Shown here: in pieces, positions 1 to 64,000 of the stretch | Layout: every line of letters begins with the position of its first letter | How positions within the stretch are numbered: the first letter of the stretch is position 1 | Assembly (NCBI GenBank): GCA_020630805.1 | Contig: JAHDIM010000002.1 | Span: forward strand, 641 to 64,640 | Direction of reading: 5' to 3' | From: Anaerolineales bacterium | GTDB taxonomy: Bacteria > Chloroflexota > Anaerolineae > Anaerolineales > UBA6668 | DNA length: 64,000 nucleotides | The notes under the pieces: generated by a model | What the model saw: the letters and a program-made list of their open reading frames with translations, nothing else | Database searches by the model: none | Told to the model about the DNA's origin: nothing | Made by a program: the position numbers and the translations under genes

Positions 1-748
1 TAACGACTGTAAATCTGGATTGGCCCGGAACACCTTCGTAAGGAACAACGACCCAAAGTTTGCCAAATTCAAGCTTCAATTGAACAACTGGAGCGCCATC
101 CAGCATGCTCATCTTGTCGATAATGACTTTGGTTTGTGAGCCTAGCCGGACGGTTGAGCCATCAGACAATTCAAGCTTGGCGCTGCTGTTTTCGTTGGTC
201 AGAATTTCAGTACCAACGACAAGCCCTACTTCACGTTCAACTTTGATCTGTGACCCTAATGTTTCCGTGTAGATGCTGACATCGCCGCTGACTTCAGAGA
301 GTTGAGCGGTACCGAATTGATCCGGTGGGGCAATTGTTTCTTCGACGAGCGCCTGCGTTGATGTAGGCTGCGGCGTTGCGGTGACAATATCCACCACGCT
401 GAGATTTGGAATTGTTTGTGTTGGCGCTTGCGTCGGAATTAAGACGGCGGTTGGCTCACTTAGCGCTAAGTTGCGGAAGAACCGTTGACCGTTAGGGCTT
501 TCTAAAAACACATAAGTGCCAACTAGGCAACTGCATAGAATAAGCAGGGCGCCAATCAGACTGACGATCACAGCCGGTTCAGTAAAGAGATTGCGACGTT
601 TAGGCGGCGCAGGCGGTGGCGCAAATTCGTCGTCTAAGAATTCGTCGAAATCTGCATCGTGCTCGCTAATTGATTCGTATGCCGCGTATTGAGGTTGAGT
701 GACGTCCGCGTAGGCGCGAATATCGTCTTCGCTGTATTCAGGTTCCAA
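1..748 (-). CDS. FecR-domain-like membrane-anchored protein, partial (C-terminus lies beyond the left edge)
   Basis: The minus-strand frame is open from the window edge to a TTG at 748. GGTGA lies 4 nt upstream and an in-frame stop at 791-793 closes the frame. The translation has an acidic N-terminus, PPPAPPKRR, one TM helix (VIVSLIGALLILCSCLVGTYVF), then LELSDGSTVRLGSQTKVII, which resembles the FecR sensor-domain core. It is absent from the ORF track because it is truncated. Confidence 0.55.
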   Translation of the reverse strand, partial: MEPEYSEDDIRAYADVTQPQYAAYESISEHDADFDEFLDDEFAPPPAPPKRRNLFTEPAVIVSLIGALLILCSCLVGTYVFLESPNGQRFFRNLALSEPTAVLIPTQAPTQTIPNLSVVDIVTATPQPTSTQALVEETIAPPDQFGTAQLSEVSGDVSIYTETLGSQIKVEREVGLVVGTEILTNENSSAKLELSDGSTVRLGSQTKVIIDKMSMLDGAPVVQLKLEFGKLWVVVPYEGVPGQSRFTVV

Positions 749-839
749 CTGGTCACCTAAGCTATTGTGGAGTAAGAGTAAACAGCTTGTTTAGGACTTT
801 TGCTGTTTTTGGAATAGTCGTTTTGTTTGTGCTGTAAAT

Positions 840-1358
840 CTATAATACCAGTAATCCAATCCCAGTTGCTAGTACCAGTCCAAACACAAATCCAACCATA
901 ATGTCGCTGACGTAGTGCACATTCATGGCAACGCGTGCCAGTGCGACAAGCGGCCCCCAAATAATGCCAACGATTGCCAACCAAGGTGGTCCGAGGAAAA
1001 CAGCTAAGAGCATCACCAAGCCAGCACGAGTGGCATGACCCGAAGGGAACGAATGTGGGTCCGTCCTTCGATACACTTCGCCCCAATCGCCTTCTGGGCG
1101 AGGGCGCTTGAAAATTGCTTTGATGCCAAAGACTAAACAAGCAGTCACCACGATAGCGATGCTAAAGACAACGGCGCGGAACTTCCATTCTGCATCACCC
1201 ACAAGCCAAACAATACCGAACACGGGCAGCATAAACCAGCTGTCGCCAGAGTGGGCAAAAAAAGAAGCCAGTGACCGCATAGGTCCCGGCTTTTCTGCGA
1301 CGTTAAGTTTGTCACCCCAACGCTGATCAAATTTGTCTAGCCGTTCAAAAAACGTCAA
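840..1358 (-). CDS. PAP2-family (type 2 phosphatidic acid / undecaprenyl-PP-like) phosphatase, membrane protein
   Basis: 172 aa. All three PAP2 motifs are readable: KRPRP, SFPSGH and ARVAMNVHYVSD. The protein has multiple TM helices. Confidence 0.85.
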   Translation of the reverse strand: MTFFERLDKFDQRWGDKLNVAEKPGPMRSLASFFAHSGDSWFMLPVFGIVWLVGDAEWKFRAVVFSIAIVVTACLVFGIKAIFKRPRPEGDWGEVYRRTDPHSFPSGHATRAGLVMLLAVFLGPPWLAIVGIIWGPLVALARVAMNVHYVSDIMVGFVFGLVLATGIGLLVL

Positions 1359-1369
1359 TTTAGTGTTTC

Positions 1370-2149
1370 CTAAGTGGTAGGCGCAAGCGTGTCGCGCGCA
1401 ATGTCATATTGATAAGGTTTGTCTACATCCATGCCGACTTCAGCATGGGGGCAGATTACAAATTTTGTTTTGAGCTCAAGCCGTTTGTGAATTTCAAGCT
1501 CGCCGCGCTCCGTGGTCATTTGGCGGGTCAATAACAAGATTGCCGGCCAAATCCCGGCTAGGCGGGCTTGTTTGAGAACGCTTTTCCGGGCGGCGGTGAT
1601 TTTTGAAATTGCAGGATGCAACCCATTGGCAACTTTGACATCAAAGACATTGATATCACCACCGCAAACTTCGCGGTTTTTGAGCTTGGTAAACGTGCGG
1701 CGCGAATTTGGAAAACGCGCTTCCATGACCGGCTTTTCAATCAAAGTGTAATACAGTTCGTATTGCTCATCCGTACATTGATCGATGACCCAATCTAGCA
1801 TGTCGGTTGAGATCATGGGAATGTCTGCACTCACCCAAACAACCTGTTCCTGATCTGGATTGAGCTTACCAGATTCGGCGGTTGCGTTGTTCGCGTTGCT
1901 AAACAGTCCTCCCATGTCTGGCAAGAAATGCATAGGTTTGCCATGACTATTTAGATTGTGGTCTTCCGTTAGACCCACAATTAAGATCTGATTGACTTTT
2001 TCGCTGGCTGCGACAGCATCTAGCACCCAGTCCACCATGCGCTTGCCGCCAATTTGCAGCAACGCTTTGGGTTGCCCGACTGTTCCAATTTCAGCCAGTG
2101 GGTCGTCGGCAGTAATCGCGCCACCAGCGCCAATGATTGCGTTTAACAT
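1370..2149 (-). CDS. MobA-like / NTP_transf_3 nucleotidyltransferase family protein
   Basis: 259 aa. The N-terminal IIGAGGA...KALLQIGGKRMVDW pattern is typical of MobA-like sugar or cofactor nucleotidyltransferases. The gap to the upstream gene is 3 nt. Confidence 0.7.
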   Translation of the reverse strand: MLNAIIGAGGAITADDPLAEIGTVGQPKALLQIGGKRMVDWVLDAVAASEKVNQILIVGLTEDHNLNSHGKPMHFLPDMGGLFSNANNATAESGKLNPDQEQVVWVSADIPMISTDMLDWVIDQCTDEQYELYYTLIEKPVMEARFPNSRRTFTKLKNREVCGGDINVFDVKVANGLHPAISKITAARKSVLKQARLAGIWPAILLLTRQMTTERGELEIHKRLELKTKFVICPHAEVGMDVDKPYQYDIARDTLAPTT

Positions 2150-2152
2150 GGA

Positions 2153-3052
2153 TCAGTTCAACTTTACAATTTCTGGCACAAAGCCAAGTTCGTCAAGTAG
2201 TGCATCGAGTTCGGCGTGCGTTAGTTCGCGCCCTTTTCCTGACAGTGCAATGAGCGCGGCTTCCATCATGTTGGTGCCAAAGGTTCGTCCGTCAAGGCTC
2301 ATGGTGCCCGTGACTAGATAGGCGACACCGCGTTGACGCAGCAATTCCACATCTTCGGGTGTGATGGTATTGGTGACAATGACCTTGCCTGACAGATCAT
2401 CCGGCATATTGCGTTTGATATACAGCCAATCTCCAGCAACGATGGCATTCTCTTGATAGTGCCGCTCATACTTTGGCACAATCTCTTCCTGTTTCTCACC
2501 AGTCGGATACAAAATGCTCAATGGTAGTCGGCCTGCAATGGGCATTAGTAACTTTGCCGCGCGGTTGACAGCGCCAATGCTGTGTAATGGAATTGGAATG
2601 TCGAGCCCGGTCATCAAATCGCCAAAGGTGCAGTTGTACCCACGGTCTACAAAGGACATGGTCATCCCGTAGCGTGAAATTCCGTTGACAAGGTAAACGC
2701 TCTTGTCTCGAATGGCAGCACCAATTTCAGCTTCGACGTGGCTCAAAATGCGTGCCTCAAGCGTTTCGCGCAGACCACCGCCGTCTACAACTGGGGTCTT
2801 AGAGACGCCAGTAATCAATTTGTGGGCGGCATGCAGCGGATAGTTTTTCCAAGGGGTATAGATGTAGAGATCAATGCCGCCGACGCCAAATGCATCGGCA
2901 ACGCCATCTAGTTCGGAGAACGTTTTGCGGGCAAGGGCTTCATCGCCGTCGACGCCAATGCGTTCGATGCGAATTTGCTCGCCAAGGAGATTGACTTCAA
3001 CAGCCTTGTCGCGGGTTTTAGAGCCCAGACTGACGCTTACAGCGCGTTTCAT
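2153..3052 (-). CDS. Conserved uncharacterised protein (homologues often carry an unverified database label of quinate 5-dehydrogenase-like)
   Basis: 299 aa in a long clean ORF. It overlaps the upstream gene by 4 nt. I can read no catalytic motif with confidence. Confidence 0.6.
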   Translation of the reverse strand: MKRAVSVSLGSKTRDKAVEVNLLGEQIRIERIGVDGDEALARKTFSELDGVADAFGVGGIDLYIYTPWKNYPLHAAHKLITGVSKTPVVDGGGLRETLEARILSHVEAEIGAAIRDKSVYLVNGISRYGMTMSFVDRGYNCTFGDLMTGLDIPIPLHSIGAVNRAAKLLMPIAGRLPLSILYPTGEKQEEIVPKYERHYQENAIVAGDWLYIKRNMPDDLSGKVIVTNTITPEDVELLRQRGVAYLVTGTMSLDGRTFGTNMMEAALIALSGKGRELTHAELDALLDELGFVPEIVKLN

Positions 3053-3849
3053 ACGTCAGCTTCAGGGAATGGCGCAACGTCACTAACCACATGGTCTGCA
3101 ACTGGCATTTCCGCCAATTCTTCTGGCTGATCAAACCCAATGAGGTCGTGCAAAATGGAAAGCAAGACGTAGATGTTAGGGAATGAGCTCAGCCGCAGTT
3201 TCATCAAGGGTTGGACAACTGCTTTTTGTCGAATAATCAGCAAACCGTCTTTGATGGCGACTGGCGCTAACGCATGCCATGGCACTTGGATCGAGTCTTT
3301 TTGCAAACCGCTTTGACGCAGCGTCAGTGAGCCAAATGAAATGGGTTGTCCGTTTTCAAACTTCGCCTTGTTGATTTGATACTGATGATTAGTGACATGC
3401 TTTTGAATCGAGATGCCTAGTTTGTCGACACCTGGTAGGCGATTGTCGATGATGTAAGGGCCGTTGGACTTGGTCTTGATGCGGTATGAATACAGCATTT
3501 CGGTGCCGGTTGGCGCGTTGACCATTTGTTCAACTTCTTCAATTTCGTCCCAAGCAATGGTTTCTTGGCGCTTGCCTTGTCGAATAACCATCCCTTCGAG
3601 GTATTCAAATACATGAATATCGCGCCAGGACCACCAGTTGAGCAATGCCCAAATGCCACAGACCGCCGCAAGAGGTCCGAGGATCATTGCGGGGCGCATC
3701 TGGTTGTAGACAAAGCTGCGGTAAGACAGGATGCCAAGAAAGCTAAGCCCAATGCCTAGCAACATAAAAAACAACCCCAGTAGCAGCCAGAATCGGATGC
3801 GGGCACTGGAGGTATGGTATTCCGCCAAAGGCGTTTGCATGTCACTCAT
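3049..3849 (-). CDS. Membrane protein with two N-terminal TM helices and bacterial-PH-like (YdbS/YdbT-like) soluble part
   Basis: 266 aa. It has hydrophobic segments FWLLLGLFFMLLGIGLSFLGIL and ILGPLAAVCGIWALLNWW. It is the first gene of a tightly packed four-gene minus-strand unit. Confidence 0.6.
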   Translation of the reverse strand: MSDMQTPLAEYHTSSARIRFWLLLGLFFMLLGIGLSFLGILSYRSFVYNQMRPAMILGPLAAVCGIWALLNWWSWRDIHVFEYLEGMVIRQGKRQETIAWDEIEEVEQMVNAPTGTEMLYSYRIKTKSNGPYIIDNRLPGVDKLGISIQKHVTNHQYQINKAKFENGQPISFGSLTLRQSGLQKDSIQVPWHALAPVAIKDGLLIIRQKAVVQPLMKLRLSSFPNIYVLLSILHDLIGFDQPEELAEMPVADHVVSDVAPFPEADV

Positions 3850-3952
3850 CGGGCCTTATTGTAGCAAAGGTGAGGGTGGTTTTTATAGTGGCAAAGTTGC
3901 AGTGTTTTACAGTCCATGCGCTGTTGCTTGCACCGTGATTGTTGTAGCGAAA

Positions 3953-4933
3953 CTAGGCGCTAATTGTTGACAACTTTGTCATTGCTGATTCTTCTAGGTC
4001 GGCAAGTTGGTGCAGTAGCGGCACAACACTGTTTAGGGATGCTATGCCATTGTCAGGAACTGCCATAAAACCGTTTGCAACCGCCGTCCAAAGTGGGGCA
4101 GCTTCGGCAATTTCGTCGCGTGCTGCTTCAAGGTTCGGGTGTTGCAAATGTTCCATTGCTTCTGTTAGGAAATCACGGTAGAAGTTTCGGAACAAGGCGC
4201 CACCAGTGCCAGCGTGTTCCATCAGCATTCCCATTGTGTAGAACTCATTGGGCGCAACTGTTTCGACCCAGGTGGGGAGCACTTTTGCTGTTTTGCGAAT
4301 TCCTTTTGCGCCTAAATTGTGAATTGGCGGATTGAGATACGTCTCGGCATTGTTGACAATGGCAGCTTGAATAACGGCTGGCCAATCCATTGATTTGTTT
4401 GGAACGGTAATGGTCCAAGTCTGCCCATTGGGTGCCATTGAACCTTTCCAGAGGCGTCCTTCGGCAAACTTTTCACGATCCGTTTTCATCACGCTGCCTT
4501 GCTGTGACGTATCTGCGACGTAGACAAAGTCATCGTCATACCCGTGCATTGCAACATAGTGTCCACCAAAATGGATTTTAGTTGTGAAATAGTCCAGATA
4601 GTAACAATCGACCCGTACAGCAACGGGCTGTCCGGCATCAATGAAAGTGGCGACGTTTTCCCAAGCGCGTTTCTTGGAGCTTGTTTTTCGAAAATCTAGC
4701 TCAAGGTCAAGATTGCGTGCTAGGGTTTCGGTGAGTTCATTGGGCCGTGGACGACCGCCAATAAATGGTGCTGGCATGCTTTTGAAATTGAACATGCCAT
4801 AGCTCAATCCTTCACCCAGACCAAATAACATCGGCTCGCTAAGCTCGAAGCCAGCATGCTTTAGCAAATTGCCAGTCGCATTAGTTTCACAATGCATGCC
4901 CGGAAATGGAACGAAATTTTCAACCTGGCTCAC
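3953..4933 (-). CDS. BtrH_N (peptidase-C39-like) / DUF4872 family protein
   Basis: 326 aa. The N-terminal FPGMHCETNATGNLLKHAG matches the conserved Cys motif of the butirosin BtrH N-terminal domain family. The GTG start overlaps the padR stop (GTGA). Confidence 0.7.
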   Translation of the reverse strand: MSQVENFVPFPGMHCETNATGNLLKHAGFELSEPMLFGLGEGLSYGMFNFKSMPAPFIGGRPRPNELTETLARNLDLELDFRKTSSKKRAWENVATFIDAGQPVAVRVDCYYLDYFTTKIHFGGHYVAMHGYDDDFVYVADTSQQGSVMKTDREKFAEGRLWKGSMAPNGQTWTITVPNKSMDWPAVIQAAIVNNAETYLNPPIHNLGAKGIRKTAKVLPTWVETVAPNEFYTMGMLMEHAGTGGALFRNFYRDFLTEAMEHLQHPNLEAARDEIAEAAPLWTAVANGFMAVPDNGIASLNSVVPLLHQLADLEESAMTKLSTISA

Positions 4934-5475
4934 GCTGTCGTCTCCTCTAACTGTTGAATGGTGTCAGCAAGCCAATTTAGTTGGGCGGTAACGATGGTAA
5001 GGCTGTACTGATACATCATCGTTACATGTGTAGGCAGTGGGGCGCTGGATTGTGCTGCTTTGAGGTCAGCCAGCCGTTCTATAAGTCCAGCTTGGTGTTG
5101 CTTCAGTGCATCTACTGCGTCATCCGTGCTCAGGCTCGGTAAATTGGCGAGTCCAAGCTGTACGGGGGGATAAGCACGATGCGGCGTGCTAAGCGCCTTA
5201 ATTGTTGCTGCTTGGCACGCTTGCTTGCCTGCCTCGGTCGCTTCATAGATTTTGCGAGCTGGGCCGCGACCGGCTACAACTTGCGTTTGGCTTTGCACAA
5301 AGCCTGACTTTTCCAATTTCTTGAGTAAATAGTAGATCGAGGAAAAACCGACTTCGGTCCAATTGCGCATGCCACGCTCTTCAATTACCTGTTCAATCTC
5401 ATACCCATGACGGGAGTGTTCAACAATCAGGCTTAGGATTGCAAATTCAGCGTTCGTTATTTTATAGTCTGGCAT
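4930..5475 (-). CDS. PadR-family transcriptional regulator
   Basis: 181 aa. The winged-helix region AILSLIVEHSRHGYEIEQVIEERGMRNWTEVGFSSIYYLLKKLEKSGFV is typical of PadR. Confidence 0.85.
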   Translation of the reverse strand: MPDYKITNAEFAILSLIVEHSRHGYEIEQVIEERGMRNWTEVGFSSIYYLLKKLEKSGFVQSQTQVVAGRGPARKIYEATEAGKQACQAATIKALSTPHRAYPPVQLGLANLPSLSTDDAVDALKQHQAGLIERLADLKAAQSSAPLPTHVTMMYQYSLTIVTAQLNWLADTIQQLEETTA

Positions 5476-5479
5476 AATA

Positions 5480-5499
5480 ATATTCTATAACTAGAATAT
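5480..5499. promoter_or_regulatory. Candidate PadR operator: inverted repeat ATATTCTA-taac-TAGAATAT overlapping a -10-like TAGAAT
   Basis: Perfect 8-bp arms lie 5-24 nt upstream of the padR ATG (5475). On the minus strand, TAGAAT (5487-5482) sits 6 nt from the ATG. Confidence 0.45.
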
Positions 5500-5617
5500 A
5501 TAGCAAAGTTAGTAGATTGTGAAGTGCCAAGACCAATTGAAACGTGGAGTAAGTGAAGTTGGATACCACCGTGCAACAGCTCGATTTTCTAAGCGTTACA
5601 CGGTGGGTTGAAGTGTC

Positions 5618-7426
5618 TTAGGCCGCAGTTGCGTCTTCCCAAGGCTTGTAATCTAACGATTGATGGCGAAAATAGGTGTTATAGAGTTCAGCGTAGTGCC
5701 CACCTTGTTCAATCAATTGCTTGTGACTGCCTTGTTCAATAATGTCACCTTGCGACAGCACAATAATGCGGTCCGCACTGCGAACTGTTGAAAGACGGTG
5801 TGCAATTAGAATGCTCGTCCGGCCTTTGAGAACAAGATCCAAAGCCTCTTGAATTTGGGTTTCCGTGAACGGATCAATACTGGCCGTGGCTTCATCCAGA
5901 ATGAAAATTGCAGGATTTTGTACAAGCACACGCGTTAGTGCGACTAACTGGCGTTGCCCCATGGAGAGCCGTCCACCGCGTTCGCCAACGTCACTGTTTA
6001 GCCCATTCGGTAGAGTTTCTAGCCATTCGCCATTCCCAATTTGATGCGCAACGCGTTCGATCTCAGCGTCACTAGCGTTTGGTGATCCATAGCGGATATT
6101 GTCTGCTACGGATCCTGAGAAAAGGAATGGCACTTGTGACACAATGCCAAGCTGTTGCCGATAGGCTTGCAAGTCAAAGCTCCGAATATCAGCGCCATCG
6201 ACGCGTAAGATGCCACCTTGGAACTCATAGAAGCGTGAAATCAGCTTTGCTAGCGATGACTTGCCCGCGCCAGTGTGCCCGACTAACGCGATACTTTCAC
6301 CCGGTTTGATGTCGAGTGAGAATTGATCCAAGATGCGCTCTTGTTCTGTGTAGCGGAAGTCAACGGCTTCAAATTCGATGTGGCCTTTGAGACGTGGGGG
6401 GTGATCACTCGCAGTTTGCTTGACAGTTGGCTCTGCGTCAATCAAGGCAAAAATGCGCTCAGATGCGGACAGCCCACCTTGGAACTGACTCCAAAACGAT
6501 GAGATTTGGATCATTGGGAAGAAGAAGCGGTCTACCGTGTTCAAGAACAGAAACCATGCCCCGGCCGTAATTGATCCGGCACCAACGGCTAACCCACCAA
6601 ACCAAATGAAGGCGGCAAAGGCGGTGGCAGACAGCGTGCTAAGCACAGGGAAAATGGTAGCGAACAATGTGCCACGTTTGATGTTCACGGCATAAGAGTC
6701 GCTGTTGACGTTGTCAAATTCATCGTAAAGCGTGGCTTCTTGGCGGAAGTTCTTCGCAACGCTAATCCCTGTAACAGCTTCTTGGATAGCGGCGTTTACA
6801 TTCCCAATCGCACGGAAGCCGCGGCCAGTGATGCGGCGGGCAGCTTTACGCCACTGTTGTGCGACAACCACAATGACAGGGCACATCACAAACAAAATTA
6901 CGGTAAGCAGCGGTGAGATGCGTAGCAAGACTGCTAACAAAATCACAATCACTGCAATTTGATTGAGAATATCGCCAACCAAGCGGAGGACGTTCCCGAA
7001 CTCTTGAGTGTCTGACGTAATCCGCGAAATGATGCGGCCAGAAGAGAACGAGTCATAAAACGACATGTCGCGTTCGAGGGCTGCTTCGAAGGCGTCGTTG
7101 CGCATGTTGAGCACAATGTTTGCACCAGCCTTTGCAAACCAAATTGTGCGCAAGTAATTCAAACACCAAATACCAACGCCTAATCCAAGGAAATAAAGCG
7201 AGTATTCGGTGAGTGGAATTTCCTCACCCCGTTCAATGATTTCGACAACTTCACCGGCCAAAATAGGCAAGATTGCCTGTGCGACTGCGGTAAGTGCGAT
7301 AACAACGCCAGTGCGCACAAATAATCCGCGTTCGCGGCGCATATAGCTCCCAATCCGGCGAATGAGGTCGCGGTCGCTATATTGACGATCATAGTCTTCT
7401 GCGTTGAGGTTACCAAAGAAACTCAT
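5618..7426 (-). CDS. ABC exporter, fused permease/ATPase (type I exporter half-transporter)
   Basis: 602 aa. It has a six-TM N-terminal half, Walker A GHTGAGKSS, signature LSMGQRQ, and Walker B IFILDEATAS. Confidence 0.9.
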   Translation of the reverse strand: MSFFGNLNAEDYDRQYSDRDLIRRIGSYMRRERGLFVRTGVVIALTAVAQAILPILAGEVVEIIERGEEIPLTEYSLYFLGLGVGIWCLNYLRTIWFAKAGANIVLNMRNDAFEAALERDMSFYDSFSSGRIISRITSDTQEFGNVLRLVGDILNQIAVIVILLAVLLRISPLLTVILFVMCPVIVVVAQQWRKAARRITGRGFRAIGNVNAAIQEAVTGISVAKNFRQEATLYDEFDNVNSDSYAVNIKRGTLFATIFPVLSTLSATAFAAFIWFGGLAVGAGSITAGAWFLFLNTVDRFFFPMIQISSFWSQFQGGLSASERIFALIDAEPTVKQTASDHPPRLKGHIEFEAVDFRYTEQERILDQFSLDIKPGESIALVGHTGAGKSSLAKLISRFYEFQGGILRVDGADIRSFDLQAYRQQLGIVSQVPFLFSGSVADNIRYGSPNASDAEIERVAHQIGNGEWLETLPNGLNSDVGERGGRLSMGQRQLVALTRVLVQNPAIFILDEATASIDPFTETQIQEALDLVLKGRTSILIAHRLSTVRSADRIIVLSQGDIIEQGSHKQLIEQGGHYAELYNTYFRHQSLDYKPWEDATAA

Positions 7427-7428
7427 GG

Positions 7429-9198
7429 TTAGGCTTCCCCCTCAAAGCGTTGGAAAATGCGGCCGTAGGCAGCAGAGGTTTTGATCAGGTCATCATGGCT
7501 ACCAGCGGCCACAATTTGGCCGTGCCGGAGCACTACAATTTTGTCAGCCCATCTAATTTGTGACAGCCGATGTGTGATCAGCAAAGTCGTTTGACCTTGG
7601 GAGGCTTCGCGAATTGCCCGTTGAATTTGGTCTTCAGTGGCGCTGTCAATTGCGCTGGTTGAGTCATCCAAAATAAGAATGCGCGGTTTGACCAGAAATG
7701 CGCGTGCTAATGCAATCCGCTGACGTTGACCACCGGAAAGCGTGACGCCACGTTCCCCAATCACGGTTTCGTAACCATCTTTGAAGCCGCTGATGAAGTC
7801 ATGTGCTTGGGCTTTCTTGGCCGCGTCTTGGATCATCTCTGGCGTTGCATTTGGATTCCCAAAAGCAATATTGTCTGCAATGGAGCGCGAGAACAAAAAG
7901 ATGTCTTGTTCAATAATCGAAACTTGCTGTCGTAAGGACGCCATATTCCAGTCGCGCACATCAACACCATCGACGAGGATGCGACCATTGCTTGCGTCGT
8001 AAATCCGGTTGACAAGTTTGACGAGGGTAGTTTTACCTGTCCCTGTCTGGCCCACAATTGCAACAGTCTCGCCAGGTTGGATGTTCAGGTTTATCTCTTT
8101 CAACACTTGCACTTCAGGCACGTAGCCAAAGCTGACATTTTCAAAGGTGATGGCCCCTTGAATTTCAGCGTCGTGCCCGTCTGTGTTCTGATCTAACTCC
8201 GTTTCTTTGTTGATAAGCTCTAGAATTCGCTTTGCGCCTGCTACGCCAAGGGCCACTTGGGAGTAAGCAAACAGGGACACAAAGACCGGAAAACCAAACA
8301 ACCCTAGCAACAGCATGTAGTCTGGAATGGCCCCAATTTGCACTTCTCCAAGCTGGTACAAACGGGTCACGCTCCAAAAGCCGACTGCATTCGCGATCCC
8401 AAACATCAAGAGCGGGATGTAGCGAGCTTCCACCATACTTTGACCCACCACAGCATCTCGATAGGCAGTTGCATTGGCGCGGAAAAGAGCCATTTCGTTT
8501 GGCTCTTGGGCTGTTCCTTTGACAATCTCAATACCATCAATGGCTTCTGCAAGTCGCGCATTGAGTTGTCCAAAATTGGAACGTGCGCGTTCTGCCAGCG
8601 GGGCAAGTGAGCGCAAATAACGAACCAGTGCCAAGATATACAAGACTGTGAATACGGCTGGCAAAATCATCAGCAACGGGTGGATGCGCAGTGAAAATAT
8701 GATTGGCATGATGAGGAACATGAACGACCCAATCACCAGATTTAGTCCAGGATTTGCCAATAAGTTGATCTCACGCACGTCATTGGTTGCCCGTGCCATG
8801 GTGTCGCCAACAGGGTTGAGGTCATGAAAGGTCATGCTTTTGCCAACAAGTTCACCATAGAATTCGTCCCGCATGTCACGTTCTAGACGTTGTCCAACGA
8901 CTTCTGCTGAGAAGTTGCGCAAGAACTGTAGACAGGCGCGAATCAGTTGACTTCCAAGGAGCGCTGCCGCAGCCCAACCGACCGTCGTGTAGTCAGGCGA
9001 GTCATTCAAGACGACTGCATTGAATGCAACCCCAATACACCACGGGACTACTGCTGCTAAGGCTGCATTTGAAATGGCCCCGATAAAAATACCGCCAAAC
9101 GGCACGATGTTGCGACGAATATGCGAGGCAATCCAACGCGCGGCAGAAGATCGGTTGGTGTTGTACGCTTTGTCAATTGAGAATTCAGAAATTTGCAT
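7429..9198 (-). CDS. ABC exporter, fused permease/ATPase (partner half-transporter)
   Basis: Walker A GQTGTGKTT, signature LSGGQRQR, Walker B ILILDDSTSA. Only 2 nt separate it from the downstream partner. I prefer the ATG at 9198. The ORF-track start at 9219 is a TTG and would overlap the upstream VOC gene by 35 nt. Confidence 0.88.
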   Translation of the reverse strand: MQISEFSIDKAYNTNRSSAARWIASHIRRNIVPFGGIFIGAISNAALAAVVPWCIGVAFNAVVLNDSPDYTTVGWAAAALLGSQLIRACLQFLRNFSAEVVGQRLERDMRDEFYGELVGKSMTFHDLNPVGDTMARATNDVREINLLANPGLNLVIGSFMFLIMPIIFSLRIHPLLMILPAVFTVLYILALVRYLRSLAPLAERARSNFGQLNARLAEAIDGIEIVKGTAQEPNEMALFRANATAYRDAVVGQSMVEARYIPLLMFGIANAVGFWSVTRLYQLGEVQIGAIPDYMLLLGLFGFPVFVSLFAYSQVALGVAGAKRILELINKETELDQNTDGHDAEIQGAITFENVSFGYVPEVQVLKEINLNIQPGETVAIVGQTGTGKTTLVKLVNRIYDASNGRILVDGVDVRDWNMASLRQQVSIIEQDIFLFSRSIADNIAFGNPNATPEMIQDAAKKAQAHDFISGFKDGYETVIGERGVTLSGGQRQRIALARAFLVKPRILILDDSTSAIDSATEDQIQRAIREASQGQTTLLITHRLSQIRWADKIVVLRHGQIVAAGSHDDLIKTSAAYGRIFQRFEGEA

Positions 9199-9601
9199 AA
9201 ACAGGTTTGGTGATCTCAAGTAGGTCCCACTGGTTACCGTATAAATCTACGAATACGGCAACGGTGCCATAGTCAGCGACTTTTGGCTCGCGGATGAACT
9301 TGATGCCTTTGGCGAGCATGGCATTGTAGTCGCGCCAGAAGTCATCGGTTTGTAGAAACAGGAATACGCGGCCGCCAGACTGCTGTCCAATAAACGGCTC
9401 TTGCTCTGCCTTTGAGGCGCGGGCTAACAACAGTGTAGCGCCGTTATGATCGCCCGGCGGTCGGACTGTGACCCAGCGCTTGTCTTGTTCGGGTTGGTAA
9501 ATGTCTTCAACCAATGTGAAATTTAAGGTGTTGCAATAAAAGTCGATCGCTTCGTCATAGTCGCGAACCACTAACGCAACGTGCAATAGCCGCTGTCTCA
9601 T
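9185..9601 (-). CDS. VOC / glyoxalase-bleomycin-resistance family protein
   Basis: 138 aa. It begins LLHVALVVRDYDEAIDFY and ends DLYGNQWDLLE, the typical paired beta-alpha-beta-beta-beta VOC pattern. Confidence 0.8.
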   Translation of the reverse strand: MRQRLLHVALVVRDYDEAIDFYCNTLNFTLVEDIYQPEQDKRWVTVRPPGDHNGATLLLARASKAEQEPFIGQQSGGRVFLFLQTDDFWRDYNAMLAKGIKFIREPKVADYGTVAVFVDLYGNQWDLLEITKPVYANF

Positions 9602-9700
9602 ATTTGTTTTTAGGGTTGACCTGAGGGTTGAAATCAGGAGTTGCGTTGAAGTGTTATTGTGCAGGTGCGCACATATGTTTCAATTATACAGTGTTCGCCG

Positions 9701-12094
9701 CTAATTTACTTTGAAGATCCATGCCAAGCCGTTTGTAAATTCAAGCGTGTAGTGTTCAGAATTGAGGAATTTGCTAGGGGTGAAATGCTGACCTTGGGGA
9801 CCAATATAAACGTGGGTGACCCCTTCATTTTCCAAAGCTGTTAGAAATTCTGGCGTGTTGACATCGGATGTGGCCCACGCAACGGTGCCAAACTCAAACA
9901 CTTGTTGCGCATAGGCTTTGTTATACGGATACCAAAACGTTGGAGTTGTGGTGGTACGTCCAGTGACAGCAGGAATCCAATAACCGGCGTCTGCGCCGGC
10001 CCAAATGGTGTTGTCATACCAAGGCCATAAATTGATTAGAAAGTGATCGTCAAGGGTGGTGTTCGCCTCGATCCAGTCCATTGCTTCTTGGTCAGCAGTG
10101 GTGCCTAAGACAGCCCCTGGTTCAATGACGTTGACTGTGTTATGCCACCCAATGAGTGCGACTGCTCCAATGAGCATGCCCAGTGCGACTTGACGCAGGA
10201 TGATGTACGGCTGTGCACTTACGTTGGCTTGGAAGACTTTGACCACGCCATATGCCAGCATAATACAAGCCGGTACGAACAGGGTGATGTAAAACGTGTG
10301 ATTCGTAATTACCCAAGTGGTGCGCAGCCCAAATTGGTCTAAATTTAGCACTAGAAATTGCAAGCTTAGCCAGAGAGCAATCACCATTGCCCAACGTTTG
10401 CGATGCCACATGGCAAGGAGCAGCCCCAGCACTGCAATGGGGAGCCAATATTGCTCAATAAATGGAGTTTCCCAAAGGTAGTTTGTTGGGAATTTTGTAT
10501 AAGAGGTTGTCCCTGACGACAGCGCTTTTTGAGCTGACTCTGCTGGCGTGACTACATTGCTATAGATGCGATACATCCACGGGGCAGACAATATGCTGGT
10601 TAGCATTCCGCTAGCAATCCAGTTTAACCCAAAGCGCCAATTGACAAGCAAACATGCCAGCGCAAACACGCCAAAGAATGCAGTGACACGAATGTGAACG
10701 AGCGTTAGGCCTGCGGCAAGTATGCCAATCACTACAACGATTGGGAAGTTCAGTTTTGCCCTTTTCGTCGCTAAAGAAGTGAGACCGATCCACATTAAGA
10801 CAAGCAGCGTAATTTGACCCGCAAGTTGGGTAATGCGGCCCCAGTCTGTGAATTGATTTGGAAAGCGCGAGACAAAGCCAACAAAGACCAATGCAACAAT
10901 GCCCATCCATTGGTTCTTTGTGACATATCGCGTCATGCCGTAAGCTGCGAGCGCTGCACCGATGACTAATAACTGGGTGAAGATTAGAAAGATGTCAGTG
11001 AGCGCAACATGGGGCAAAAGCAACTGCAATGAGGCAACGACAGCATGCATTCCAATGTGATAGTAAAGGGGAGTGTCTAGCCACTGTGGGCCTAAGGTTG
11101 GCGCAATATTGCCTGCATCCAGCAGAATTTGGGTCAGCAGTGCATGATTTGGCGTGTCGACTAAGGCTGGAAACACCAAGTGCTGAATATTTACAATGCG
11201 GGTGACAAACAGTAGTCCAAGCAGAACGGCTAGCACTTTGTCTGGTAAGGACCAGTCTGAGTGGCGTTTGACTGAGCGCCAATATGGACGACGTACGGCA
11301 ACGAGTACGCCTATGAAGATGAAGGTTACACCCCATGCGCTGACGGTGGTCCAGCGCAGGCCGATTTGCGTCAACGCAAGCCAAAGCAGCGCAATGACAG
11401 AAATGCCGCTGCCGAAGCCGAATGCAAGCCGTGTTGTGCTATCTAAGTCGTTATAGTGTGGATGCAACTGTAGGACTGTTAGTCCTGGCACAATAATGCC
11501 AAGCACTGTTGCCAAACCGACCAAAACCCAGCGTGGTAACCATAATTGTAAGCCGCTGAATAATTCGGTGACTGTAAACCGATACCGCGTTTCAAAGCGA
11601 ATATCACCGTCAATGTCGGCAATGGCAGTGCCTTCGTGGTAGCTATCGTAATTGCTGCCCCAGAGCCCGACGACGTCTTGGGCGTTTTCAACAGTCAGTT
11701 GAAATTGATACTGTTTATTTTTAGAGAAGTATTGTGTTGGAAAGACAAACTCTAGCACGGCATTATGGCCCAGCGCTGTGATTGCCTTCTCTGTGCTGGC
11801 AACTTCAATTCCGTTCTGGTCAAGTAATGCCGCGGTTAGAATGGTTGTTTGGTCTTTGAGCTTGTCAGGATCAAAAACAGCCACCCAAACTTTGACCATG
11901 TTGAACCCATTGTGGTTGGCTCGAAATGTCTGGGTGATCTGCTGATGATTATCTTTGAAGTGAAAGACGATTGTATTGCGGCGCTGAACAGTATCTATCC
12001 GCTGGATGGGGTGCCACCACAGCAAAAACAACAAACCGCAAGCGACACTAACGCCGAGTAATAACCAGCGTTGCTCGCGAAGCACTTTCAACAA
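9701..12094 (-). CDS. Large polytopic membrane protein, possibly a GT-C-fold glycosyltransferase (function uncertain)
   Basis: 797 aa. It has an N-terminal TM helix, a ~190-aa extracytoplasmic domain, about 12 TM helices, and a C-terminal ~170-aa soluble domain. I can read no diagnostic motif. Confidence 0.55.
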   Translation of the reverse strand: MLKVLREQRWLLLGVSVACGLLFLLWWHPIQRIDTVQRRNTIVFHFKDNHQQITQTFRANHNGFNMVKVWVAVFDPDKLKDQTTILTAALLDQNGIEVASTEKAITALGHNAVLEFVFPTQYFSKNKQYQFQLTVENAQDVVGLWGSNYDSYHEGTAIADIDGDIRFETRYRFTVTELFSGLQLWLPRWVLVGLATVLGIIVPGLTVLQLHPHYNDLDSTTRLAFGFGSGISVIALLWLALTQIGLRWTTVSAWGVTFIFIGVLVAVRRPYWRSVKRHSDWSLPDKVLAVLLGLLFVTRIVNIQHLVFPALVDTPNHALLTQILLDAGNIAPTLGPQWLDTPLYYHIGMHAVVASLQLLLPHVALTDIFLIFTQLLVIGAALAAYGMTRYVTKNQWMGIVALVFVGFVSRFPNQFTDWGRITQLAGQITLLVLMWIGLTSLATKRAKLNFPIVVVIGILAAGLTLVHIRVTAFFGVFALACLLVNWRFGLNWIASGMLTSILSAPWMYRIYSNVVTPAESAQKALSSGTTSYTKFPTNYLWETPFIEQYWLPIAVLGLLLAMWHRKRWAMVIALWLSLQFLVLNLDQFGLRTTWVITNHTFYITLFVPACIMLAYGVVKVFQANVSAQPYIILRQVALGMLIGAVALIGWHNTVNVIEPGAVLGTTADQEAMDWIEANTTLDDHFLINLWPWYDNTIWAGADAGYWIPAVTGRTTTTPTFWYPYNKAYAQQVFEFGTVAWATSDVNTPEFLTALENEGVTHVYIGPQGQHFTPSKFLNSEHYTLEFTNGLAWIFKVN

Positions 12095-12101
12095 AGACGA
12101 T

Positions 12102-12335
12102 TTATCCTTGCGGGGTAGGTGGTGTTAGGTTGACTGGCGTAGCGGGAAGCCCTGAGGGTTGGCTAGTTGGTGTCGCTGTCGGTGGGCCTTCCGTCTGAGG
12201 AACCGTGACACCTGGTTCATTGCTGCCGTTGTAGCTGCCATCTTCCGATTTACAACCGGCTAAGGCTAAGGTAAAGGCCACCAGACAAATAGCTAAGGTG
12301 GCGGTCAGTTTGCGGAAATGAAGTGTTGTGCGCAT
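12102..12335 (-). CDS. Small Pro/Thr-rich lipoprotein
   Basis: 77 aa. The signal peptide ends in the lipobox LAGC. It lies 7 nt upstream of the 797-aa membrane protein gene. Confidence 0.55.
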   Translation of the reverse strand: MRTTLHFRKLTATLAICLVAFTLALAGCKSEDGSYNGSNEPGVTVPQTEGPPTATPTSQPSGLPATPVNLTPPTPQG

Positions 12336-12423
12336 ATAGGTTGCGATGAATGTAAATTTTCTAAAACGAATTTCTAACTCTGATTATCGTACTCTCCTCG
12401 CACGTCAGATGCAAGACAGGATT

Positions 12424-12460
12424 TTTAAATAAAAAAGCACCATCAATAGACAGTGCTTTT
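12424..12460 (-). terminator. Intrinsic terminator of the 12484-12849 gene
   Basis: On the minus strand: stem AAAAGCAC / GTGCTTTT with a 12-nt loop, followed by TTTTTTATTT. Confidence 0.5.
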
Positions 12461-12483
12461 CGTTAGCTTTGGGAAGTGATGCG

Positions 12484-12849
12484 CTAGGCGGGTTGTGCCA
12501 CACCGCTGTTGAACCAGTCAATGAGCATTGCCCAACGCAATTGGGCAGATTCACGATTGCGTCCTAACACGCCGATAATCGCAAACATAAAGCTCAAGAT
12601 CATGACGAATGCCAATACTGGGAGCAGGAAAAGAACGCCCAACAATGGAATACTTTCGGTCATGGCGCGTCGCACAATTCCAATTCCAGAAAAATAGTTC
12701 ACCATGTCAGATGAAACATAGAGGGCTACAAAAATTAGGAATGTGACAAGTGCACACGCTGTATAAAATCCTAAGATGCTCTGTTCTACTAGCATGGGCC
12801 ATAAAACCGCACCGCCAAAAAATGCACCAGTTAGAAATTTGCCAGTCAT
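12484..12849 (-). CDS. Small integral membrane protein (3-4 TM), function unknown
   Basis: 121 aa, strongly hydrophobic, with its own terminator. Confidence 0.55.
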   Translation of the reverse strand: MTGKFLTGAFFGGAVLWPMLVEQSILGFYTACALVTFLIFVALYVSSDMVNYFSGIGIVRRAMTESIPLLGVLFLLPVLAFVMILSFMFAIIGVLGRNRESAQLRWAMLIDWFNSGVAQPA

Positions 12850-13028
12850 AAATACCTCTGAAATCGTTCAATACAACTAAAAAATTACTTGCTCCCTTAT
12901 CTTAAATGGATGCGCTTGATTTTTTATTCAGATTTAGTTTTAGTTTGGTAATAAATTCGCAATAATTTCTTAAAAGTGTGAGATTTCGCCATGTTGCGGG
13001 GCGATATTCACCATGTTATGATGCTTAT

Positions 13029-14234
13029 ATGCTGACATCTGCGGAAAAAATCCTTGTCATAGATCAAGACGAAGCAGCAAGAGAATTGCTCATGTATGAG
13101 ACCCTGCAACCGGCAGGGTATACCGTTGCTGCGGTCGAGACGGCTGCAAGTGCTTTGGAAATGTTGGGCGAATTCCCACCTGACTTGCTAATTACAGATT
13201 TGCAAAGTTCAGGGTTCAGTGGGAAAGATCTTATTTCTGCATTCAAGGCACAGGGCGTAACTGCGCCAGTGATTGTGCTAGTAGAAGATGGCAATGAGCA
13301 AAGCGCGCTCGATGCATTCCGTTTAGGCGCAGTTGACTACTTGACCAAACCGTTGCGTGAAGCGGAGGTTGTTGCGGCTGTAGATAGGGCAATGGAAAGC
13401 GTCCGTTTGCGCCGTGAAAGCGAAGCGATGGCCGGCAAACTTCAGTTGGCAAACTCTTCGCTTGAAAAACGCGTCCGAGAGTTGACTACGCTCATTGGTG
13501 TTGCCAAAAGCATTACAAATCTGAATAACGTAGAAGCGCTGTTCAATCGATTAGTGAGTGCTGGGCTCTATGTCACAAATGCAGACGTAGGCTGGTTACT
13601 GTTGCTTGATGACCGAACCGGAGAACTGCGCTACGAAACGTCACAAAACTTACCCGAAGACCTTCCTAAAAACTTTATGCCACAACGTGGACAGAAGTGG
13701 GATGCGGGCGTGTCTGCAATGGTGATGCTTTCGGGACAGCCTTTGGCATTACAAGGTCCACGATTAGAAAAATTTTTAGTGGGTCGTTTTGCCAAAGCCT
13801 CGCTAGTTGTGCCGATTATGGTAAAAGAGCAGCCGGTTGGCACGCTTGTAATGGCACGGAAAGATGATGCACCATTTGGTGACCGTGATAAAACTATGTT
13901 GGCTGCAGTGAGTGATTACGCATCCGCTGCGGTTGTCAATATAAGGCTTTTCCAAGCCCTAGAAACTCGCGCTGAAAAGCTAGAACTGCTCAATCAAGAA
14001 ATTATTGCGGGCGAGAAAGGCCGTGATGAGATGTTGCTTCGACTTGGAGAAATTCTAGACAAGCCAATTAAGCGATCTTTACAGGGCATTGAGGCGTTGT
14101 CACAAGGGGAAGTTGGCGCGCTGAGTGATGACCAGACAGCGGCATTGAACTCGGTTTGGGAACACTTGGGGCTTGCTAGTGAACTGGTGGACACGCTAAA
14201 AGCTGGAACGTCTGACATCATCCAAGGGGCTTAG
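13029..14234 (+). CDS. Response-regulator receiver + GAF + degenerate DHp-like C-terminus
   Basis: The REC domain is present (ILVIDQDE, phospho-Asp context LLITDL, TKPL). The central region looks like GAF. The C-terminal helix DEMLLRLGEILDKPIKRSL aligns with the HisKA H-box but has no His. I prefer the ATG at 13029. The track start at 12978 is a GTG that adds 17 non-conserved-looking residues. Confidence 0.78.
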   Translation: MLTSAEKILVIDQDEAARELLMYETLQPAGYTVAAVETAASALEMLGEFPPDLLITDLQSSGFSGKDLISAFKAQGVTAPVIVLVEDGNEQSALDAFRLGAVDYLTKPLREAEVVAAVDRAMESVRLRRESEAMAGKLQLANSSLEKRVRELTTLIGVAKSITNLNNVEALFNRLVSAGLYVTNADVGWLLLLDDRTGELRYETSQNLPEDLPKNFMPQRGQKWDAGVSAMVMLSGQPLALQGPRLEKFLVGRFAKASLVVPIMVKEQPVGTLVMARKDDAPFGDRDKTMLAAVSDYASAAVVNIRLFQALETRAEKLELLNQEIIAGEKGRDEMLLRLGEILDKPIKRSLQGIEALSQGEVGALSDDQTAALNSVWEHLGLASELVDTLKAGTSDIIQGA

Positions 14235-14267
14235 CATTCGTAACGCATCTGTAAACTGTCTTGAATC

Positions 14268-14299
14268 AAAAACAGCGATCAACTTTGATCGCTGTTTTT
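14268..14299. terminator. Bidirectional intrinsic terminator between convergent genes
   Basis: Perfect palindrome AAAAACAGCGATCAA-ct-TTGATCGCTGTTTTT. Confidence 0.7.
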
Positions 14300-14311
14300 A
14301 TTTCTGACTAT

Positions 14312-14776
14312 TTATTGCAAGACAAATTCTTGGACCTTAGGGACGAAAGGGTTGATTGGAAACGTCTCCACTTGGGTCAGATCAACACTAGTTGTTAGAA
14401 CGTTGTCCCACGCCAATGCGACTTCTCGCATTTGGTCAATAATGCTGTCGCGGGTTTCACGCTCGAACTTATTCTGAGATTGCCAGCGATTGGTGTAGTT
14501 GAAGCCTGCAACCAAAATCCCCGAAATGGCATAGTGCACTTCGTATGGAAGTTCACGGGTTATGTAATCTTCCGTTTGTGGGTTATGTGCTTCTTCAATA
14601 ACAGCTAAGCATTCCAGAATTTCTTTGATATGAGGTTTAGTGTCGATGCGTTTGTTAGAAATGTCTGCGCAATGGAGTGCATATACAAAACTGCGGTCTG
14701 AATGAGGGTGCCCATTAATCTTCCCAGCAGGATTGGCATGCTCTTGTAAACGAGTTATTGCATCTGTGTAATTCAT
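14312..14776 (-). CDS. Hypothetical protein
   Basis: 154-aa clean ORF. No motif recognised. Confidence 0.55.
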   Translation of the reverse strand: MNYTDAITRLQEHANPAGKINGHPHSDRSFVYALHCADISNKRIDTKPHIKEILECLAVIEEAHNPQTEDYITRELPYEVHYAISGILVAGFNYTNRWQSQNKFERETRDSIIDQMREVALAWDNVLTTSVDLTQVETFPINPFVPKVQEFVLQ

Positions 14777-15041
14777 AAGTGGTCTTTATAGTCTGAAATC
14801 AAGAATGTTGACTAGCTGACCTTATTCGCAAATCTATGTTGCAAATATAGATCAATAACCTACCCATATACGTCCACCTTGGGATATTCTCAATATATTT
14901 ACTCCCAATATTTTTTTCGATGAAATTGGCGCATATTTGCAATGCGTTTTTGCTCTTGAGACAAAAATCGCGTTGGTTACAAACTAAATAATAACCATTT
15001 CTAACTGTCAATACAAGAGAGTTTTTTACTATCAATTTACG

Positions 15042-15848
15042 TTAGCTAGGTAAACTTAGTAGGACTTCGCCAGTGCAAATTTTAGTCACTGGGCCAGTTA
15101 AGAACGTGTTGTTTGGTTTGCTGAAATCAACCTCTAATATGCCGCCTTTAGTTATGACGTTTATGTATTTATCGGTCTTTTTTAGGAGATAGGATACAGC
15201 AGCGGCGGCGCAACTGCTGCTGCCAGATGAATTTGTATAGCCAGCGCCACGCTCCCAAATTTCAATCTGAATGGTGGTTTTGTCTATAACGTTCAATAGC
15301 TGTACGTTAGTGCGATTTGGAAATCTTTGGTTTGTTTCGATTTCAGATCCTAACTGTTTTGCAACCATTGCATTAACCGGCTGATTCAGCACAACGCAGT
15401 GCGGGTTCCCCATGTCTACTGTCATAAATTCGACGACACCATAGTCCGCGCTTTGTAAGTATTCGATTTGTGCCCCAACTTTTGCTGGCCCCATAGAGAC
15501 TAGGATCTTGTCATGTACAACCTGCGCCGTATGTCTCTTAGTGAGTGTTTCAATGCTGAGCGGAGTTGTTTGTGGCGTTTGTTCAAACAGGTAGGTGGCG
15601 AAAATTCGTAATCCATTGCCGCTTGACTCAGCTTCGCTACCATCTGGATTGAATATTCGTACGTGCTGTGTCTTGTGTGATGTGAGGCCAAAGTCAAAAA
15701 GTACGCCATCACTGCCAATACCGTAGGCAGGATCGCAAAGCATTTGTGCTGCACTTGCAAGCGAGTGGCCAGAAATATGCGCAGCAGGAACAACAATATA
15801 AGCGTTGCCCAATGCGTGATATTTTGAAAATGAAACTGCTGTTGGCAA
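15042..15848 (-). CDS. DapF-fold (diaminopimelate-epimerase-like) protein lacking both catalytic cysteines
   Basis: 268 aa. It has the DapF hallmarks YHALGNAYIVV, RIFNPDGSEAESSGNGLRIF, VDMGNPHCVV and WERGAGYTNSSGSSSCAAAAV. Both positions of the canonical Cys residues (CGNG and ACG[ST]G) read Ser. The TTG start directly follows the TAA stop of the kinase gene. Confidence 0.75.
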   Translation of the reverse strand: MPTAVSFSKYHALGNAYIVVPAAHISGHSLASAAQMLCDPAYGIGSDGVLFDFGLTSHKTQHVRIFNPDGSEAESSGNGLRIFATYLFEQTPQTTPLSIETLTKRHTAQVVHDKILVSMGPAKVGAQIEYLQSADYGVVEFMTVDMGNPHCVVLNQPVNAMVAKQLGSEIETNQRFPNRTNVQLLNVIDKTTIQIEIWERGAGYTNSSGSSSCAAAAVSYLLKKTDKYINVITKGGILEVDFSKPNNTFLTGPVTKICTGEVLLSLPS

Positions 15849-17882
15849 TTACTTGGTATGGCCCGTGGAGACTGGATTTGAAATAGGGCGCGTGGTGTGG
15901 ATCAGCGAATTGGTGGTGTCCATTGGGCCTGTTCCAATGGTTGTGTCATACCGTGCTGGTAGTGTAATTGTGAATTGAGACCCTTTGCCAGGCACACTTT
16001 GTAAAGTGACCCGACCCTGATGTAATTCAGCGAGACGTTTGACAAGCGCTAGGCCAAGCCCTGAACCGTCATGTTTGCGATCTAGCCCAGCATCTAGCTG
16101 TACAAAAGGTTGAAAGAGGCGCTTTTGGTCTTCAAACGGAATTCCAGGCCCAGTATCCCCAACCATGAAATGGATTTCGGACGTGTTGCGGTTCAAACTG
16201 GTCTTCAACCCAATTCGACCGTTGACTGGCGTAAATTTCACCGCATTGTTCAGCAAAATGAGCAGCATTTGACGGAGGCGTTGTTCATCGGCATAGATTG
16301 ATGTGATCTCCGGCGCTGGCGAATACTTAACCCGAATTGATTTCTCTTTGGCTGGCTCTGAAATCACCTGTAATGCAGCTTTACAGATACCATCAACAAT
16401 GAATTCGTCAGGATAGATCTCAAGCTCACGCGTGTCGCTTCGGGTAATGTCTAAGATGACATTGATGAGATCTAGCAGGGCACTACCACTTTGATAGATC
16501 AGATTGACGGAGTTACGCTGTTCATTTGTGAGCGTACCATAGATGTCAGCGTCCAACGACTCCGACATCCCCAAAATTGCATTGAGTGGTGTCCGAAGTT
16601 CATGGCCCATATTTGCCAAAAATTGATCTTTTGCAAGAAGCGCACTTTGCAACTGATTGTTGACGTTGGCAAGTTCTAGGGTGCGGTCATCAACCCGTTT
16701 TGCAAGGCTGTGCCGCTCTAGTTCCAACTCTTGGTTGACCGATGCGAGTTCAGCCGTGCGGGCTTGCACGTTAGCTTCTAGCTTTTCGTTGGCATATTCC
16801 AACTGGCGCGCAGTGCGGCGTAATTCAGTGATGTCATGGAACACCATGATTGAGCCAATGCGGGTTTCGTTATCTTTGGCACTGTACACATACGAATACG
16901 AGAAGTCATACTCTCGCATTTCAGTGGTCCGTGAATCAGACTGGATCTCAAGTGCAACTTGCATTTGGCGCGGTTCGTCTTGCTTCAGCGCTTGCAACAA
17001 CTGTGGGTAGTTATTGAGAAGCTCCCCTGCCGCTTGTCCAAAATAGCCTTTGTTTTGAATATTCAGCATCTGGCGCGCCGCTGGATTGAGCTCAACAATG
17101 CGTAGCTCAGGATCTAGCACAACAACTGCACTTTCTAAACGATCTAACACTGCTTGCCGCGCAATTGGCACCACGTCTAACAGCCCGAACCAGAAGACAC
17201 CGAGTGCTAGAAAAAATGCCGTTAGCGTAAATGCAAATGGAGACGGATCAATAAGGCCAAATGGGCTCAGCCCAGTAAGATACAGTGCATTGGACGCCCA
17301 AGGCACTAGAACCCCTAAGACAATAAAGATAATTTGCCAAGTGTACGTTGTGCGTCGACCGCGGAACAGCTTTCGCACTAGCATAATTGAGCCGATTAGC
17401 AGCAGAATGTAGCTGTAGGCTGCGTTCACGTTGAACCAACTGCCATAGCTAATGACTTCAATTAGCGAGAACTGTGGAAATTCAACAAGCTGGAACTCTT
17501 CCCAGATTAGATTGTGATAACGATTGGTGAAGATTAGACCGACTGTAATTGCCGGAATAATGAGAAGTAAACCAATATTACGATTGCGCTTTTTGAGAAA
17601 TGGCTCATAGCTTGCGTATTCGGCAGCAAAAGCCAGCCACATTGTAGGCACCGTTGCAATTCCAAGGTACTGCACAGAGACCCAAAATAGCTTCGCAGAT
17701 AGATTATCGTTATAGATTTCTAAGGCGTACCCTAAACACCAGATCGCGCATGCTAGGGTAAGCAAAGTGAAGGTCTGCGAACCTGGTTTTCCAGATCGCG
17801 TAAAGGCAAAAACTGCGAAGAAGAGACAGAGGCTAGCTGACAGAATCAGCAAAATAACCAATGCTAAGGAAGGCGCAAGCAT
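15849..17882 (-). CDS. Sensor histidine kinase with N-terminal 7TM sensor module, PAS, coiled coil, HisKA and HATPase_c
   Basis: 677 aa. It has about 7 N-terminal TM helices, the H-box MGHELRTPLNAILG, N-box LLNNAVKFT and G-boxes DTGPGI / GSGLGL. Confidence 0.9.
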   Translation of the reverse strand: MLAPSLALVILLILSASLCLFFAVFAFTRSGKPGSQTFTLLTLACAIWCLGYALEIYNDNLSAKLFWVSVQYLGIATVPTMWLAFAAEYASYEPFLKKRNRNIGLLLIIPAITVGLIFTNRYHNLIWEEFQLVEFPQFSLIEVISYGSWFNVNAAYSYILLLIGSIMLVRKLFRGRRTTYTWQIIFIVLGVLVPWASNALYLTGLSPFGLIDPSPFAFTLTAFFLALGVFWFGLLDVVPIARQAVLDRLESAVVVLDPELRIVELNPAARQMLNIQNKGYFGQAAGELLNNYPQLLQALKQDEPRQMQVALEIQSDSRTTEMREYDFSYSYVYSAKDNETRIGSIMVFHDITELRRTARQLEYANEKLEANVQARTAELASVNQELELERHSLAKRVDDRTLELANVNNQLQSALLAKDQFLANMGHELRTPLNAILGMSESLDADIYGTLTNEQRNSVNLIYQSGSALLDLINVILDITRSDTRELEIYPDEFIVDGICKAALQVISEPAKEKSIRVKYSPAPEITSIYADEQRLRQMLLILLNNAVKFTPVNGRIGLKTSLNRNTSEIHFMVGDTGPGIPFEDQKRLFQPFVQLDAGLDRKHDGSGLGLALVKRLAELHQGRVTLQSVPGKGSQFTITLPARYDTTIGTGPMDTTNSLIHTTRPISNPVSTGHTK

Positions 17883-18000
17883 GGTTTTACAAATATAGCA
17901 GAAATCGGGCTGAAGTTGGAATCGAATTCAGTAAGTTTAGCTAAAGATGTAGAAAAGACTATGTCTCTTTAGCCAATGTTTCTGCTTATAGGGTTGCAAT

Positions 18001-19701
18001 TTACCAAAGATCGTCAATCGCAGATTTTGTTTTTTCTGCGACTTCTTCTTCATCTAAAAATCCAACAGCTTTATAGAGATTTTCGTCATAATCACGCGTG
18101 CGGATGACAACTGGCATTGGCACTGCATGTCCCAAGATGAGGGCCTGTTGCTGCGTGTCTAAGCGTGCCAGAACTTCCCGCAACGCGCTTGCGCCGCTAA
18201 CGCCTGAAAAGACGGCCCGAATGTCCGCTTCATTGTCTAGCAAGGCGGTTACGCGCGTGCCAATTTGGCTCATGACTTCGTCATCAATTCCGCTAGGGCG
18301 TTGATCCACGACCAAGAGCGTGACGTTGTATTTACGCAACTCGCGTGCGATTGTGCCAAAAATAGTATGCTTGGCAATTTCTGGGTCCAAGAATTTATGC
18401 GCTTCTTCAATGACAATCATCAATGGCTTAGGTTGAGCGTCTTTACTGCCAACGGCATCGTTTTTGGCTTGTACATAGCGCGCGTGGACGCGGCGCGTCA
18501 AATAATTTGCCACGAGCATGTAAGCAGGTAAATTGTCGCCATGCTTCCCAAATTCGAGCACAATACTCGTCCCGCGCTGTAACTTTTCAAAGATCTCGCC
18601 AACGACGTTATTGCTGGCCTGTGGCACGAGGAAATCCATGCGGCGGAACAGCTCAAACTTACGTTGAATAGCGCTCAATGTGCCTTTGACGAGCATACCT
18701 TCATCAATAATTTCATCGATTTCGGGGCTGCCATTTTCGTCTAGCAATTTTGCAACCCATTGTTTGCCCAACTTGCGATGCAAATAGTACAGTGCACCAG
18801 TTTGGACGTCGGACAGATTGAGCATGCTGCTAAGCATTTCAACATCTGCCGGCTCAATGTCGGAGTATTGAATTTGCAATTCCCCTGAGATGCGATTATT
18901 GCGCGCCAACGACGTTTTCTTATCCAGCGTATAGATATGTGGACGGTTGTTGCCAAGGATCTGAGTTAGCCCTTTCCAAGTCTTGCCACGTTCATTCGTA
19001 ATTTCCCAGCCATAGTCACTGTGCATGTCAAAGATCAGACAAGATGCTTTTTGCTTGGCAATGACTGCTGCTAGGAGCGTTCGCGTAATAAAAGATTTCC
19101 CGGTCCCTGACTTCCCAAATACCCCCGAAGACCGCTCAACAAAGCGATCTAGGTTCAAATTGACTTTGACTTCGTCCATATCTAACGGTGAGCCGATATA
19201 GAAATGATCGTCATCTTCTTCGCCAAAAACTTGATTGACATCATCTTCGGTCGCTTCAAATACAGGCGAAAAGTGGGCTGGAATTGTTTTGTTTGGTCGC
19301 GGCTCTTTGTCGTCCGGATCTAACACCAACATCGGCGAGATATTGGCGCGTCCATACGCCATCGTCGCCCGATAGATGTCAGACAAAAATGGGCTTGAGA
19401 CAGGTGGAGGCGTCTGTTCAATTGCGGGATTGGTGTTATCCAGAATGATGTCCGTCACAATTGAAAAGAACTTGCGCGCAGTTAGGCCTTTGGCAACCAC
19501 ATAACGACCAACCGCCATATTTTCGATAGTCTTGCCTGCATCTAGTCCGCTGTCTAGTTTGACCGTCAGTCCTTTCGAAAGTGAACCGCCAACAACCACG
19601 CCAAGCCGCACGCGGGCTGCGTCTTCTTCTGCTTCAATGTCTAAGCCAATTGGGTTGTTGTCTTCATCCCGTGGCAGAAAGTCGTCTAGTTCATCACTCA
19701 T
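18001..19701 (-). CDS. herA: HerA-family (FtsK/HerA superfamily) hexameric ATPase/translocase
   Basis: 566 aa. The N-terminal segment looks like a HAS barrel (RLGVVVGGSLSKGLTVKLD...VGRYVVAKG). Walker A is GVFGKSGTGKSF and Walker B is LMIVIEEAHKFL. The HerA-typical VVDQRPSGIDDEVMSQIGTRV is present. The ATGA overlap couples it to the upstream ORF. Confidence 0.85.
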   Translation of the reverse strand: MSDELDDFLPRDEDNNPIGLDIEAEEDAARVRLGVVVGGSLSKGLTVKLDSGLDAGKTIENMAVGRYVVAKGLTARKFFSIVTDIILDNTNPAIEQTPPPVSSPFLSDIYRATMAYGRANISPMLVLDPDDKEPRPNKTIPAHFSPVFEATEDDVNQVFGEEDDDHFYIGSPLDMDEVKVNLNLDRFVERSSGVFGKSGTGKSFITRTLLAAVIAKQKASCLIFDMHSDYGWEITNERGKTWKGLTQILGNNRPHIYTLDKKTSLARNNRISGELQIQYSDIEPADVEMLSSMLNLSDVQTGALYYLHRKLGKQWVAKLLDENGSPEIDEIIDEGMLVKGTLSAIQRKFELFRRMDFLVPQASNNVVGEIFEKLQRGTSIVLEFGKHGDNLPAYMLVANYLTRRVHARYVQAKNDAVGSKDAQPKPLMIVIEEAHKFLDPEIAKHTIFGTIARELRKYNVTLLVVDQRPSGIDDEVMSQIGTRVTALLDNEADIRAVFSGVSGASALREVLARLDTQQQALILGHAVPMPVVIRTRDYDENLYKAVGFLDEEEVAEKTKSAIDDLW

Positions 19702-20288
19702 AGCAAGGCCTCCAAGCGGCGCAGAATGGTGTCAAGGCGTTGGAAGTCATTTCCAATGAGTTGCGCTAAGTATTGTCCTGCAAAGCGCAAATATTGCGCC
19801 GGATTTGGATGCGTCGCTGCTGCCTGCTCTAATACGCGTACCAAGAGTTCATCAACCGGAGTGTCGCTGGCTTGCATAATCAAGCGCAGAAAATTGAAAT
19901 CATCGGTGAGCGCTGCGATTTCGGTGTTTTCACAGAGACGAATGGTGTCTAGCGTCAACGGCGGTTGAGGCGGTAACCCAGAACGCACAGATGTGCCTTG
20001 CATGTAACCAAGAGTCAAAACGCTTACCTCAATAGGCATTTGGCGCTGGCGCTGATCCAGAATGATTTCTGGCGGTGTTTCTGGCGTTGCCACAATTTGG
20101 CGCACCAATTCATCCTCTTCTAGGACAATGTCATAGATTGTGCCAATGGCTTGCGCCGTTCCGTTTTGGATTGGGACTTTCACAAATGCGCCAAAGTGTG
20201 GCATTTCTGGTTTGGGAATTGCGCAGCCAAAACTGAACCCACGGATGGAGCTTTGCAGCAACTGCCCAATTTGAATAGCAGTGGTCAT
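19698..20288 (-). CDS. Uncharacterised 196-aa protein encoded between nurA and herA
   Basis: A clean ORF with a 2-nt gap after the nurA stop and a 4-nt overlap with the herA start. Its N-terminal ~60 aa (IGQLLQSSIRGFSFGCAIP...FGAFVKVPIQNGTAQAIGTIYDIVLEED) follow a small beta-barrel pattern like the HerA HAS barrel. The C-terminal half looks helical. Confidence 0.7.
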   Translation of the reverse strand: MTTAIQIGQLLQSSIRGFSFGCAIPKPEMPHFGAFVKVPIQNGTAQAIGTIYDIVLEEDELVRQIVATPETPPEIILDQRQRQMPIEVSVLTLGYMQGTSVRSGLPPQPPLTLDTIRLCENTEIAALTDDFNFLRLIMQASDTPVDELLVRVLEQAAATHPNPAQYLRFAGQYLAQLIGNDFQRLDTILRRLEALL

Positions 20289-20290
20289 AA

Positions 20291-21523
20291 TTAGCGACGT
20301 TTCCCTTTTCGTTGATAGCGTCGAGCTTTGCCTTTCATAGCAAGTTTTGCCGATTTATTTGGCACAATATTGTGTTTCAGTAATTCACGGGTGAGCATGT
20401 TTTCAACCACTTGACGGTCTTGGGATTGAATAACAGCCTCTCCGTCCGCACGGGCTAGCGCATATGGGTAGTGAGATCCAGCTGTATATTGCGATTGATG
20501 GACTAAGGCAGCATGGAGGGAATTGATCAATTCTGAATTGTTGGCAACCCATTCTGGAACCTCAACGCGTACAACGACTGGTGAGTCGGTCATACTGACG
20601 TTCAGGTAAAAAATGTGAACGCTGTGCGTTGTATTTGGATGGTCTGGTGCGCGGCGTTGCTGATAGGGAATATTCCAGCCGGAAATCGTTTCAAATAGTG
20701 CTGAACGCTCTCCAGGGCCTAAATGTTTTTGGAACATGGCGCGGTCTGACAAGCCGCCAAAGACAGGTGTATTGTCTTCAAGTACGGCGTCAATTTCATC
20801 TAGTTCAAAGCTAGCGAGCCACAGCAAGTTGAGCACGCTGCTGCCTCCAGGCTGGTCCACATAGCCAGCTAAGGCACAATGACACGCCGCTAAGCGATCA
20901 ATGGCTTTGAGATGCCGATTATAGAGATGGTCTGTCTCCCGCTTTGAAATGCCTTCACCCTGTGTCCGCAGCGCAATTGGACCATCAATTAGACTGATGA
21001 CAGCTGTGTCCTGACTCGACTCGACTTCTAACGAGAGTTCGGTCAGCCCTTCCATTTCTGCCACTGTCCGTCGTAGATTGACAAGCGGAACAGTAATCAT
21101 GCGTCCATCAACAATCACATCGCTTTCCTCAGCCCCTAACACAGTGGTTTTGACAACGGAGGGTGCTTGTCCTGAGCCAATTTGAATGATGAACGCCCCA
21201 ATGTTGATGAGGTAATACTGGAGCGCAGAGTGCTTGTCAGGATAGATCTGCGAGCCATCCACCGCGATGACTGTGGCGTTGGGTGATGGGGCGCTGGGCA
21301 GTGGAAATGTCGCCGCAATAGGTTCGCGGGTGGGCTTAGCGCCAGTCCAAGTCTTAGACGCAGCAGCCTTTTCGACTTTTGCGTGCAGATCTTTGGTGTT
21401 ATCGACGACTTGAAGCTGCGCTAATGCAGCGGGAATCAACTTGCCTTGACTGTTAATGCGACCCGCAATTGCTGCGCCCGCATCTTGAATTTGTAAGGTC
21501 AAGTCTTGAATATTTATACTCAT
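20291..21523 (-). CDS. nurA: NurA-domain nuclease
   Basis: 410 aa. It has NurA-type acidic motifs VIAVDGSQIYPD and ISLIDGPIAL and a basic C-terminal tail KGKARRYQRKGKRR. It is the first gene of the three-gene cassette. A TATAAT (21549-21544, minus strand) sits 20 nt upstream of the ATG. Confidence 0.8.
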   Translation of the reverse strand: MSINIQDLTLQIQDAGAAIAGRINSQGKLIPAALAQLQVVDNTKDLHAKVEKAAASKTWTGAKPTREPIAATFPLPSAPSPNATVIAVDGSQIYPDKHSALQYYLINIGAFIIQIGSGQAPSVVKTTVLGAEESDVIVDGRMITVPLVNLRRTVAEMEGLTELSLEVESSQDTAVISLIDGPIALRTQGEGISKRETDHLYNRHLKAIDRLAACHCALAGYVDQPGGSSVLNLLWLASFELDEIDAVLEDNTPVFGGLSDRAMFQKHLGPGERSALFETISGWNIPYQQRRAPDHPNTTHSVHIFYLNVSMTDSPVVVRVEVPEWVANNSELINSLHAALVHQSQYTAGSHYPYALARADGEAVIQSQDRQVVENMLTRELLKHNIVPNKSAKLAMKGKARRYQRKGKRR

Positions 21524-21628
21524 GTCTCAGAACGTGTGTTCTTATTATACGAGATACTAAGTAATTCAGATAGGGAGTACCTCTATTTGCAAGACAAGTT
21601 ATGCCACTGCAAGTCACGAGTTGCGCTT

Positions 21629-21646
21629 TTATAACGGACTTATAAC
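21629..21646 (+). promoter_or_regulatory. Direct-repeat box 1: TTATAAC-ggac-TTATAAC
   Basis: A 7-nt direct repeat in 11-bp register. The extended 24-nt context TTTTATAAC-NN-ACTTATAACACCT is identical, apart from the NN, to box 2. It lies 106 nt upstream of the nurA ATG on the other strand. Confidence 0.45.
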
Positions 21647-21654
21647 ACCTCGTG

Positions 21655-21886
21655 TAATATTTTTCGTTATACTTTCGCGGCATCATCAATGTTGTAGTGG
21701 GTCGAGGCGCAACTGCGGGTTTACCGAGAGAGGCGTTGACGCTGAGATGGGCAACGGGACAGTTTTCAATAGCGGTAACTTAGAAATGTTCCACAGTGAA
21801 AAGTTACTGGGCAGTGGACTATGATGTACTGAGGTCTTCTGACCCCGGAAAGGCGCGTTTCGACTGAAGCGGGCCTTTTGCTTTTT
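21655..21886 (+). ncRNA. Candidate ~230-nt terminated transcript (unit A of a duplicated structured-RNA-like module)
   Basis: It starts near TAATAT (21655-21660). It contains a hairpin followed by CCGAGAGAGG (21724-21733) and the conserved segment TTTTCAATAGCG...TGGGCAGTGGA (21763-21818) with stem GTAACTT/AAGTTAC. It ends in a hairpin plus T-run. The overlapping ORFs (21621-21824 plus strand, 21686-21907 minus strand) are antisense to each other and have no recognisable motifs. Confidence 0.35.
21849..21886 (+). terminator. Intrinsic terminator closing unit A
   Basis: AAAGGC-g-CGTTTC-gact-GAAGCG-g-GCCTTT forms 12 bp with one G/G mismatch and is followed by TGCTTTTT. Confidence 0.6.
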
Positions 21887-21916
21887 AACAGCCTCGGACC
21901 ACTTCACACAAACGTT

Positions 21917-21934
21917 TTATAACAAACTTATAAC
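21917..21934 (+). promoter_or_regulatory. Direct-repeat box 2: TTATAAC-aaac-TTATAAC
   Basis: Same box as 21629-21646. A TATAAT lies at 21957-21962, 18 nt after the extended box. Confidence 0.45.
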
Positions 21935-21962
21935 ACCTTTGCTAAAGTTCTGTCCTTATAAT

Positions 21963-22426
21963 GACCTGCGACACAAACTGGAGTAGCTTACGCAACGTTA
22001 AAGGTTTAGATGCGGCAATCTCAATTGCCGAGAGAGGGTCTAAGTCAAGTCATCGCTAATGACAATTTGGCCTGCGTAAATACTTCTGCTTTTTCGATCT
22101 GCAAAATGCTTGTAACGTCAAGCGAAATAGCATGCACATGGCGTTTGTTGACAGTGTGACGTGACGTAGAGAGGCGTCTGGTTCTCAATTGTCTGCGAAT
22201 GGTCAATAGTTGATTGCTGATGTTGCTGAATATGTTCAGCAGAGAGAGACATTAGCAAGGTTACTCATTTTCAATAGCGATAGCCTAGACAACGCTCTGA
22301 ACAGAGAGGTTATTGGGCAGTGGATGAGTAAAGCGATCTAACTGTATGTTATGTCAATGGCGTGACACGTATTTGTAGGCGAATTGCTTGAGTATTCAAC
22401 CCTGTTACGAGAATGCGAAGGTAGTT
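21963..22426 (+). other. Long structured 5-prime leader candidate (unit B) of the LysM-FAS1 gene
   Basis: It contains the hairpin CGGCAAT/ATTGCCG followed by AGAGAGG (22013-22037), and hairpin+AGAGAG(G) units ending near 22174, 22248 and 22309. The conserved segment at 22268-22324 has stem ATAGCCT/AGGTTAT. It runs into the GAAGG RBS at 22417-22421. Confidence 0.35.
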
Positions 22427-23734
22427 ATGAGATTGCTTACTAAAATGAAGCGACAGATAAGTGTGCTCTTGGTAGTACTAGTAGCAATGTTTGCTACACC
22501 GGTGTTAGCAGCCCCGGTGGAGCAAAGTGCGCAGAACGGAACAACTGAATATGAAGTGCAACCGGGTGACAATTTATCACACCTCGGACGCCGGTTTGGG
22601 ATGCACCCAAGTGTCATTATTGGCGCGAACCCGCAACTCATCTTTCGTCCTAATGTGCTAATTCCCGGCGAAACGTTGATTATTCCGGGCGTTCACTATG
22701 CAGGCGGCGATTCCATTGCGGACGTCATTGCAGGCGACTCGCGGTTGTCAACGTTCCTTATTGCAGCCCGCACAGCGGAATTGCTAGATGATTTAGATTA
22801 TGTCGGACGATACTCCGTATTTGTCCCAACGAATGCAGCATTCCAACAATTGTCATCAAGTGCACGTGGTGATTTGTTGAATGATCTTGCGTTTATGAAC
22901 ACTATGGTTCAACACCATATTGTGCCGGAACGGTATGACATGGCAGCGTTGAGCTCCGTAAGCGCAATTCCAACTTATGGCGGTGGTAGCCTCATTGTGA
23001 ACGTGGCCGGTCCAAACGGCACGGTCAATGGTGTGCCGATCAATGTGTTGGAAATGATTGAAACTGCAAATGGCGTTGTCTATGTTATCCCAGCAGTACT
23101 CCCTCTTCCAGACGGAGTTGAAGTTTCCACTAATGGAGCCACAATTGATTTTGCGTCAACGTTCGATGTAGATCGGGCGTCCGGTGCAGCTGAAGTGGTG
23201 ACCAGTGCCGTGGAAACTGAAAATGCTGTAGAAAATGAAGTGTTAGGAGTAGAGTTGCCAACGGCGCAGCCAACTCCGGCTAGTCAGTCTTCACAGTCCT
23301 TGACTGTGGTGACAGCCAGTTCTTCAGGTAGCAATATGTTAGTTGCACCCGGCTCAGTCGTTCTAAGCTGTGGCTCAATGTCAGTCTCTTTGGCGAATGT
23401 GCTTAGCACATTGTCAGGGCCAATGGCAGTGGAGTCAGTGCGTGTCGCGCACGTGCATTATCATCGTGGATATAGTAGTGGTAGCGCGGAGGCTTGTGTC
23501 ACCTTCCGAGCAGATATTGTTGGTGGAGAAGGCGCGCACAGCATCAAGGTCAATAACGTTCCGGTTGTTGCCCGCAATGCGCACATTGCGTCTCGCGCTG
23601 ACGGTGACCATGGCGAGATTGAATTTGACGTGTTAGCAGACTGCAATCAAGCGTACTCATTTGCTTTCACAGTTGAAAGTGGAGATGGACAACAAGCGAC
23701 ACACGTGTTCAATCACTTCATTCCTTGCCCGTAG
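22427..23734 (+). CDS. Secreted LysM + fasciclin (FAS1) domain protein with uncharacterised Cys-containing C-terminal domain
   Basis: The ATG at 22427 is preceded by GAAGG. Signal peptide: LLVVLVAMFATPVLAAP. LysM: YEVQPGDNLSHLGRRFG...GETLIIPG. FAS1: RYSVFVPTNAAFQQL...VQHHIVPERY...ANGVVYVI. The track start at 22388 is a TTG that adds 13 residues ahead of the signal peptide. Confidence 0.8.
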   Translation: MRLLTKMKRQISVLLVVLVAMFATPVLAAPVEQSAQNGTTEYEVQPGDNLSHLGRRFGMHPSVIIGANPQLIFRPNVLIPGETLIIPGVHYAGGDSIADVIAGDSRLSTFLIAARTAELLDDLDYVGRYSVFVPTNAAFQQLSSSARGDLLNDLAFMNTMVQHHIVPERYDMAALSSVSAIPTYGGGSLIVNVAGPNGTVNGVPINVLEMIETANGVVYVIPAVLPLPDGVEVSTNGATIDFASTFDVDRASGAAEVVTSAVETENAVENEVLGVELPTAQPTPASQSSQSLTVVTASSSGSNMLVAPGSVVLSCGSMSVSLANVLSTLSGPMAVESVRVAHVHYHRGYSSGSAEACVTFRADIVGGEGAHSIKVNNVPVVARNAHIASRADGDHGEIEFDVLADCNQAYSFAFTVESGDGQQATHVFNHFIPCP

Positions 23735-23776
23735 CACATAACGGTTTGGTTGATGTCGGTACAATTGAATAAACTG

Positions 23777-23806
23777 AAAAGAGCGCACCTTCTGGGTGCG
23801 CTTTTT
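23777..23806 (+). terminator. Intrinsic terminator of the LysM-FAS1 gene
   Basis: Stem AGCGCACC / GGTGCGCT, loop ttctg, then TTTTT. It lies inside the N-terminal extension of track ORF 23750, which argues for the later start of that gene. Confidence 0.7.
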
Positions 23807-23827
23807 GCTACGGAAGGAAATCAACAA

Positions 23828-24223
23828 ATGCGACCCTCATGTTTTGTTCAAGGCGTTACATTCATTTATGTGACAGACTTAGCCAAGTCTGCCAATTTTT
23901 ATCAGGAAATACTGGGGTTGGCGCTAGTGTTAGATCAGGGAACTTGCCGAATATTCCGCGTAGCAGGTGATAGCTATTTAGGTCTTTGTGAAACAAAAAA
24001 TGCCCTCGCAAACCGCGAAGGCATTATCTTGACCTTAGTTTCTGATGATGTCGATCATTGGGCTGACTATCTGATTAGTCAGAATGTTTTACTTGAGAAG
24101 CCTGCTCAGCAGAATTCTACGTACAACATCTATCATTGTTTTTTGCGCGACCCAGACGGCTATCTGATTGAAATCCAGAAATTTCTTGATCCCAATTGGC
24201 CGCAACCGCTTGCTGTTACTTGA
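23828..24223 (+). CDS. VOC / glyoxalase family protein
   Basis: The ATG at 23828 is preceded by GGAAGGA. The sequence reads GVTFIYVTDLAKSANFYQEILGL ... FLRDPDGYLIEIQ. Confidence 0.75.
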   Translation: MRPSCFVQGVTFIYVTDLAKSANFYQEILGLALVLDQGTCRIFRVAGDSYLGLCETKNALANREGIILTLVSDDVDHWADYLISQNVLLEKPAQQNSTYNIYHCFLRDPDGYLIEIQKFLDPNWPQPLAVT

Positions 24224-25148
24224 CGCTCCGTGACAATTCAAAGAGTTTGTCACAGTAGCCTTCAATCATTTCGCGGTGCGCGAGTGTTTCAAGCCATTCG
24301 GTTGGAATATCGCTTTCGCCATAATATGCTCCTGCAAGCTGGCCATAGACTGCACCGACCGTGTCAGCATCATTGCCTAAGTTGACCGCTTTCAGCATGC
24401 CGTCTTTGAAATTGTCTGTGGTGTTGAACGCCCACAAGACAGCGGTTAGCGTATCCACTACATAACCAGAGCTCTTAACCTCTGGTGGTTCCATCCCTTT
24501 ATAGCTGCCAGATGCAATTGCATCGACGTCAGGCATTAAGGGGTGTTGTTTCCAATATCCAGCCTTGGGGCAGTAGTGGTCACTTAGCAGTTTTTCTTTC
24601 TCGACTTCGTGGAATGCCCCAAAGAGTAGAGCGCCGAAGTAACGACAGGCATCTACAGATGCTGGGGCGGCATGCGTTGTGCGTGAACTGTTGCCGCATA
24701 GCACCAGCGCCTTGGCTGCATTGTTGACGAAATACATTGGCACTGGGCAAAGGCGCATTAAAGAGCCATTACCAGCGGTATTTGGATCAGTTGGGCCACA
24801 ATAAGGGGTATGCACTTCAAGAAACTTTTCCAGTGAAGACTTGGTGACTGTACCAATGTCAAACATTGCGCCGGTGCTGCTAAGGTGTCCGTCTTGATAC
24901 CAACGTACATAGCGATTGAGTTGATCTACAGCGTCAAACCGTTGTTTTTCAATCAAACTTTCAGCCATGCAAAGCGCCATGGACGTGTCGTCTGTCCAGT
25001 AGCCGGCTTCAAGACCAAAAGGTCCACCACCGCGCATTCCAGTGACTGGTTCAAATGTGCCTGGTTCTTTGAATTCGATCGCCGCGCCCAATGCATCCCC
25101 GACTGCTAAGCCTAGCAGTGCGCCGCGAAATCTGTCATGCAATTCCAT
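24216..25148 (-). CDS. ADP-ribosylglycohydrolase family protein
   Basis: 310 aa. The N-terminal FRGALLGLAVGDALGAAIEF, then GYWTDDTSMAL, and the C-terminal GNDADTVGAVYGQLAGAYYG are the family hallmarks. Confidence 0.85.
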   Translation of the reverse strand: MELHDRFRGALLGLAVGDALGAAIEFKEPGTFEPVTGMRGGGPFGLEAGYWTDDTSMALCMAESLIEKQRFDAVDQLNRYVRWYQDGHLSSTGAMFDIGTVTKSSLEKFLEVHTPYCGPTDPNTAGNGSLMRLCPVPMYFVNNAAKALVLCGNSSRTTHAAPASVDACRYFGALLFGAFHEVEKEKLLSDHYCPKAGYWKQHPLMPDVDAIASGSYKGMEPPEVKSSGYVVDTLTAVLWAFNTTDNFKDGMLKAVNLGNDADTVGAVYGQLAGAYYGESDIPTEWLETLAHREMIEGYCDKLFELSRSVK

Positions 25149-25254
25149 TCTAGAGTAAGCCTCTGTACCTAAGTCTTTTGTATGTCAAACAATTTTGTAG
25201 TGGGACAACACTAACAACACGCTATGAATAAGGCGCAAATTGTTTATACGTCAT

Positions 25255-25341
25255 GTAGAAACCAAAAAATAGTCCGCACTAAATTTAGTGGAAACGTTGG
25301 TTTCTACTGAATGTTTCGCAGGCAAACATTTCATTTATTTT
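25255..25341 (+). other. Nested hairpin followed by a terminator-like hairpin in the ARH/rph divergent gap
   Basis: GTAGAAACCAA (25255-25265) pairs with TTGGTTTCTAC (25297-25307), enclosing the palindrome CACTAAATTTAGTG (25277-25290). Next comes TGAATGTTT-cgcaggc-AAACATTTCA (25308-25333), followed by TTTATTTTT. Confidence 0.35.
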
Positions 25342-25518
25342 TAGTCTTGTTGCGAAACACGTAGGTTAGTGCGTAAAAGCGGGGAGTAACAAATAGTAAT
25401 CAAACAACGCTTTCTTAAAACCCATAATAAGATAGCACAGATGTCGTCTGAATGCTATTTGAAAATTAAAACAATTCGTGTGCAGTAAAATAACCACATT
25501 TTAGGAGTTCAGTTATTT

Positions 25519-26235
25519 ATGCAACGTATCGATGGTCGTCAGCCACACCAAATTCGCCCTGTCAAAATTACACCACATTTTGTAGATTACCCAGAAGGGT
25601 CCGTGTTAATTGAAATGGGGAACACACGGGTGCTTTGTAATGCAACCTTGGAAGAAACTGTACCGCGCTGGATGAAAGATACTGGCAAAGGGTGGATTAC
25701 CGCTGAGTATTCAATGTTGCCGCGCTCGACCCATACTCGCACACGGCGTGAAACATCTGGGTTATCTGGCCGCACGCAAGAAATAAAGCGTTTAGTGGGG
25801 CGCAGTTTACGTGCTGCATTTGATCTGCACGCAATGGGCGAACGAATGTGCATTGTTGATTGTGATGTGCTCCAAGCGGATGGCGGCACACGAACGGCTT
25901 CCATTACAGGTGGCTATGTTGCCGCAGCCTTAGCGATGAAAAAAGCGATCGCTGAGCGTCGTATGCCTGCTAAGGTATTAAGCAATCCCATGGCGGCAAT
26001 TAGCGTTGGCGTTGTGAATGGAAATGTGTTGCTAGACCTTTGCTATAGCGAAGACTCAAAAGCAGACGTGGATGCCAACATTGTGATGACAAGCAACGGT
26101 CGTTTGATTGAAGTGCAGGGGACTGCAGAAGGCCAAACGTTTTCACGGGCGCAACTCAACAAGATGTTGGACTTTGCTGAGCACGGCATTGCAGAACTCA
26201 TCGACGCGCAAAAGGCAGCGTTAGACGCTGCATAG
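25519..26235 (+). CDS. rph: Ribonuclease PH
   Basis: 238 aa. The N-terminal RIDGRQPHQIRPVKIT, then GSVLIEMGNTRVLC, and DCDVLQADGGTRTASITG are classic RNase PH. AGGAG lies upstream. Confidence 0.93.
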   Translation: MQRIDGRQPHQIRPVKITPHFVDYPEGSVLIEMGNTRVLCNATLEETVPRWMKDTGKGWITAEYSMLPRSTHTRTRRETSGLSGRTQEIKRLVGRSLRAAFDLHAMGERMCIVDCDVLQADGGTRTASITGGYVAAALAMKKAIAERRMPAKVLSNPMAAISVGVVNGNVLLDLCYSEDSKADVDANIVMTSNGRLIEVQGTAEGQTFSRAQLNKMLDFAEHGIAELIDAQKAALDAA

Positions 26236-26256
26236 TAATACCTTCAGGCTTAAGCC

Positions 26257-26285
26257 AAAACGGGGTGCTCATAACACCCCGTTTT
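26257..26285 (+). terminator. Intrinsic terminator after rph
   Basis: Stem AAAACGGGGTG / CACCCCGTTTT with a 7-nt loop. Confidence 0.65.
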
Positions 26286-26344
26286 GCATTCAGTGACAAA
26301 TTTGGAACTATATATAGGTTTTTCGGCTGGTTGGCTCAAGAAGA

Positions 26345-26689
26345 TTAGTTTGCCAATTGTCCTGAATGAATGCTGCTCATTGCCTCAACTTCGGCGGCTA
26401 ATTCCTTTTGCTGTGAAGGACTTAGCGTATGCCATTTGCCAACAATCTGACGCAAGGTTGGATCAGGTCGGAGTAACCCAAGAACATCATAAACTTCTGG
26501 TCCTAAGGTTTCTGCTAAGTTGTCGACGTGACGACCAGCAGGCACAACTTTCCCGTTCATCCAGCGGCTTAGGTTAGCGCCACTTGTGTTGAGGTGATCT
26601 GCAAAGTGGCTGGCGGACTTTCCATGGTCGCGCTGCTTTTGCCACTCTTCATATTTCTCTTGTAACCAGCGACTAAATGAGATAGACAT
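26345..26689 (-). CDS. XRE-family helix-turn-helix transcriptional regulator
   Basis: 114 aa. The HTH region reads SASHFADHLNTSGANLSRWMNGKVVP. A TACAAT (26701-26696, minus strand) ends 6 nt before the ATG. Confidence 0.72.
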   Translation of the reverse strand: MSISFSRWLQEKYEEWQKQRDHGKSASHFADHLNTSGANLSRWMNGKVVPAGRHVDNLAETLGPEVYDVLGLLRPDPTLRQIVGKWHTLSPSQQKELAAEVEAMSSIHSGQLAN

Positions 26690-26738
26690 GGCGCGATTGT
26701 ACCCGAGTGGATCGCGCTTGTTTACCCATGTTTTAAGC

Positions 26739-26756
26739 TTATAACAGACTTATAAC
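26739..26756 (+). promoter_or_regulatory. Direct-repeat box 3: TTATAAC-agac-TTATAAC (plus a degenerate third unit CTGTAAC at 26762-26768)
   Basis: Same 7+4+7 architecture as boxes 1 and 2. It lies 50-67 nt upstream of the XRE gene ATG, between the lacZ-like stop and the XRE start. Confidence 0.45.
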
Positions 26757-26828
26757 GCAACCTGTAACGCCAATCAAACAAGCGTTATCTTAAAGAACTC
26801 AGTGATCTTAATCTAGCTTGAGATCGGG

Positions 26829-29846
<3,018 letters not shown>

Positions 29847-30671
29847 TTAGTTGAGTTTCGAGAATTTATCGAGCACGAGCTTTAGGCTGTGCTTGACAGT
29901 GCGGGCGTCGTCTGCATTTGGAGCTTGGCGCAGATAATCGCTTAGGTAGTGCGCTGCTTGTCTCAGTTTGTTATTGCGATAGTACAGTAACCCTAAATCA
30001 CGTTGGTGGGGGGCAATTTGTGGTTGTAAAACAACTAGATGGCGAACGACTTCTAGCGCTTCAGCCCATTGTTCATGTGAAATATATATGTGCCGCAGGT
30101 TGTTTAGCATCCGGATCACAATATCTTGCGGCTGACTAGGTTCTAGCCAAGTTGAGGAAAAGCCTTGAAGTGCGCCTTGCGTTGCAGCAACTAAGTTTTT
30201 GCAGTCTTCTGTGGTCAGAATCTGGCCGGCATTGAAGGGATCAAAAATAATGGGTTCGTCATCTGTATGCACACCCACAACAAAGTGACCGGGCAGTCCA
30301 ATGCCATAGGCTTCCAGTTCTAAGCGGCGCGCAATCTCAATGTATAGGGTAGACAGACTGATTGGAATGCCTGTTTTTGAATCGAGGACACAGTTGAGGT
30401 AGCTGTTGTCAGCCGCATAATAATCGGCTTCGTTACCAGAAAACTCAACTTGATTGAAAAGATAGTTGGCTAAAGAAATCGCCCGATCTTCAATGGTTGT
30501 GAAGAATGGCAGCATTTGTGCAGCGTCTAGTGCAAGTGCGTCTAATTTCTCTAAATGCGCCTCAATTGACAGTTGCGGATACGCCACATTCTTTGCAATT
30601 AGGAGATTGGCCTGAGCAAGGTTGAAATTCTCACTATTGATATGAATTTTGAAGTCTTCCAGTCCATTCAT
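29847..30671 (-). CDS. Transglutaminase-like / TPR protein of the SirB1 (UPF0162) type
   Basis: 274 aa. The central GIPISLSTLYIEIARRLELEAYGIGLPGHFVV is followed by a TPR-like C-terminus (ALEVVRHLVVLQPQIAPHQRDLGLLYY). Confidence 0.65.
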   Translation of the reverse strand: MNGLEDFKIHINSENFNLAQANLLIAKNVAYPQLSIEAHLEKLDALALDAAQMLPFFTTIEDRAISLANYLFNQVEFSGNEADYYAADNSYLNCVLDSKTGIPISLSTLYIEIARRLELEAYGIGLPGHFVVGVHTDDEPIIFDPFNAGQILTTEDCKNLVAATQGALQGFSSTWLEPSQPQDIVIRMLNNLRHIYISHEQWAEALEVVRHLVVLQPQIAPHQRDLGLLYYRNNKLRQAAHYLSDYLRQAPNADDARTVKHSLKLVLDKFSKLN

Positions 30672-30841
30672 AATGCGACATATACCCGTAAGCCAATTAA
30701 CAACAGGTAATCTAAGGCATATCTTTATTTTTAACTAGCTTAATCTCGCATTTTTAGCGAAACTTATACTGAATGTTTGTAGACTGTTTATTTTTGAACA
30801 CGATGTCTATTCAGACCCCAACAAACAATTCAATCTAGACT

Positions 30842-32560
30842 ATGGAAACGCAAGAGTTATTCGCATCCGTTATGGATCATGAACCAGAGGTTGATGACCT
30901 TTCAAATTTGAAAGATCGTCTGGTTCACAGCATCCTCGTAACAACCTGTCTCATTGGGTTGTTAATTTTGGTTCCAGCTGTTTACGTTGCGTGGAATGCT
31001 GGCAGCATCATGCTAGGCACAATTTATGTTATTGCCTACGCCGTCATTCTGGGCATTACCTTGCTTCCTGCCAAATACTTTAATATCAAGGCCGGCATGC
31101 TGGTCATGGTGCCAATTTTGCTCACCGTTAATGAATTTATTTCATACGGCATTGCAAGTTCTGGCACTGTGTACGCAATTCTAGCAATCTTCTTAGCAAG
31201 TGCGCTATTTAGTTTGAAAAGCGGCCTAATTGTTACTAGTGTGATTGGCTTGGCGATGCTTGTGATTGGCGGGTTGATTACAAGTGGCTACTGGTACTTG
31301 GACCCAGCACGTCTTGAAAATTCTTTTGAATTTGTGCACTGGGTCATTCGGGTTGCTCAAATTACCTTGGCTGGCAATCTGCTAATTTTGCCACTGCGTT
31401 TCTTAGTGATGCGCATCAATAATTCTTTGAATAAGTCGCTGCAACTCACCGAGTCGTTGCGTTCAGAGCGCCATCGGTTACGTCGTATTATTTCTGCTAT
31501 TCCTGGTAGCGTGCTGATTTGTTCAAACGACTTCACCGGCCAAATTATGTGGTCGAACAACGTTGCTGAGCGTGAATTTCAGTTGGGTCAAAGTACCTTG
31601 ATCGGGCTGAACTTAGCCGACTTATTCCATTCTGAAGACGATTTTGTAAACGTCTGTGCGCGGATCAATAATCGCCAAAAGGTGATTAGCGAAGAAGTTC
31701 GAATTTTGCGCGCCGATAACAGTACATTTTGGGCTCAAATTTCCGCGAGCGTAATTGAAATGGCAGATGCGCCAGTGGCAGTGTATATTCTTCAAGACGT
31801 GGACCAAATGCGTCAAACGCAAAAGGCTATTCAACAACTGCAAAAGACTGAAAGTTTAGGGCTCATGGCTGGTGGTATTGCTCACGACTTCCGCAATATT
31901 CTGACCGCAATTTCGAGCCATTCGAACATTGCTCTGAAGCGTTTGGATGACGCCGACCCCGCTCGCAAGTCAATCACGAAAGCAATCAAGGCTGCGGACA
32001 AAGGGGCGCAACTCACTAAACAATTGCTGCAATATGCCGGCAATAAACAGATTGAAGTCGCTCAGATCGATATGAATGAGTTGATCTTGGAAAATCTACA
32101 ATTGTTGGGCGTTGCAGTGTCTTCCAATGTCAATGTTACGCATAACTTGGCTGACAATCTCTCTACAATTACTGGGGACAAAGCCCAACTCCAGCAGGTT
32201 GTGATGAACTTAATCATCAATGCCGCGCAGGCGATGGGTGAACGGCAGGGCGATATTGTCATTAGCACTGAGCGACTCTATGTGTCTCCAGAGGATTTAT
32301 TGCTCTGGAAAATTGGGAGCGACGAAATGGTGTCAGGCGATTACTTACACTTAAAAATTGCTGACACCGGCCCTGGCATGGACACCAAGACGCTCAATTC
32401 AATTTTTGATCCTTTCTTTACTACCAAGGAAGAAGGCACTGGGCTGGGGTTAGCAACTGTGCTGGGGATTGTCCGCAGCCACAATGGCGGCTTGCGGGTC
32501 AGTAGCGAAGTTGGTCAAGGGACTGACTTTGACCTTATTTTCCCGCTTGTGGATCGGTAA
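30842..32560 (+). CDS. Sensor histidine kinase (multi-TM N-terminus, PAS, HisKA, HATPase_c)
   Basis: 572 aa. It has about 6 TM helices, the H-box GGIAHDFRNILTAI, N-box NLIINAAQAM and G-boxes DTGPGM / GTGLGLA. Confidence 0.88.
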   Translation: METQELFASVMDHEPEVDDLSNLKDRLVHSILVTTCLIGLLILVPAVYVAWNAGSIMLGTIYVIAYAVILGITLLPAKYFNIKAGMLVMVPILLTVNEFISYGIASSGTVYAILAIFLASALFSLKSGLIVTSVIGLAMLVIGGLITSGYWYLDPARLENSFEFVHWVIRVAQITLAGNLLILPLRFLVMRINNSLNKSLQLTESLRSERHRLRRIISAIPGSVLICSNDFTGQIMWSNNVAEREFQLGQSTLIGLNLADLFHSEDDFVNVCARINNRQKVISEEVRILRADNSTFWAQISASVIEMADAPVAVYILQDVDQMRQTQKAIQQLQKTESLGLMAGGIAHDFRNILTAISSHSNIALKRLDDADPARKSITKAIKAADKGAQLTKQLLQYAGNKQIEVAQIDMNELILENLQLLGVAVSSNVNVTHNLADNLSTITGDKAQLQQVVMNLIINAAQAMGERQGDIVISTERLYVSPEDLLLWKIGSDEMVSGDYLHLKIADTGPGMDTKTLNSIFDPFFTTKEEGTGLGLATVLGIVRSHNGGLRVSSEVGQGTDFDLIFPLVDR

Positions 32561-32607
32561 TTAGCACATTATTCAGAAAATTTTCTGGAGTTTTTCCAGC
32601 AACTCGA

Positions 32608-32704
32608 AGTGTCATTCCCGCGACCTGTCCTCGAGCAGTCGGGGAAGGCGGGAAACCATGTGCGGCCTCTGTGTATGGATCCCCGCCTCCGCGAGGATGA
32701 CACT
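32608..32704. repeat. ~97-nt imperfect palindromic (REP/MITE-like) element
   Basis: The outer arms are AGTGTCATTCCCGCG (32608-32622) and CGCGAGGATGACACT (32690-32704). The inner arms are GGCGGGAAACCAT (32647-32659) and ATGGATCCCCGCC (32675-32687). It lies between convergent genes. Only one copy is in this window, so its repeat status is untested. Confidence 0.4.
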
Positions 32705-32757
32705 TGGGTCACTCTGAGCTAACTTCAAAACGCTTGAAACCTTTCTGAACGCACTAA

Positions 32758-33993
32758 TTAGTCTAACTGCAAGTAAATACACTTCAAATACGCTCCTTCA
32801 GCAAATCCAATGGGGTGGTCAATGGCATGGAACGTTTTGTCCAAAACGATTGCGGTGCGCTGCGCCTGATGGACTCCACTTAGTACGGCATCGAAGAATT
32901 GTTCACTTGTCACGCGACTAGAGCAGGATGCCGCTACTAAAACACCATTTTTTGAGACAACCTGCGCAGATAAGCGATTGAGACGCGTGTAGGCGTCAAT
33001 GGCGTTTGGAACAGCGTCTTGTTTGTTAGCAAAGCTCGGCGGATCAGTCACCACAACATCAAATCGCTGGCCTTGCTTGGCGAATGTTTTTAGCGCGGCA
33101 AATGCATCTGCAGCCACAGTGTGGTGTTGACAAGCAGCAACGGCTGACAAGTGTTGATTGAGGCCAAAGTTTTTGTCTGCTTCTGTCAATGCATACTGAC
33201 TAATGTCCAAGCTGGTCGCCTCTGTTGCGCCTGCTTGTGCCGCCGCCAAAGAAAACCCACCCGAATATGAAAACACATTGAGCAAAGTTTTATTCTGACA
33301 AAGTTCGCCAACCTTACTGCGATTGTCACGTTGATCTAGAAAAAAGCCAGTTTTTTGACCTTGGAATGGATCGACGTGATACCGCAATCCATTCTCTAGA
33401 AAAGTCGGTTGTGTTGGTAACGTGCCGACTAACGCCATCCCGTCTCGCAACTGCATTAAGTCACTCTTGAACCGCCTTGCGAGACGGAGGACAATGCAGT
33501 GGGGCGCGTAATGCGCTTGCAAAGTGGCTACAATTTGCTGCAAGTCAGGCAACCAGATTGCAGAATATAGCTTGATGACAATCGTCTCACCATATCGATC
33601 GATCACGAGATCTGGCAGCCCGTCATTTTCGCCATGTACCAATCGGTAGCCGTTGGTCTGCGTTGTATCGAAATAACTGTCGCGCTTGGCAAAACAGTCC
33701 TGTAGCCTTTGGTTCAGCCAGTCATCATTGACTTTTACTGGACTCCCCGCATGCAGCATTTTGAGACGAATCTGCGACTCTGCATCCCAAATCCCAATTC
33801 CTAGAAATTTGTTTTTACGATCAAAAATGACAGCATGGTCGCCGGTGTTTCCGGCGTGACTGGTGCTCGTAATTCGGTCGACATAGAGCCATGGATGCCC
33901 ACTGCGGAGGTGTTTCTCTACGTTGGGCTGGATGCGGACTGCAATCCGTTTGGGATTGCGGGTAGGCAGGGTGGTGAAATCAAAAGGAGCCAT
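32758..33993 (-). CDS. Class I SAM-dependent rRNA methyltransferase, RlmI-like (PUA-like N-terminus + MTase)
   Basis: The ATG at 33993 gives MAPFDFTTLPTRNPKRIAVRI...GHPWLY, the typical RlmI N-terminus. The SAM motif reads LLNVFSYSGGFSLAAA, with DPPSF downstream. The track start at 34188 would add 65 residues overlapping the tat gene. Confidence 0.8.
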   Translation of the reverse strand: MAPFDFTTLPTRNPKRIAVRIQPNVEKHLRSGHPWLYVDRITSTSHAGNTGDHAVIFDRKNKFLGIGIWDAESQIRLKMLHAGSPVKVNDDWLNQRLQDCFAKRDSYFDTTQTNGYRLVHGENDGLPDLVIDRYGETIVIKLYSAIWLPDLQQIVATLQAHYAPHCIVLRLARRFKSDLMQLRDGMALVGTLPTQPTFLENGLRYHVDPFQGQKTGFFLDQRDNRSKVGELCQNKTLLNVFSYSGGFSLAAAQAGATEATSLDISQYALTEADKNFGLNQHLSAVAACQHHTVAADAFAALKTFAKQGQRFDVVVTDPPSFANKQDAVPNAIDAYTRLNRLSAQVVSKNGVLVAASCSSRVTSEQFFDAVLSGVHQAQRTAIVLDKTFHAIDHPIGFAEGAYLKCIYLQLD

Positions 33994-34033
33994 AACAAAA
34001 AAACGACGGACTGCTGAGGCAGCCCGTCGTCCA

Positions 34034-34513
34034 TTAGGCATCGGCTGGTGTGTCTGGGCTTTGGGGCAGCCACGCATCGTGCTGAGCGGCTTTCTTTTGC
34101 ACAGCAGGCGTTGGAGGCGGTGGTGCAATGCTATTGCTTGGTGGTGCCACAGGCTTAGGCGGCAAGATGTTGTTGGCTTCGTCTGCAACCTCTTGAACGG
34201 CCTGTTCGACAGAGTTCATGGTGCTGCGAACCTCTTGATTGAGATCAGATGCAATTTGGCGTGGATTGACTGACGTGCGCAGATCTTGAATATCGTCACG
34301 CACCTGTTTCAAGCCTTCCAAGGTTTCGCCATCATCAATTGACATCAGTTCATCGCGTAGCGCCGCCCGCGCTTGGTTATAAATCACCATCATGCGGCGG
34401 GTCCAGCGCCCGAGCGTAAACATGTGTTTGGCAACGCGTTCAGGGCCCATCACAACCATTGCGATGATGATCACAAAAACAAGTTCCCAGCCACCAACAC
34501 CAAATATGTTCAT
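34034..34513 (-). CDS. Twin-arginine translocase TatA/TatB-family protein
   Basis: 159 aa. The N-terminal MNIFGVGGWELVFVIIIAMVVMGPERV has the TM helix plus hinge G-P typical of TatA/B. An amphipathic, Pro-rich tail follows. It overlaps nusB by 4 nt. Confidence 0.75.
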   Translation of the reverse strand: MNIFGVGGWELVFVIIIAMVVMGPERVAKHMFTLGRWTRRMMVIYNQARAALRDELMSIDDGETLEGLKQVRDDIQDLRTSVNPRQIASDLNQEVRSTMNSVEQAVQEVADEANNILPPKPVAPPSNSIAPPPPTPAVQKKAAQHDAWLPQSPDTPADA

Positions 34514-34965
34514 TCTATTACCGTCGGACTGCTTTCTGCTTGGTTCAGAAAGGCAGTGAATTCAGCTTCATTTTGTAACATTGCACCCAAAACACCATTG
34601 ATAAAAGAGGGGGCTGTATCGCTTCCAAATGTTTTGGCAAGCTCAACAGCTTCGTTGATAACTACTTTTACTGGTGTTTCTTGATGCTGCGTAATTTCCC
34701 AAATGGCCATCCGCAAAATGTTGCGGTCGACAACAGCCATTTGGTCTACGGGATATTCAGGGGCGAAGTGTTGAATAGCTTTGTCTGCCATTGCTTGTAA
34801 CGCTGTTGTCCCTGTTACAACATCTCGTGCAAAGTCAGTCACGTCTTTTGATAGACGCTCTGCATGCACGCGGTCGGCAAAGGCTTGCCAGACATCATGT
34901 GTGCTGCAGTCGACTTCGTATAAAACTTGTAGCGCAGTGACCCGCGCAGTACTTCGTGATTTCAA
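34510..34965 (-). CDS. nusB: Transcription antitermination factor NusB
   Basis: 151 aa, with R..ALQVLYEVD and VDRNILRMAIWE / INEAVELAK. Confidence 0.88.
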   Translation of the reverse strand: MKSRSTARVTALQVLYEVDCSTHDVWQAFADRVHAERLSKDVTDFARDVVTGTTALQAMADKAIQHFAPEYPVDQMAVVDRNILRMAIWEITQHQETPVKVVINEAVELAKTFGSDTAPSFINGVLGAMLQNEAEFTAFLNQAESSPTVIE

Positions 34966-35009
34966 GGTGCTTGTTGAACGTTGGTAACGCCGACTATTGG
35001 CGTTGCCGC

Positions 35010-35351
35010 TTAGAATCTTACGTCTTGGACAAAAACGTCAATGGACTCAACGTCCATCCCGACACTATCCATAAAGGCACGGGCAACTTCTGCCCGAACT
35101 GCTTCGCTAACATCGCGCACATTTGCGCGGCCATCCACAATCATGTAGAGATTGGCAGAAATGCCGTGGTCTTGAATACTCAGTTCGACACCTTGACCAA
35201 CCGTTTGACGAATGTATCGGTCGACCCGACGCGGCGGCGGTGCGAGTTCAACAACACCGTCTACTGAAAGTGTGGCTAAACGTGCAATGGTCACCAAGAC
35301 GCTTGGTGCAATTGTGGTTGTATCTTGTGGATAGACTTTTTCTTCGCCCAT
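35010..35351 (-). CDS. Asp23/Gls24-family envelope stress protein
   Basis: 113 aa, with IAPSVLVTIARLATLSVDGVVEL and VDVFVQDV. Confidence 0.82.
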   Translation of the reverse strand: MGEEKVYPQDTTTIAPSVLVTIARLATLSVDGVVELAPPPRRVDRYIRQTVGQGVELSIQDHGISANLYMIVDGRANVRDVSEAVRAEVARAFMDSVGMDVESIDVFVQDVRF

Positions 35352-35353
35352 GG

Positions 35354-36103
35354 TTAGCCAATTGCCATCCCGCCGTCTACATTCAAGGTTTGGCCAGTAA
35401 TGTAAGCGGCTTCATCACTTGCAAGGAAGGCAACTGCATTTGCAATTTCGTCTGGGTCACCCCAGCGCGCGAGTGGGATCATGCCTAGAGTTGCATCGCG
35501 GACATCATCTGGTAAATCGCCAGTGAGCTTTGTAGGAATAAACCCTGGTGCAACGGCATTTACTGTAATGCTGCGGGACGCAACTTCACGTGCCAAAGCA
35601 CGTGTAAAGCCAATGACGCCTGCTTTTGAGGCTGAATAATTGGTTTGACCTGCATTGCCCAGTACCCCTGAAACAGACGTGATGTTGATAATGCGTCCAT
35701 AGCGCTTGCGCATCATTGTGCGCACTGCAGGCTTGGAGCAGTTGAACACGCCTTTCAGATTGATCCGCATTACCGTATCCCAATCATCTTCAGTCATTTT
35801 GAGGATGATCTGATCGCGCGTCGTCCCAGCGTTGTTGACCAGAATGTCTAGTTTGCCATGTTCTTTGGCAACTGATTTGATCATGTCTGTCGCAGAATCG
35901 ACATCGGAAACATCGGCCTGATAGGTGCTGGCAGAGCCGCCAGCCGCTTCAATATCGGCGACAACGCTATTAGCCCCATCTTCATCACGGGCGAAGTTGA
36001 CGACGACATGCGCGCCTTCACTGGCGAGTCGGAGGGCGATTGCGCGACCAATGCCGCGAGATGCCCCAGTAACAAGTGCGATCTTATCTGTAAATCGGTT
36101 CAA
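35354..36103 (-). CDS. fabG: 3-oxoacyl-[acyl-carrier-protein] reductase
   Basis: 249 aa. It has the SDR motif TGASRGIGRAIA, NNAG, and the catalytic YSASKAG. Confidence 0.88.
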   Translation of the reverse strand: MNRFTDKIALVTGASRGIGRAIALRLASEGAHVVVNFARDEDGANSVVADIEAAGGSASTYQADVSDVDSATDMIKSVAKEHGKLDILVNNAGTTRDQIILKMTEDDWDTVMRINLKGVFNCSKPAVRTMMRKRYGRIINITSVSGVLGNAGQTNYSASKAGVIGFTRALAREVASRSITVNAVAPGFIPTKLTGDLPDDVRDATLGMIPLARWGDPDEIANAVAFLASDEAAYITGQTLNVDGGMAIG

Positions 36104-36300
36104 GAGTATGCCTCCACAAATCTGCGTGGATTATACAGGGCAGACCTAGAATGGTCTAATGCCTGACGCTGTGCCGTAGGGACCGCTCAACCTAAGCTAA
36201 TAATGAGGGGGGGCAAATCTGAACGCACTGAAAAAGCATTTTGCAACCTTCCATGCTAGACTGCGTACTACATTTCAACACCTCAGGAGTAGAGTTATCG

Positions 36301-37005
36301 ATGGCAGAAGATCTCATTAAGCTGGACAACGTAATAAAGAACTTTGAAGGTCCAGCTGGCACGATCCATGTGCTGAAGGGCATTGATCTTTCAGTTTCGA
36401 GCGGTGAATTTGTTGGTGTCTGCGGTCCTTCAGGGAGTGGCAAGTCAACGCTGATGAATATGATCACCGGGATTGACCGTCCAACAGATGGTACTGTGAC
36501 CGTTGCGGGTCAAGTCTTGAACGACATGAGTGAAAACAAGCTGGCACGCTGGCGTGGCAAAACGATTGGTGTCATTTTTCAATTCTTTCAATTGTTACCA
36601 ACGCTAACGGTGCTTGAAAACGTCATGTTGCCGATGGATTTCTGTCGGGTCTGGAAACCACGTGAACGTCCAGAACGTGCTTTGTACCTGTTAGACCAAG
36701 TTGGCTTGGCAGACCAGGCGCATAAATTGCCTTCCACGCTGTCTGGTGGACAGCAGCAACGGGCGGCAATTGCTAGAGCGCTGGCGAATGATCCGCCGCT
36801 CCTTGTTGGCGACGAACCAACAGGGAACCTTGACTCCAAAACTGCTGACAAAGTTTTTCAACTCTTCAATGACTTGATTGATGGCGGTAAGACTTTCCTG
36901 ATGGTGACCCACGACACAAACCTCGCCGGACGTATTCCGCGCGTGATCAATGTGCTCGATGGGGTCTTATATGAAACTGATGGCGCTGGCGCCATCGTAG
37001 AGTGA
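36301..37005 (+). CDS. ABC transporter ATP-binding protein (MacB/LolD-type NBD)
   Basis: The ATG at 36301 is preceded by AGGAG. Walker [10 protein letters not shown], signature LSGGQQQR, Walker [14 protein letters not shown]-loop MVTHD. Confidence 0.9.
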
Positions 37006-37063
37006 TTTAGTTGGTTAATTTGTGCGTTGAATAGTTGGTTAGTGGGCTATAGGAAATGTATAG

Positions 37064-37112
37064 CAACGAACCAACCAACAAACAAACTAGCCAACTCACC
37101 AACCATCTAACC
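37064..37112 (+). other. CCAAC-rich, SD-less leader in front of the permease gene, complementary to a GTTGG-rich tract at 37008-37047
   Basis: The sequence is caacgaaccaaccaacaaacaaactagccaactcaccaaccatctaacc. Upstream is tttagttggttaatttgtgcgttgaatagttggttagtggg. GTTGGTT / AACCAAC and CTATA / TATAG can pair. Confidence 0.4.
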
Positions 37113-37114
37113 TT

Positions 37115-39508
37115 ATGTCTGTAGCGTATCGAAAAGTTTGGCGTGATTTGTGGCGCAATTGGCCGCGCACATTGCTTGTAGTGTTGAGTATTGCCACTGG
37201 GGTAATGTCCCTTGGCATGGTGCTGGCTGCAAATGATGTCATGCTTGGAGAAATGTCGCGCAAATATACATCGACTACGCCGCCACATGCCATTTTGTAT
37301 CTCAATCGCAATGTTGATGATGCAACCCTCAAAGCCATCCGCCGTCTGCCAGAAATTGAAGACGTGCAAGGCGTCAACGACTTTTATCTCAATTACAAAT
37401 TCAATGAAGCCGACCCGTGGAGCGACGAAGGGGCAGAAGTCATCATTCTGGATGACTTCTCTGCGCAGCGCTACAACGTTCTCACGTTGACTGGGGGAGA
37501 ATGGCCAGATAGCAACTCGCTCTTAGCGCCTGACAATCATGTCATTGACTACAACTTGCCTGAATTTGGTGGCAATGTTTACTTTGAAATCAATGAGCGT
37601 TCGCGTGCGTTTAAATTAGCTGGGCAAGCTTACTCCGCAGACTCATTCTCACCCCCGTTTTCTGACACGCCCGTGTTTTATGTAGATCAGAAGTTTGCGC
37701 TGCGGCATTTTGATCAGAGTGGCTACAACCAAATTCGTTTCCACATTACCGATTATTCTGAAGCCGATTTAGACCACGCAATTGGCGCAGCCAAAGACAA
37801 ACTGCAAAAACAAGATGTTCGGGTTGGATATGTACACAAGAACGTGCCAGGTGATCATCCAATTCAAGAGATTTTCAATGGCGTTGGCATGATCCTGACC
37901 GTCATGGCGATTGCGCTTTTGGTGCTCAGTCTGTTCTTAGTCATCAACACCATCAATGCTGTAATTGTGCAGCAGGTGCCGCAAGTTGGCATCATGAAAA
38001 CGATAGGTGGGGTGACAAAACAGATCTCACGGCTTTACCTAGCTGGCGTTGCGATTTACGGTTTACTGAGTCTAGGCGTCGCAGTTCCCCTTGGCATCTA
38101 TGGCTCAAATGCGCTTTCGCAATACATGTTGGGTCTCATCAACGTGCCAATTGATGGCGTGCAGATTTTGCCAAAAGTGGTTGGACTGCAACTTGGGGCA
38201 GGGTTAGTCACGCCAATTTTGGCTGGACTATGGCCGATTTTCCAAGGTGCGGCAATCTCTGTGCGAGAAGCACTGCAAGCCGGATTTGGTGGGTCAGGTG
38301 GCTATGGTAACCGTGGTCTTGACCGTTGGCTGGCAAAAGTCAGACGGATGCCGCGCATATTAGTATTGTCCTTGCGCAACACCTTCCGCCGCTTGTCACG
38401 GATGCTCATGACATTGACTGTGCTGGTTCTGGCTGGGACTGTCTTCATGATGGTGTTTGCCACGAGTGCCTCGTTGGTCGGCACCATCGATGATATTTGG
38501 GAAGGCTTTGGTTTTGATGTGATTGTTGGGTTCGACCGCCCACAGCGCATTGCAGAGCTTGTGCCGCTGATTGAGTCGCGATCTGGAATTGACGGCGCTG
38601 AAATGTGGGTTTGGACCACGGCGACAGGTCGCGTGCCAGGCAACAAAGACATCACCCAAGATCAGCGCATTCGCGTCCGCGCAGTTCCCAAAGATAGTGA
38701 GCTATATGATCCGAAACTGGTCGATGGCCGGGCGTTGAACTACGATGATCAGCATGCGGTGTTATTGAATCAAGAAATTGCCAACGAACGCGGATATGCC
38801 GTGGGTGATGAGATTGAGCTTGATTTCGGGCCGCAAGGCAAAACGGTCTGGCAGATTGTTGGGCTGGTCGCAGACATCACAGGCAATCAGCAGACGGCCT
38901 ATGTGCATCGGGAAGTTCTGAATCAGTCTCTCAACCAAGTGGGGCGGGCGAGCGTTGCTGAAATTGTGACGCAAGATAAAACGCTTGAGGGCCAAATTGC
39001 CATCCAAAAAGATTTGGAAGCTTTCCTTGAGACTCAGGGGATTGAAGTCTCTTGGGGCTACAGTGCTGCCGAAGATCGGGCCGAGTCGCAAGCGCAGTTC
39101 AATATCCTTATCAACATCTTGCTGATTATGACCGTGCTGATGGCTTTGGTCGGCAGCATTGGCTTGTCGGGGACGCTCTCGATCAACGTGATTGAACGCA
39201 AACGTGAAATCGGTGTAATGCGGGCAGTAGGGGCTTCTTCGATGGATGTTGCCCTGATTTTTATTATTGAGGGGTTGTTTGTTGGGCTTGTCAGTTGGCT
39301 GATTGCGGTGCCGATCAGTCGTTTTGCGGGGCAGTACTTTGTGCAAGGCATTGGCGCTGCCATCGATTTCCCTGCGTCTTATCACACGGATATGGTCGGG
39401 GTGTGGCTGTGGCTAGGGATTGTCACCATCCTTTCCATTGTGTTCAGTATTTTGCCAGCGCGTCGCGCAACCCAAATTAGCGTGGCCCAAAGTTTGGCTT
39501 ACGAATAA
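37115..39508 (+). CDS. ABC transporter permease, internally duplicated FtsX/MacB-type (two extracytoplasmic domains, ~10 TM)
   Basis: 797 aa. It begins with the typical YRKVWRDLWRNWPRTLL TM helix. Two large loop domains are each followed by 3 TM helices. The end is the characteristic ILPARRATQISVAQSLAYE. Confidence 0.88.
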   Translation: MSVAYRKVWRDLWRNWPRTLLVVLSIATGVMSLGMVLAANDVMLGEMSRKYTSTTPPHAILYLNRNVDDATLKAIRRLPEIEDVQGVNDFYLNYKFNEADPWSDEGAEVIILDDFSAQRYNVLTLTGGEWPDSNSLLAPDNHVIDYNLPEFGGNVYFEINERSRAFKLAGQAYSADSFSPPFSDTPVFYVDQKFALRHFDQSGYNQIRFHITDYSEADLDHAIGAAKDKLQKQDVRVGYVHKNVPGDHPIQEIFNGVGMILTVMAIALLVLSLFLVINTINAVIVQQVPQVGIMKTIGGVTKQISRLYLAGVAIYGLLSLGVAVPLGIYGSNALSQYMLGLINVPIDGVQILPKVVGLQLGAGLVTPILAGLWPIFQGAAISVREALQAGFGGSGGYGNRGLDRWLAKVRRMPRILVLSLRNTFRRLSRMLMTLTVLVLAGTVFMMVFATSASLVGTIDDIWEGFGFDVIVGFDRPQRIAELVPLIESRSGIDGAEMWVWTTATGRVPGNKDITQDQRIRVRAVPKDSELYDPKLVDGRALNYDDQHAVLLNQEIANERGYAVGDEIELDFGPQGKTVWQIVGLVADITGNQQTAYVHREVLNQSLNQVGRASVAEIVTQDKTLEGQIAIQKDLEAFLETQGIEVSWGYSAAEDRAESQAQFNILINILLIMTVLMALVGSIGLSGTLSINVIERKREIGVMRAVGASSMDVALIFIIEGLFVGLVSWLIAVPISRFAGQYFVQGIGAAIDFPASYHTDMVGVWLWLGIVTILSIVFSILPARRATQISVAQSLAYE

Positions 39509-39534
39509 GTACAACGCCATAACCTCATAAATTC

Positions 39535-39587
39535 ACAAAGCGTGGGTCTTCGAATACCTAAGGTGTTTTATAAGACCCACGCTTTGT
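39535..39587 (+). terminator. Strong hairpin after the permease gene (possible terminator, no clean T-run)
   Basis: A 16-bp perfect stem ACAAAGCGTGGGTCTT / AAGACCCACGCTTTGT with a 21-nt loop. Confidence 0.5.
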
Positions 39588-39615
39588 CGTTAAGCCAGAA
39601 TGAGCGCAACATGAG

Positions 39616-39637
39616 ACTTACTTATCGATCAGTAAGT
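39616..39637. promoter_or_regulatory. Candidate TetR operator 1: ACTTACTtATCGATcAGTAAGT
   Basis: A 22-nt palindrome with one mismatched pair, 61 nt upstream of the tetR ATG. Confidence 0.55.
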
Positions 39638-39672
39638 TTGTTGACTCTCAGTTAGAACATTGCTAGACTTAG

Positions 39673-39692
39673 CTTACTTATCGATTAGTAAG
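39673..39692. promoter_or_regulatory. Candidate TetR operator 2: CTTACTtATCGATtAGTAAG
   Basis: A second copy of the same palindrome, ending 5 nt before the tetR ATG at 39698. Confidence 0.55.
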
Positions 39693-39697
39693 TAACT

Positions 39698-40297
39698 ATG
39701 AGCAAGCAAAACCTCGGCGACACCATCATCAGAAATGCGGCAGAACTCTTCCGCAAACAAGGCTATAAAGCCACCTCTATTAAGCAGATTGCGAATGCGT
39801 CTGACTGCACTACAGCAGCGCTGTATTACTACTTTGAAGGTGGTAAAGCAGAGATCCTAGAAACTGTGATGCAGCGTATGGCACCAGATCAGTTGCTGCC
39901 AGAAGAAAAGCGCGCCTTGCCAGACACTCTGGCTGAATTCTTCGAAATTCGTACCAATCTGATGAAAAGCAATATGCCGCAGTTGGCAGAGCGCGTGCGT
40001 TGGTTGTTGATGGAACTTGCTAATCTTTCTGAAGAAGACAAAGCGCCGTTCCAACGCCAACTTCTTGGAATTCAAGCTGAAATGCAAAAAAGCCTGGGTG
40101 CCTACGTGGAAGATGAAACGTTAGCCAGGCAAGTCTCATGGGTCATGTTCTGCTCCATGTTTGGTTACCAGCAACTGGTCGTGATGATGGGCTTGCAAGA
40201 CGAGTCTGGGCTAGATCCAGATAACTATGTTGAAGCAGTTCGTAACGTTATCTTCAAAGACTTACTGCACCTTGAAAAGCGTGTGGATCATGAGTAG
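39698..40297 (+). CDS. TetR/AcrR-family transcriptional regulator
   Basis: 199 aa. The HTH region reads AAELFRKQGYKATSIKQIANASDCTTAALYYYF. Confidence 0.88.
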   Translation: MSKQNLGDTIIRNAAELFRKQGYKATSIKQIANASDCTTAALYYYFEGGKAEILETVMQRMAPDQLLPEEKRALPDTLAEFFEIRTNLMKSNMPQLAERVRWLLMELANLSEEDKAPFQRQLLGIQAEMQKSLGAYVEDETLARQVSWVMFCSMFGYQQLVVMMGLQDESGLDPDNYVEAVRNVIFKDLLHLEKRVDHE

Positions 40298-40306
40298 AGG
40301 GCAGCG

Positions 40307-41818
40307 ATGAAAGCAGAAACGCCACTCTTTGAAGTCAAAAATATCACCAAGGTTTTTACAACTGGCGCAGGCGATTTTGAAGCGCTCAAAGATATTTCGT
40401 TCGATATTTATCGTGGGGAATTTCTAGGAATTGTCGGGCGGTCTGGTGCCGGTAAGTCAACGCTACTCAATATGCTGTCTGGTGTAAGCGACTTGACCGC
40501 TGGTGAAGTTATCTACTACGAAACCGATGGCTCAGCCGTGTCTGTGCACAGTCTGAATCAAAACCAACTTGCTAAATGGCGCGGGAAGAATATGGGCATT
40601 GTCTATCAGTCATTTGAGCTGATGCCGATGTTAGACCTCGTCAATAACGTGCTGCTACCGCAGGATTTTCTAGGCCGCTACAAGCGCATTGCTAGTCCTA
40701 AACAAGCAGTAGATTTGCTGACCCAAGTTGAAATTGGCGAACATGCTTACAAGATACCGGCGCATATTTCTGGTGGTCAAAAACAGCGCGTTGCAATTGC
40801 TCGCTCGCTTACCAACAATCCGGATGTCATCATTGCGGATGAACCTACGGGTAGTCTAGATAGCCGTACCTCTGAAACAATTTTCAATATTTTCAAAGAT
40901 CTTGTTGCGCAAGGCAAAACTGTTGTCATGGTGACACATGACAAGTCCTTGAAAGGACGCTTTGATCGGACGTTGGAAATTTCAGACGGCCGCATTAGTG
41001 GTGAAGTCAAACGCGGGCAGTATGTTGAACTGCCCGCCTCAGAAGCACAGTGGCAAGAGCCTGAAAAAGAAGCTTTAGACGAAGCGCTCGTTGGGAGCGT
41101 TGGGGCAGCGCGTGAAGAAAGCGCCATTGTGCTTGAAGATGTCAGTAAGACATATGTCGGCCCAGCTGGCGAGTTTACTGCTTTACAAGACATCAATTTA
41201 GATTTTCGCTACGGTGAATTTGTGTCCATTGTCGGGCAATCTGGGAGTGGTAAATCTACGTTGCTCAATATGCTGACCGGCATTGATCTCCCAACAACGG
41301 GCGATGTCACGATCAACAATGTTGATGTTTACGGCATGACAGAAAGTCAACGGGCGCTCTGGCGTGGGCGCAATCTTGGGATTGTCTTTCAATTCTTCCA
41401 GTTGCTACCTCAACTGACTCTACTTGAAAACATCATGCTGCCGATGGACTATTGCAATGTCTACAAACCGCGCGAACGCAAGCAAAAGGCTCTTGAGTTG
41501 CTAGATCGCGTCGGTCTGAAAGACTTTGCCCGCAAAATGCCGTCAGCTGTGTCTACGGGGCAACAGCAAAGTGCGGCAATTGCCCGGGCACTTGCCAATG
41601 ATCCGCCGATCATTGTGGCAGATGAACCTACTGGGAATTTAGATACCAAAGCCGCAAACACGATTGTTGAATTGTTCCGCAGTTTGGCTGCGCAAGGAAA
41701 AACGATCCTCATTGTGACGCATGACCCTGAGCTCACCCGTTACACTGACCGCACAATCACGTTGGTAGATGGGTTTGTTGTAGATCGTGAATTGGAACCA
41801 GCACTTTCGGTCGCATAA
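40307..41818 (+). CDS. Tandem (two-NBD) ABC transporter ATP-binding protein, MacB/LolD type
   Basis: 503 aa. NBD1 has GRSGAGKST, ISGGQKQR, IIADEPTGSLD and MVTHD. NBD2 has GQSGSGKST, a degenerate signature [19 protein letters not shown] and IVTHD. Confidence 0.88.
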   Translation: MKAETPLFEVKNITKVFTTGAGDFEALKDISFDIYRGEFLGIVGRSGAGKSTLLNMLSGVSDLTAGEVIYYETDGSAVSVHSLNQNQLAKWRGKNMGIVYQSFELMPMLDLVNNVLLPQDFLGRYKRIASPKQAVDLLTQVEIGEHAYKIPAHISGGQKQRVAIARSLTNNPDVIIADEPTGSLDSRTSETIFNIFKDLVAQGKTVVMVTHDKSLKGRFDRTLEISDGRISGEVKRGQYVELPASEAQWQEPEKEALDEALVGSVGAAREESAIVLEDVSKTYVGPAGEFTALQDINLDFRYGEFVSIVGQSGSGKSTLLNMLTGIDLPTTGDVTINNVDVYGMTESQRALWRGRNLGIVFQFFQLLPQLTLLENIMLPMDYCNVYKPRERKQKALELLDRVGLKDFARKMPSAVSTGQQQSAAIARALANDPPIIVADEPTGNLDTKAANTIVELFRSLAAQGKTILIVTHDPELTRYTDRTITLVDGFVVDRELEPALSVA

Positions 41819-41819
41819 C

Positions 41820-44234
41820 ATGGCAAAAACGAAAACATATTTCACATCGCCACGTTGGCTCAAAGTCTTTTTTGATATTTGGGAAAACCGTTCGCGCACA
41901 ATCCTTGTGATTGCTTCAATTGCCGTCGGTGTTTTTGCGGTCGGCATGATCCTTACGGCTTACAACATCTTGTCAGATGACATGGAGACTGGGTACAGCT
42001 CGGTCAATCCGGCCAATATTAGTATTTTGACCGATCCATTTGACCAAGCGTTTGTAGACTCGGTTAGTCGCATTGAAGGGGTTCGTCAGGCTGAAGGTCG
42101 CCATCGGACCACGATGCGGATGAGCCAAGACAATGGCCTTTCCTGGCGCGGGCTGAACGTCTTTGCCGTTGACGACTTTTCTGACTCCGACGTGTTCAGA
42201 CGCGTCGCAATTGAAGGCACTAGTGAACCCGAAGATAAGCAAATCTTGGTTGAGTCGCGCATTGCAGAGAGCTTAGGCATTGCCATTGGCGATGAACTGC
42301 TCATTCGATTACCGAACGGCCTTGAACGAACAGTTTCTGTGGTCGGGTTAGTGCGAGACCAGGCTATTAGCGACGGCCCCAATGCCCCTGCTGTTGTCTT
42401 TGTCACTATGGATACGTTGACTTGGTTGGGGCAACCTTCGCGGTTCAATCAATTGTTGGTCACTGTCGAAGGTGATGGGAACGACCAAGACCACATCGAT
42501 GCAATTTCTGCCTTAGTTGAAGATCGGGTAGAGCGTAATAATGGCACGCTCTATTCTTCTACGACCAACCGCACGAGCGAACACCCGGCCAGTAATACGG
42601 TGTTGGCTATTCTGACTGTGATGGGCGCGATGGGCGGCCTGATGCTGTTGTTGGGGAGCTCTTTGATTGCGAACACCTTGACTGCGCTAATCAATCAGCA
42701 ATTGCGTCAAATTGGCGTGATGAAGCTAGTCGGGGCGCGCAGTTTGCAAATTGTTGGGATGTATCTCATCCTGATCATCATTCTCTCCCTGATCTCATTA
42801 GCAGTGTCAATTCCGCTCGGCACAATAGGTGGGCACCGTTTCGCAGTCTTCTTTGGTGGCATTGTTGGGCTAGAAATCGGACCAATGCGCGTTGTTCCCA
42901 TTGCGATTATTGTGCAAACGATTATTGCTGTGCTGGTTCCTATTCTGGCTGGCATTCTGCCCGTTATTCGCGGGTCAAGACTCACCGTAGAAGATGCGAT
43001 TAGTGACGGTGACGAAGGAAGTTCCAAAAAATGGTTCGCTTGGTTAGACCGCATTGGCGAATCACTAGACTGGATATCAAGACCGTTGTTGGTGTCCATT
43101 CGCAACACGTTCCGCAATCCATCGCGCTTGTCGCTGACGTTGTTTACGCTGACGGTTGCCGGTGCAATCTTTATTTCTGTTTTCAACATGCAGGCGTCAC
43201 TTCAAGGGTTTATTGGCAATGTGAGCCAACTGTTCCTCGCGGATGTCACCATTGATCTAGCCCAGACCTATCGTGATACTGAAATTGCGGCGTTTGTGGA
43301 AGACGTGCCCGGTGTGGTGCAAACCGAAGCGTGGATTAGCGCCGTGGGAGAAGTTGCCCAAAACGATGGCAATGACGTGGTGTTTGCATTGTCTGGCGTG
43401 CCAGACAGCAGTCCCATGATCAATCCTGTGCTGAAAGAAGGGCGCTTTTTGAGGCCGGGTGATATGAACGCAATTGCGGTTGCCGAAACGGTTTGGGAAG
43501 AATTCCCTGACCTTGCACCCGGTGACGTTATTCAAATGGGCATTGACGATGGACGCGAACAAGCGTGGACCGTGGTTGGTATTTATGCGTTCCCAGGCCG
43601 TGATGTTGACACCATCTTTGGCTATGTCCCGTACGATATTCTGGCACCGCTGACCAATCAAACTGGTCGCGCGTCTACACTAAAGGTTTTGACAGACACG
43701 CACACCATTGACGCCCAACGCGACATGGCGAATGTGCTAGATGCCAAACTGAAAGATCAGGGGATCAAGCTTACGAATGTAGAGCCAGGGCTGACCACTG
43801 TTGAAGGCGTATCTGAAGGCATCAATACTTTGGTGACGCTCTTCTTGGGTATGGCTGTGTTAACGGCAATTGTTGGCAGCATTGGCTTGGCGGGGATGAT
43901 GTCAATGAATGTAATGGAACGTATTCGTGAAATTGGGATCTTGCGCGCGATTGGGGCTGTGGATGGCGCCGTGATGCGCTCAGTCTTAGTTGAAGGGGTA
44001 TTCATTGGTGTGCTAAGCTGGCTTTTTGGAATTGTGTTGTCTTTTCCAATTAGCTCTGCGCTACTCACCATGGTGAGTCTGGCACTTACCAACTCGGTCA
44101 TGCCACTCAAATTTAGCCCGACTGGCTTCTGGCTTTGGTTTGTTGTGATCCTTGTCTTGTCAGCCGTGGCAAGTATTTTGCCAGCGCGGAATGCATCGCG
44201 TTTGACCATTCGTGAGGTGCTTGCGTACGAATAA
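41820..44234 (+). CDS. ABC transporter permease, internally duplicated FtsX/MacB-type
   Basis: The ATG at 41820 lies 1 nt after the upstream TAA and gives MAKTKTYFTSPRWLKVFFDIWEN. The architecture matches 37115-39508 and the protein ends ILPARNASRLTIREVLAYE. The track start at 41787 overlaps the ATPase gene. Confidence 0.88.
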   Translation: MAKTKTYFTSPRWLKVFFDIWENRSRTILVIASIAVGVFAVGMILTAYNILSDDMETGYSSVNPANISILTDPFDQAFVDSVSRIEGVRQAEGRHRTTMRMSQDNGLSWRGLNVFAVDDFSDSDVFRRVAIEGTSEPEDKQILVESRIAESLGIAIGDELLIRLPNGLERTVSVVGLVRDQAISDGPNAPAVVFVTMDTLTWLGQPSRFNQLLVTVEGDGNDQDHIDAISALVEDRVERNNGTLYSSTTNRTSEHPASNTVLAILTVMGAMGGLMLLLGSSLIANTLTALINQQLRQIGVMKLVGARSLQIVGMYLILIIILSLISLAVSIPLGTIGGHRFAVFFGGIVGLEIGPMRVVPIAIIVQTIIAVLVPILAGILPVIRGSRLTVEDAISDGDEGSSKKWFAWLDRIGESLDWISRPLLVSIRNTFRNPSRLSLTLFTLTVAGAIFISVFNMQASLQGFIGNVSQLFLADVTIDLAQTYRDTEIAAFVEDVPGVVQTEAWISAVGEVAQNDGNDVVFALSGVPDSSPMINPVLKEGRFLRPGDMNAIAVAETVWEEFPDLAPGDVIQMGIDDGREQAWTVVGIYAFPGRDVDTIFGYVPYDILAPLTNQTGRASTLKVLTDTHTIDAQRDMANVLDAKLKDQGIKLTNVEPGLTTVEGVSEGINTLVTLFLGMAVLTAIVGSIGLAGMMSMNVMERIREIGILRAIGAVDGAVMRSVLVEGVFIGVLSWLFGIVLSFPISSALLTMVSLALTNSVMPLKFSPTGFWLWFVVILVLSAVASILPARNASRLTIREVLAYE

Positions 44235-44385
44235 CGGTACACTTCTTTAGGCAGAAACGCTTTTGGTTGTTTACCAGATTAGTTTTGAAACAAAACGCAT
44301 TTACATGCGTAATAGGGTGTATGCCCATTTATTGCAGATAAAAAAGAAATCCATACACAAAGTTTAGTTAGGTGTAGAAAACGAA

Positions 44386-46128
44386 ATGATGAAACCATAT
44401 CAACGAAATCTGCTGGCACTCTTGATGGTGCTGTCTCTAGGACTAGTTGCATGTAGCGGTGGCGATGACGCTGCCTCTGGCGCTGAAGGCGAATCGACCG
44501 AAATCCCAATTGTCATCGATGACTTTGAAGTTGTTGCAGATGGCCGCGTTGTTCCTGTGAACGATGTAGATCTTTCTTTTGAGATTGGCGGTCAGATTGC
44601 TGAAGTCTTAGTCGAAGAAGGCGATGTGATTAGTGCTGGCGATGTGATTGCGCGCTTGACCAATGTTGAACAGCTTGAAGCGGCTGTGTCAGCCTCTGAG
44701 CTGGAATTGCAGTCTGCAGCGCTTGAAAAACAATCTGCGCAGTCTGAATTACTAAATGCAGAAAAAGCACTGGCCGATCTCTACGAACAATTTGACGTTG
44801 AAGATCCAAGCATCAAGCTGCAAATTGCCCAGTTACAAGATCAAATTGCAACCTCGCGTGATGCACTTGACGATGCAGAAGATGATCTGACTTATTTCGT
44901 AGACGCTGAAAGCCGTGATCTTGAGTATTACGAAGACTTGGTCGAAGCTGCTGAAGATCGTGTCGAAGCGGCTGTAGATGCTATTGATGATGCCGAACGC
45001 GGATTGCTCACCGCCCAACAAAATACGCAAATCTTCGAAGTTGGCGCTCAGCGCGATGAAACGACACAGTTACAAACGCTGGAACAGACGGCAGCTCTAA
45101 TTGAACTCGGGCCGCTGCAAGACCTTGTCCGCGTTGCGCAAGATCAGTTGCGTTACAACCGTGAGCAGCTTGGCAATGCCGAAGTTGCCCACAATGACAA
45201 CTGTCGCGAACGGGATGAAGATGAAGATCTGCCTGCTTGTCGCACAACCGATGCCGTCCACTTGGGTCAAAGTATTGAGCAATGGCAAACCAATGTGAGG
45301 GATGCTGAAACTAACTTAGACGAAGCTGAACTCAATTTAGAAAAAGCCCGTCAAGACAATGCCAATGCCGTGGCTGAAGCACAAATTGCTGCGCAAGAAG
45401 TGCAAACGTCACGTGACATTTCACGCACAAACAACGCGAACGCAATTGGCGATGCAAACGAGGCAATTGGCGATGCAAACGAACATTTAGCAGACATGCA
45501 AGAAGACCTGGCAGAAGCCCGAGCTGACTTGGAAGCAGAACGCAACTATGTTGCATCTGACATTCGCATTTCGCAAACCGAAGCTGACATTGAAGTTGCC
45601 AAAGCCCAAATCGCAGATGCGATCCATCGGATTGAAGAACTCAATGCTGGCCCAGAAGCAGATGATGTGGCTGTCATTGAAGCCCGCATTGAAACGGCTA
45701 AGGTTCGCCTCGCGACAGCAGAAAGTCGTCTGATCACTGGCGAAGCGAATTTGGCCGCAGCCAAAGCAAATTTGGAAGACTTGGAACTCGTCGCACCAAT
45801 CGGTGGGACCGTGACGAACTTGTCACTCAAGGTTGGCGAGCAAGTTGCGCCGGGTGCACCGGCACTAACAGTGGCAGATATTTCTGACTGGGTTGTCGAA
45901 ACTGAGAACTTGACGGAAATTGAAGTGCCAAGCGTAACCGTTGGTCAAGCGGTAACCATCGTGCCAGATGCACTGCCTGATTTAGAATTGTCTGGCGTTG
46001 TCGAATCGATCGACAATAATTTTATTGAACGCGCTGGTGACATTACCTATACCGTGAACATCAAAATTACTGAAACTGATCCACGCCTGCGTTGGGGGAT
46101 GACGGTGGTTGTGACGTTCAAGGAGTAA
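44386..46128 (+). CDS. HlyD/MacA-family periplasmic adaptor lipoprotein with a very long coiled-coil insert
   Basis: 580 aa. The lipobox is LGLVAC. The lipoyl half-motifs are GQIAEVLVEEGDVISAGDVIARL (about aa 69-91) and LVAPIGGTVTNLSLKVGEQVAPG (about aa 468-490). About 375 residues of heptad-like, Ala/Glu/Asp/Gln-rich sequence separate them. Confidence 0.8.
   Translation: MMKPYQRNLLALLMVLSLGLVACSGGDDAASGAEGESTEIPIVIDDFEVVADGRVVPVNDVDLSFEIGGQIAEVLVEEGDVISAGDVIARLTNVEQLEAAVSASELELQSAALEKQSAQSELLNAEKALADLYEQFDVEDPSIKLQIAQLQDQIATSRDALDDAEDDLTYFVDAESRDLEYYEDLVEAAEDRVEAAVDAIDDAERGLLTAQQNTQIFEVGAQRDETTQLQTLEQTAALIELGPLQDLVRVAQDQLRYNREQLGNAEVAHNDNCRERDEDEDLPACRTTDAVHLGQSIEQWQTNVRDAETNLDEAELNLEKARQDNANAVAEAQIAAQEVQTSRDISRTNNANAIGDANEAIGDANEHLADMQEDLAEARADLEAERNYVASDIRISQTEADIEVAKAQIADAIHRIEELNAGPEADDVAVIEARIETAKVRLATAESRLITGEANLAAAKANLEDLELVAPIGGTVTNLSLKVGEQVAPGAPALTVADISDWVVETENLTEIEVPSVTVGQAVTIVPDALPDLELSGVVESIDNNFIERAGDITYTVNIKITETDPRLRWGMTVVVTFKE
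45442..45483 (+). repeat. In-frame 2 x 21-nt tandem duplication (AIGDANE AIGDANE) inside the adaptor coiled coil
   Basis: gcaattggcgatgcaaacgag / gcaattggcgatgcaaacgaa, 20 of 21 nt identical. Confidence 0.9.
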
Positions 46129-46163
46129 TGTTGCGATTGGTAAATTGCATTTATAAGTGAGTT

Positions 46164-47297
46164 ATGAAGATTAAGAATAATTATCGAAAAACGATTGTTG
46201 GGGCGCTCTTGGCTGCACTGGTCAGCGTTCTCGCAATTCCGGTGTTTGCCCAATCTGGTGGCAGTCCCGTCATTCGTGCGCAATGTGTGGCAAATGTCGC
46301 TACTGTTGAATGGAGCGGTTTCTTTGGCGGACGTTACTCAGAAGCGGTTTCTATCTACATCAATGACAAAGTTGTTGCGAGTGGAATGGGCACCTTTGGC
46401 ACGTTGCAAAAAGATGTGCGGACATTGGACAAGATCCAAGCGGATGCGCCAAAGCAAATTACTGTAAAAGCTTATGGCTCTAAAACAGGCTTTGTAGAAG
46501 CAGCGCCTGTAAGTTGTACAACGCAACCGACGTTACCGGCTGACACGCAACCTGCTGCGACAACCAACCAATTTGCACCGTCTGCTGATGTAAACACGGC
46601 GCCAATTGCACTGCAAGATGAACATGGCAATACGCCGGTTGTGGACAACGCGAGCCACAGTGTAGGCACGCAGTTCTCGCGAACAGACCCACCTTGGAAT
46701 CCGGGGTTCTTTGACATCATTCGCGCCCGTGCCATCTCGACGGCGACAGGCGTTCCTGTACCAGTAATTTTGGATCAGTTCCGCCATGACTATGTCACCA
46801 ATGTTGATCGTGGGGAATTGGAAGTTGCCTTCTATGAATCGCTGCGCATCTTCTGTTACCCTCCAGGCTACGTTGAAGTTTGGTACACAGATAATAAGCG
46901 TGAAGATGGTGCCAGCGCCATGGTGGCACAGTTCCATATTGCGTTTATTGCACAGCAGGGCGACGTTACGTTGCCAGCGCAAGACGGTGGGTTCCTGACC
47001 ATTCGCCACGTTGGAGATGACATCACAATTGTGGGTGCTGGGTCGTCAAAGACCATTCCATTTAGTGCTTGTCTAGAATCAGCGCGTGTGACGAAAGAAA
47101 CTATCCCGCAGATGACGTGTAATGCAGACGCAGTGGTGCAACAACAAGCCCTAATCGCGGATCAGCAAGCGTATGTCGCGAAGTTGGAACCGGTCAAGAC
47201 CGCTGTTGCAACCCGTGACGAATATGCAAACGCAAGCGCACATCTTGTGAAATTGCAGAATGGGCTGACTGCGTTACAAGCTGGCTGTTCACAATAA
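46164..47297 (+). CDS. Secreted protein of unknown function (last gene of the efflux cluster)
   Basis: 377 aa. The signal peptide is IVGALLAALVSVLAIPVFAQ. No recognised domain. It starts 35 nt after the adaptor gene. Confidence 0.7.
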   Translation: MKIKNNYRKTIVGALLAALVSVLAIPVFAQSGGSPVIRAQCVANVATVEWSGFFGGRYSEAVSIYINDKVVASGMGTFGTLQKDVRTLDKIQADAPKQITVKAYGSKTGFVEAAPVSCTTQPTLPADTQPAATTNQFAPSADVNTAPIALQDEHGNTPVVDNASHSVGTQFSRTDPPWNPGFFDIIRARAISTATGVPVPVILDQFRHDYVTNVDRGELEVAFYESLRIFCYPPGYVEVWYTDNKREDGASAMVAQFHIAFIAQQGDVTLPAQDGGFLTIRHVGDDITIVGAGSSKTIPFSACLESARVTKETIPQMTCNADAVVQQQALIADQQAYVAKLEPVKTAVATRDEYANASAHLVKLQNGLTALQAGCSQ

Positions 47298-47327
47298 CAA
47301 CCTGCTGTAAAAAATCGACTTGAATTT

Positions 47328-47358
47328 AGCGCCTTCGCCTAGCGAAGGCGCTTTTTTT
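47328..47358 (+). terminator. Intrinsic terminator of the efflux cluster
   Basis: Stem AGCGCCTTCGC / GCGAAGGCGCT, loop cta, then TTTTTTT. Confidence 0.78.
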
Positions 47359-47376
47359 ATTGGGTAAAATCGGCGC

Positions 47377-47952
47377 ATGATTGAACTTGCTCAAAAAATA
47401 CGAGACCACGGGACTTACCTTGGCAATGGGATTCTGAAAGTCGATGGCTTCTTGAATCATCAAATTGATGCTGGCTTGATGTATCGTGCTGGTCAAGAGT
47501 TTGCAAAGCGCTTTGTGACCACTTCTCCTGACATCATTCTGACAGCTGAAATTTCAGGGATTGCTCCAGCGGCAATGGCGGGCTTGGCAATGAATGTTCC
47601 GGTTGTCTATGCACGCAAACATCGACCGATTACGATGCCAGAAAACGTCTACACGTCGTCTGCACCTTCCCACACGAAAGGCAAGATTGTGCAGTTGATG
47701 GTCTCCCCAGAATTTCTGAAAGCTGATCAACGCGTGCTGATTATTGATGACTTCCTCGCGACTGGGAAAACCTTGAACGGCCTCGTTGATATTGTCAGTC
47801 AAGCAGGGGGCGATCTCGTCGGGATTGGTGCGGTGATTGAGAAAAGTTTTGAAGGCGGACGCGAGATGCTGACAAAGCTAGGGGTCCAAATTGAGAGCCT
47901 AGCCATTATTGACTCTTTGTCAGACGCAGGCATTGAGGTACGGGCGGGCTAA
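47377..47952 (+). CDS. xpt: Xanthine phosphoribosyltransferase
   Basis: 191 aa. It has ILKVDGFLNHQIDAGLM and the PRPP motif VLIIDDFLATGKT. Confidence 0.88.
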   Translation: MIELAQKIRDHGTYLGNGILKVDGFLNHQIDAGLMYRAGQEFAKRFVTTSPDIILTAEISGIAPAAMAGLAMNVPVVYARKHRPITMPENVYTSSAPSHTKGKIVQLMVSPEFLKADQRVLIIDDFLATGKTLNGLVDIVSQAGGDLVGIGAVIEKSFEGGREMLTKLGVQIESLAIIDSLSDAGIEVRAG

Positions 47953-49493
47953 TGGATACAGTTGTCATTTTAGATTTTGGCTCACAATATACGCAGCTCA
48001 TTGCGCGGCGCGTACGTGAGGCAAATGTCTACTCCGAACTACACCCATTTGATGTTGACGCCGATGTGATTGCGGCCTTGAACCCCAAAGCATTCATTAT
48101 TTCCGGCGGGCCGAATAGTGTCTATGCTGAAAATGCGCCAACGTTGCCAGACTACATCTTGGATGCAGGTGTGCCTGTACTTGGTATTTGCTATGGGATG
48201 CAACTGCTTGCGCATTCACTGGGTGGGAAAGTCACGGCGTCAAATGCACGTGAGTACGGTCGGGCCGCTGTTGAGATTGCCGACAACAATACTTTGTTGC
48301 GCACAGCGAATGCCCAACAATTCAATGCGTGGATGAGCCATGGTGACAAAGTTACACAAGTTCCAGCGGGGTTCTCTGTCACTGCCACGAGTCACAATTG
48401 CCCTATTGCTGCGATGGAAAACTCGGCTAAAAATATTTTTGCAGTTCAATTCCATCCAGAAGTCAATCATACGGAATTTGGTCGTGACGTTATCAACAAT
48501 TTCTTAGCGGTTGCAGACGTCAGCCGTGACTGGAATGCACAATTTATGATCGACCAAGCCATTGCTGAAATCAAAGCAAAAGTTGGGGATCAGCGTGTGT
48601 TGGCGGCTGTGTCTGGTGGGGTTGATTCGACTGTGGCAACTGCTTTGGTTTCCAAAGCCATTGGTGATCAATTGACGTGCTTCTATGTCGACACTGGGCT
48701 CATGCGCGCCAATGAAACCGAACAAGTGGTTGAGACATTCACGCAAAACATTGCTGCTGAATTTGAACCGATCAGCGCAGTAGAAGATTTCCTCGGTGCT
48801 ATTGGCGATGAGACTGACCCCGAAACCAAACGCAAGATTATTGGCAATACCTTTATTCGCATCTTCGAGCGGGAAGCCCGTCGTTTAGGAAAAGATGCAA
48901 ACTTCTTGGTCCAAGGGACGATCTATCCAGATGTGGTGGAAAGTAGCGGTAAAGGCCGTGAAAAAGCAGCGAAGATCAAAACACACCATAACGTTGGTGG
49001 CTTGCCTGACGACCTGCAATTCGATCTGTTGGAACCGTTGCGCTTTATGTTCAAAGACGAAGTGCGGAAGGTTGGTGAGGCACTAGGCTTACCGGAAGAA
49101 ATGGTGTGGCGTCAGCCTTTCCCTGGTCCTGGACTAGGCATTCGGTGTTTGGGCAAGATTACATGGGACCGGCTTGAAACGTTACGCGCGGCAGACAAAA
49201 TCTTGCGTGACGAATTGCGCGATGCCGGGATGCTGAGAGATGATACGGCACAAGCGTTTGCCGTCTTGTTGCCAGTCAAGTCAGTCGGTGTGATGGGCGA
49301 CCAACGCACTTATGAAGAGGTTGTTGCTCTGCGCGCTGTCACCACTGATGATTTCATGACCGCCGATTGGGCGCATTTGCCATACGAATTGCTCGCCAAA
49401 GTCAGTAGCCGGATCTGTAACGAAGTCCGTGGCGTCAACCGGGTAGTGTACGATATAACCAGTAAGCCACCGGGCACCATTGAGTGGGAATAG
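47952..49493 (+). CDS. guaA: GMP synthase (glutamine-hydrolysing)
   Basis: 513 aa. It has the GATase motif GICYGMQL, the ATP-PPase P-loop SGGVDSTV, and the C-terminal GTIEWE. The TAATG overlap links it to xpt. Confidence 0.95.
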   Translation: MDTVVILDFGSQYTQLIARRVREANVYSELHPFDVDADVIAALNPKAFIISGGPNSVYAENAPTLPDYILDAGVPVLGICYGMQLLAHSLGGKVTASNAREYGRAAVEIADNNTLLRTANAQQFNAWMSHGDKVTQVPAGFSVTATSHNCPIAAMENSAKNIFAVQFHPEVNHTEFGRDVINNFLAVADVSRDWNAQFMIDQAIAEIKAKVGDQRVLAAVSGGVDSTVATALVSKAIGDQLTCFYVDTGLMRANETEQVVETFTQNIAAEFEPISAVEDFLGAIGDETDPETKRKIIGNTFIRIFEREARRLGKDANFLVQGTIYPDVVESSGKGREKAAKIKTHHNVGGLPDDLQFDLLEPLRFMFKDEVRKVGEALGLPEEMVWRQPFPGPGLGIRCLGKITWDRLETLRAADKILRDELRDAGMLRDDTAQAFAVLLPVKSVGVMGDQRTYEEVVALRAVTTDDFMTADWAHLPYELLAKVSSRICNEVRGVNRVVYDITSKPPGTIEWE

Positions 49494-49550
49494 GCTTTTG
49501 AGTAACGAGAGGCATTCTAAAGAGCTTGCTCATTACTCTCTACAATTCTA

Positions 49551-49587
49551 GCCAACAGCCAACAGCCAACAGCCAACAGCCAACAGC
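49551..49587 (+). repeat. Heptanucleotide tandem repeat (GCCAACA) x5 plus GC, abutting the kinase start codon
   Basis: I read this directly: five perfect copies at 49551-49585. A TACAAT lies at 49541-49546. An in-frame TAG at 49549-49551 shows the repeat is non-coding in the kinase frame. Confidence 0.9.
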
Positions 49588-50847
49588 ATGATCAAACTTA
49601 TTGGAAGAACGCTAAAACGCCGCTACAAGATCTATGATCGTCTTGGTGCGAGTAAAGTGACGACGGTCTATCTCGCTCGCGATGAATTCACAGGTCGCAT
49701 TGTCGTGGTCAAGACGCTGTTTGTTCGGCGCGTTGAAGAAGGCGATGCGGTTAACTTGATCCGCGAGATTGAGGTGCTGCGGCAGATCAACAGTAAGCAT
49801 ATTGTGCCGCTGTTAGATTATGCCTTGAATTACGAAGACCCAGACTTAGCCCACCCGATAAGTTTCTTAGTCACGCAATATGTCGAGGGGTTGCCGCTCA
49901 AACTTGTCTTGAACAAACTGGGTGGCTTGAACGCCATCAACACGTTGGCGCTAGCGCGGCAAGTGCTGGTTGCGCTGTCTCAATTACACGAACACGGTAT
50001 TGTGCACCGTGATTTGAAGTCAGACAATTTGTTGGTAACGCCCACAAATCGTGTCTACCTAATTGACTTTGGAATTGCGAAGATGGTGGATGGCGACACG
50101 CTAACCCGCACTGGACAGTTTGCGGGCACGGTTGGCTATGCGGCGCCAGAACAGCTCATCGATTCGCGCGCCGTTGACATTCGTGCTGATCTATATGCGC
50201 TAGGGGTCATCATGGCCGAAGCCCTAATGGGGAAATTGCCGGGACGTGACCCAGACGGACGCCATCAGCTTGAAATGGCTGGACTCGCTGTCCGCGAAGG
50301 CGAAGAACACGTCACTGATGCTTATGCAGTCACTAATCGTCTCTTGGCGCTAGCGCCGCAAGATCGGTACTTAGTGCCAGGCGTCTTACATGCGCGCCTA
50401 GACGCATTACTGAATGAAACTGAACTGCTCATTCCATGGAACAAGTTGGTGTTGCAACAAACGCGAGAGCTTGTCCCAAGTTTGGCATTGCCAGCGCCAA
50501 CGCCTGAAAGAACGCCAGATCCAACCTTTGTCTTGAAAGTTGAACATCACACGCTGGCTTTAGATAGCCCAGAAATGATGATTGGACGTTCCTCTCCCTC
50601 AGATCCGGATTGGAAACCGCAGATTGACGTGCTAGCATTGGGATTACAAAATGCCGATACAGTGTCACGGTTGCACTGCTGTCTCTTCCGAGATATGGCT
50701 GGGAACTATCAGGTGAGTGACATGGGGAGTTATAACGGCACACTTGTCAACGGGGAGCCAGTGCCAAATGGCACAGTGCGAACCCTGACGGCTGGTGATC
50801 AAATTGAACTTGGTGGGGTGGTCTTCACCTTCGAATCTGGCAACTGA
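49588..50847 (+). CDS. Ser/Thr protein kinase with C-terminal FHA domain
   Basis: 419 aa. The kinase motifs are VVVKTL (catalytic Lys), HRDLKSDNLL, DFGIAK and YAAPE. The FHA region reads MIGRSS...VSRLHCCLF...VSDMGSYNGTLVNGEPV. Confidence 0.88.
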   Translation: MIKLIGRTLKRRYKIYDRLGASKVTTVYLARDEFTGRIVVVKTLFVRRVEEGDAVNLIREIEVLRQINSKHIVPLLDYALNYEDPDLAHPISFLVTQYVEGLPLKLVLNKLGGLNAINTLALARQVLVALSQLHEHGIVHRDLKSDNLLVTPTNRVYLIDFGIAKMVDGDTLTRTGQFAGTVGYAAPEQLIDSRAVDIRADLYALGVIMAEALMGKLPGRDPDGRHQLEMAGLAVREGEEHVTDAYAVTNRLLALAPQDRYLVPGVLHARLDALLNETELLIPWNKLVLQQTRELVPSLALPAPTPERTPDPTFVLKVEHHTLALDSPEMMIGRSSPSDPDWKPQIDVLALGLQNADTVSRLHCCLFRDMAGNYQVSDMGSYNGTLVNGEPVPNGTVRTLTAGDQIELGGVVFTFESGN

Positions 50848-50901
50848 CGGCCCCCACGTTACCCCGATAAAAAGTCAGTGTCTATTTGATTGAGGAACAA
50901 A

Positions 50902-51435
50902 ATGGAAAACGGAAAAGATCTACTCAAAAAACCAATTTACGATATCGAAAACGGCAAGAAAGTTGGCGATATCAAAGATATTTTGATTGATAACGAAGCG
51001 ATTCGCGTCCGCGGTGTGTATCTTGGTCGTGAAGGCTTGTTGAGCCGCAAACACTTAGCAATTGCCAGTGGCTCAGTAAAAGTAATGGGCGTCGATTGCT
51101 GGCTTGTTTCAGGAGCGGGCGTCGTCCAAGACGTCAAAGAATTGCCAGACCCTGACAAAATTGTCTATTTGGATGAATTCAAGGGGCGTCAAATTATCAC
51201 GGATGGCGAAACGGTTGTCGGCACAATTGGTGACATCCGAGTGAATGATCAAGGTGAGATCAAAGCCTTTGTGCTCGGAAAAGTCAACATCCAAGGCCCG
51301 GTGGCAGATCACAAGCTGATCTCACGGGCGGCTATCAAATCTTTAGGTGATAAAAAGCGCCCAATGCGTGTCGACCTAAGCCTTGCTGAACAACACGCAA
51401 TTGTTGAGAAGAATAAAGAAGCAAAAGGCGAGTAG
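50902..51435 (+). CDS. PRC-barrel domain protein (two PRC-like repeats)
   Basis: The ATG at 50902 is preceded by GAGGAA. The sequence has GKKVGDIKDILIDNEAIRVRGVYL and VVGTIGDIRVNDQGEIKAFVL. Confidence 0.72.
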   Translation: MENGKDLLKKPIYDIENGKKVGDIKDILIDNEAIRVRGVYLGREGLLSRKHLAIASGSVKVMGVDCWLVSGAGVVQDVKELPDPDKIVYLDEFKGRQIITDGETVVGTIGDIRVNDQGEIKAFVLGKVNIQGPVADHKLISRAAIKSLGDKKRPMRVDLSLAEQHAIVEKNKEAKGE

Positions 51436-51471
51436 ACGTTAGGCGTTCAAGCCGCAACGAAGTTCTGAATC

Positions 51472-51509
51472 AAAAAAGGGCACTAGCAGATAACGCTGGT
51501 GCCCTTTTT
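51472..51509. terminator. Bidirectional terminator between convergent genes
   Basis: Stem AAAAAGGGCAC / GTGCCCTTTTT with a 15-nt loop. Confidence 0.65.
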
Positions 51510-51511
51510 GC

Positions 51512-52420
51512 TTAATTCGCAGCTTCAGCTTCTGCCTTTTTGCGCCAGTAGCGCATAATCCCATCAATGGACATATCGAGTGGATCATTGACTTGATGTT
51601 TGTCCCACATGGCTTGGTCTGCACCATTTGCGATAGCGATTTGCTCTTGCGTTGCGCGGTAGCCAGCAATGATTTCTTCGCGAGTTTGTCCGGCATCAAC
51701 GCCGTTTTTGACAAACTGAGCACCATGATTGACCAGCGACGCGACTGCCTCAAAGTGCGGCAGTGGGTCGTCAACCTTTCCAAAGTGCGTTGGATAGATG
51801 GCACTTAAGTTGAGCGCTTTGAGCTTTTCCAATGACAGGTGCCACTTTTCCAAACTGAACTCTGGCGGCGGCGTGACAATCTTCAACCAAGGCGTTGGTA
51901 AGTACACAACCATACTGGCAACGTCACCAGTAAAAGCAACGTCTTGTAACTGATAGGTCATATGATGATTGGCATGCCCTGGGGTGTCATGAGCAATGAA
52001 TTTGTGCTCACCAATCTCAATCTCGTCTTGATCGTATAGCAAGGTCACTTGCTCGGCAGGGATCGGAATCAATTCGCCGTATAACGTTTCCATCCGGTCG
52101 CCATAGATCCGTAGCGCACTTGCGTACAAGCGCGATGGATCGATCATGTGCTTAGCGCCGATGTTATGGACGTAGATATGGGCGCCTTGTTGGGCCCACC
52201 AGCCAGCCCCGCCAGCATGGTCAAAGTGAATGTGCGTGAGCAACACGTGCTTTACATCACTTGGGGTGTAGCCATGTTCCGCTAAACCAGCAACAAGGGC
52301 ATCAACGCAGGTCCGTGGCCCAGTTTCAACGAGAATTGGCCCGGCTTCACTCTCAATCAGATAGGACGCAATGGCCTTGGGATTTCCCAAGTAGTAAAGA
52401 TCAATCGTATGAATTTTCAT
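51512..52420 (-). CDS. MBL-fold metallo-hydrolase
   Basis: 302 aa, with the motif LLTHIHFDHAGG and a downstream HTPGH. Confidence 0.85.
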   Translation of the reverse strand: MKIHTIDLYYLGNPKAIASYLIESEAGPILVETGPRTCVDALVAGLAEHGYTPSDVKHVLLTHIHFDHAGGAGWWAQQGAHIYVHNIGAKHMIDPSRLYASALRIYGDRMETLYGELIPIPAEQVTLLYDQDEIEIGEHKFIAHDTPGHANHHMTYQLQDVAFTGDVASMVVYLPTPWLKIVTPPPEFSLEKWHLSLEKLKALNLSAIYPTHFGKVDDPLPHFEAVASLVNHGAQFVKNGVDAGQTREEIIAGYRATQEQIAIANGADQAMWDKHQVNDPLDMSIDGIMRYWRKKAEAEAAN

Positions 52421-52429
52421 GCGTTTCAG

Positions 52430-53134
52430 TTAGTCCTCAATGATGCGCCAACTGGCCTGTTCGGCTGCTTTCCGCAGGCGATTGTCTGGTGCTACTGCAA
52501 CCGGGTCTTTGGCCAGCGAAAGCATGGCAATGTCTTCAATGGTGTCACCATAGGCCGCTGCTAATTTGCCGTCCTGTAGAAACGGTTGCAAATTGTCAAC
52601 TTTTACGCCTTCAACGTTGAAAGGACCGCCAAGTTCCCCAGTGAATCTTCCATCTTGATATTCCAATGGTGTCCCAATGGCTTCAAAGCCCGGTAACGTT
52701 TGGAGGACGCGCTTCAGAAACGGTTCTGGCATGCCAGAGATAATGACAACCCGCATGCCGCGGTCTAAGTGTGCTTTGAGTTCTGCTACGACGGACTTGC
52801 GAAGATTTGGCAACAATAATTTCTCAACATTGTAGTCAACAACATCTTGGAACTTTTCGCGGGGCATATCACGCCAGCTTCGCAAGACGTCAATCATGGC
52901 TTGTGACTTGTACTTACGGGCGTTAGGAAGTTCCAGCTTGACGATGGGGTAATAATGCAACCGCGTCAATTTGAATTTGCGGACAAATTTTTTGTTCCCC
53001 TGCACATCACGGATGTAGCGTAGGAGCCCACCAAAGAGTTGGGAATTCGACAGTGTGCCTTCAAAATCGACGGCTACAGTCGGACGTTCATTGCTGGGTG
53101 GGGCGGTTAGTAAGTTGAATTCGGTGCGTATCAT
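52430..53134 (-). CDS. HAD-superfamily (subfamily IB-like) hydrolase
   Basis: 234 aa. Motif I reads VAVDFEGTL. It also has VVIISGMPE and AAAYGDTIEDIAML. Confidence 0.72.
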   Translation of the reverse strand: MIRTEFNLLTAPPSNERPTVAVDFEGTLSNSQLFGGLLRYIRDVQGNKKFVRKFKLTRLHYYPIVKLELPNARKYKSQAMIDVLRSWRDMPREKFQDVVDYNVEKLLLPNLRKSVVAELKAHLDRGMRVVIISGMPEPFLKRVLQTLPGFEAIGTPLEYQDGRFTGELGGPFNVEGVKVDNLQPFLQDGKLAAAYGDTIEDIAMLSLAKDPVAVAPDNRLRKAAEQASWRIIED

Positions 53135-53685
53135 TAGACAAGCTCAGCGGTGTTGACGACGGTTGCAAATTCGTTGTGTAAGCTAGCCAGCGCCACAGAA
53201 TGGATAGTATCAGCATCAAAGTGCGTGCCATCATACCCATCTCGGGCATGGGCGGCAGTTGCATCTCCGACCAAGATAGTGTCAAATCCCAAGTTACCAG
53301 CACTGCGCGTGGTCGTGCTGACACAATGGTTGGTGGTGAGCCCACAAATGACGACTTGCGCAATCTTCTTTGCGCGCAAATGATCTTCCAATTCTGTTCC
53401 AATAAACGCACAATTGACGCTTTTGGTGAAATGCGGTTCGCTGGGCAGTGGTTCAAATCCGTCTTTTAGCGCTGAACCTGGTTTTTCGGGGCGCAGCGGT
53501 GAGTTAGGTTCGACCGACAGATGCTGAATATGAACGACGGGGCGCTTTGCGGCACGCCACGCAGCTAACAGTTTGAGACAATTTTCTTCCGCTGCCGGAT
53601 TGTTGCGTTCTCCTAATTTTGGGTCATCTAATCCTTTTTGGATGTCAACCAAGATCAGGGCGGTGTTATTTGTCACTGTTGGCAT
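53134..53685 (-). CDS. Isochorismatase-family cysteine hydrolase
   Basis: The ATG at 53685 is preceded by GAGGAG. The sequence has ALILVDIQ, a K at FTKSV, and the catalytic-Cys context [12 protein letters not shown]. The track start at 53718 is less well supported. Confidence 0.85.
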
Positions 53686-54427
53686 TTGCAACTCCTCGCG
53701 CTTGTTTTGCAGCGTCAATTACTTTCAAGTCTTGCTTGGAAAGTTCAACTAAGTCTAATAACTCAGGACGGCGTTCTAAGGTGCGCAATAGCGCTTGATC
53801 CCGTCGCCAGCGTTGGATGTTGGCATGATGTCCGGAGGTCAAGATTTCTGGAATACCCCATTCGCGGTACACCGGCGGACGCGTGTACTGCGGATATTCC
53901 AACAGCCCGACCTCACTATGACTGTCATCATGCGTTGCGGTTGGATCACCAAGAACGCCAGGTAGCAACCGCGTGACTGCATCAGTAATCGCTAAGGCTG
54001 GAAGCTCACCGCCGGTCAAGACAAAGTCTCCGAGCGAAAGCTCATGAGTCACAAGATTGTCGCGCACCCGTTCATCGATGCCTTCATAGCGTCCGCAGAG
54101 CAAGGCAAACTTGGGCCATTTCGTCATTTCACGCGCGATGGACTGCGTAAATGGCTGCCCTTGGGGGGTCACCATGATCAGCGGTGATTCAAATTGTTCA
54201 CCTAATACGCTCTCAACAGCATTGAAGATCGGTTCAGGTTTCATCAGCATTCCGCCGCCGCCGCCGTAGGGGGTGTCATCCGTGACTTTGTGCTTGTCTG
54301 TGGCATAGTCTCGAATGTTGTGAACCTCGACATTGACGGCTCCCATTTCATGCGCGCGCTTCATAATGCTGGCTTGCAAATAGGGCATACAAACATCGGG
54401 GAAAAGTGTGAAAATGTCGATCTGCAT
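53666..54427 (-). CDS. trmD: tRNA (guanine37-N1)-methyltransferase
   Basis: 253 aa. It begins [10 protein letters not shown] and has [24 protein letters not shown] and [14 protein letters not shown]. Confidence 0.93.
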
Positions 54428-54510
54428 AGCGCCGATTCTACCATTCAGGCAGTTGTGTATACGGCGGTTTGCGAGGTGGAAATCGTAATTTTGACCTCAT
54501 GTACAAAAGG

Positions 54511-54516
54511 TATAAT
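54511..54516 (+). promoter_or_regulatory. -10 hexamer TATAAT 7 nt upstream of the maf ATG (leaderless geometry)
   Basis: I read this directly. There is no SD between the hexamer and the ATG at 54524. Confidence 0.4.
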
Positions 54517-54523
54517 CCCTGAT

Positions 54524-55162
54524 ATGGCATTGAATTTAGTGCTCGCTTCACAGTCACCGCGCCGCCGCGAATTGCTAGGATTTACAGCAGTTCCATTTAC
54601 GGTACAAGTTGCGGATATCGACGAGACACCGTTGGCATCGGAAGATCCGGTAGATTATGTGCGTCGCTTGGCAACGGCAAAAGCGCAAGCGGTTGCGGTC
54701 AACTTAGACGCAGATGCAGTCGTGCTGGGGTCGGACACCATTGTGGTGCACAATGATGTGCTACTAGGCAAACCCTCAGATGCTGCTGATGCAACACGAA
54801 TGCTGACTGCAATTCGTGGTCAGACGCATCAGGTGGTGACGGCTTTTGCCTTTGTTTCTCACGCCGAGACCTTACTGGTGTCGCATGAAACTGCTAATTT
54901 ACAAATTCGGGCTTTTACAGACGCCGAAATTGATGCTTACATTGCATCCGGTGATCCGATGGATAAAGCTGGTGCATATGCTATTCAAAACAACACATTC
55001 AACCCTGTAGAGACCCTGAACGGTTGTTTTTCAACTGTTATGGGATTACCCCTCTGCGAAGTTACGCTGGCCTTACGTGATTTAGGCTTTGACCCTCAAG
55101 ACAACTTCTCACTCAATGATGCGTTAGAGTGCGGTTGCAGCGCATATGCTGCAACGTCATAA
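54524..55162 (+). CDS. maf: Maf-family nucleoside triphosphate pyrophosphatase
   Basis: The ATG at 54524 gives MALNLVLASQSPRRRELLGF, the canonical Maf N-terminus. GSDTIV and DKAGAYAIQ follow. The track start at 54290 overlaps trmD on the opposite strand. Confidence 0.88.
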   Translation: MALNLVLASQSPRRRELLGFTAVPFTVQVADIDETPLASEDPVDYVRRLATAKAQAVAVNLDADAVVLGSDTIVVHNDVLLGKPSDAADATRMLTAIRGQTHQVVTAFAFVSHAETLLVSHETANLQIRAFTDAEIDAYIASGDPMDKAGAYAIQNNTFNPVETLNGCFSTVMGLPLCEVTLALRDLGFDPQDNFSLNDALECGCSAYAATS

Positions 55163-55175
55163 AACGTTGCCTTAC

Positions 55176-57557
55176 ATGCCCAACTATTTTTCCTCAACAA
55201 CCCAAAAACGCTGGATCTTTTTACTACTTGTTTTAGTCCTTACAACTGCGTGTACCGGTGGAGATGCTGGTAGCGAAATAACACCAGAGAATCTTTCTGA
55301 GACCCTTGAAGCTGCACCTGCTGGCGGGGGAGATACCTCTGAACTTCCCGCGCCAGAGGTAACTGTTGTCGAACCGACGCCAACGGTAGTGGTTGTCAAG
55401 CCGGAAGCGGTGGTGACAACCTACCTAGAAGCATGGAATAACCGCGACTTCAGCACAATGTACTCCTTGCTGTCTCCGTTTTCACGTGCCAATATCTCTC
55501 AAGAAGACTATATCTTTCGTATCAAACAGCAAACGCAACAGTTGACTCTAGAGTCTCTGGACTTCTCTATCTTAGGGGCACTTGCAGAAGGTGTTAGCGC
55601 ACAAGTGCAATACAAAATTGAGTTTGATACGTTACTCGTCGGCCCGCTTGAACGCGAGTATTTAGCAAATTTAGACTTGACTGACAACCAATGGGGCATT
55701 GTTTGGGATGATGCGCTCATTATGCCGGAACTTGAGGGCGGAAACTCTCTCTACATGGCACACAAGATCCCAGCGCGTGGCAATATTTATGACACAAATG
55801 GGCTCGCTCTCGCTGCGCAGGCAGATGCGGTTGGTATCTGGCTAGTGCCAGGCTTGATTGACCCTGAACGTGAATATGACATGCTTGAAGACTTGTCGAC
55901 AATTACAGGATTGCATCCTGAAGTGTTGCGACAGCGTTACGCCTTTGCGGGGCCAGACTGGTATATCCCAATGGGCGAAGCAACGTTGTCTGAACTACAG
56001 AATATTTATGATCGTTTGACCTCATATCCTGGCGTCAATGTGCGGAATTACAATGCGCGTTACTATCATGCTGGCGCTGCTGGCGCGCCGCACGCCGTTG
56101 GATACGTATCGTTTATTACCGAAGAAGAGCTAACGTCATATATCAATCGTGGGTATCAGGGCGATGAAAAGATTGGCCGTCTTGGCGTTGAACGTTGGGG
56201 CGAACAAAATATTACGGGTACGCGTGGCGCGACGTTGGTTGTGCTCAATCCTGATAATACGGTGCACTCAACGCTTGCAGACAGCGTGTCTACCCCAGCT
56301 GTATCTGTCAATTTGACGCTTGACCGCGAATTCCAACGCCAAGTGCAGCTTGCGCTACAAGATTACACAGGCGCAGCAGTCGTCATCGATATGAATAACG
56401 GGCATGTTTTAGCAATGGCTAGTAGCCCCAGCTTTGACCCAAACTGGTTTGACCCTGGGAACCCACATATTAGCCAACTTGGACAGATCTTTAGTGATGC
56501 CCGCCGCCCACTAATCAATCGCGCGACGCAAGGGTTGTATCCACCAGCGTCTACATTCAAAGTTGTTGGGATTGCCGCTGCGCTTGAGTCTGGGTTGTTT
56601 ACGTCTGACCAGATCATTTACTGCGGTCACACTTGGGATCGCCTTGGTGCTGGTTTTGAAAAACGTGACTGGACGCTTGAAAAAGAAGAAGAGCCTTCTG
56701 GTGACTTGGATATGGTCGGAGCGCTGCGTCGCTCATGTGACCCTTGGTTTTATGACATCGGCTATGACCTCTATCAGTGGGATCCAGACTACTTCTCAGA
56801 AATGACCGAAGCCTTTGGATTTGGGGCGCCAACAAACATTGTGGGTCTGAGTGCAGAGGTGCAAGAAGAACTCGCAGGCTTAGTCCCAGACACAGAATGG
56901 GCTACCAACTCTGATGGCAATTGGTTACTTGGAGATAGTGTCAACTTCTCAATTGGGCAAGGTGATTTGCTGACGACACCACTCCAAATTGCGAATGCCT
57001 ATGCCGCTATTGGGAATGGTGGAACACTGTATCGGCCGCAGCTCATTCAGTCTACGGTTGACTTAGATGGCAATATCATTTCTGAAATTGAGCCGGAAGT
57101 CATTCGTGAATTGCCTGTTTCAGAGGCAACCATGGATGTCTTATGGGCAGGATTATATGATGTCATTCGACATCCGAAAGGCACTGCCTACGACGTGATG
57201 GGAGCATTCCCATTTGAAGTCTATGGTAAGACGGGTACCGCCGAAGACCCGCCCAATGCACCGCACGCTTGGTTTGCAGGTTTTACGTATGAACAACGTG
57301 CCGACAAACCCGATATTGCAATTGCTGTCATCATTGAAAATGAAGGGGAAGGGTCAGAATTTGCAGCACCAATTTACCGCCGCATTGTGGAACTCTACTT
57401 CAATGGCCGTCCAATGAACTTATACCCTTGGGAAGAGTCTTACGGGTTGCCGAGTTCGTTGGTTGAAGACGAAACCGAAGAGGGGGCAACAGATGCAGAA
57501 ACAGCACCAGCCACTGAGGGCGAGCAAACGGACACACAAGGTGCTGAAGGCGGCTAA
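55176..57557 (+). CDS. Penicillin-binding protein 2-type transpeptidase with NTF2-like N-terminal domain
   Basis: The ATG at 55176 follows the maf stop. It has a signal/anchor IFLLLVLVLTTAC and the active-site motif PPASTFKVVG (SxxK). It also has KTGTAE (KTG) and an acidic C-terminal tail. Confidence 0.86.
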   Translation: MPNYFSSTTQKRWIFLLLVLVLTTACTGGDAGSEITPENLSETLEAAPAGGGDTSELPAPEVTVVEPTPTVVVVKPEAVVTTYLEAWNNRDFSTMYSLLSPFSRANISQEDYIFRIKQQTQQLTLESLDFSILGALAEGVSAQVQYKIEFDTLLVGPLEREYLANLDLTDNQWGIVWDDALIMPELEGGNSLYMAHKIPARGNIYDTNGLALAAQADAVGIWLVPGLIDPEREYDMLEDLSTITGLHPEVLRQRYAFAGPDWYIPMGEATLSELQNIYDRLTSYPGVNVRNYNARYYHAGAAGAPHAVGYVSFITEEELTSYINRGYQGDEKIGRLGVERWGEQNITGTRGATLVVLNPDNTVHSTLADSVSTPAVSVNLTLDREFQRQVQLALQDYTGAAVVIDMNNGHVLAMASSPSFDPNWFDPGNPHISQLGQIFSDARRPLINRATQGLYPPASTFKVVGIAAALESGLFTSDQIIYCGHTWDRLGAGFEKRDWTLEKEEEPSGDLDMVGALRRSCDPWFYDIGYDLYQWDPDYFSEMTEAFGFGAPTNIVGLSAEVQEELAGLVPDTEWATNSDGNWLLGDSVNFSIGQGDLLTTPLQIANAYAAIGNGGTLYRPQLIQSTVDLDGNIISEIEPEVIRELPVSEATMDVLWAGLYDVIRHPKGTAYDVMGAFPFEVYGKTGTAEDPPNAPHAWFAGFTYEQRADKPDIAIAVIIENEGEGSEFAAPIYRRIVELYFNGRPMNLYPWEESYGLPSSLVEDETEEGATDAETAPATEGEQTDTQGAEGG

Positions 57558-57564
57558 TTAATCC

Positions 57565-58539
57565 ATGACTGATATAGACTTGCCGGTCGGTGCCATTTAC
57601 GATGGCCTTGTTATTAGCGCCAAGAGTGGCTTTTTTACGGTTCACACTGAAGCTGGTCAGGTCATCTGTCGTTTGCGTGGGCGGATCAAGAAAAAGCGCT
57701 TAGAAGACGGATTTGCCACGATTGGAGATCGGGTTGAAATTCAAGTCAATGAAGATCAGTCTGGCACCATCAATAAAATTTATCCTCGGAGTAGCGTTAT
57801 TGCGCGCGAAGCGAAGCACACGCGTACAAGGCGCTACAAAAACTACAATCGGCGTGAAGAAGCGCAGCTAATTGTTGCAAATCCTGACCAAATTGTGTTG
57901 GTCTTTGCTTGCGCTAACCCCAGCCCAAAGCCGCGCATGTTGGATCGGTATTTAGTAGTTGCGGAAGCCAATCAAATTCCAGTTGTCATTTGTGGCAATA
58001 AGTCAGATTTGGTTAGTCAAGCCGAGGCTGAAGCCATTTTTATGCCTTATGAAGACTTAGGCTATAAGGTTTTGCTGACCAGCACGATCAACGGCGCTGG
58101 AATTACAGAGTTGGCTGAATTACTAGCTGGCAAGATTTCTGCATTTACTGGCCCCTCTGGGGTTGGAAAGTCTTCGCTTTTGAATGCTATTCAACCCGGC
58201 CTAGGGATTGCTGTGGGTGGGGTGAGCCAAGCCACAACTAAAGGGAAACATACAACCGTTCATTCGCAAATGTTCCCGCTTTCCTCCTCCGGCTGGATTG
58301 CAGATACGCCCGGAATTCGGTCACTGGCCTTGTATGACATGGAGCCAGATGAGCTAGATGCCTACTTCGTTGAAATCGCGCCATTTGTTGCCGATTGCGA
58401 ATTTAGCGATTGCTCACATCAGCATGAGCCAAAATGTGCAGTAAAGTCTGCGGTAGATACTGGTACGGTTTCAGTGCGTCGGTATGAAAGCTATTTGGCT
58501 ATGCGATTTGGCGCAGATAGCCTCAACGAAGAAGAATGA
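57565..58539 (+). CDS. rsgA: Ribosome small-subunit-dependent GTPase A
   Basis: 324 aa. It has the circularly permuted GTPase motifs NKSDL and GPSGVGKSSLLNA, and the zinc motif CEFSDCSHQHEPKCAV. Confidence 0.9.
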   Translation: MTDIDLPVGAIYDGLVISAKSGFFTVHTEAGQVICRLRGRIKKKRLEDGFATIGDRVEIQVNEDQSGTINKIYPRSSVIAREAKHTRTRRYKNYNRREEAQLIVANPDQIVLVFACANPSPKPRMLDRYLVVAEANQIPVVICGNKSDLVSQAEAEAIFMPYEDLGYKVLLTSTINGAGITELAELLAGKISAFTGPSGVGKSSLLNAIQPGLGIAVGGVSQATTKGKHTTVHSQMFPLSSSGWIADTPGIRSLALYDMEPDELDAYFVEIAPFVADCEFSDCSHQHEPKCAVKSAVDTGTVSVRRYESYLAMRFGADSLNEEE

Positions 58540-58709
58540 GTAGCGCGTAAGTCATTCGAAAGTAAAAGTTGTTTACCAATAAACGCTAGACAGCTGTGTA
58601 AATCTTAATGTTCTCAACGAAATCTCAATTAATCTCGATGAAACATTAAGATTAGCAATTTACTTATCCGGTTTATTAAGATGGTGCAGGGCTATAATCC
58701 TAATAGCCC

Positions 58710-59756
58710 ATGATTACCCAATTAGTCCTTAAGTTTGCGAGGTTGGTAAGCAGGGTCGCTAATAGGAGTAATCCTCTCCTCTTCTGTGCTCTCTTCCTAA
58801 TCCTTGCTTCTGCAGTGTCTGGATTTAGTGTCTCTAGAGCGGGAACGCCTAGCGATACTGAAGAGCCGACTGCGACCAAGGTCCACTTCCCTGAAACTGG
58901 ATATTCAGTTCAGTTTGCATTCCTCGAATTTTTCAACGCCTATGGCGGATTGGATGTCTTTGGCTACCCTATTACCAACGAATATGTGGACCCAATTACG
59001 GGGATTACGGTGCAGTATTTTGAAAATGCACGCTTTGAATGGTGGCCAAATGCCGCACCCGGACAACGGGTCAAACTGGGCTTACTGGGCGATGAAAATG
59101 AATTGCGTAGTGATGCGCCGCCAACCAAGAACGGCAATATATGTTGGCCTTCTGACGTAACTGGGTATTACATTTGCGACTCATTCCTTGATTTTTATCA
59201 GTCGCATGGCGGTAAGCTTGTGTTTGGTCCGCCAATTGGCGATAGCTACATTAACAGCACAGGGACTAAGCAAGCGCAAAATTTCCAACGCATGCAAATG
59301 GTAATGGACACGCAAACAGGCGTGGTGACCATTAGCCACTTGGGTCGTTACTCTTGCGAGAACCGTTACGAAAATGCTACCTGTGAGCAGTTTACTAAGG
59401 CGGTGTGTGGCGACTATCAGGCCGTGCTGCCTCTTCACATTGATCCATCGCTTGAACTCACAAAGACGCGGCCTGGGGATGTCCAGACGGTCAAAGCTCT
59501 CGTTCAAGACAGTATGCAGAAGCCGGTCTGTGGTGTTGCCGTTCGCTTTACCATTTCTGTTGATGCAGTCGGGGTAGACGGAATTCGTCCCCAGCCGAAT
59601 GTTTATGAGACGACAACACAAGTCAATGGATTGGCAACGCAGTCTTACACCCAATGGGACGCACCTAAAAGCGCTAAAATGACCGTGCTTGTAGAGGCCG
59701 TATATCAGGGTGTGATTTATACTGACACGACCCAATATAGCCATTGGCAGAAATAG
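58710..59756 (+). CDS. Membrane-anchored extracytoplasmic protein with two LGFP-like repeats and an Ig-like C-terminal domain (tentative)
   Basis: 348 aa. It has an N-terminal TM helix, the repeats FLEFFNAYGGLDVFGYPITNEY...QYFENARFEW and FLDFYQSHGGKLVFGPPIGDSY, and a beta-rich C-terminus. Confidence 0.6.
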   Translation: MITQLVLKFARLVSRVANRSNPLLFCALFLILASAVSGFSVSRAGTPSDTEEPTATKVHFPETGYSVQFAFLEFFNAYGGLDVFGYPITNEYVDPITGITVQYFENARFEWWPNAAPGQRVKLGLLGDENELRSDAPPTKNGNICWPSDVTGYYICDSFLDFYQSHGGKLVFGPPIGDSYINSTGTKQAQNFQRMQMVMDTQTGVVTISHLGRYSCENRYENATCEQFTKAVCGDYQAVLPLHIDPSLELTKTRPGDVQTVKALVQDSMQKPVCGVAVRFTISVDAVGVDGIRPQPNVYETTTQVNGLATQSYTQWDAPKSAKMTVLVEAVYQGVIYTDTTQYSHWQK

Positions 59757-59926
59757 AGTTTAGTGAAACCTGACTAGTGGTTTGTCATAGATAAAAGCGA
59801 GGCTTCTTTTCTGCTTGATATCAAGAGCAAAATATTCAAACCCTAATCCTCAAGATTGGCAAATCACTAGGACTTTCGCTCACTGAGCTTGTCGTCCGCA
59901 GGTAAGGGGTGCCGCTAGTGACAATA

Positions 59927-59962
59927 AAAAAGGCCGTTGCAAACGTTTGCAACGGCCTTTTT
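59927..59962. terminator. Bidirectional terminator (perfect 36-nt palindrome)
   Basis: AAAAAGGCCGTTGCAAAC / GTTTGCAACGGCCTTTTT, between convergent genes. Confidence 0.78.
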
Positions 59963-59983
59963 GTTTTTGTGTTGGACGTCCAG

Positions 59984-60205
59984 TTAGATCCCTTCTTCAA
60001 ATTCGTCAGGATCTTCTTCCCATGTCAAGATCCACACGCACAGGGCGGCCACAGATAGTGTTGAAAGAACAAGCATGCACCATTGGAATAAATTCAAGCC
60101 AGCGTTACGACCTGAGTACATCACAATGGCAACCATCCCTATTCCGAGCACTAACCAACCGCTCAAACGAGGGTGGTCTTGCGCCCAATCTAATAACTTT
60201 TGCAT
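59984..60205 (-). CDS. Small two-TM membrane protein
   Basis: 73 aa, with two hydrophobic helices. It starts 19 nt downstream of the coaE stop on the same strand. Confidence 0.5.
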   Translation of the reverse strand: MQKLLDWAQDHPRLSGWLVLGIGMVAIVMYSGRNAGLNLFQWCMLVLSTLSVAALCVWILTWEEDPDEFEEGI

Positions 60206-60224
60206 TTTCTAATGTCTCGCTGTA

Positions 60225-61373
60225 TTAAACAGGGCGAAGAACCCGTTTTTCTCTAAGTTTTTTGAGCAAACACACTTCAGTGTCTTCTGCAAATTCTTTC
60301 GCAGCTTCACGCCACGCGGAAATTCGAATTTCACTTGGTTTCAGCGCATTGTAACTTAGCGCTTTGAAGTGATTTTCAAGATCTGTGTAGATGTCTTTAT
60401 TGACAAAGAGCAGCGCTGCTTCTGCTTGTAGCGTTTTGGCGTCTTCTTCAAGCTGACTAAGCAGCGGCGCGACGACCTCTGCAGCATTAGTAGAGTTTGC
60501 AAATTGCAATTCATTGATGCTGACAATCAGATTTTCGATTTGCCAACCGGCAATTGCTTTGACGTCTTCACCGCTAAGCGCAATGAAGTAAGCGCGTTGC
60601 CCAAACAGGCCAATGACATCAGAGCGGGACAGATCTAGACTAGGATCTAGATCATTTAAGAACGCTGCAATTTGCCGTGCATCACTTGGTGTTGCCCGCC
60701 GGATGACCATGGCATTGTCTTGCGCTGCTGTTTTGGCTTCGCTCGTTGGCGCACCAAAAAGCGCAATCCAAGCGGTACGCACTTGTTCCCAAGTGTGTTC
60801 GTAGCTCAACCCATTGTTAATGACAACATCGGCTTGTTTGGTTTTTTCAGCTTGTGGATTTTGAACTTCCACGCGGCGCTTGGCATCTTTAGGCGCCATT
60901 TGACGCTTGTCAATTAGCCGGGCAATGCGGATGTCCTGCGGTGCGTCTGCAACCCAAATTTGGTCGCAAAAGCCAGACAAAGACCCTTCCATTAATTTGA
61001 TCGCTTCAATCACGATCACATCTTGGGGTGAGCGTTCAATGAGCGCTGCAATCGCTTGGCGCACAATTGGATGAATGATGGCTTCAAGCATCTTCAGCGC
61101 TTCAGGGTCGTTGAAGACAATGCCACCTAAGCGCTGCCGATTGATTTGCCCTTCGTCGTTCAACACGTAACGGCCAAAGGTTTGCACAATTGGGCGATAA
61201 GCCGGTGCGCCTTTCGCCATTGCGAGGTGGGTTAGACCATCTGCATCAATGCCAAACGCGCCTAAGTGTTGCAACATGCGCCGCACCACACTCTTGCCGG
61301 TGGCAATGTTGCCGGTCAGGCCAATAATGGTTTTGCCTTCTGGTTTTTGGAGAGGTGGGGCTTCATTACTCAT
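60225..61373 (-). CDS. coaE: Dephospho-CoA kinase fused to a ~170-aa C-terminal domain (GNAT-like, degenerate)
   Basis: 382 aa. The N-terminal IIGLTGNIATGKSVV P-loop and the following ~200 aa fit CoaE. The C-terminal part starts VIRRATPSDARQIAAFLND but lacks a readable Q/RxxGxG/A motif. Confidence 0.82.
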   Translation of the reverse strand: MSNEAPPLQKPEGKTIIGLTGNIATGKSVVRRMLQHLGAFGIDADGLTHLAMAKGAPAYRPIVQTFGRYVLNDEGQINRQRLGGIVFNDPEALKMLEAIIHPIVRQAIAALIERSPQDVIVIEAIKLMEGSLSGFCDQIWVADAPQDIRIARLIDKRQMAPKDAKRRVEVQNPQAEKTKQADVVINNGLSYEHTWEQVRTAWIALFGAPTSEAKTAAQDNAMVIRRATPSDARQIAAFLNDLDPSLDLSRSDVIGLFGQRAYFIALSGEDVKAIAGWQIENLIVSINELQFANSTNAAEVVAPLLSQLEEDAKTLQAEAALLFVNKDIYTDLENHFKALSYNALKPSEIRISAWREAAKEFAEDTEVCLLKKLREKRVLRPV

Positions 61374-61477
61374 AGTGCTATTTGTATTCTATGCGCCCCG
61401 TATTTGGCAGTCAAGCATCAACCAATTTGGGTTGACGCTAAAGTTTGCGTGACGTTTGTCTACTGGTTAGTCGAAGT

Positions 61478-62041
61478 TTAGAAAAGCGTGTCTAGCGAAT
61501 GTAATGGCAGCGCTTTTCCGGCGATTAGAAAGTAACTTTGGTTTGCAGCCTCTGCAAGGCGTTGGTTGACTCTGCCCAAAATGTCACGATACAAGCGCCC
61601 AACTGCATTTTCTGGCACAAGCCCTAACCCAACTTCATTGGAGACTAAAATCCATTTGAATTTACTAACTTTGATGGTTGCGAGAAGTGCCTCCAATTCA
61701 GTTTGGACGGCGGCTTCTGCTTTCGTAGCATTGGGCGTGTCAAAGTTGTCAATCGTGGCGAGCATGACGTTGCTTACTAACATTGTGATGCAGTCTAGCA
61801 ATACAAGGGTGGCGTTTGTTTCAACTGCTGTAAGCGTAGCGGCAACATTTAAGTTTGCTTCTAGCGTTTGCCAGTGAGTAGGACGGTCAGAAATGTGGCG
61901 CGTAATACGGGCTTGCATTTCCGAATCGAAGGCTTGGGCCGTTGCTATGTAGAGGACGTGTTGATGTTGCTGGGCAATGGCTTCAGCAATTCGTGATTTT
62001 CCACTTCGGGCGCCCCCAAGCAAGAGGGTCAGGTCGCTCAC
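61478..62041 (-). CDS. cobU: Bifunctional adenosylcobinamide kinase / adenosylcobinamide-phosphate guanylyltransferase
   Basis: It has the P-loop LLLGGARSGKSRIAE. The GTG at 62041 shares one nt with the cbiB TAG (ATAGTGA) and gives a typical ~187-aa CobU. The track ATG at 62104 would overlap cbiB by 64 nt. Confidence 0.83.
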   Translation of the reverse strand: MSDLTLLLGGARSGKSRIAEAIAQQHQHVLYIATAQAFDSEMQARITRHISDRPTHWQTLEANLNVAATLTAVETNATLVLLDCITMLVSNVMLATIDNFDTPNATKAEAAVQTELEALLATIKVSKFKWILVSNEVGLGLVPENAVGRLYRDILGRVNQRLAEAANQSYFLIAGKALPLHSLDTLF

Positions 62042-62979
62042 TATCGATTGCGGCGCGTTGCGAAGATGCCGCTGAGTAGGGTGGCAATTGCCACAGTGAG
62101 CCACATGAGGATGCGCGCTTGATCAATGTCGTCGCGATTAGGTATGCGGCCATTCGGATGCAGATTGTAATGACCGACTTTTTCGAGACTTACATCGAGT
62201 GCAGCTGCTGCTGCGCTCATCGGATAGCCTGCATTGGGGCTAGCAGTTTCCGATTGATTCGTGTAGATGATCTCAATCGATTCATTGGGATTGCGACCGA
62301 GTAGACGACCAACCAACACCATAATCATTGCGGATAGACGCGCTGGTAACCAATTCAGCACATCGTCTAATTTGGCGGGGAACTTTCCTAACCATTCGCG
62401 TTCGGCATCACGATAGCCCAGCATTGCATCTGCGGTATTTGCAAAGCGATAGGCCAAGGCGCCTGGCAGGCCAAATAGTGCGTAGAACAACAAAGGCGCA
62501 ACAACGCCATCTGACGTGTTTTCGGCAACGGACTCAATTGTGGCTGCCGCAACTTGCGGTTCGTTCAAGCCACTGGTGTCGCGGCTTACTAAATGCCACG
62601 AAAGCTGTTGCTGTGCTTTTGGTAAGTCATATTGCTTGAGTGCTGTACTAACCTCGGCAGCAGCGTCATCTAGGCCGCGCACTGAAAAAGTGGATTTCAG
62701 CACAATTGCCTGTAGCAATAACCGCAGAGAATTGGGTAAATTACGGCTAACAAATTCGAGAACCACACCTGCCAACGCAGACAGTCCTAGACCAGTTGCG
62801 CTAATGCCAACACCAGTGGTGTAATCTGATTCATTTTGTTGGAGTGTTGCTTGCTCTTTGAGTTTTGCAATTAGAGTGCCCATCCATGCCACAGGGTGCC
62901 ATTTGTTTGGTGGGTCGCCAAAGATGACATCAATTGCAAGTGCGAGCAGCACGACCAAGGGAGACGTAGAACGATTCAT
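62041..62979 (-). CDS. cbiB: Adenosylcobinamide-phosphate synthase
   Basis: The ATG at 62979 (TAATG overlap with the cobS stop) gives MNRSTSPLVVLLALAIDVIFGDPPNKWHPVAWMG, the canonical CbiB/CobD N-terminus. Confidence 0.87.
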   Translation of the reverse strand: MNRSTSPLVVLLALAIDVIFGDPPNKWHPVAWMGTLIAKLKEQATLQQNESDYTTGVGISATGLGLSALAGVVLEFVSRNLPNSLRLLLQAIVLKSTFSVRGLDDAAAEVSTALKQYDLPKAQQQLSWHLVSRDTSGLNEPQVAAATIESVAENTSDGVVAPLLFYALFGLPGALAYRFANTADAMLGYRDAEREWLGKFPAKLDDVLNWLPARLSAMIMVLVGRLLGRNPNESIEIIYTNQSETASPNAGYPMSAAAAALDVSLEKVGHYNLHPNGRIPNRDDIDQARILMWLTVAIATLLSGIFATRRNR

Positions 62980-63761
62980 TACAAGAGTGTCGGTGGCAAT
63001 GCCACAATGCAGGCGAGAACGAGTGCTTCGGTGAGTTCGCAAATTGCACCATAGCTATCCCCGGTCAAGCCTTTGATTTTCAACATACATAGCCCACTGA
63101 ATGCCAATACCCCGAGCAGGGCCACACCAAGGTAGACTAGCCCAGTCAGCCCAGCGCCCATCCACAGTACCAAGACAACGGCCAGATTGGCTATGCAGAT
63201 ATGGTGCCAGGAGGCATGCGCTTTCATGGTTGTGCCTAGCCCTTGTTTGCGAGCATATGGGAAGCCAACGAGCGCAATAGACATTGCCCAGCGTCCCAAT
63301 GTGGCGGCCAGAATTAGGCTTACGAACGGAACGTCCAGCGCGGAAAGTAGCGCAAATTTAAGTAGCAATAAGGCACCGCCACCGGCAACACCAAAAGCGC
63401 CCACCCGCGAGTCGCGCATAATTTCGAGGCGACGTTCAACTGTGTACCCGCCGAATAATCCATCACAAGAGTCTAGCCAACCATCGAAGTGAAGTGCGCC
63501 AGTGAGTAAGAGCCAAAGTCCTAAGGTTAGTGCCGCTGCAACGCTTGCTGGCAGAATACTGTTTAGTCCAAGTTGCGCTGTGCCCAAAATTGCACCAAGC
63601 ACAATGCCAATGTAAGGCAAGAACGCGACTGCATTGCCAAGCTCTTGATCTGCAAATAAACGTTTTACGACGGGTGGGGCGATTGTAGAAAACTGTAACG
63701 CAGCCGCAAAGCTGCCAACTAAGGTGGCTTTTTCAGGCTTTGCGGCGTCGGTTACAGTCAT
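62979..63761 (-). CDS. cobS: Adenosylcobinamide-GDP ribazoletransferase (cobalamin synthase)
   Basis: 260 aa, polytopic. It has LQFSTIAPP near the N-terminus and LDSCDGLFGG (the CobS D..DG motif). Confidence 0.87.
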   Translation of the reverse strand: MTVTDAAKPEKATLVGSFAAALQFSTIAPPVVKRLFADQELGNAVAFLPYIGIVLGAILGTAQLGLNSILPASVAAALTLGLWLLLTGALHFDGWLDSCDGLFGGYTVERRLEIMRDSRVGAFGVAGGGALLLLKFALLSALDVPFVSLILAATLGRWAMSIALVGFPYARKQGLGTTMKAHASWHHICIANLAVVLVLWMGAGLTGLVYLGVALLGVLAFSGLCMLKIKGLTGDSYGAICELTEALVLACIVALPPTLL

Positions 63762-63923
63762 TGAGATTTCAGATAGAGATAGAGAAACGCGCTAGAGACA
63801 GAGAAAAATGTTTTCAATGCAACACTACAGCTGGGATCTAAGCTGCTTATTCCCTCTGTAAAATCTCTGCCTTGTAATTACAAAATAACAATTAACAAAT
63901 AATAGTTATCTATTAATTATTAG

Positions 63924-64000
63924 TCAGTCTTTATTGCTAACGCCTGCGTCTTCAAAGGTAGCCATATCGCTCAAGATTTTGCAAGATGCTTGCACAATTG
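63924..64000 (-). CDS. cobT: Nicotinate-nucleotide--dimethylbenzimidazole phosphoribosyltransferase, C-terminal 25 codons only (tentative)
   Basis: The minus-strand frame reads ...IVQASCKILSDMATFEDAGVSNKD then stops (TGA at 63926-63924). The ending M.TFE.AGVS is how I remember CobT proteins ending, and the gene sits upstream of cobS-cbiB-cobU. Confidence 0.45.
   Translation of the reverse strand, partial: IVQASCKILSDMATFEDAGVSNKD

Follow-up and report, generated by a model that had tools for sequence, protein, structure and literature searches.

What is encoded in the 903 nt (21524-22426) that separate a minus-strand NurA gene from a gene for a LysM and fasciclin (FAS1) protein in this Anaerolineales window (the whole stretch of 64,000 nucleotides, or 64 kb, that was analysed)? 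The original prediction described two related units, A and B, with plus-strand secondary structure, read either as a small terminated RNA followed by a related cis-acting leader of the gene at 22427 or as one long leader, and it recognised no known riboswitch or housekeeping RNA. All of the repeats it listed are present where it placed them. The Rfam search that it proposed agrees with it as well: at gathering thresholds the whole window gave no matches, including the lysM-associated motifs, c-di-AMP, 6S, SRP, RNase P and tmRNA, and at E <= 10 the interval 21450-22500 returned nothing meaningful, only two chance-level eukaryotic matches (SNORD121A and HOTAIR). It is well supported, in our view, that two paralogous plus-strand transcription units, separate from each other, occupy the gap (Table 1), and our best reading of their products is a new, clade-restricted class of RNA matching no known family.

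Table 1. Positions of the features of the locus within the window; transcript ends and RNA folds are predicted.
Feature	Position	Strand	Remarks
Operator box A	21629-21646	+	TTATAACGGACTTATAAC; two TTATAAC half-sites, 11-bp period
-10 hexamer of RNA A	21668-21673	+	TATACT (TATAAT in L002); T-A-T-A-x-T invariant, alignment A1
RNA A	21680-21886	+	~207 nt; start GCAUCAU, end at terminator U-run; ends inferred from sequence
Module A1	21715-21743	+	hairpin GCGGGUUUACCG, AGAGAGG (21727-21733), hairpin GGCGUUGACGCU; predicted folds, three genomes
3' domain, copy A	21763-21818	+	P1 21774-21781/21801-21808; covariance model (CM) R1 83.6 bits
Intrinsic terminator of RNA A	21849-21886	+	12-bp interrupted stem, then UUUUGCUUUUU; MFE and centroid structures
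Operator box B	21917-21934	+	TTATAACAAACTTATAAC; 22 nt upstream of TATAAT in 3/3 genomes
-10 hexamer of RNA B	21957-21962	+	TATAAT; invariant in alignment A2
RNA B	21969-22426	+	5' leader, ~460 nt, of the mRNA for LysM-FAS1; predicted start CGACACA
5' domain of the leader	21980-22086	+	covarying closing stem; three-genome comparison
Module B1 (in 5' domain)		+	outer stem UUUAGAU/GUCUAAG, inner hairpin 22012-22030
Module B2	22163-22178	+	hairpin GACGU-AGAGAG-GCGUC, AGAGAGG in terminal loop
Module B3	22214-22258	+	outer stem UUGCUGAUGU/ACAUUAGCAA, inner hairpin 22225-22240
3' domain, copy B	22268-22324	+	P1 22279-22286/22307-22314, P2 within 22295-22306; CM R1 78.8 bits
Shine-Dalgarno-sequestering hairpin	22384-22425	+	conserved UUGCUU, paired to AAGGUA in the ribosome-binding site of LysM-FAS1
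LysM + fasciclin (FAS1) gene	22427-23734	+	secreted, 435 aa; Pfam PF01476, PF02469
Cro/C1-like HTH protein	26345-26689	-	114 aa; HTH_31/HTH_3, below threshold
Third operator box	26739-26756	+	TTATAACAGACTTATAAC; ~14 nt upstream of the -35 of the divergent HTH gene

The comparisons that follow rest on a small clade. When genome contigs were scanned with LysM-FAS1, only two relatives were found, both Anaerolineales MAGs (L001 and L002), whose LysM-FAS1 proteins are 90% and 67% identical to that of the window and in which the layout of the gap is kept; the sequence compared comprised the 64 kb and two loci of 13 kb. Searches of 5.8 billion proteins with LysM-FAS1, NurA and the HTH protein of Table 1 led back to these three MAGs alone; beyond them, NurA homologues are at most 41% identical, and three distant Anaerolineae NurA loci carry neither the module nor the upstream box nor a cluster of the AGAGAGG motif, all of which are described below. 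A metagenome scan for the box followed by N70-100 and CGAGAGAGG, the invariant sequence of module A1, gave a single match on a phage-like contig (L012), which was set aside as chance as regards the RNA because CGAGAGAGG lies there within a CDS; a tblastn search of the HTH protein against the proteins of this contig found no homology. A scan of viral sequences for degenerate anchors taken from the 3' domain yielded at least 120 matches, all chance-like, and the 80 of these that were scored reached at most 21 bits with model R1, compared with 70-85 bits for true copies.

Is it RNA that matters here at all? Open reading frames of 43-73 aa are present in the gap and the units are clearly duplicates, which would suit the duplication of a promoter with its leader, or small ORFs, with no function at the level of RNA. 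However, the coding hypothesis was rejected when the relatives were compared, since the frames exist in L001 only as split fragments with 1-2-nt indels (alignment A1) and are missing from L002; neither 21621-21824 nor 21686-21907, the two ORFs on which the original prediction had staked its non-coding view, is conserved at the protein level. Furthermore, compensatory changes maintain the helices both between the paralogues and between the genomes. In alignment A6 the A copies cluster together and the B copies cluster together, and the duplication is therefore older than the split of the three genomes, with both copies retained although the LysM-FAS1 proteins are as low as 67% identical. We thus regard an absence of function at the RNA level as very improbable.

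The best-conserved element is the 56- to 57-nt segment that both units share, here called the 3' domain. It runs from UUUUCAAUAGCG through P1, a 5' internal loop and P2 to UGGGCAGUGGA, with the loop reading AGAAAUG in copy A; across alignment A6 the loop (AGAAAYG) and the flanks UUCAAUAGCG and GGGCAGUGG are nearly invariant. The 7-bp helix, in which the original prediction had recognised paired substitutions, has the sequences GTAACTT/AAGTTAC and ATAGCCT/AGGTTAT in the two copies, a difference of two double changes plus a single change that is compatible with pairing, and L001 and L002 retain both the segment and these substitutions. Over the whole domain the fraction of paired cells is 98.5%, and double changes are seen at 5 of the 11 pairs, a covariation that rests on 3-6 sequences from three related genomes and that none of 500 shuffles matched (slid controls, 32-55%). 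The G-U pairs of the helices would become A-C mismatches on the opposite strand. The helix P0, a long-range helix in unit B and the Shine-Dalgarno (SD) hairpin are invariant across the three genomes and for this reason carry no covariation signal.

Conserved unpaired nucleotides framed by the covarying helices P1 and P2 are a generic feature of riboswitches, and the question arises whether both units are metabolite or ion riboswitches with the 3' domain as aptamer, A being a termination switch or 'decoy aptamer' and B acting on translation through the SD hairpin. The arrangement is suggestive, with covarying helices, invariant unpaired flanks and a conserved internal loop placed ahead of a terminator in A and of an SD-sequestering hairpin in B, and lysM genes elsewhere do have lineage-specific leaders that are candidate riboswitches in appearance (PMC5737381). 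Yet inspection showed no mutually exclusive pairing, of anti-terminator or anti-sequestor type, between the 3' domain and either the terminator or the SD hairpin, and in B the domain and the SD hairpin are separated by a spacer of 60-80 nt that is not conserved. A riboswitch would also leave the AGAGAGG modules, and with them most of unit B, without a role; there is no Rfam match, and a single gene association is known. The riboswitch is on these grounds unlikely in our view, although the conserved, junction-like nucleotides of the 3' domain would be as compatible with a pocket for a small molecule as with a site for a protein.

Whether the units form one RNA or two depends on the 24-nt box that precedes each of them. 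The two copies (21627-21650 and 21915-21938) exist as first described, with 22 of 24 positions identical, but the box does not open the RNA units, as had been proposed: it sits upstream of the -10 hexamer. Box A occupies approximately positions -51 to -34 relative to the predicted start of RNA A, with no -35 hexamer, a lack shared by the promoter of RNA B, and its exact core recurs in L001 (5203-5220) and L002 (5120-5137), where the distance to the -10 hexamer is again 21 nt (3/3 genomes). The same succession of box, spacer of 21 or 22 nt, TATA(C/A)T, 6 nt and conserved start is found in 6/6 promoters of the three genomes. Conservation is absent upstream of the box, and conserved transcript sequence restarts 6 nt past the -10 hexamer in all six, a geometry equal to that of the many leaderless genes of this genome. 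Three copies of the perfect TTATAAC-N4-TTATAAC core occur in the window, and with up to two mismatches there are seven, against 0.16 expected. The third perfect copy, kept in L001 (10213-10230) and L002 (10191-10208), has no RNA unit attached. Because of this third copy and the fixed spacing to the -10 hexamer, the box is most likely not RNA but a DNA element common to these promoters, an operator or an activator site, and it follows that the units would be separate transcription units and not one tandemly repeated RNA.

As in known operators, the half-sites lie one helical turn apart, the distance to the -10 hexamer is fixed and the site is reused at several promoters, and from these features binding is predicted. 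A class-II activator site or an operator overlapping the -35 region is well supported by the position of the box, and boxes A and B and the third site are probably under one transcription factor. The third box stands with the divergently transcribed HTH gene some 4.3 kb downstream of the RNA units; this gene, apparently leaderless (TAAACA, 17 nt, TACAAT, 6 nt, ATG), encodes a protein that is 98% identical in L001 and 88% in L002. Its product is one candidate for the regulator that binds the box, linked to it by adjacency only, and the direct-repeat half-sites would suit an OmpR/PhoB-type response regulator equally well.

Downstream of its promoter, RNA A is conserved from GCATCAT onward in the three genomes, and its region folds better on the plus than on the minus strand. 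The hairpin and T-run thought to close unit A were located; in the RNAalifold consensus the terminator pairs 173-202 contain several double changes, and the stem is followed by a U-run in 3/3 genomes. With its own promoter, a G+C-rich terminal hairpin and U-tract and no conserved ORF, unit A looks like an intrinsically terminated sRNA, and it is well supported that RNA A is a free-standing small RNA ending at this terminator. Since a covarying terminator ends unit A and unit B has a promoter of its own, the reading of the gap as one long leader is disfavoured, and of the two possibilities raised at the outset it is the first, a small terminated RNA followed by a related leader, that is preferred.

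RNA B, by contrast with the minus strand (fold z-score -0.47), gives a plus-strand z-score of -2.17, and no conserved terminator was found between its start and the LysM-FAS1 CDS in the three genomes. That it is the leader of LysM-FAS1, with read-through into the gene, is a well-supported prediction. Its modules are conserved in all three genomes, in the sense that the architecture of B1, B2, B3 and the closing stem of the 5' domain is kept while the sequences differ. The closing stem is UUACGCA/UGCGUAA in the window, UUUAUGCU/AGCAUAAA in L001 and CUUUCC/GGAAAG in L002; the equivalents of B2, folded alone, carry AGAGAGG in loops whose size varies between the genomes (6, 8 or 10 nt), on stems of unrelated sequence; and B3 has the same form in L001 and L002 on entirely different outer stems. 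The SD hairpin behaves differently, with RNAalifold pairs 470-474/506-510 that are the same in all three genomes and that recur when each segment is folded alone.

The element common to these modules is the heptamer AGAGAGG. The short hairpin followed by a shared motif that had been noted in both units is borne out, TTACCGAGAGAGG (21721-21733) in unit A matching TTGCCGAGAGAGG (22025-22037) in unit B, and in module A1 CGAGAGAGG is invariant while the flanking stems vary between the genomes (GCG/CGC, GGC/GCC, AUUC/GAAU). The further AGAGAG(G) copies reported at 22168, 22241 and 22303 are all present, but the last is not a free motif, its AGAGAG making up the 3' sides of P2 and P1 in copy B of the 3' domain. 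The full heptamer occurs four times in the 64 kb, always on the plus strand and within 21680-22426, giving one loop copy in RNA A and three in RNA B; in the three genomes the RNAs account for 4/4, 4/4 and 5/5 of its occurrences, with none on the opposite strand. Within the modules it is invariant, mostly as GCCG-AGAGAGG-R, and lies in 3'-side internal loops (A1; B1, at 22031-22037; B3) or in the terminal loop of B2. Its predicted probability of being unpaired is approximately 0.55-1.0 in 10 of 12 free copies (0.86-1.0 in B2), compared with a whole-RNA mean of 0.35-0.40; low values were obtained for A1 of L002 (0.31) and B3 of L001 (0.13). In B3 AGAGAGAGA (22241-22249) is unpaired in the window, and the motif is likewise predicted to be unpaired in L002 and paired in the full-length fold of L001. 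The AGAGAG hexaloop of B2 in the window had suggested dual hexaloops of the ANTAR type, a candidate rejected because the corresponding loops are 8 nt in L001 and 10 nt in L002.

What might recognise such a motif? A search of the literature on the motif and on Anaerolineae ncRNAs found no direct match. The bacterial binders of AGAGAG-type sequences that could be documented are PyrR-like and Gram-positive-type Hfq-like proteins only: the PyrR consensus ARUCCAGAGAGGYU contains AGAGAGG (PMC7430163), and Bacillus subtilis Hfq binds (AG)nA, with AGAGAGA as the minimal binder derived from SELEX (PMC3287200). Could the units then be canonical PyrR attenuators (RF00515)? AGAGAGG is the centre of the PyrR consensus, although its flanks here are different; copy B4 of L002 alone (AAACCAGAGAGGCU) matches the consensus at 13 of 14 positions, with the motif base-paired there, and copy A1 of L001 is able to form GUC-GAGAGA-GGC, which resembles the upper stem of the PyrR site. 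However, neither 21450-22500 of the window nor 5765-5850 of L002 matched RF00515 at E <= 10, where the same tool gives 57-72 bits to genuine Bacillus velezensis sites (gathering threshold 54 bits). The defining hexaloop hairpin, 5' UAAA bulge and CCUUU/AAAGG lower stem are lacking, and the motif occupies either 3'-side internal loops or loops 6-10 nt long; LysM-FAS1, the gene downstream, is not a pyr gene, and no PyrR was found among ten ORFs of 150-200 aa scanned in the window. Membership was rejected on structure and genomic context, and we find it hardly credible. What remains is a likeness, in that a purine core, (C)AGAGAGG, is held in a loop between helices, in a different register from RF00515, without the CAGAGA hexaloop closed by GUC/GGC and with no pyr genes nearby. 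The unpaired (AG)3-type tract is similarly reminiscent of the (AG)nA sites bound by the distal face of B. subtilis Hfq (PMC3287200), from which it differs in its invariant GG end and in the helices on either side.

Another possibility is that RNA A, perhaps together with processed B, pairs with targets in trans, using AGAGAGG or its flanks as seeds for pyrimidine-rich targets or as SD mimics for the 16S tail. The conserved segments are predicted to be exposed and single-stranded, the terminator hairpin and U-tail of RNA A are typical of sRNAs, and AGAGAGG could in principle pair with the 16S 3' tail, CCUUUCU. But the perfect target CCTCTCT occurs 0 times on either strand of the 64-kb window; a single long complementarity was found, 12 nt in the NurA CDS (21294-21305), and it is not conserved in L001 or L002; SD sequences are rarely used by this genome; and the repetition of identical motifs over elaborate scaffolds is more usual in protein sponges than in seed pairing. 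A base-pairing sRNA is therefore distinctly unlikely.

The explanation to which we incline, at a little short of an even chance, is that two related, separately promoted RNAs form a pair of decoy sRNA and leader acting with one factor. Taken by itself, the binding of a common factor by the two RNAs is probable. The AGAGAGG loops, possibly with the 3' domain, would be the sites for this trans-acting factor, most likely an RNA-binding protein, which on the leader would set the level of LysM-FAS1 translation by way of the SD hairpin or by affecting the stability of the RNA. Because RNA A carries the same sites as the leader, it is proposed to titrate the factor, as a decoy or buffer expressed alongside the leader. 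More doubtful is the fully specified picture of a hitherto undescribed ribonucleoprotein circuit in Chloroflexota, in which a new class of AGAGAGG sponge RNA and a paralogous leader would compete for one RNA-binding protein (a PyrR-like nucleotide sensor or an (AG)n-binding Hfq). The state of this protein would be coupled to the production of a secreted LysM-fasciclin protein of envelope or adhesion function, and a single transcription factor would switch the circuit via the TTATAAC box.

Such a pair would have parallels among known systems. The sponges of the CsrB/RsmZ and CrcZ type likewise repeat a short single-stranded motif on successive stem-loops, are terminated free sRNAs under a dedicated transcription-factor site and share their motif with a regulated mRNA leader near the ribosome-binding site. 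Unlike these, the motif here is AGAGAGG and not the GGA of CsrA or the A-rich sites of Hfq/Crc, free copies number only one (A) to three (B), and the large conserved 3' domain is an addition without counterpart in those systems; the many GGA loops of CsrB/RsmZ were not found, GGA following AGAGAGG in some copies only, and no CsrB/Rsm family of Rfam matched. In GlmY/GlmZ and in decoys of the EutX (Rli55) type, one RNA, a homologue or a mimic, titrates a protein whose target is a second RNA. Here too there are two related RNAs with co-regulated promoters, one of which would be able to titrate the factor of the other, but the second is an mRNA leader in cis to its target gene, there is no similarity of sequence or structure to those systems, and the decoy role is inferred. 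Closest by gene context are lysM-Actino, lysM-TM7 and lysM-Prevotella, candidate cis-regulatory motifs (PMC5737381) that are also lineage-restricted structured 5' leaders of lysM-domain genes; the present leader differs from them in belonging to Chloroflexota, in being much longer and modular, and in having a free-standing paralogous sRNA.

The Anaerolineales are mostly uncultured, and to our knowledge almost nothing is known of RNA-based regulation in Chloroflexota. Comparative pipelines missed these RNAs because they are restricted to a clade of three MAGs, a restriction that also limits the generality of the finding. If the explanation is true, the locus would provide a compact and tractable combination of a decoy sRNA and a paralogous leader sharing an operator and protein-binding modules, built on a motif, AGAGAGG, that known sponge systems do not employ. 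It would supply a defined DNA operator together with a candidate regulator, and Chloroflexota would become the fourth phylum with unexplained structured leaders before lysM-domain genes of the cell envelope.

The 903-nt gap between NurA and the LysM-FAS1 gene holds a pair of structured RNAs with a common DNA operator. The pair is real, conserved and previously unclassified, and it would count among the multi-motif regulatory RNAs. Every element of the original prediction was recovered by a repeat finder: two copies of a 24-nt box at 21627 and 21915 (22/24 identical), the TT(A/G)CCGAGAGAGG repeat at 21721 and 22025, two copies of a 56/57-nt segment (here the shared 3' domain), and extra AGAGAG(G) copies at 22168, 22241 and 22303. 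That the units could not be matched to familiar riboswitch or housekeeping RNAs agrees with Rfam, which gave no match at gathering thresholds in the whole 64-kb window and only two chance-level eukaryotic matches in the gap region at E ≤ 10.

When the LysM-FAS1 protein was scanned against 185,579 species genomes, two real relatives were found, both in Anaerolineales MAGs (Chloroflexota), with amino acid identities of 90% (locus L001) and 67% (locus L002). When 5.8 billion proteins were queried with NurA, LysM-FAS1 and the HTH protein encoded nearby, all close relatives came from the same three genomes; beyond them, NurA homologues reach at most 41% identity. As three distant Anaerolineae NurA loci that were inspected hold none of the gap's elements, the feature is, as far as public data show, confined to one small clade. 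Within it the layout is fully kept, in the order NurA (minus strand), box, unit A, terminator, box, unit B, LysM-FAS1, and the structure covaries, in keeping with the two related units originally described. All comparative evidence on the units comes from these three genomes, and several helices are uninformative because they are invariant across them.

Features of the NurA to LysM-FAS1 gap and related sites (window coordinates)
Feature	Position	Strand	Description
NurA	20291-21523	minus	5' boundary gene of the gap
Unit A	about 21680 to 21886	plus	
Two-hairpin module	21715-21743		hairpin, AGAGAGG, second hairpin, inside unit A
Shared 3' domain, unit A copy	21763-21818		3' of the two-hairpin module
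Predicted terminator hairpin + UUUUGCUUUUU	21849-21886		12-bp interrupted stem, end of unit A
Unit B	about 21969 to 22426	plus	
5' domain with module B1	21980-22086		closed by a covarying stem; B1 has an outer stem, an inner hairpin and, on the 3' side, an internal loop with AGAGAGG
Module B2	22163-22178		stem-loop whose terminal loop (6, 8 or 10 nt) carries AGAGAGG
Module B3	22214-22258		9-14 bp outer stem and an inner hairpin; AGAGAGG left unpaired
Shared 3' domain, unit B copy	22268-22324		same as unit A domain
Terminal hairpin	22384-22425		conserved UUGCUU paired with AAGGUA Shine-Dalgarno sequence
LysM + fasciclin gene	22427-23734	plus	3' boundary gene of the gap
Third perfect box	26739-26756		just upstream of divergent HTH gene's promoter
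Leaderless-type gene starts, examples	4930-5475, 26345-26689, 47377-47952, 53666-54427		TAnAAT + 6-8 nt + start codon

The core of the box, TTATAAC-N4-TTATAAC, consists of two half-sites spaced one helical turn. Each of the six promoters (both units, three genomes) has it upstream of a TATACT/TATAAT hexamer, by 21 nt in unit A and 22 nt in unit B. Conserved sequence restarts exactly 6 nt past this hexamer (unit A, GCATCAT; unit B, CGACACA), and upstream of the box there is no sequence conservation in either unit in the three genomes. The box had been taken as the opening part of each RNA; it instead precedes the -10 hexamer, with the conserved transcript sequence beginning downstream, and is most likely a DNA site rather than part of the RNA. 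Many genes in this genome are apparently leaderless, with TAnAAT, 6-8 nt and then an ATG start codon without a Shine-Dalgarno sequence. Shine-Dalgarno-like motifs precede only a minority of ORFs, and leaderless mRNAs appear common. The spacing in these genes predicts transcript starts near 21680 for A and 21969 for B. Neither promoter has a -35-like hexamer, because the second half-site takes up about -40 to -34, a position that would fit a class-II activator or an operator overlapping the -35 region.

Across the whole window, seven matches to the box were observed at ≤2 mismatches against 0.16 expected. The third perfect box and the HTH gene beside it (promoter TAAACA, 17 nt, TACAAT, 6 nt, ATG) are both kept in L001 and L002, where the 114-aa Cro/C1-like product is 98% and 88% identical. 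By adjacency only, this protein is a candidate regulator of the box; in the window the sites have the form of direct repeats, and an OmpR/PhoB-type response regulator would fit them just as well. The ~70 nt from the third box to the lacZ stop codon (26757-26828) are unusually conserved in the three genomes (e.g. TCTTAAAGAACTCA), with no -10 at the RNA A or B spacing. A box-like site with two mismatches and reversed orientation, TTTATAAGTGAGTTATGA (46150-46167), covers the start codon of gene 46164-47297, whose product starts with a signal-peptide-like sequence, and may be a chance match. A phage-like metagenome contig, Ga0181606_10001199 (L012; primase-helicase, C5 DNA methyltransferase, many small genes), holds about 11 palindromic boxes, TTATAAC-N3-GTTATAA (5315-9497 and 14330; 22 matches observed vs 0.18 expected). 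Each lies, gene-oriented, 1-20 nt upstream of a successive gene's RBS or start, an arrangement reminiscent of mycobacteriophage 'stoperators'; nothing homologous to the HTH protein of the window is encoded on L012.

Unit A begins with GCAUCAU, able to pair with AUGAUGU at 21821, and its terminator hairpin is found in the MFE structure as well as the centroid; between the three genomes the stem differs by several double substitutions. ORFs 21621-21824 and 21686-21907, whose protein-level conservation was in question, are not conserved, as L001 has split-frame fragments only and L002 nothing; the three-genome alignment of unit A shows one- and two-nt indels there. The sub-domains of unit B, folded one by one in each genome, keep their architecture while the stem sequences differ, those of the B3 outer stem being unrelated between genomes. 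The spacer between its 3' domain and terminal hairpin is not conserved. The whole unit folds clearly better than shuffles on the plus strand (z = -2.17) and not better on the minus strand (z = -0.47). Since no conserved terminator stands between unit B and the coding sequence, it is most simply read as the 5' leader of the LysM-FAS1 mRNA, as in the predicted combination of a terminated small RNA and a related cis-leader.

The 3' domain, aligned from six copies (two units in three genomes), has a helix P1 of 8 pairs stacked on P2 (3 aligned pairs; 3-7 bp per copy). The 5' internal loop, AGA(C)AAYG, is conserved, and the flanks, UUCAAUAGCG and (U)GGGCAGUGG, are nearly invariant. Its helices are paired in 98.5% of cells, compared with 32-55% in slid controls, and none of 500 shuffles matched the observed pairing or covariation. 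The predicted paired substitutions were borne out, with 5 of the 11 pairs changed on both sides, and like the segment itself they are kept in L001 and L002. Three positions carry G-U pairs, which mark the plus strand as the RNA strand. A covariance model built on the domain scored 70-85 bits on its six source copies and nothing above 12 bits elsewhere in the window, L001, L002 or L012; in viral contigs pre-selected for two anchors of the domain it reached at most 21 bits among the matches listed. The main rival reading, in which this domain would be the aptamer of a riboswitch, is unlikely; a switching helix was sought and not found, and the AGAGAGG modules would get no explanation.

AGAGAGG is confined to these RNAs (4/4 occurrences in the 64-kb window, 4/4 in the 13 kb of L001, 5/5 in the 13 kb of L002) and never occurs on the opposite strand of the three, when about 2-4 per strand would be expected anywhere in the window. 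In partition-function folds the motif is unpaired at 0.55-1.0 in A1 (the unit A module), B1, B2 and B3, against a whole-RNA mean of 0.35-0.40, the exceptions being A1 of L002 and B3 of L001. The copy reported at 22303 is present, but as a free motif it does not stand, being base-paired inside the unit B 3' domain. Seed-pairing of an AGAGAGG-carrying RNA with a target is disfavoured: CCTCTCT is absent from the window, and the sole 12-nt complementarity is not conserved. This is CTGGGCAGTGGA in the NurA coding region (21294-21305), identical to the sequence that flanks the conserved domain of unit A on its 3' side, to which the NurA mRNA would thus be perfectly complementary; the match is not present in L001 or L002 and is therefore probably chance.

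In core sequence the modules resemble the PyrR anti-antiterminator consensus, ARUCCAGAGAGGYU (PMC7430163). The sites of a genuine Bacillus velezensis pyr leader score 57-72 bits with the Rfam model and form a hairpin in which AGUC/GGCU closes a CAGAGA hexaloop, with a CCUUU/AAAGG stem and a UAAA bulge on the 5' side. The modules do not adopt this hairpin, have no RF00515 match and no pyr gene downstream, and membership in that family was rejected; the purine loop could still be read by a PyrR-like protein. Bacillus subtilis Hfq is also documented to read such tracts; it selects (AG)n≥2 and was crystallized with AGAGAGA (PMC3287200). Lineage-specific candidate cis-regulatory RNAs, their ligands not identified, occur upstream of lysM genes in three other phyla (PMC5737381); unit B, from Chloroflexota, is likewise lineage-restricted.

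Between the NurA -10 (TATAAT, minus strand, 21544-21549) and start codon lies AGAACGTGTGTTCT (21529-21542), a palindrome (GAAC-N4-GTTC) of the LexA, or Cheo-box, type known from Gram-positives. Its arms are kept in L001 (about 5092-5105, identical) and L002 (about 5058-5071, AGAACACGCGTTCG, spacer altered), and it is found at none of three distant Anaerolineae NurA loci. The site suggests that the NurA-196aa-HerA operon (18001-21523) may be under SOS control. Gene order in this operon is kept across distant Anaerolineae (L134, L136, L138), and neither Pfam nor NCBIfam gives a match for the ~196 aa protein in its middle.

The gap thus contains two paralogous plus-strand units with conserved, covarying structure, and the operator they have in common keeps a fixed place in the promoters; unit A is followed by a predicted terminator, and a Shine-Dalgarno-pairing hairpin ends unit B. 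CsrB/RsmZ and CrcZ are sponge RNAs and GlmY/GlmZ a decoy pair. They have no sequence relationship to the units and seem closest in logic, given the repeated exposed stem-loop motifs and a free sRNA with a related leader. The transcription units and their structure, taken alone, are quite probable; the full proposal is tentative, plausible rather than probable. One transcription factor would turn on A, B-LysM-FAS1 and the HTH gene, and both RNAs would share one trans-acting factor, most likely a protein, which would bind them by reading the AGAGAGG loops and possibly also the 3' domain. On the leader this factor would set LysM-FAS1 translation or stability, and RNA A would titrate it.
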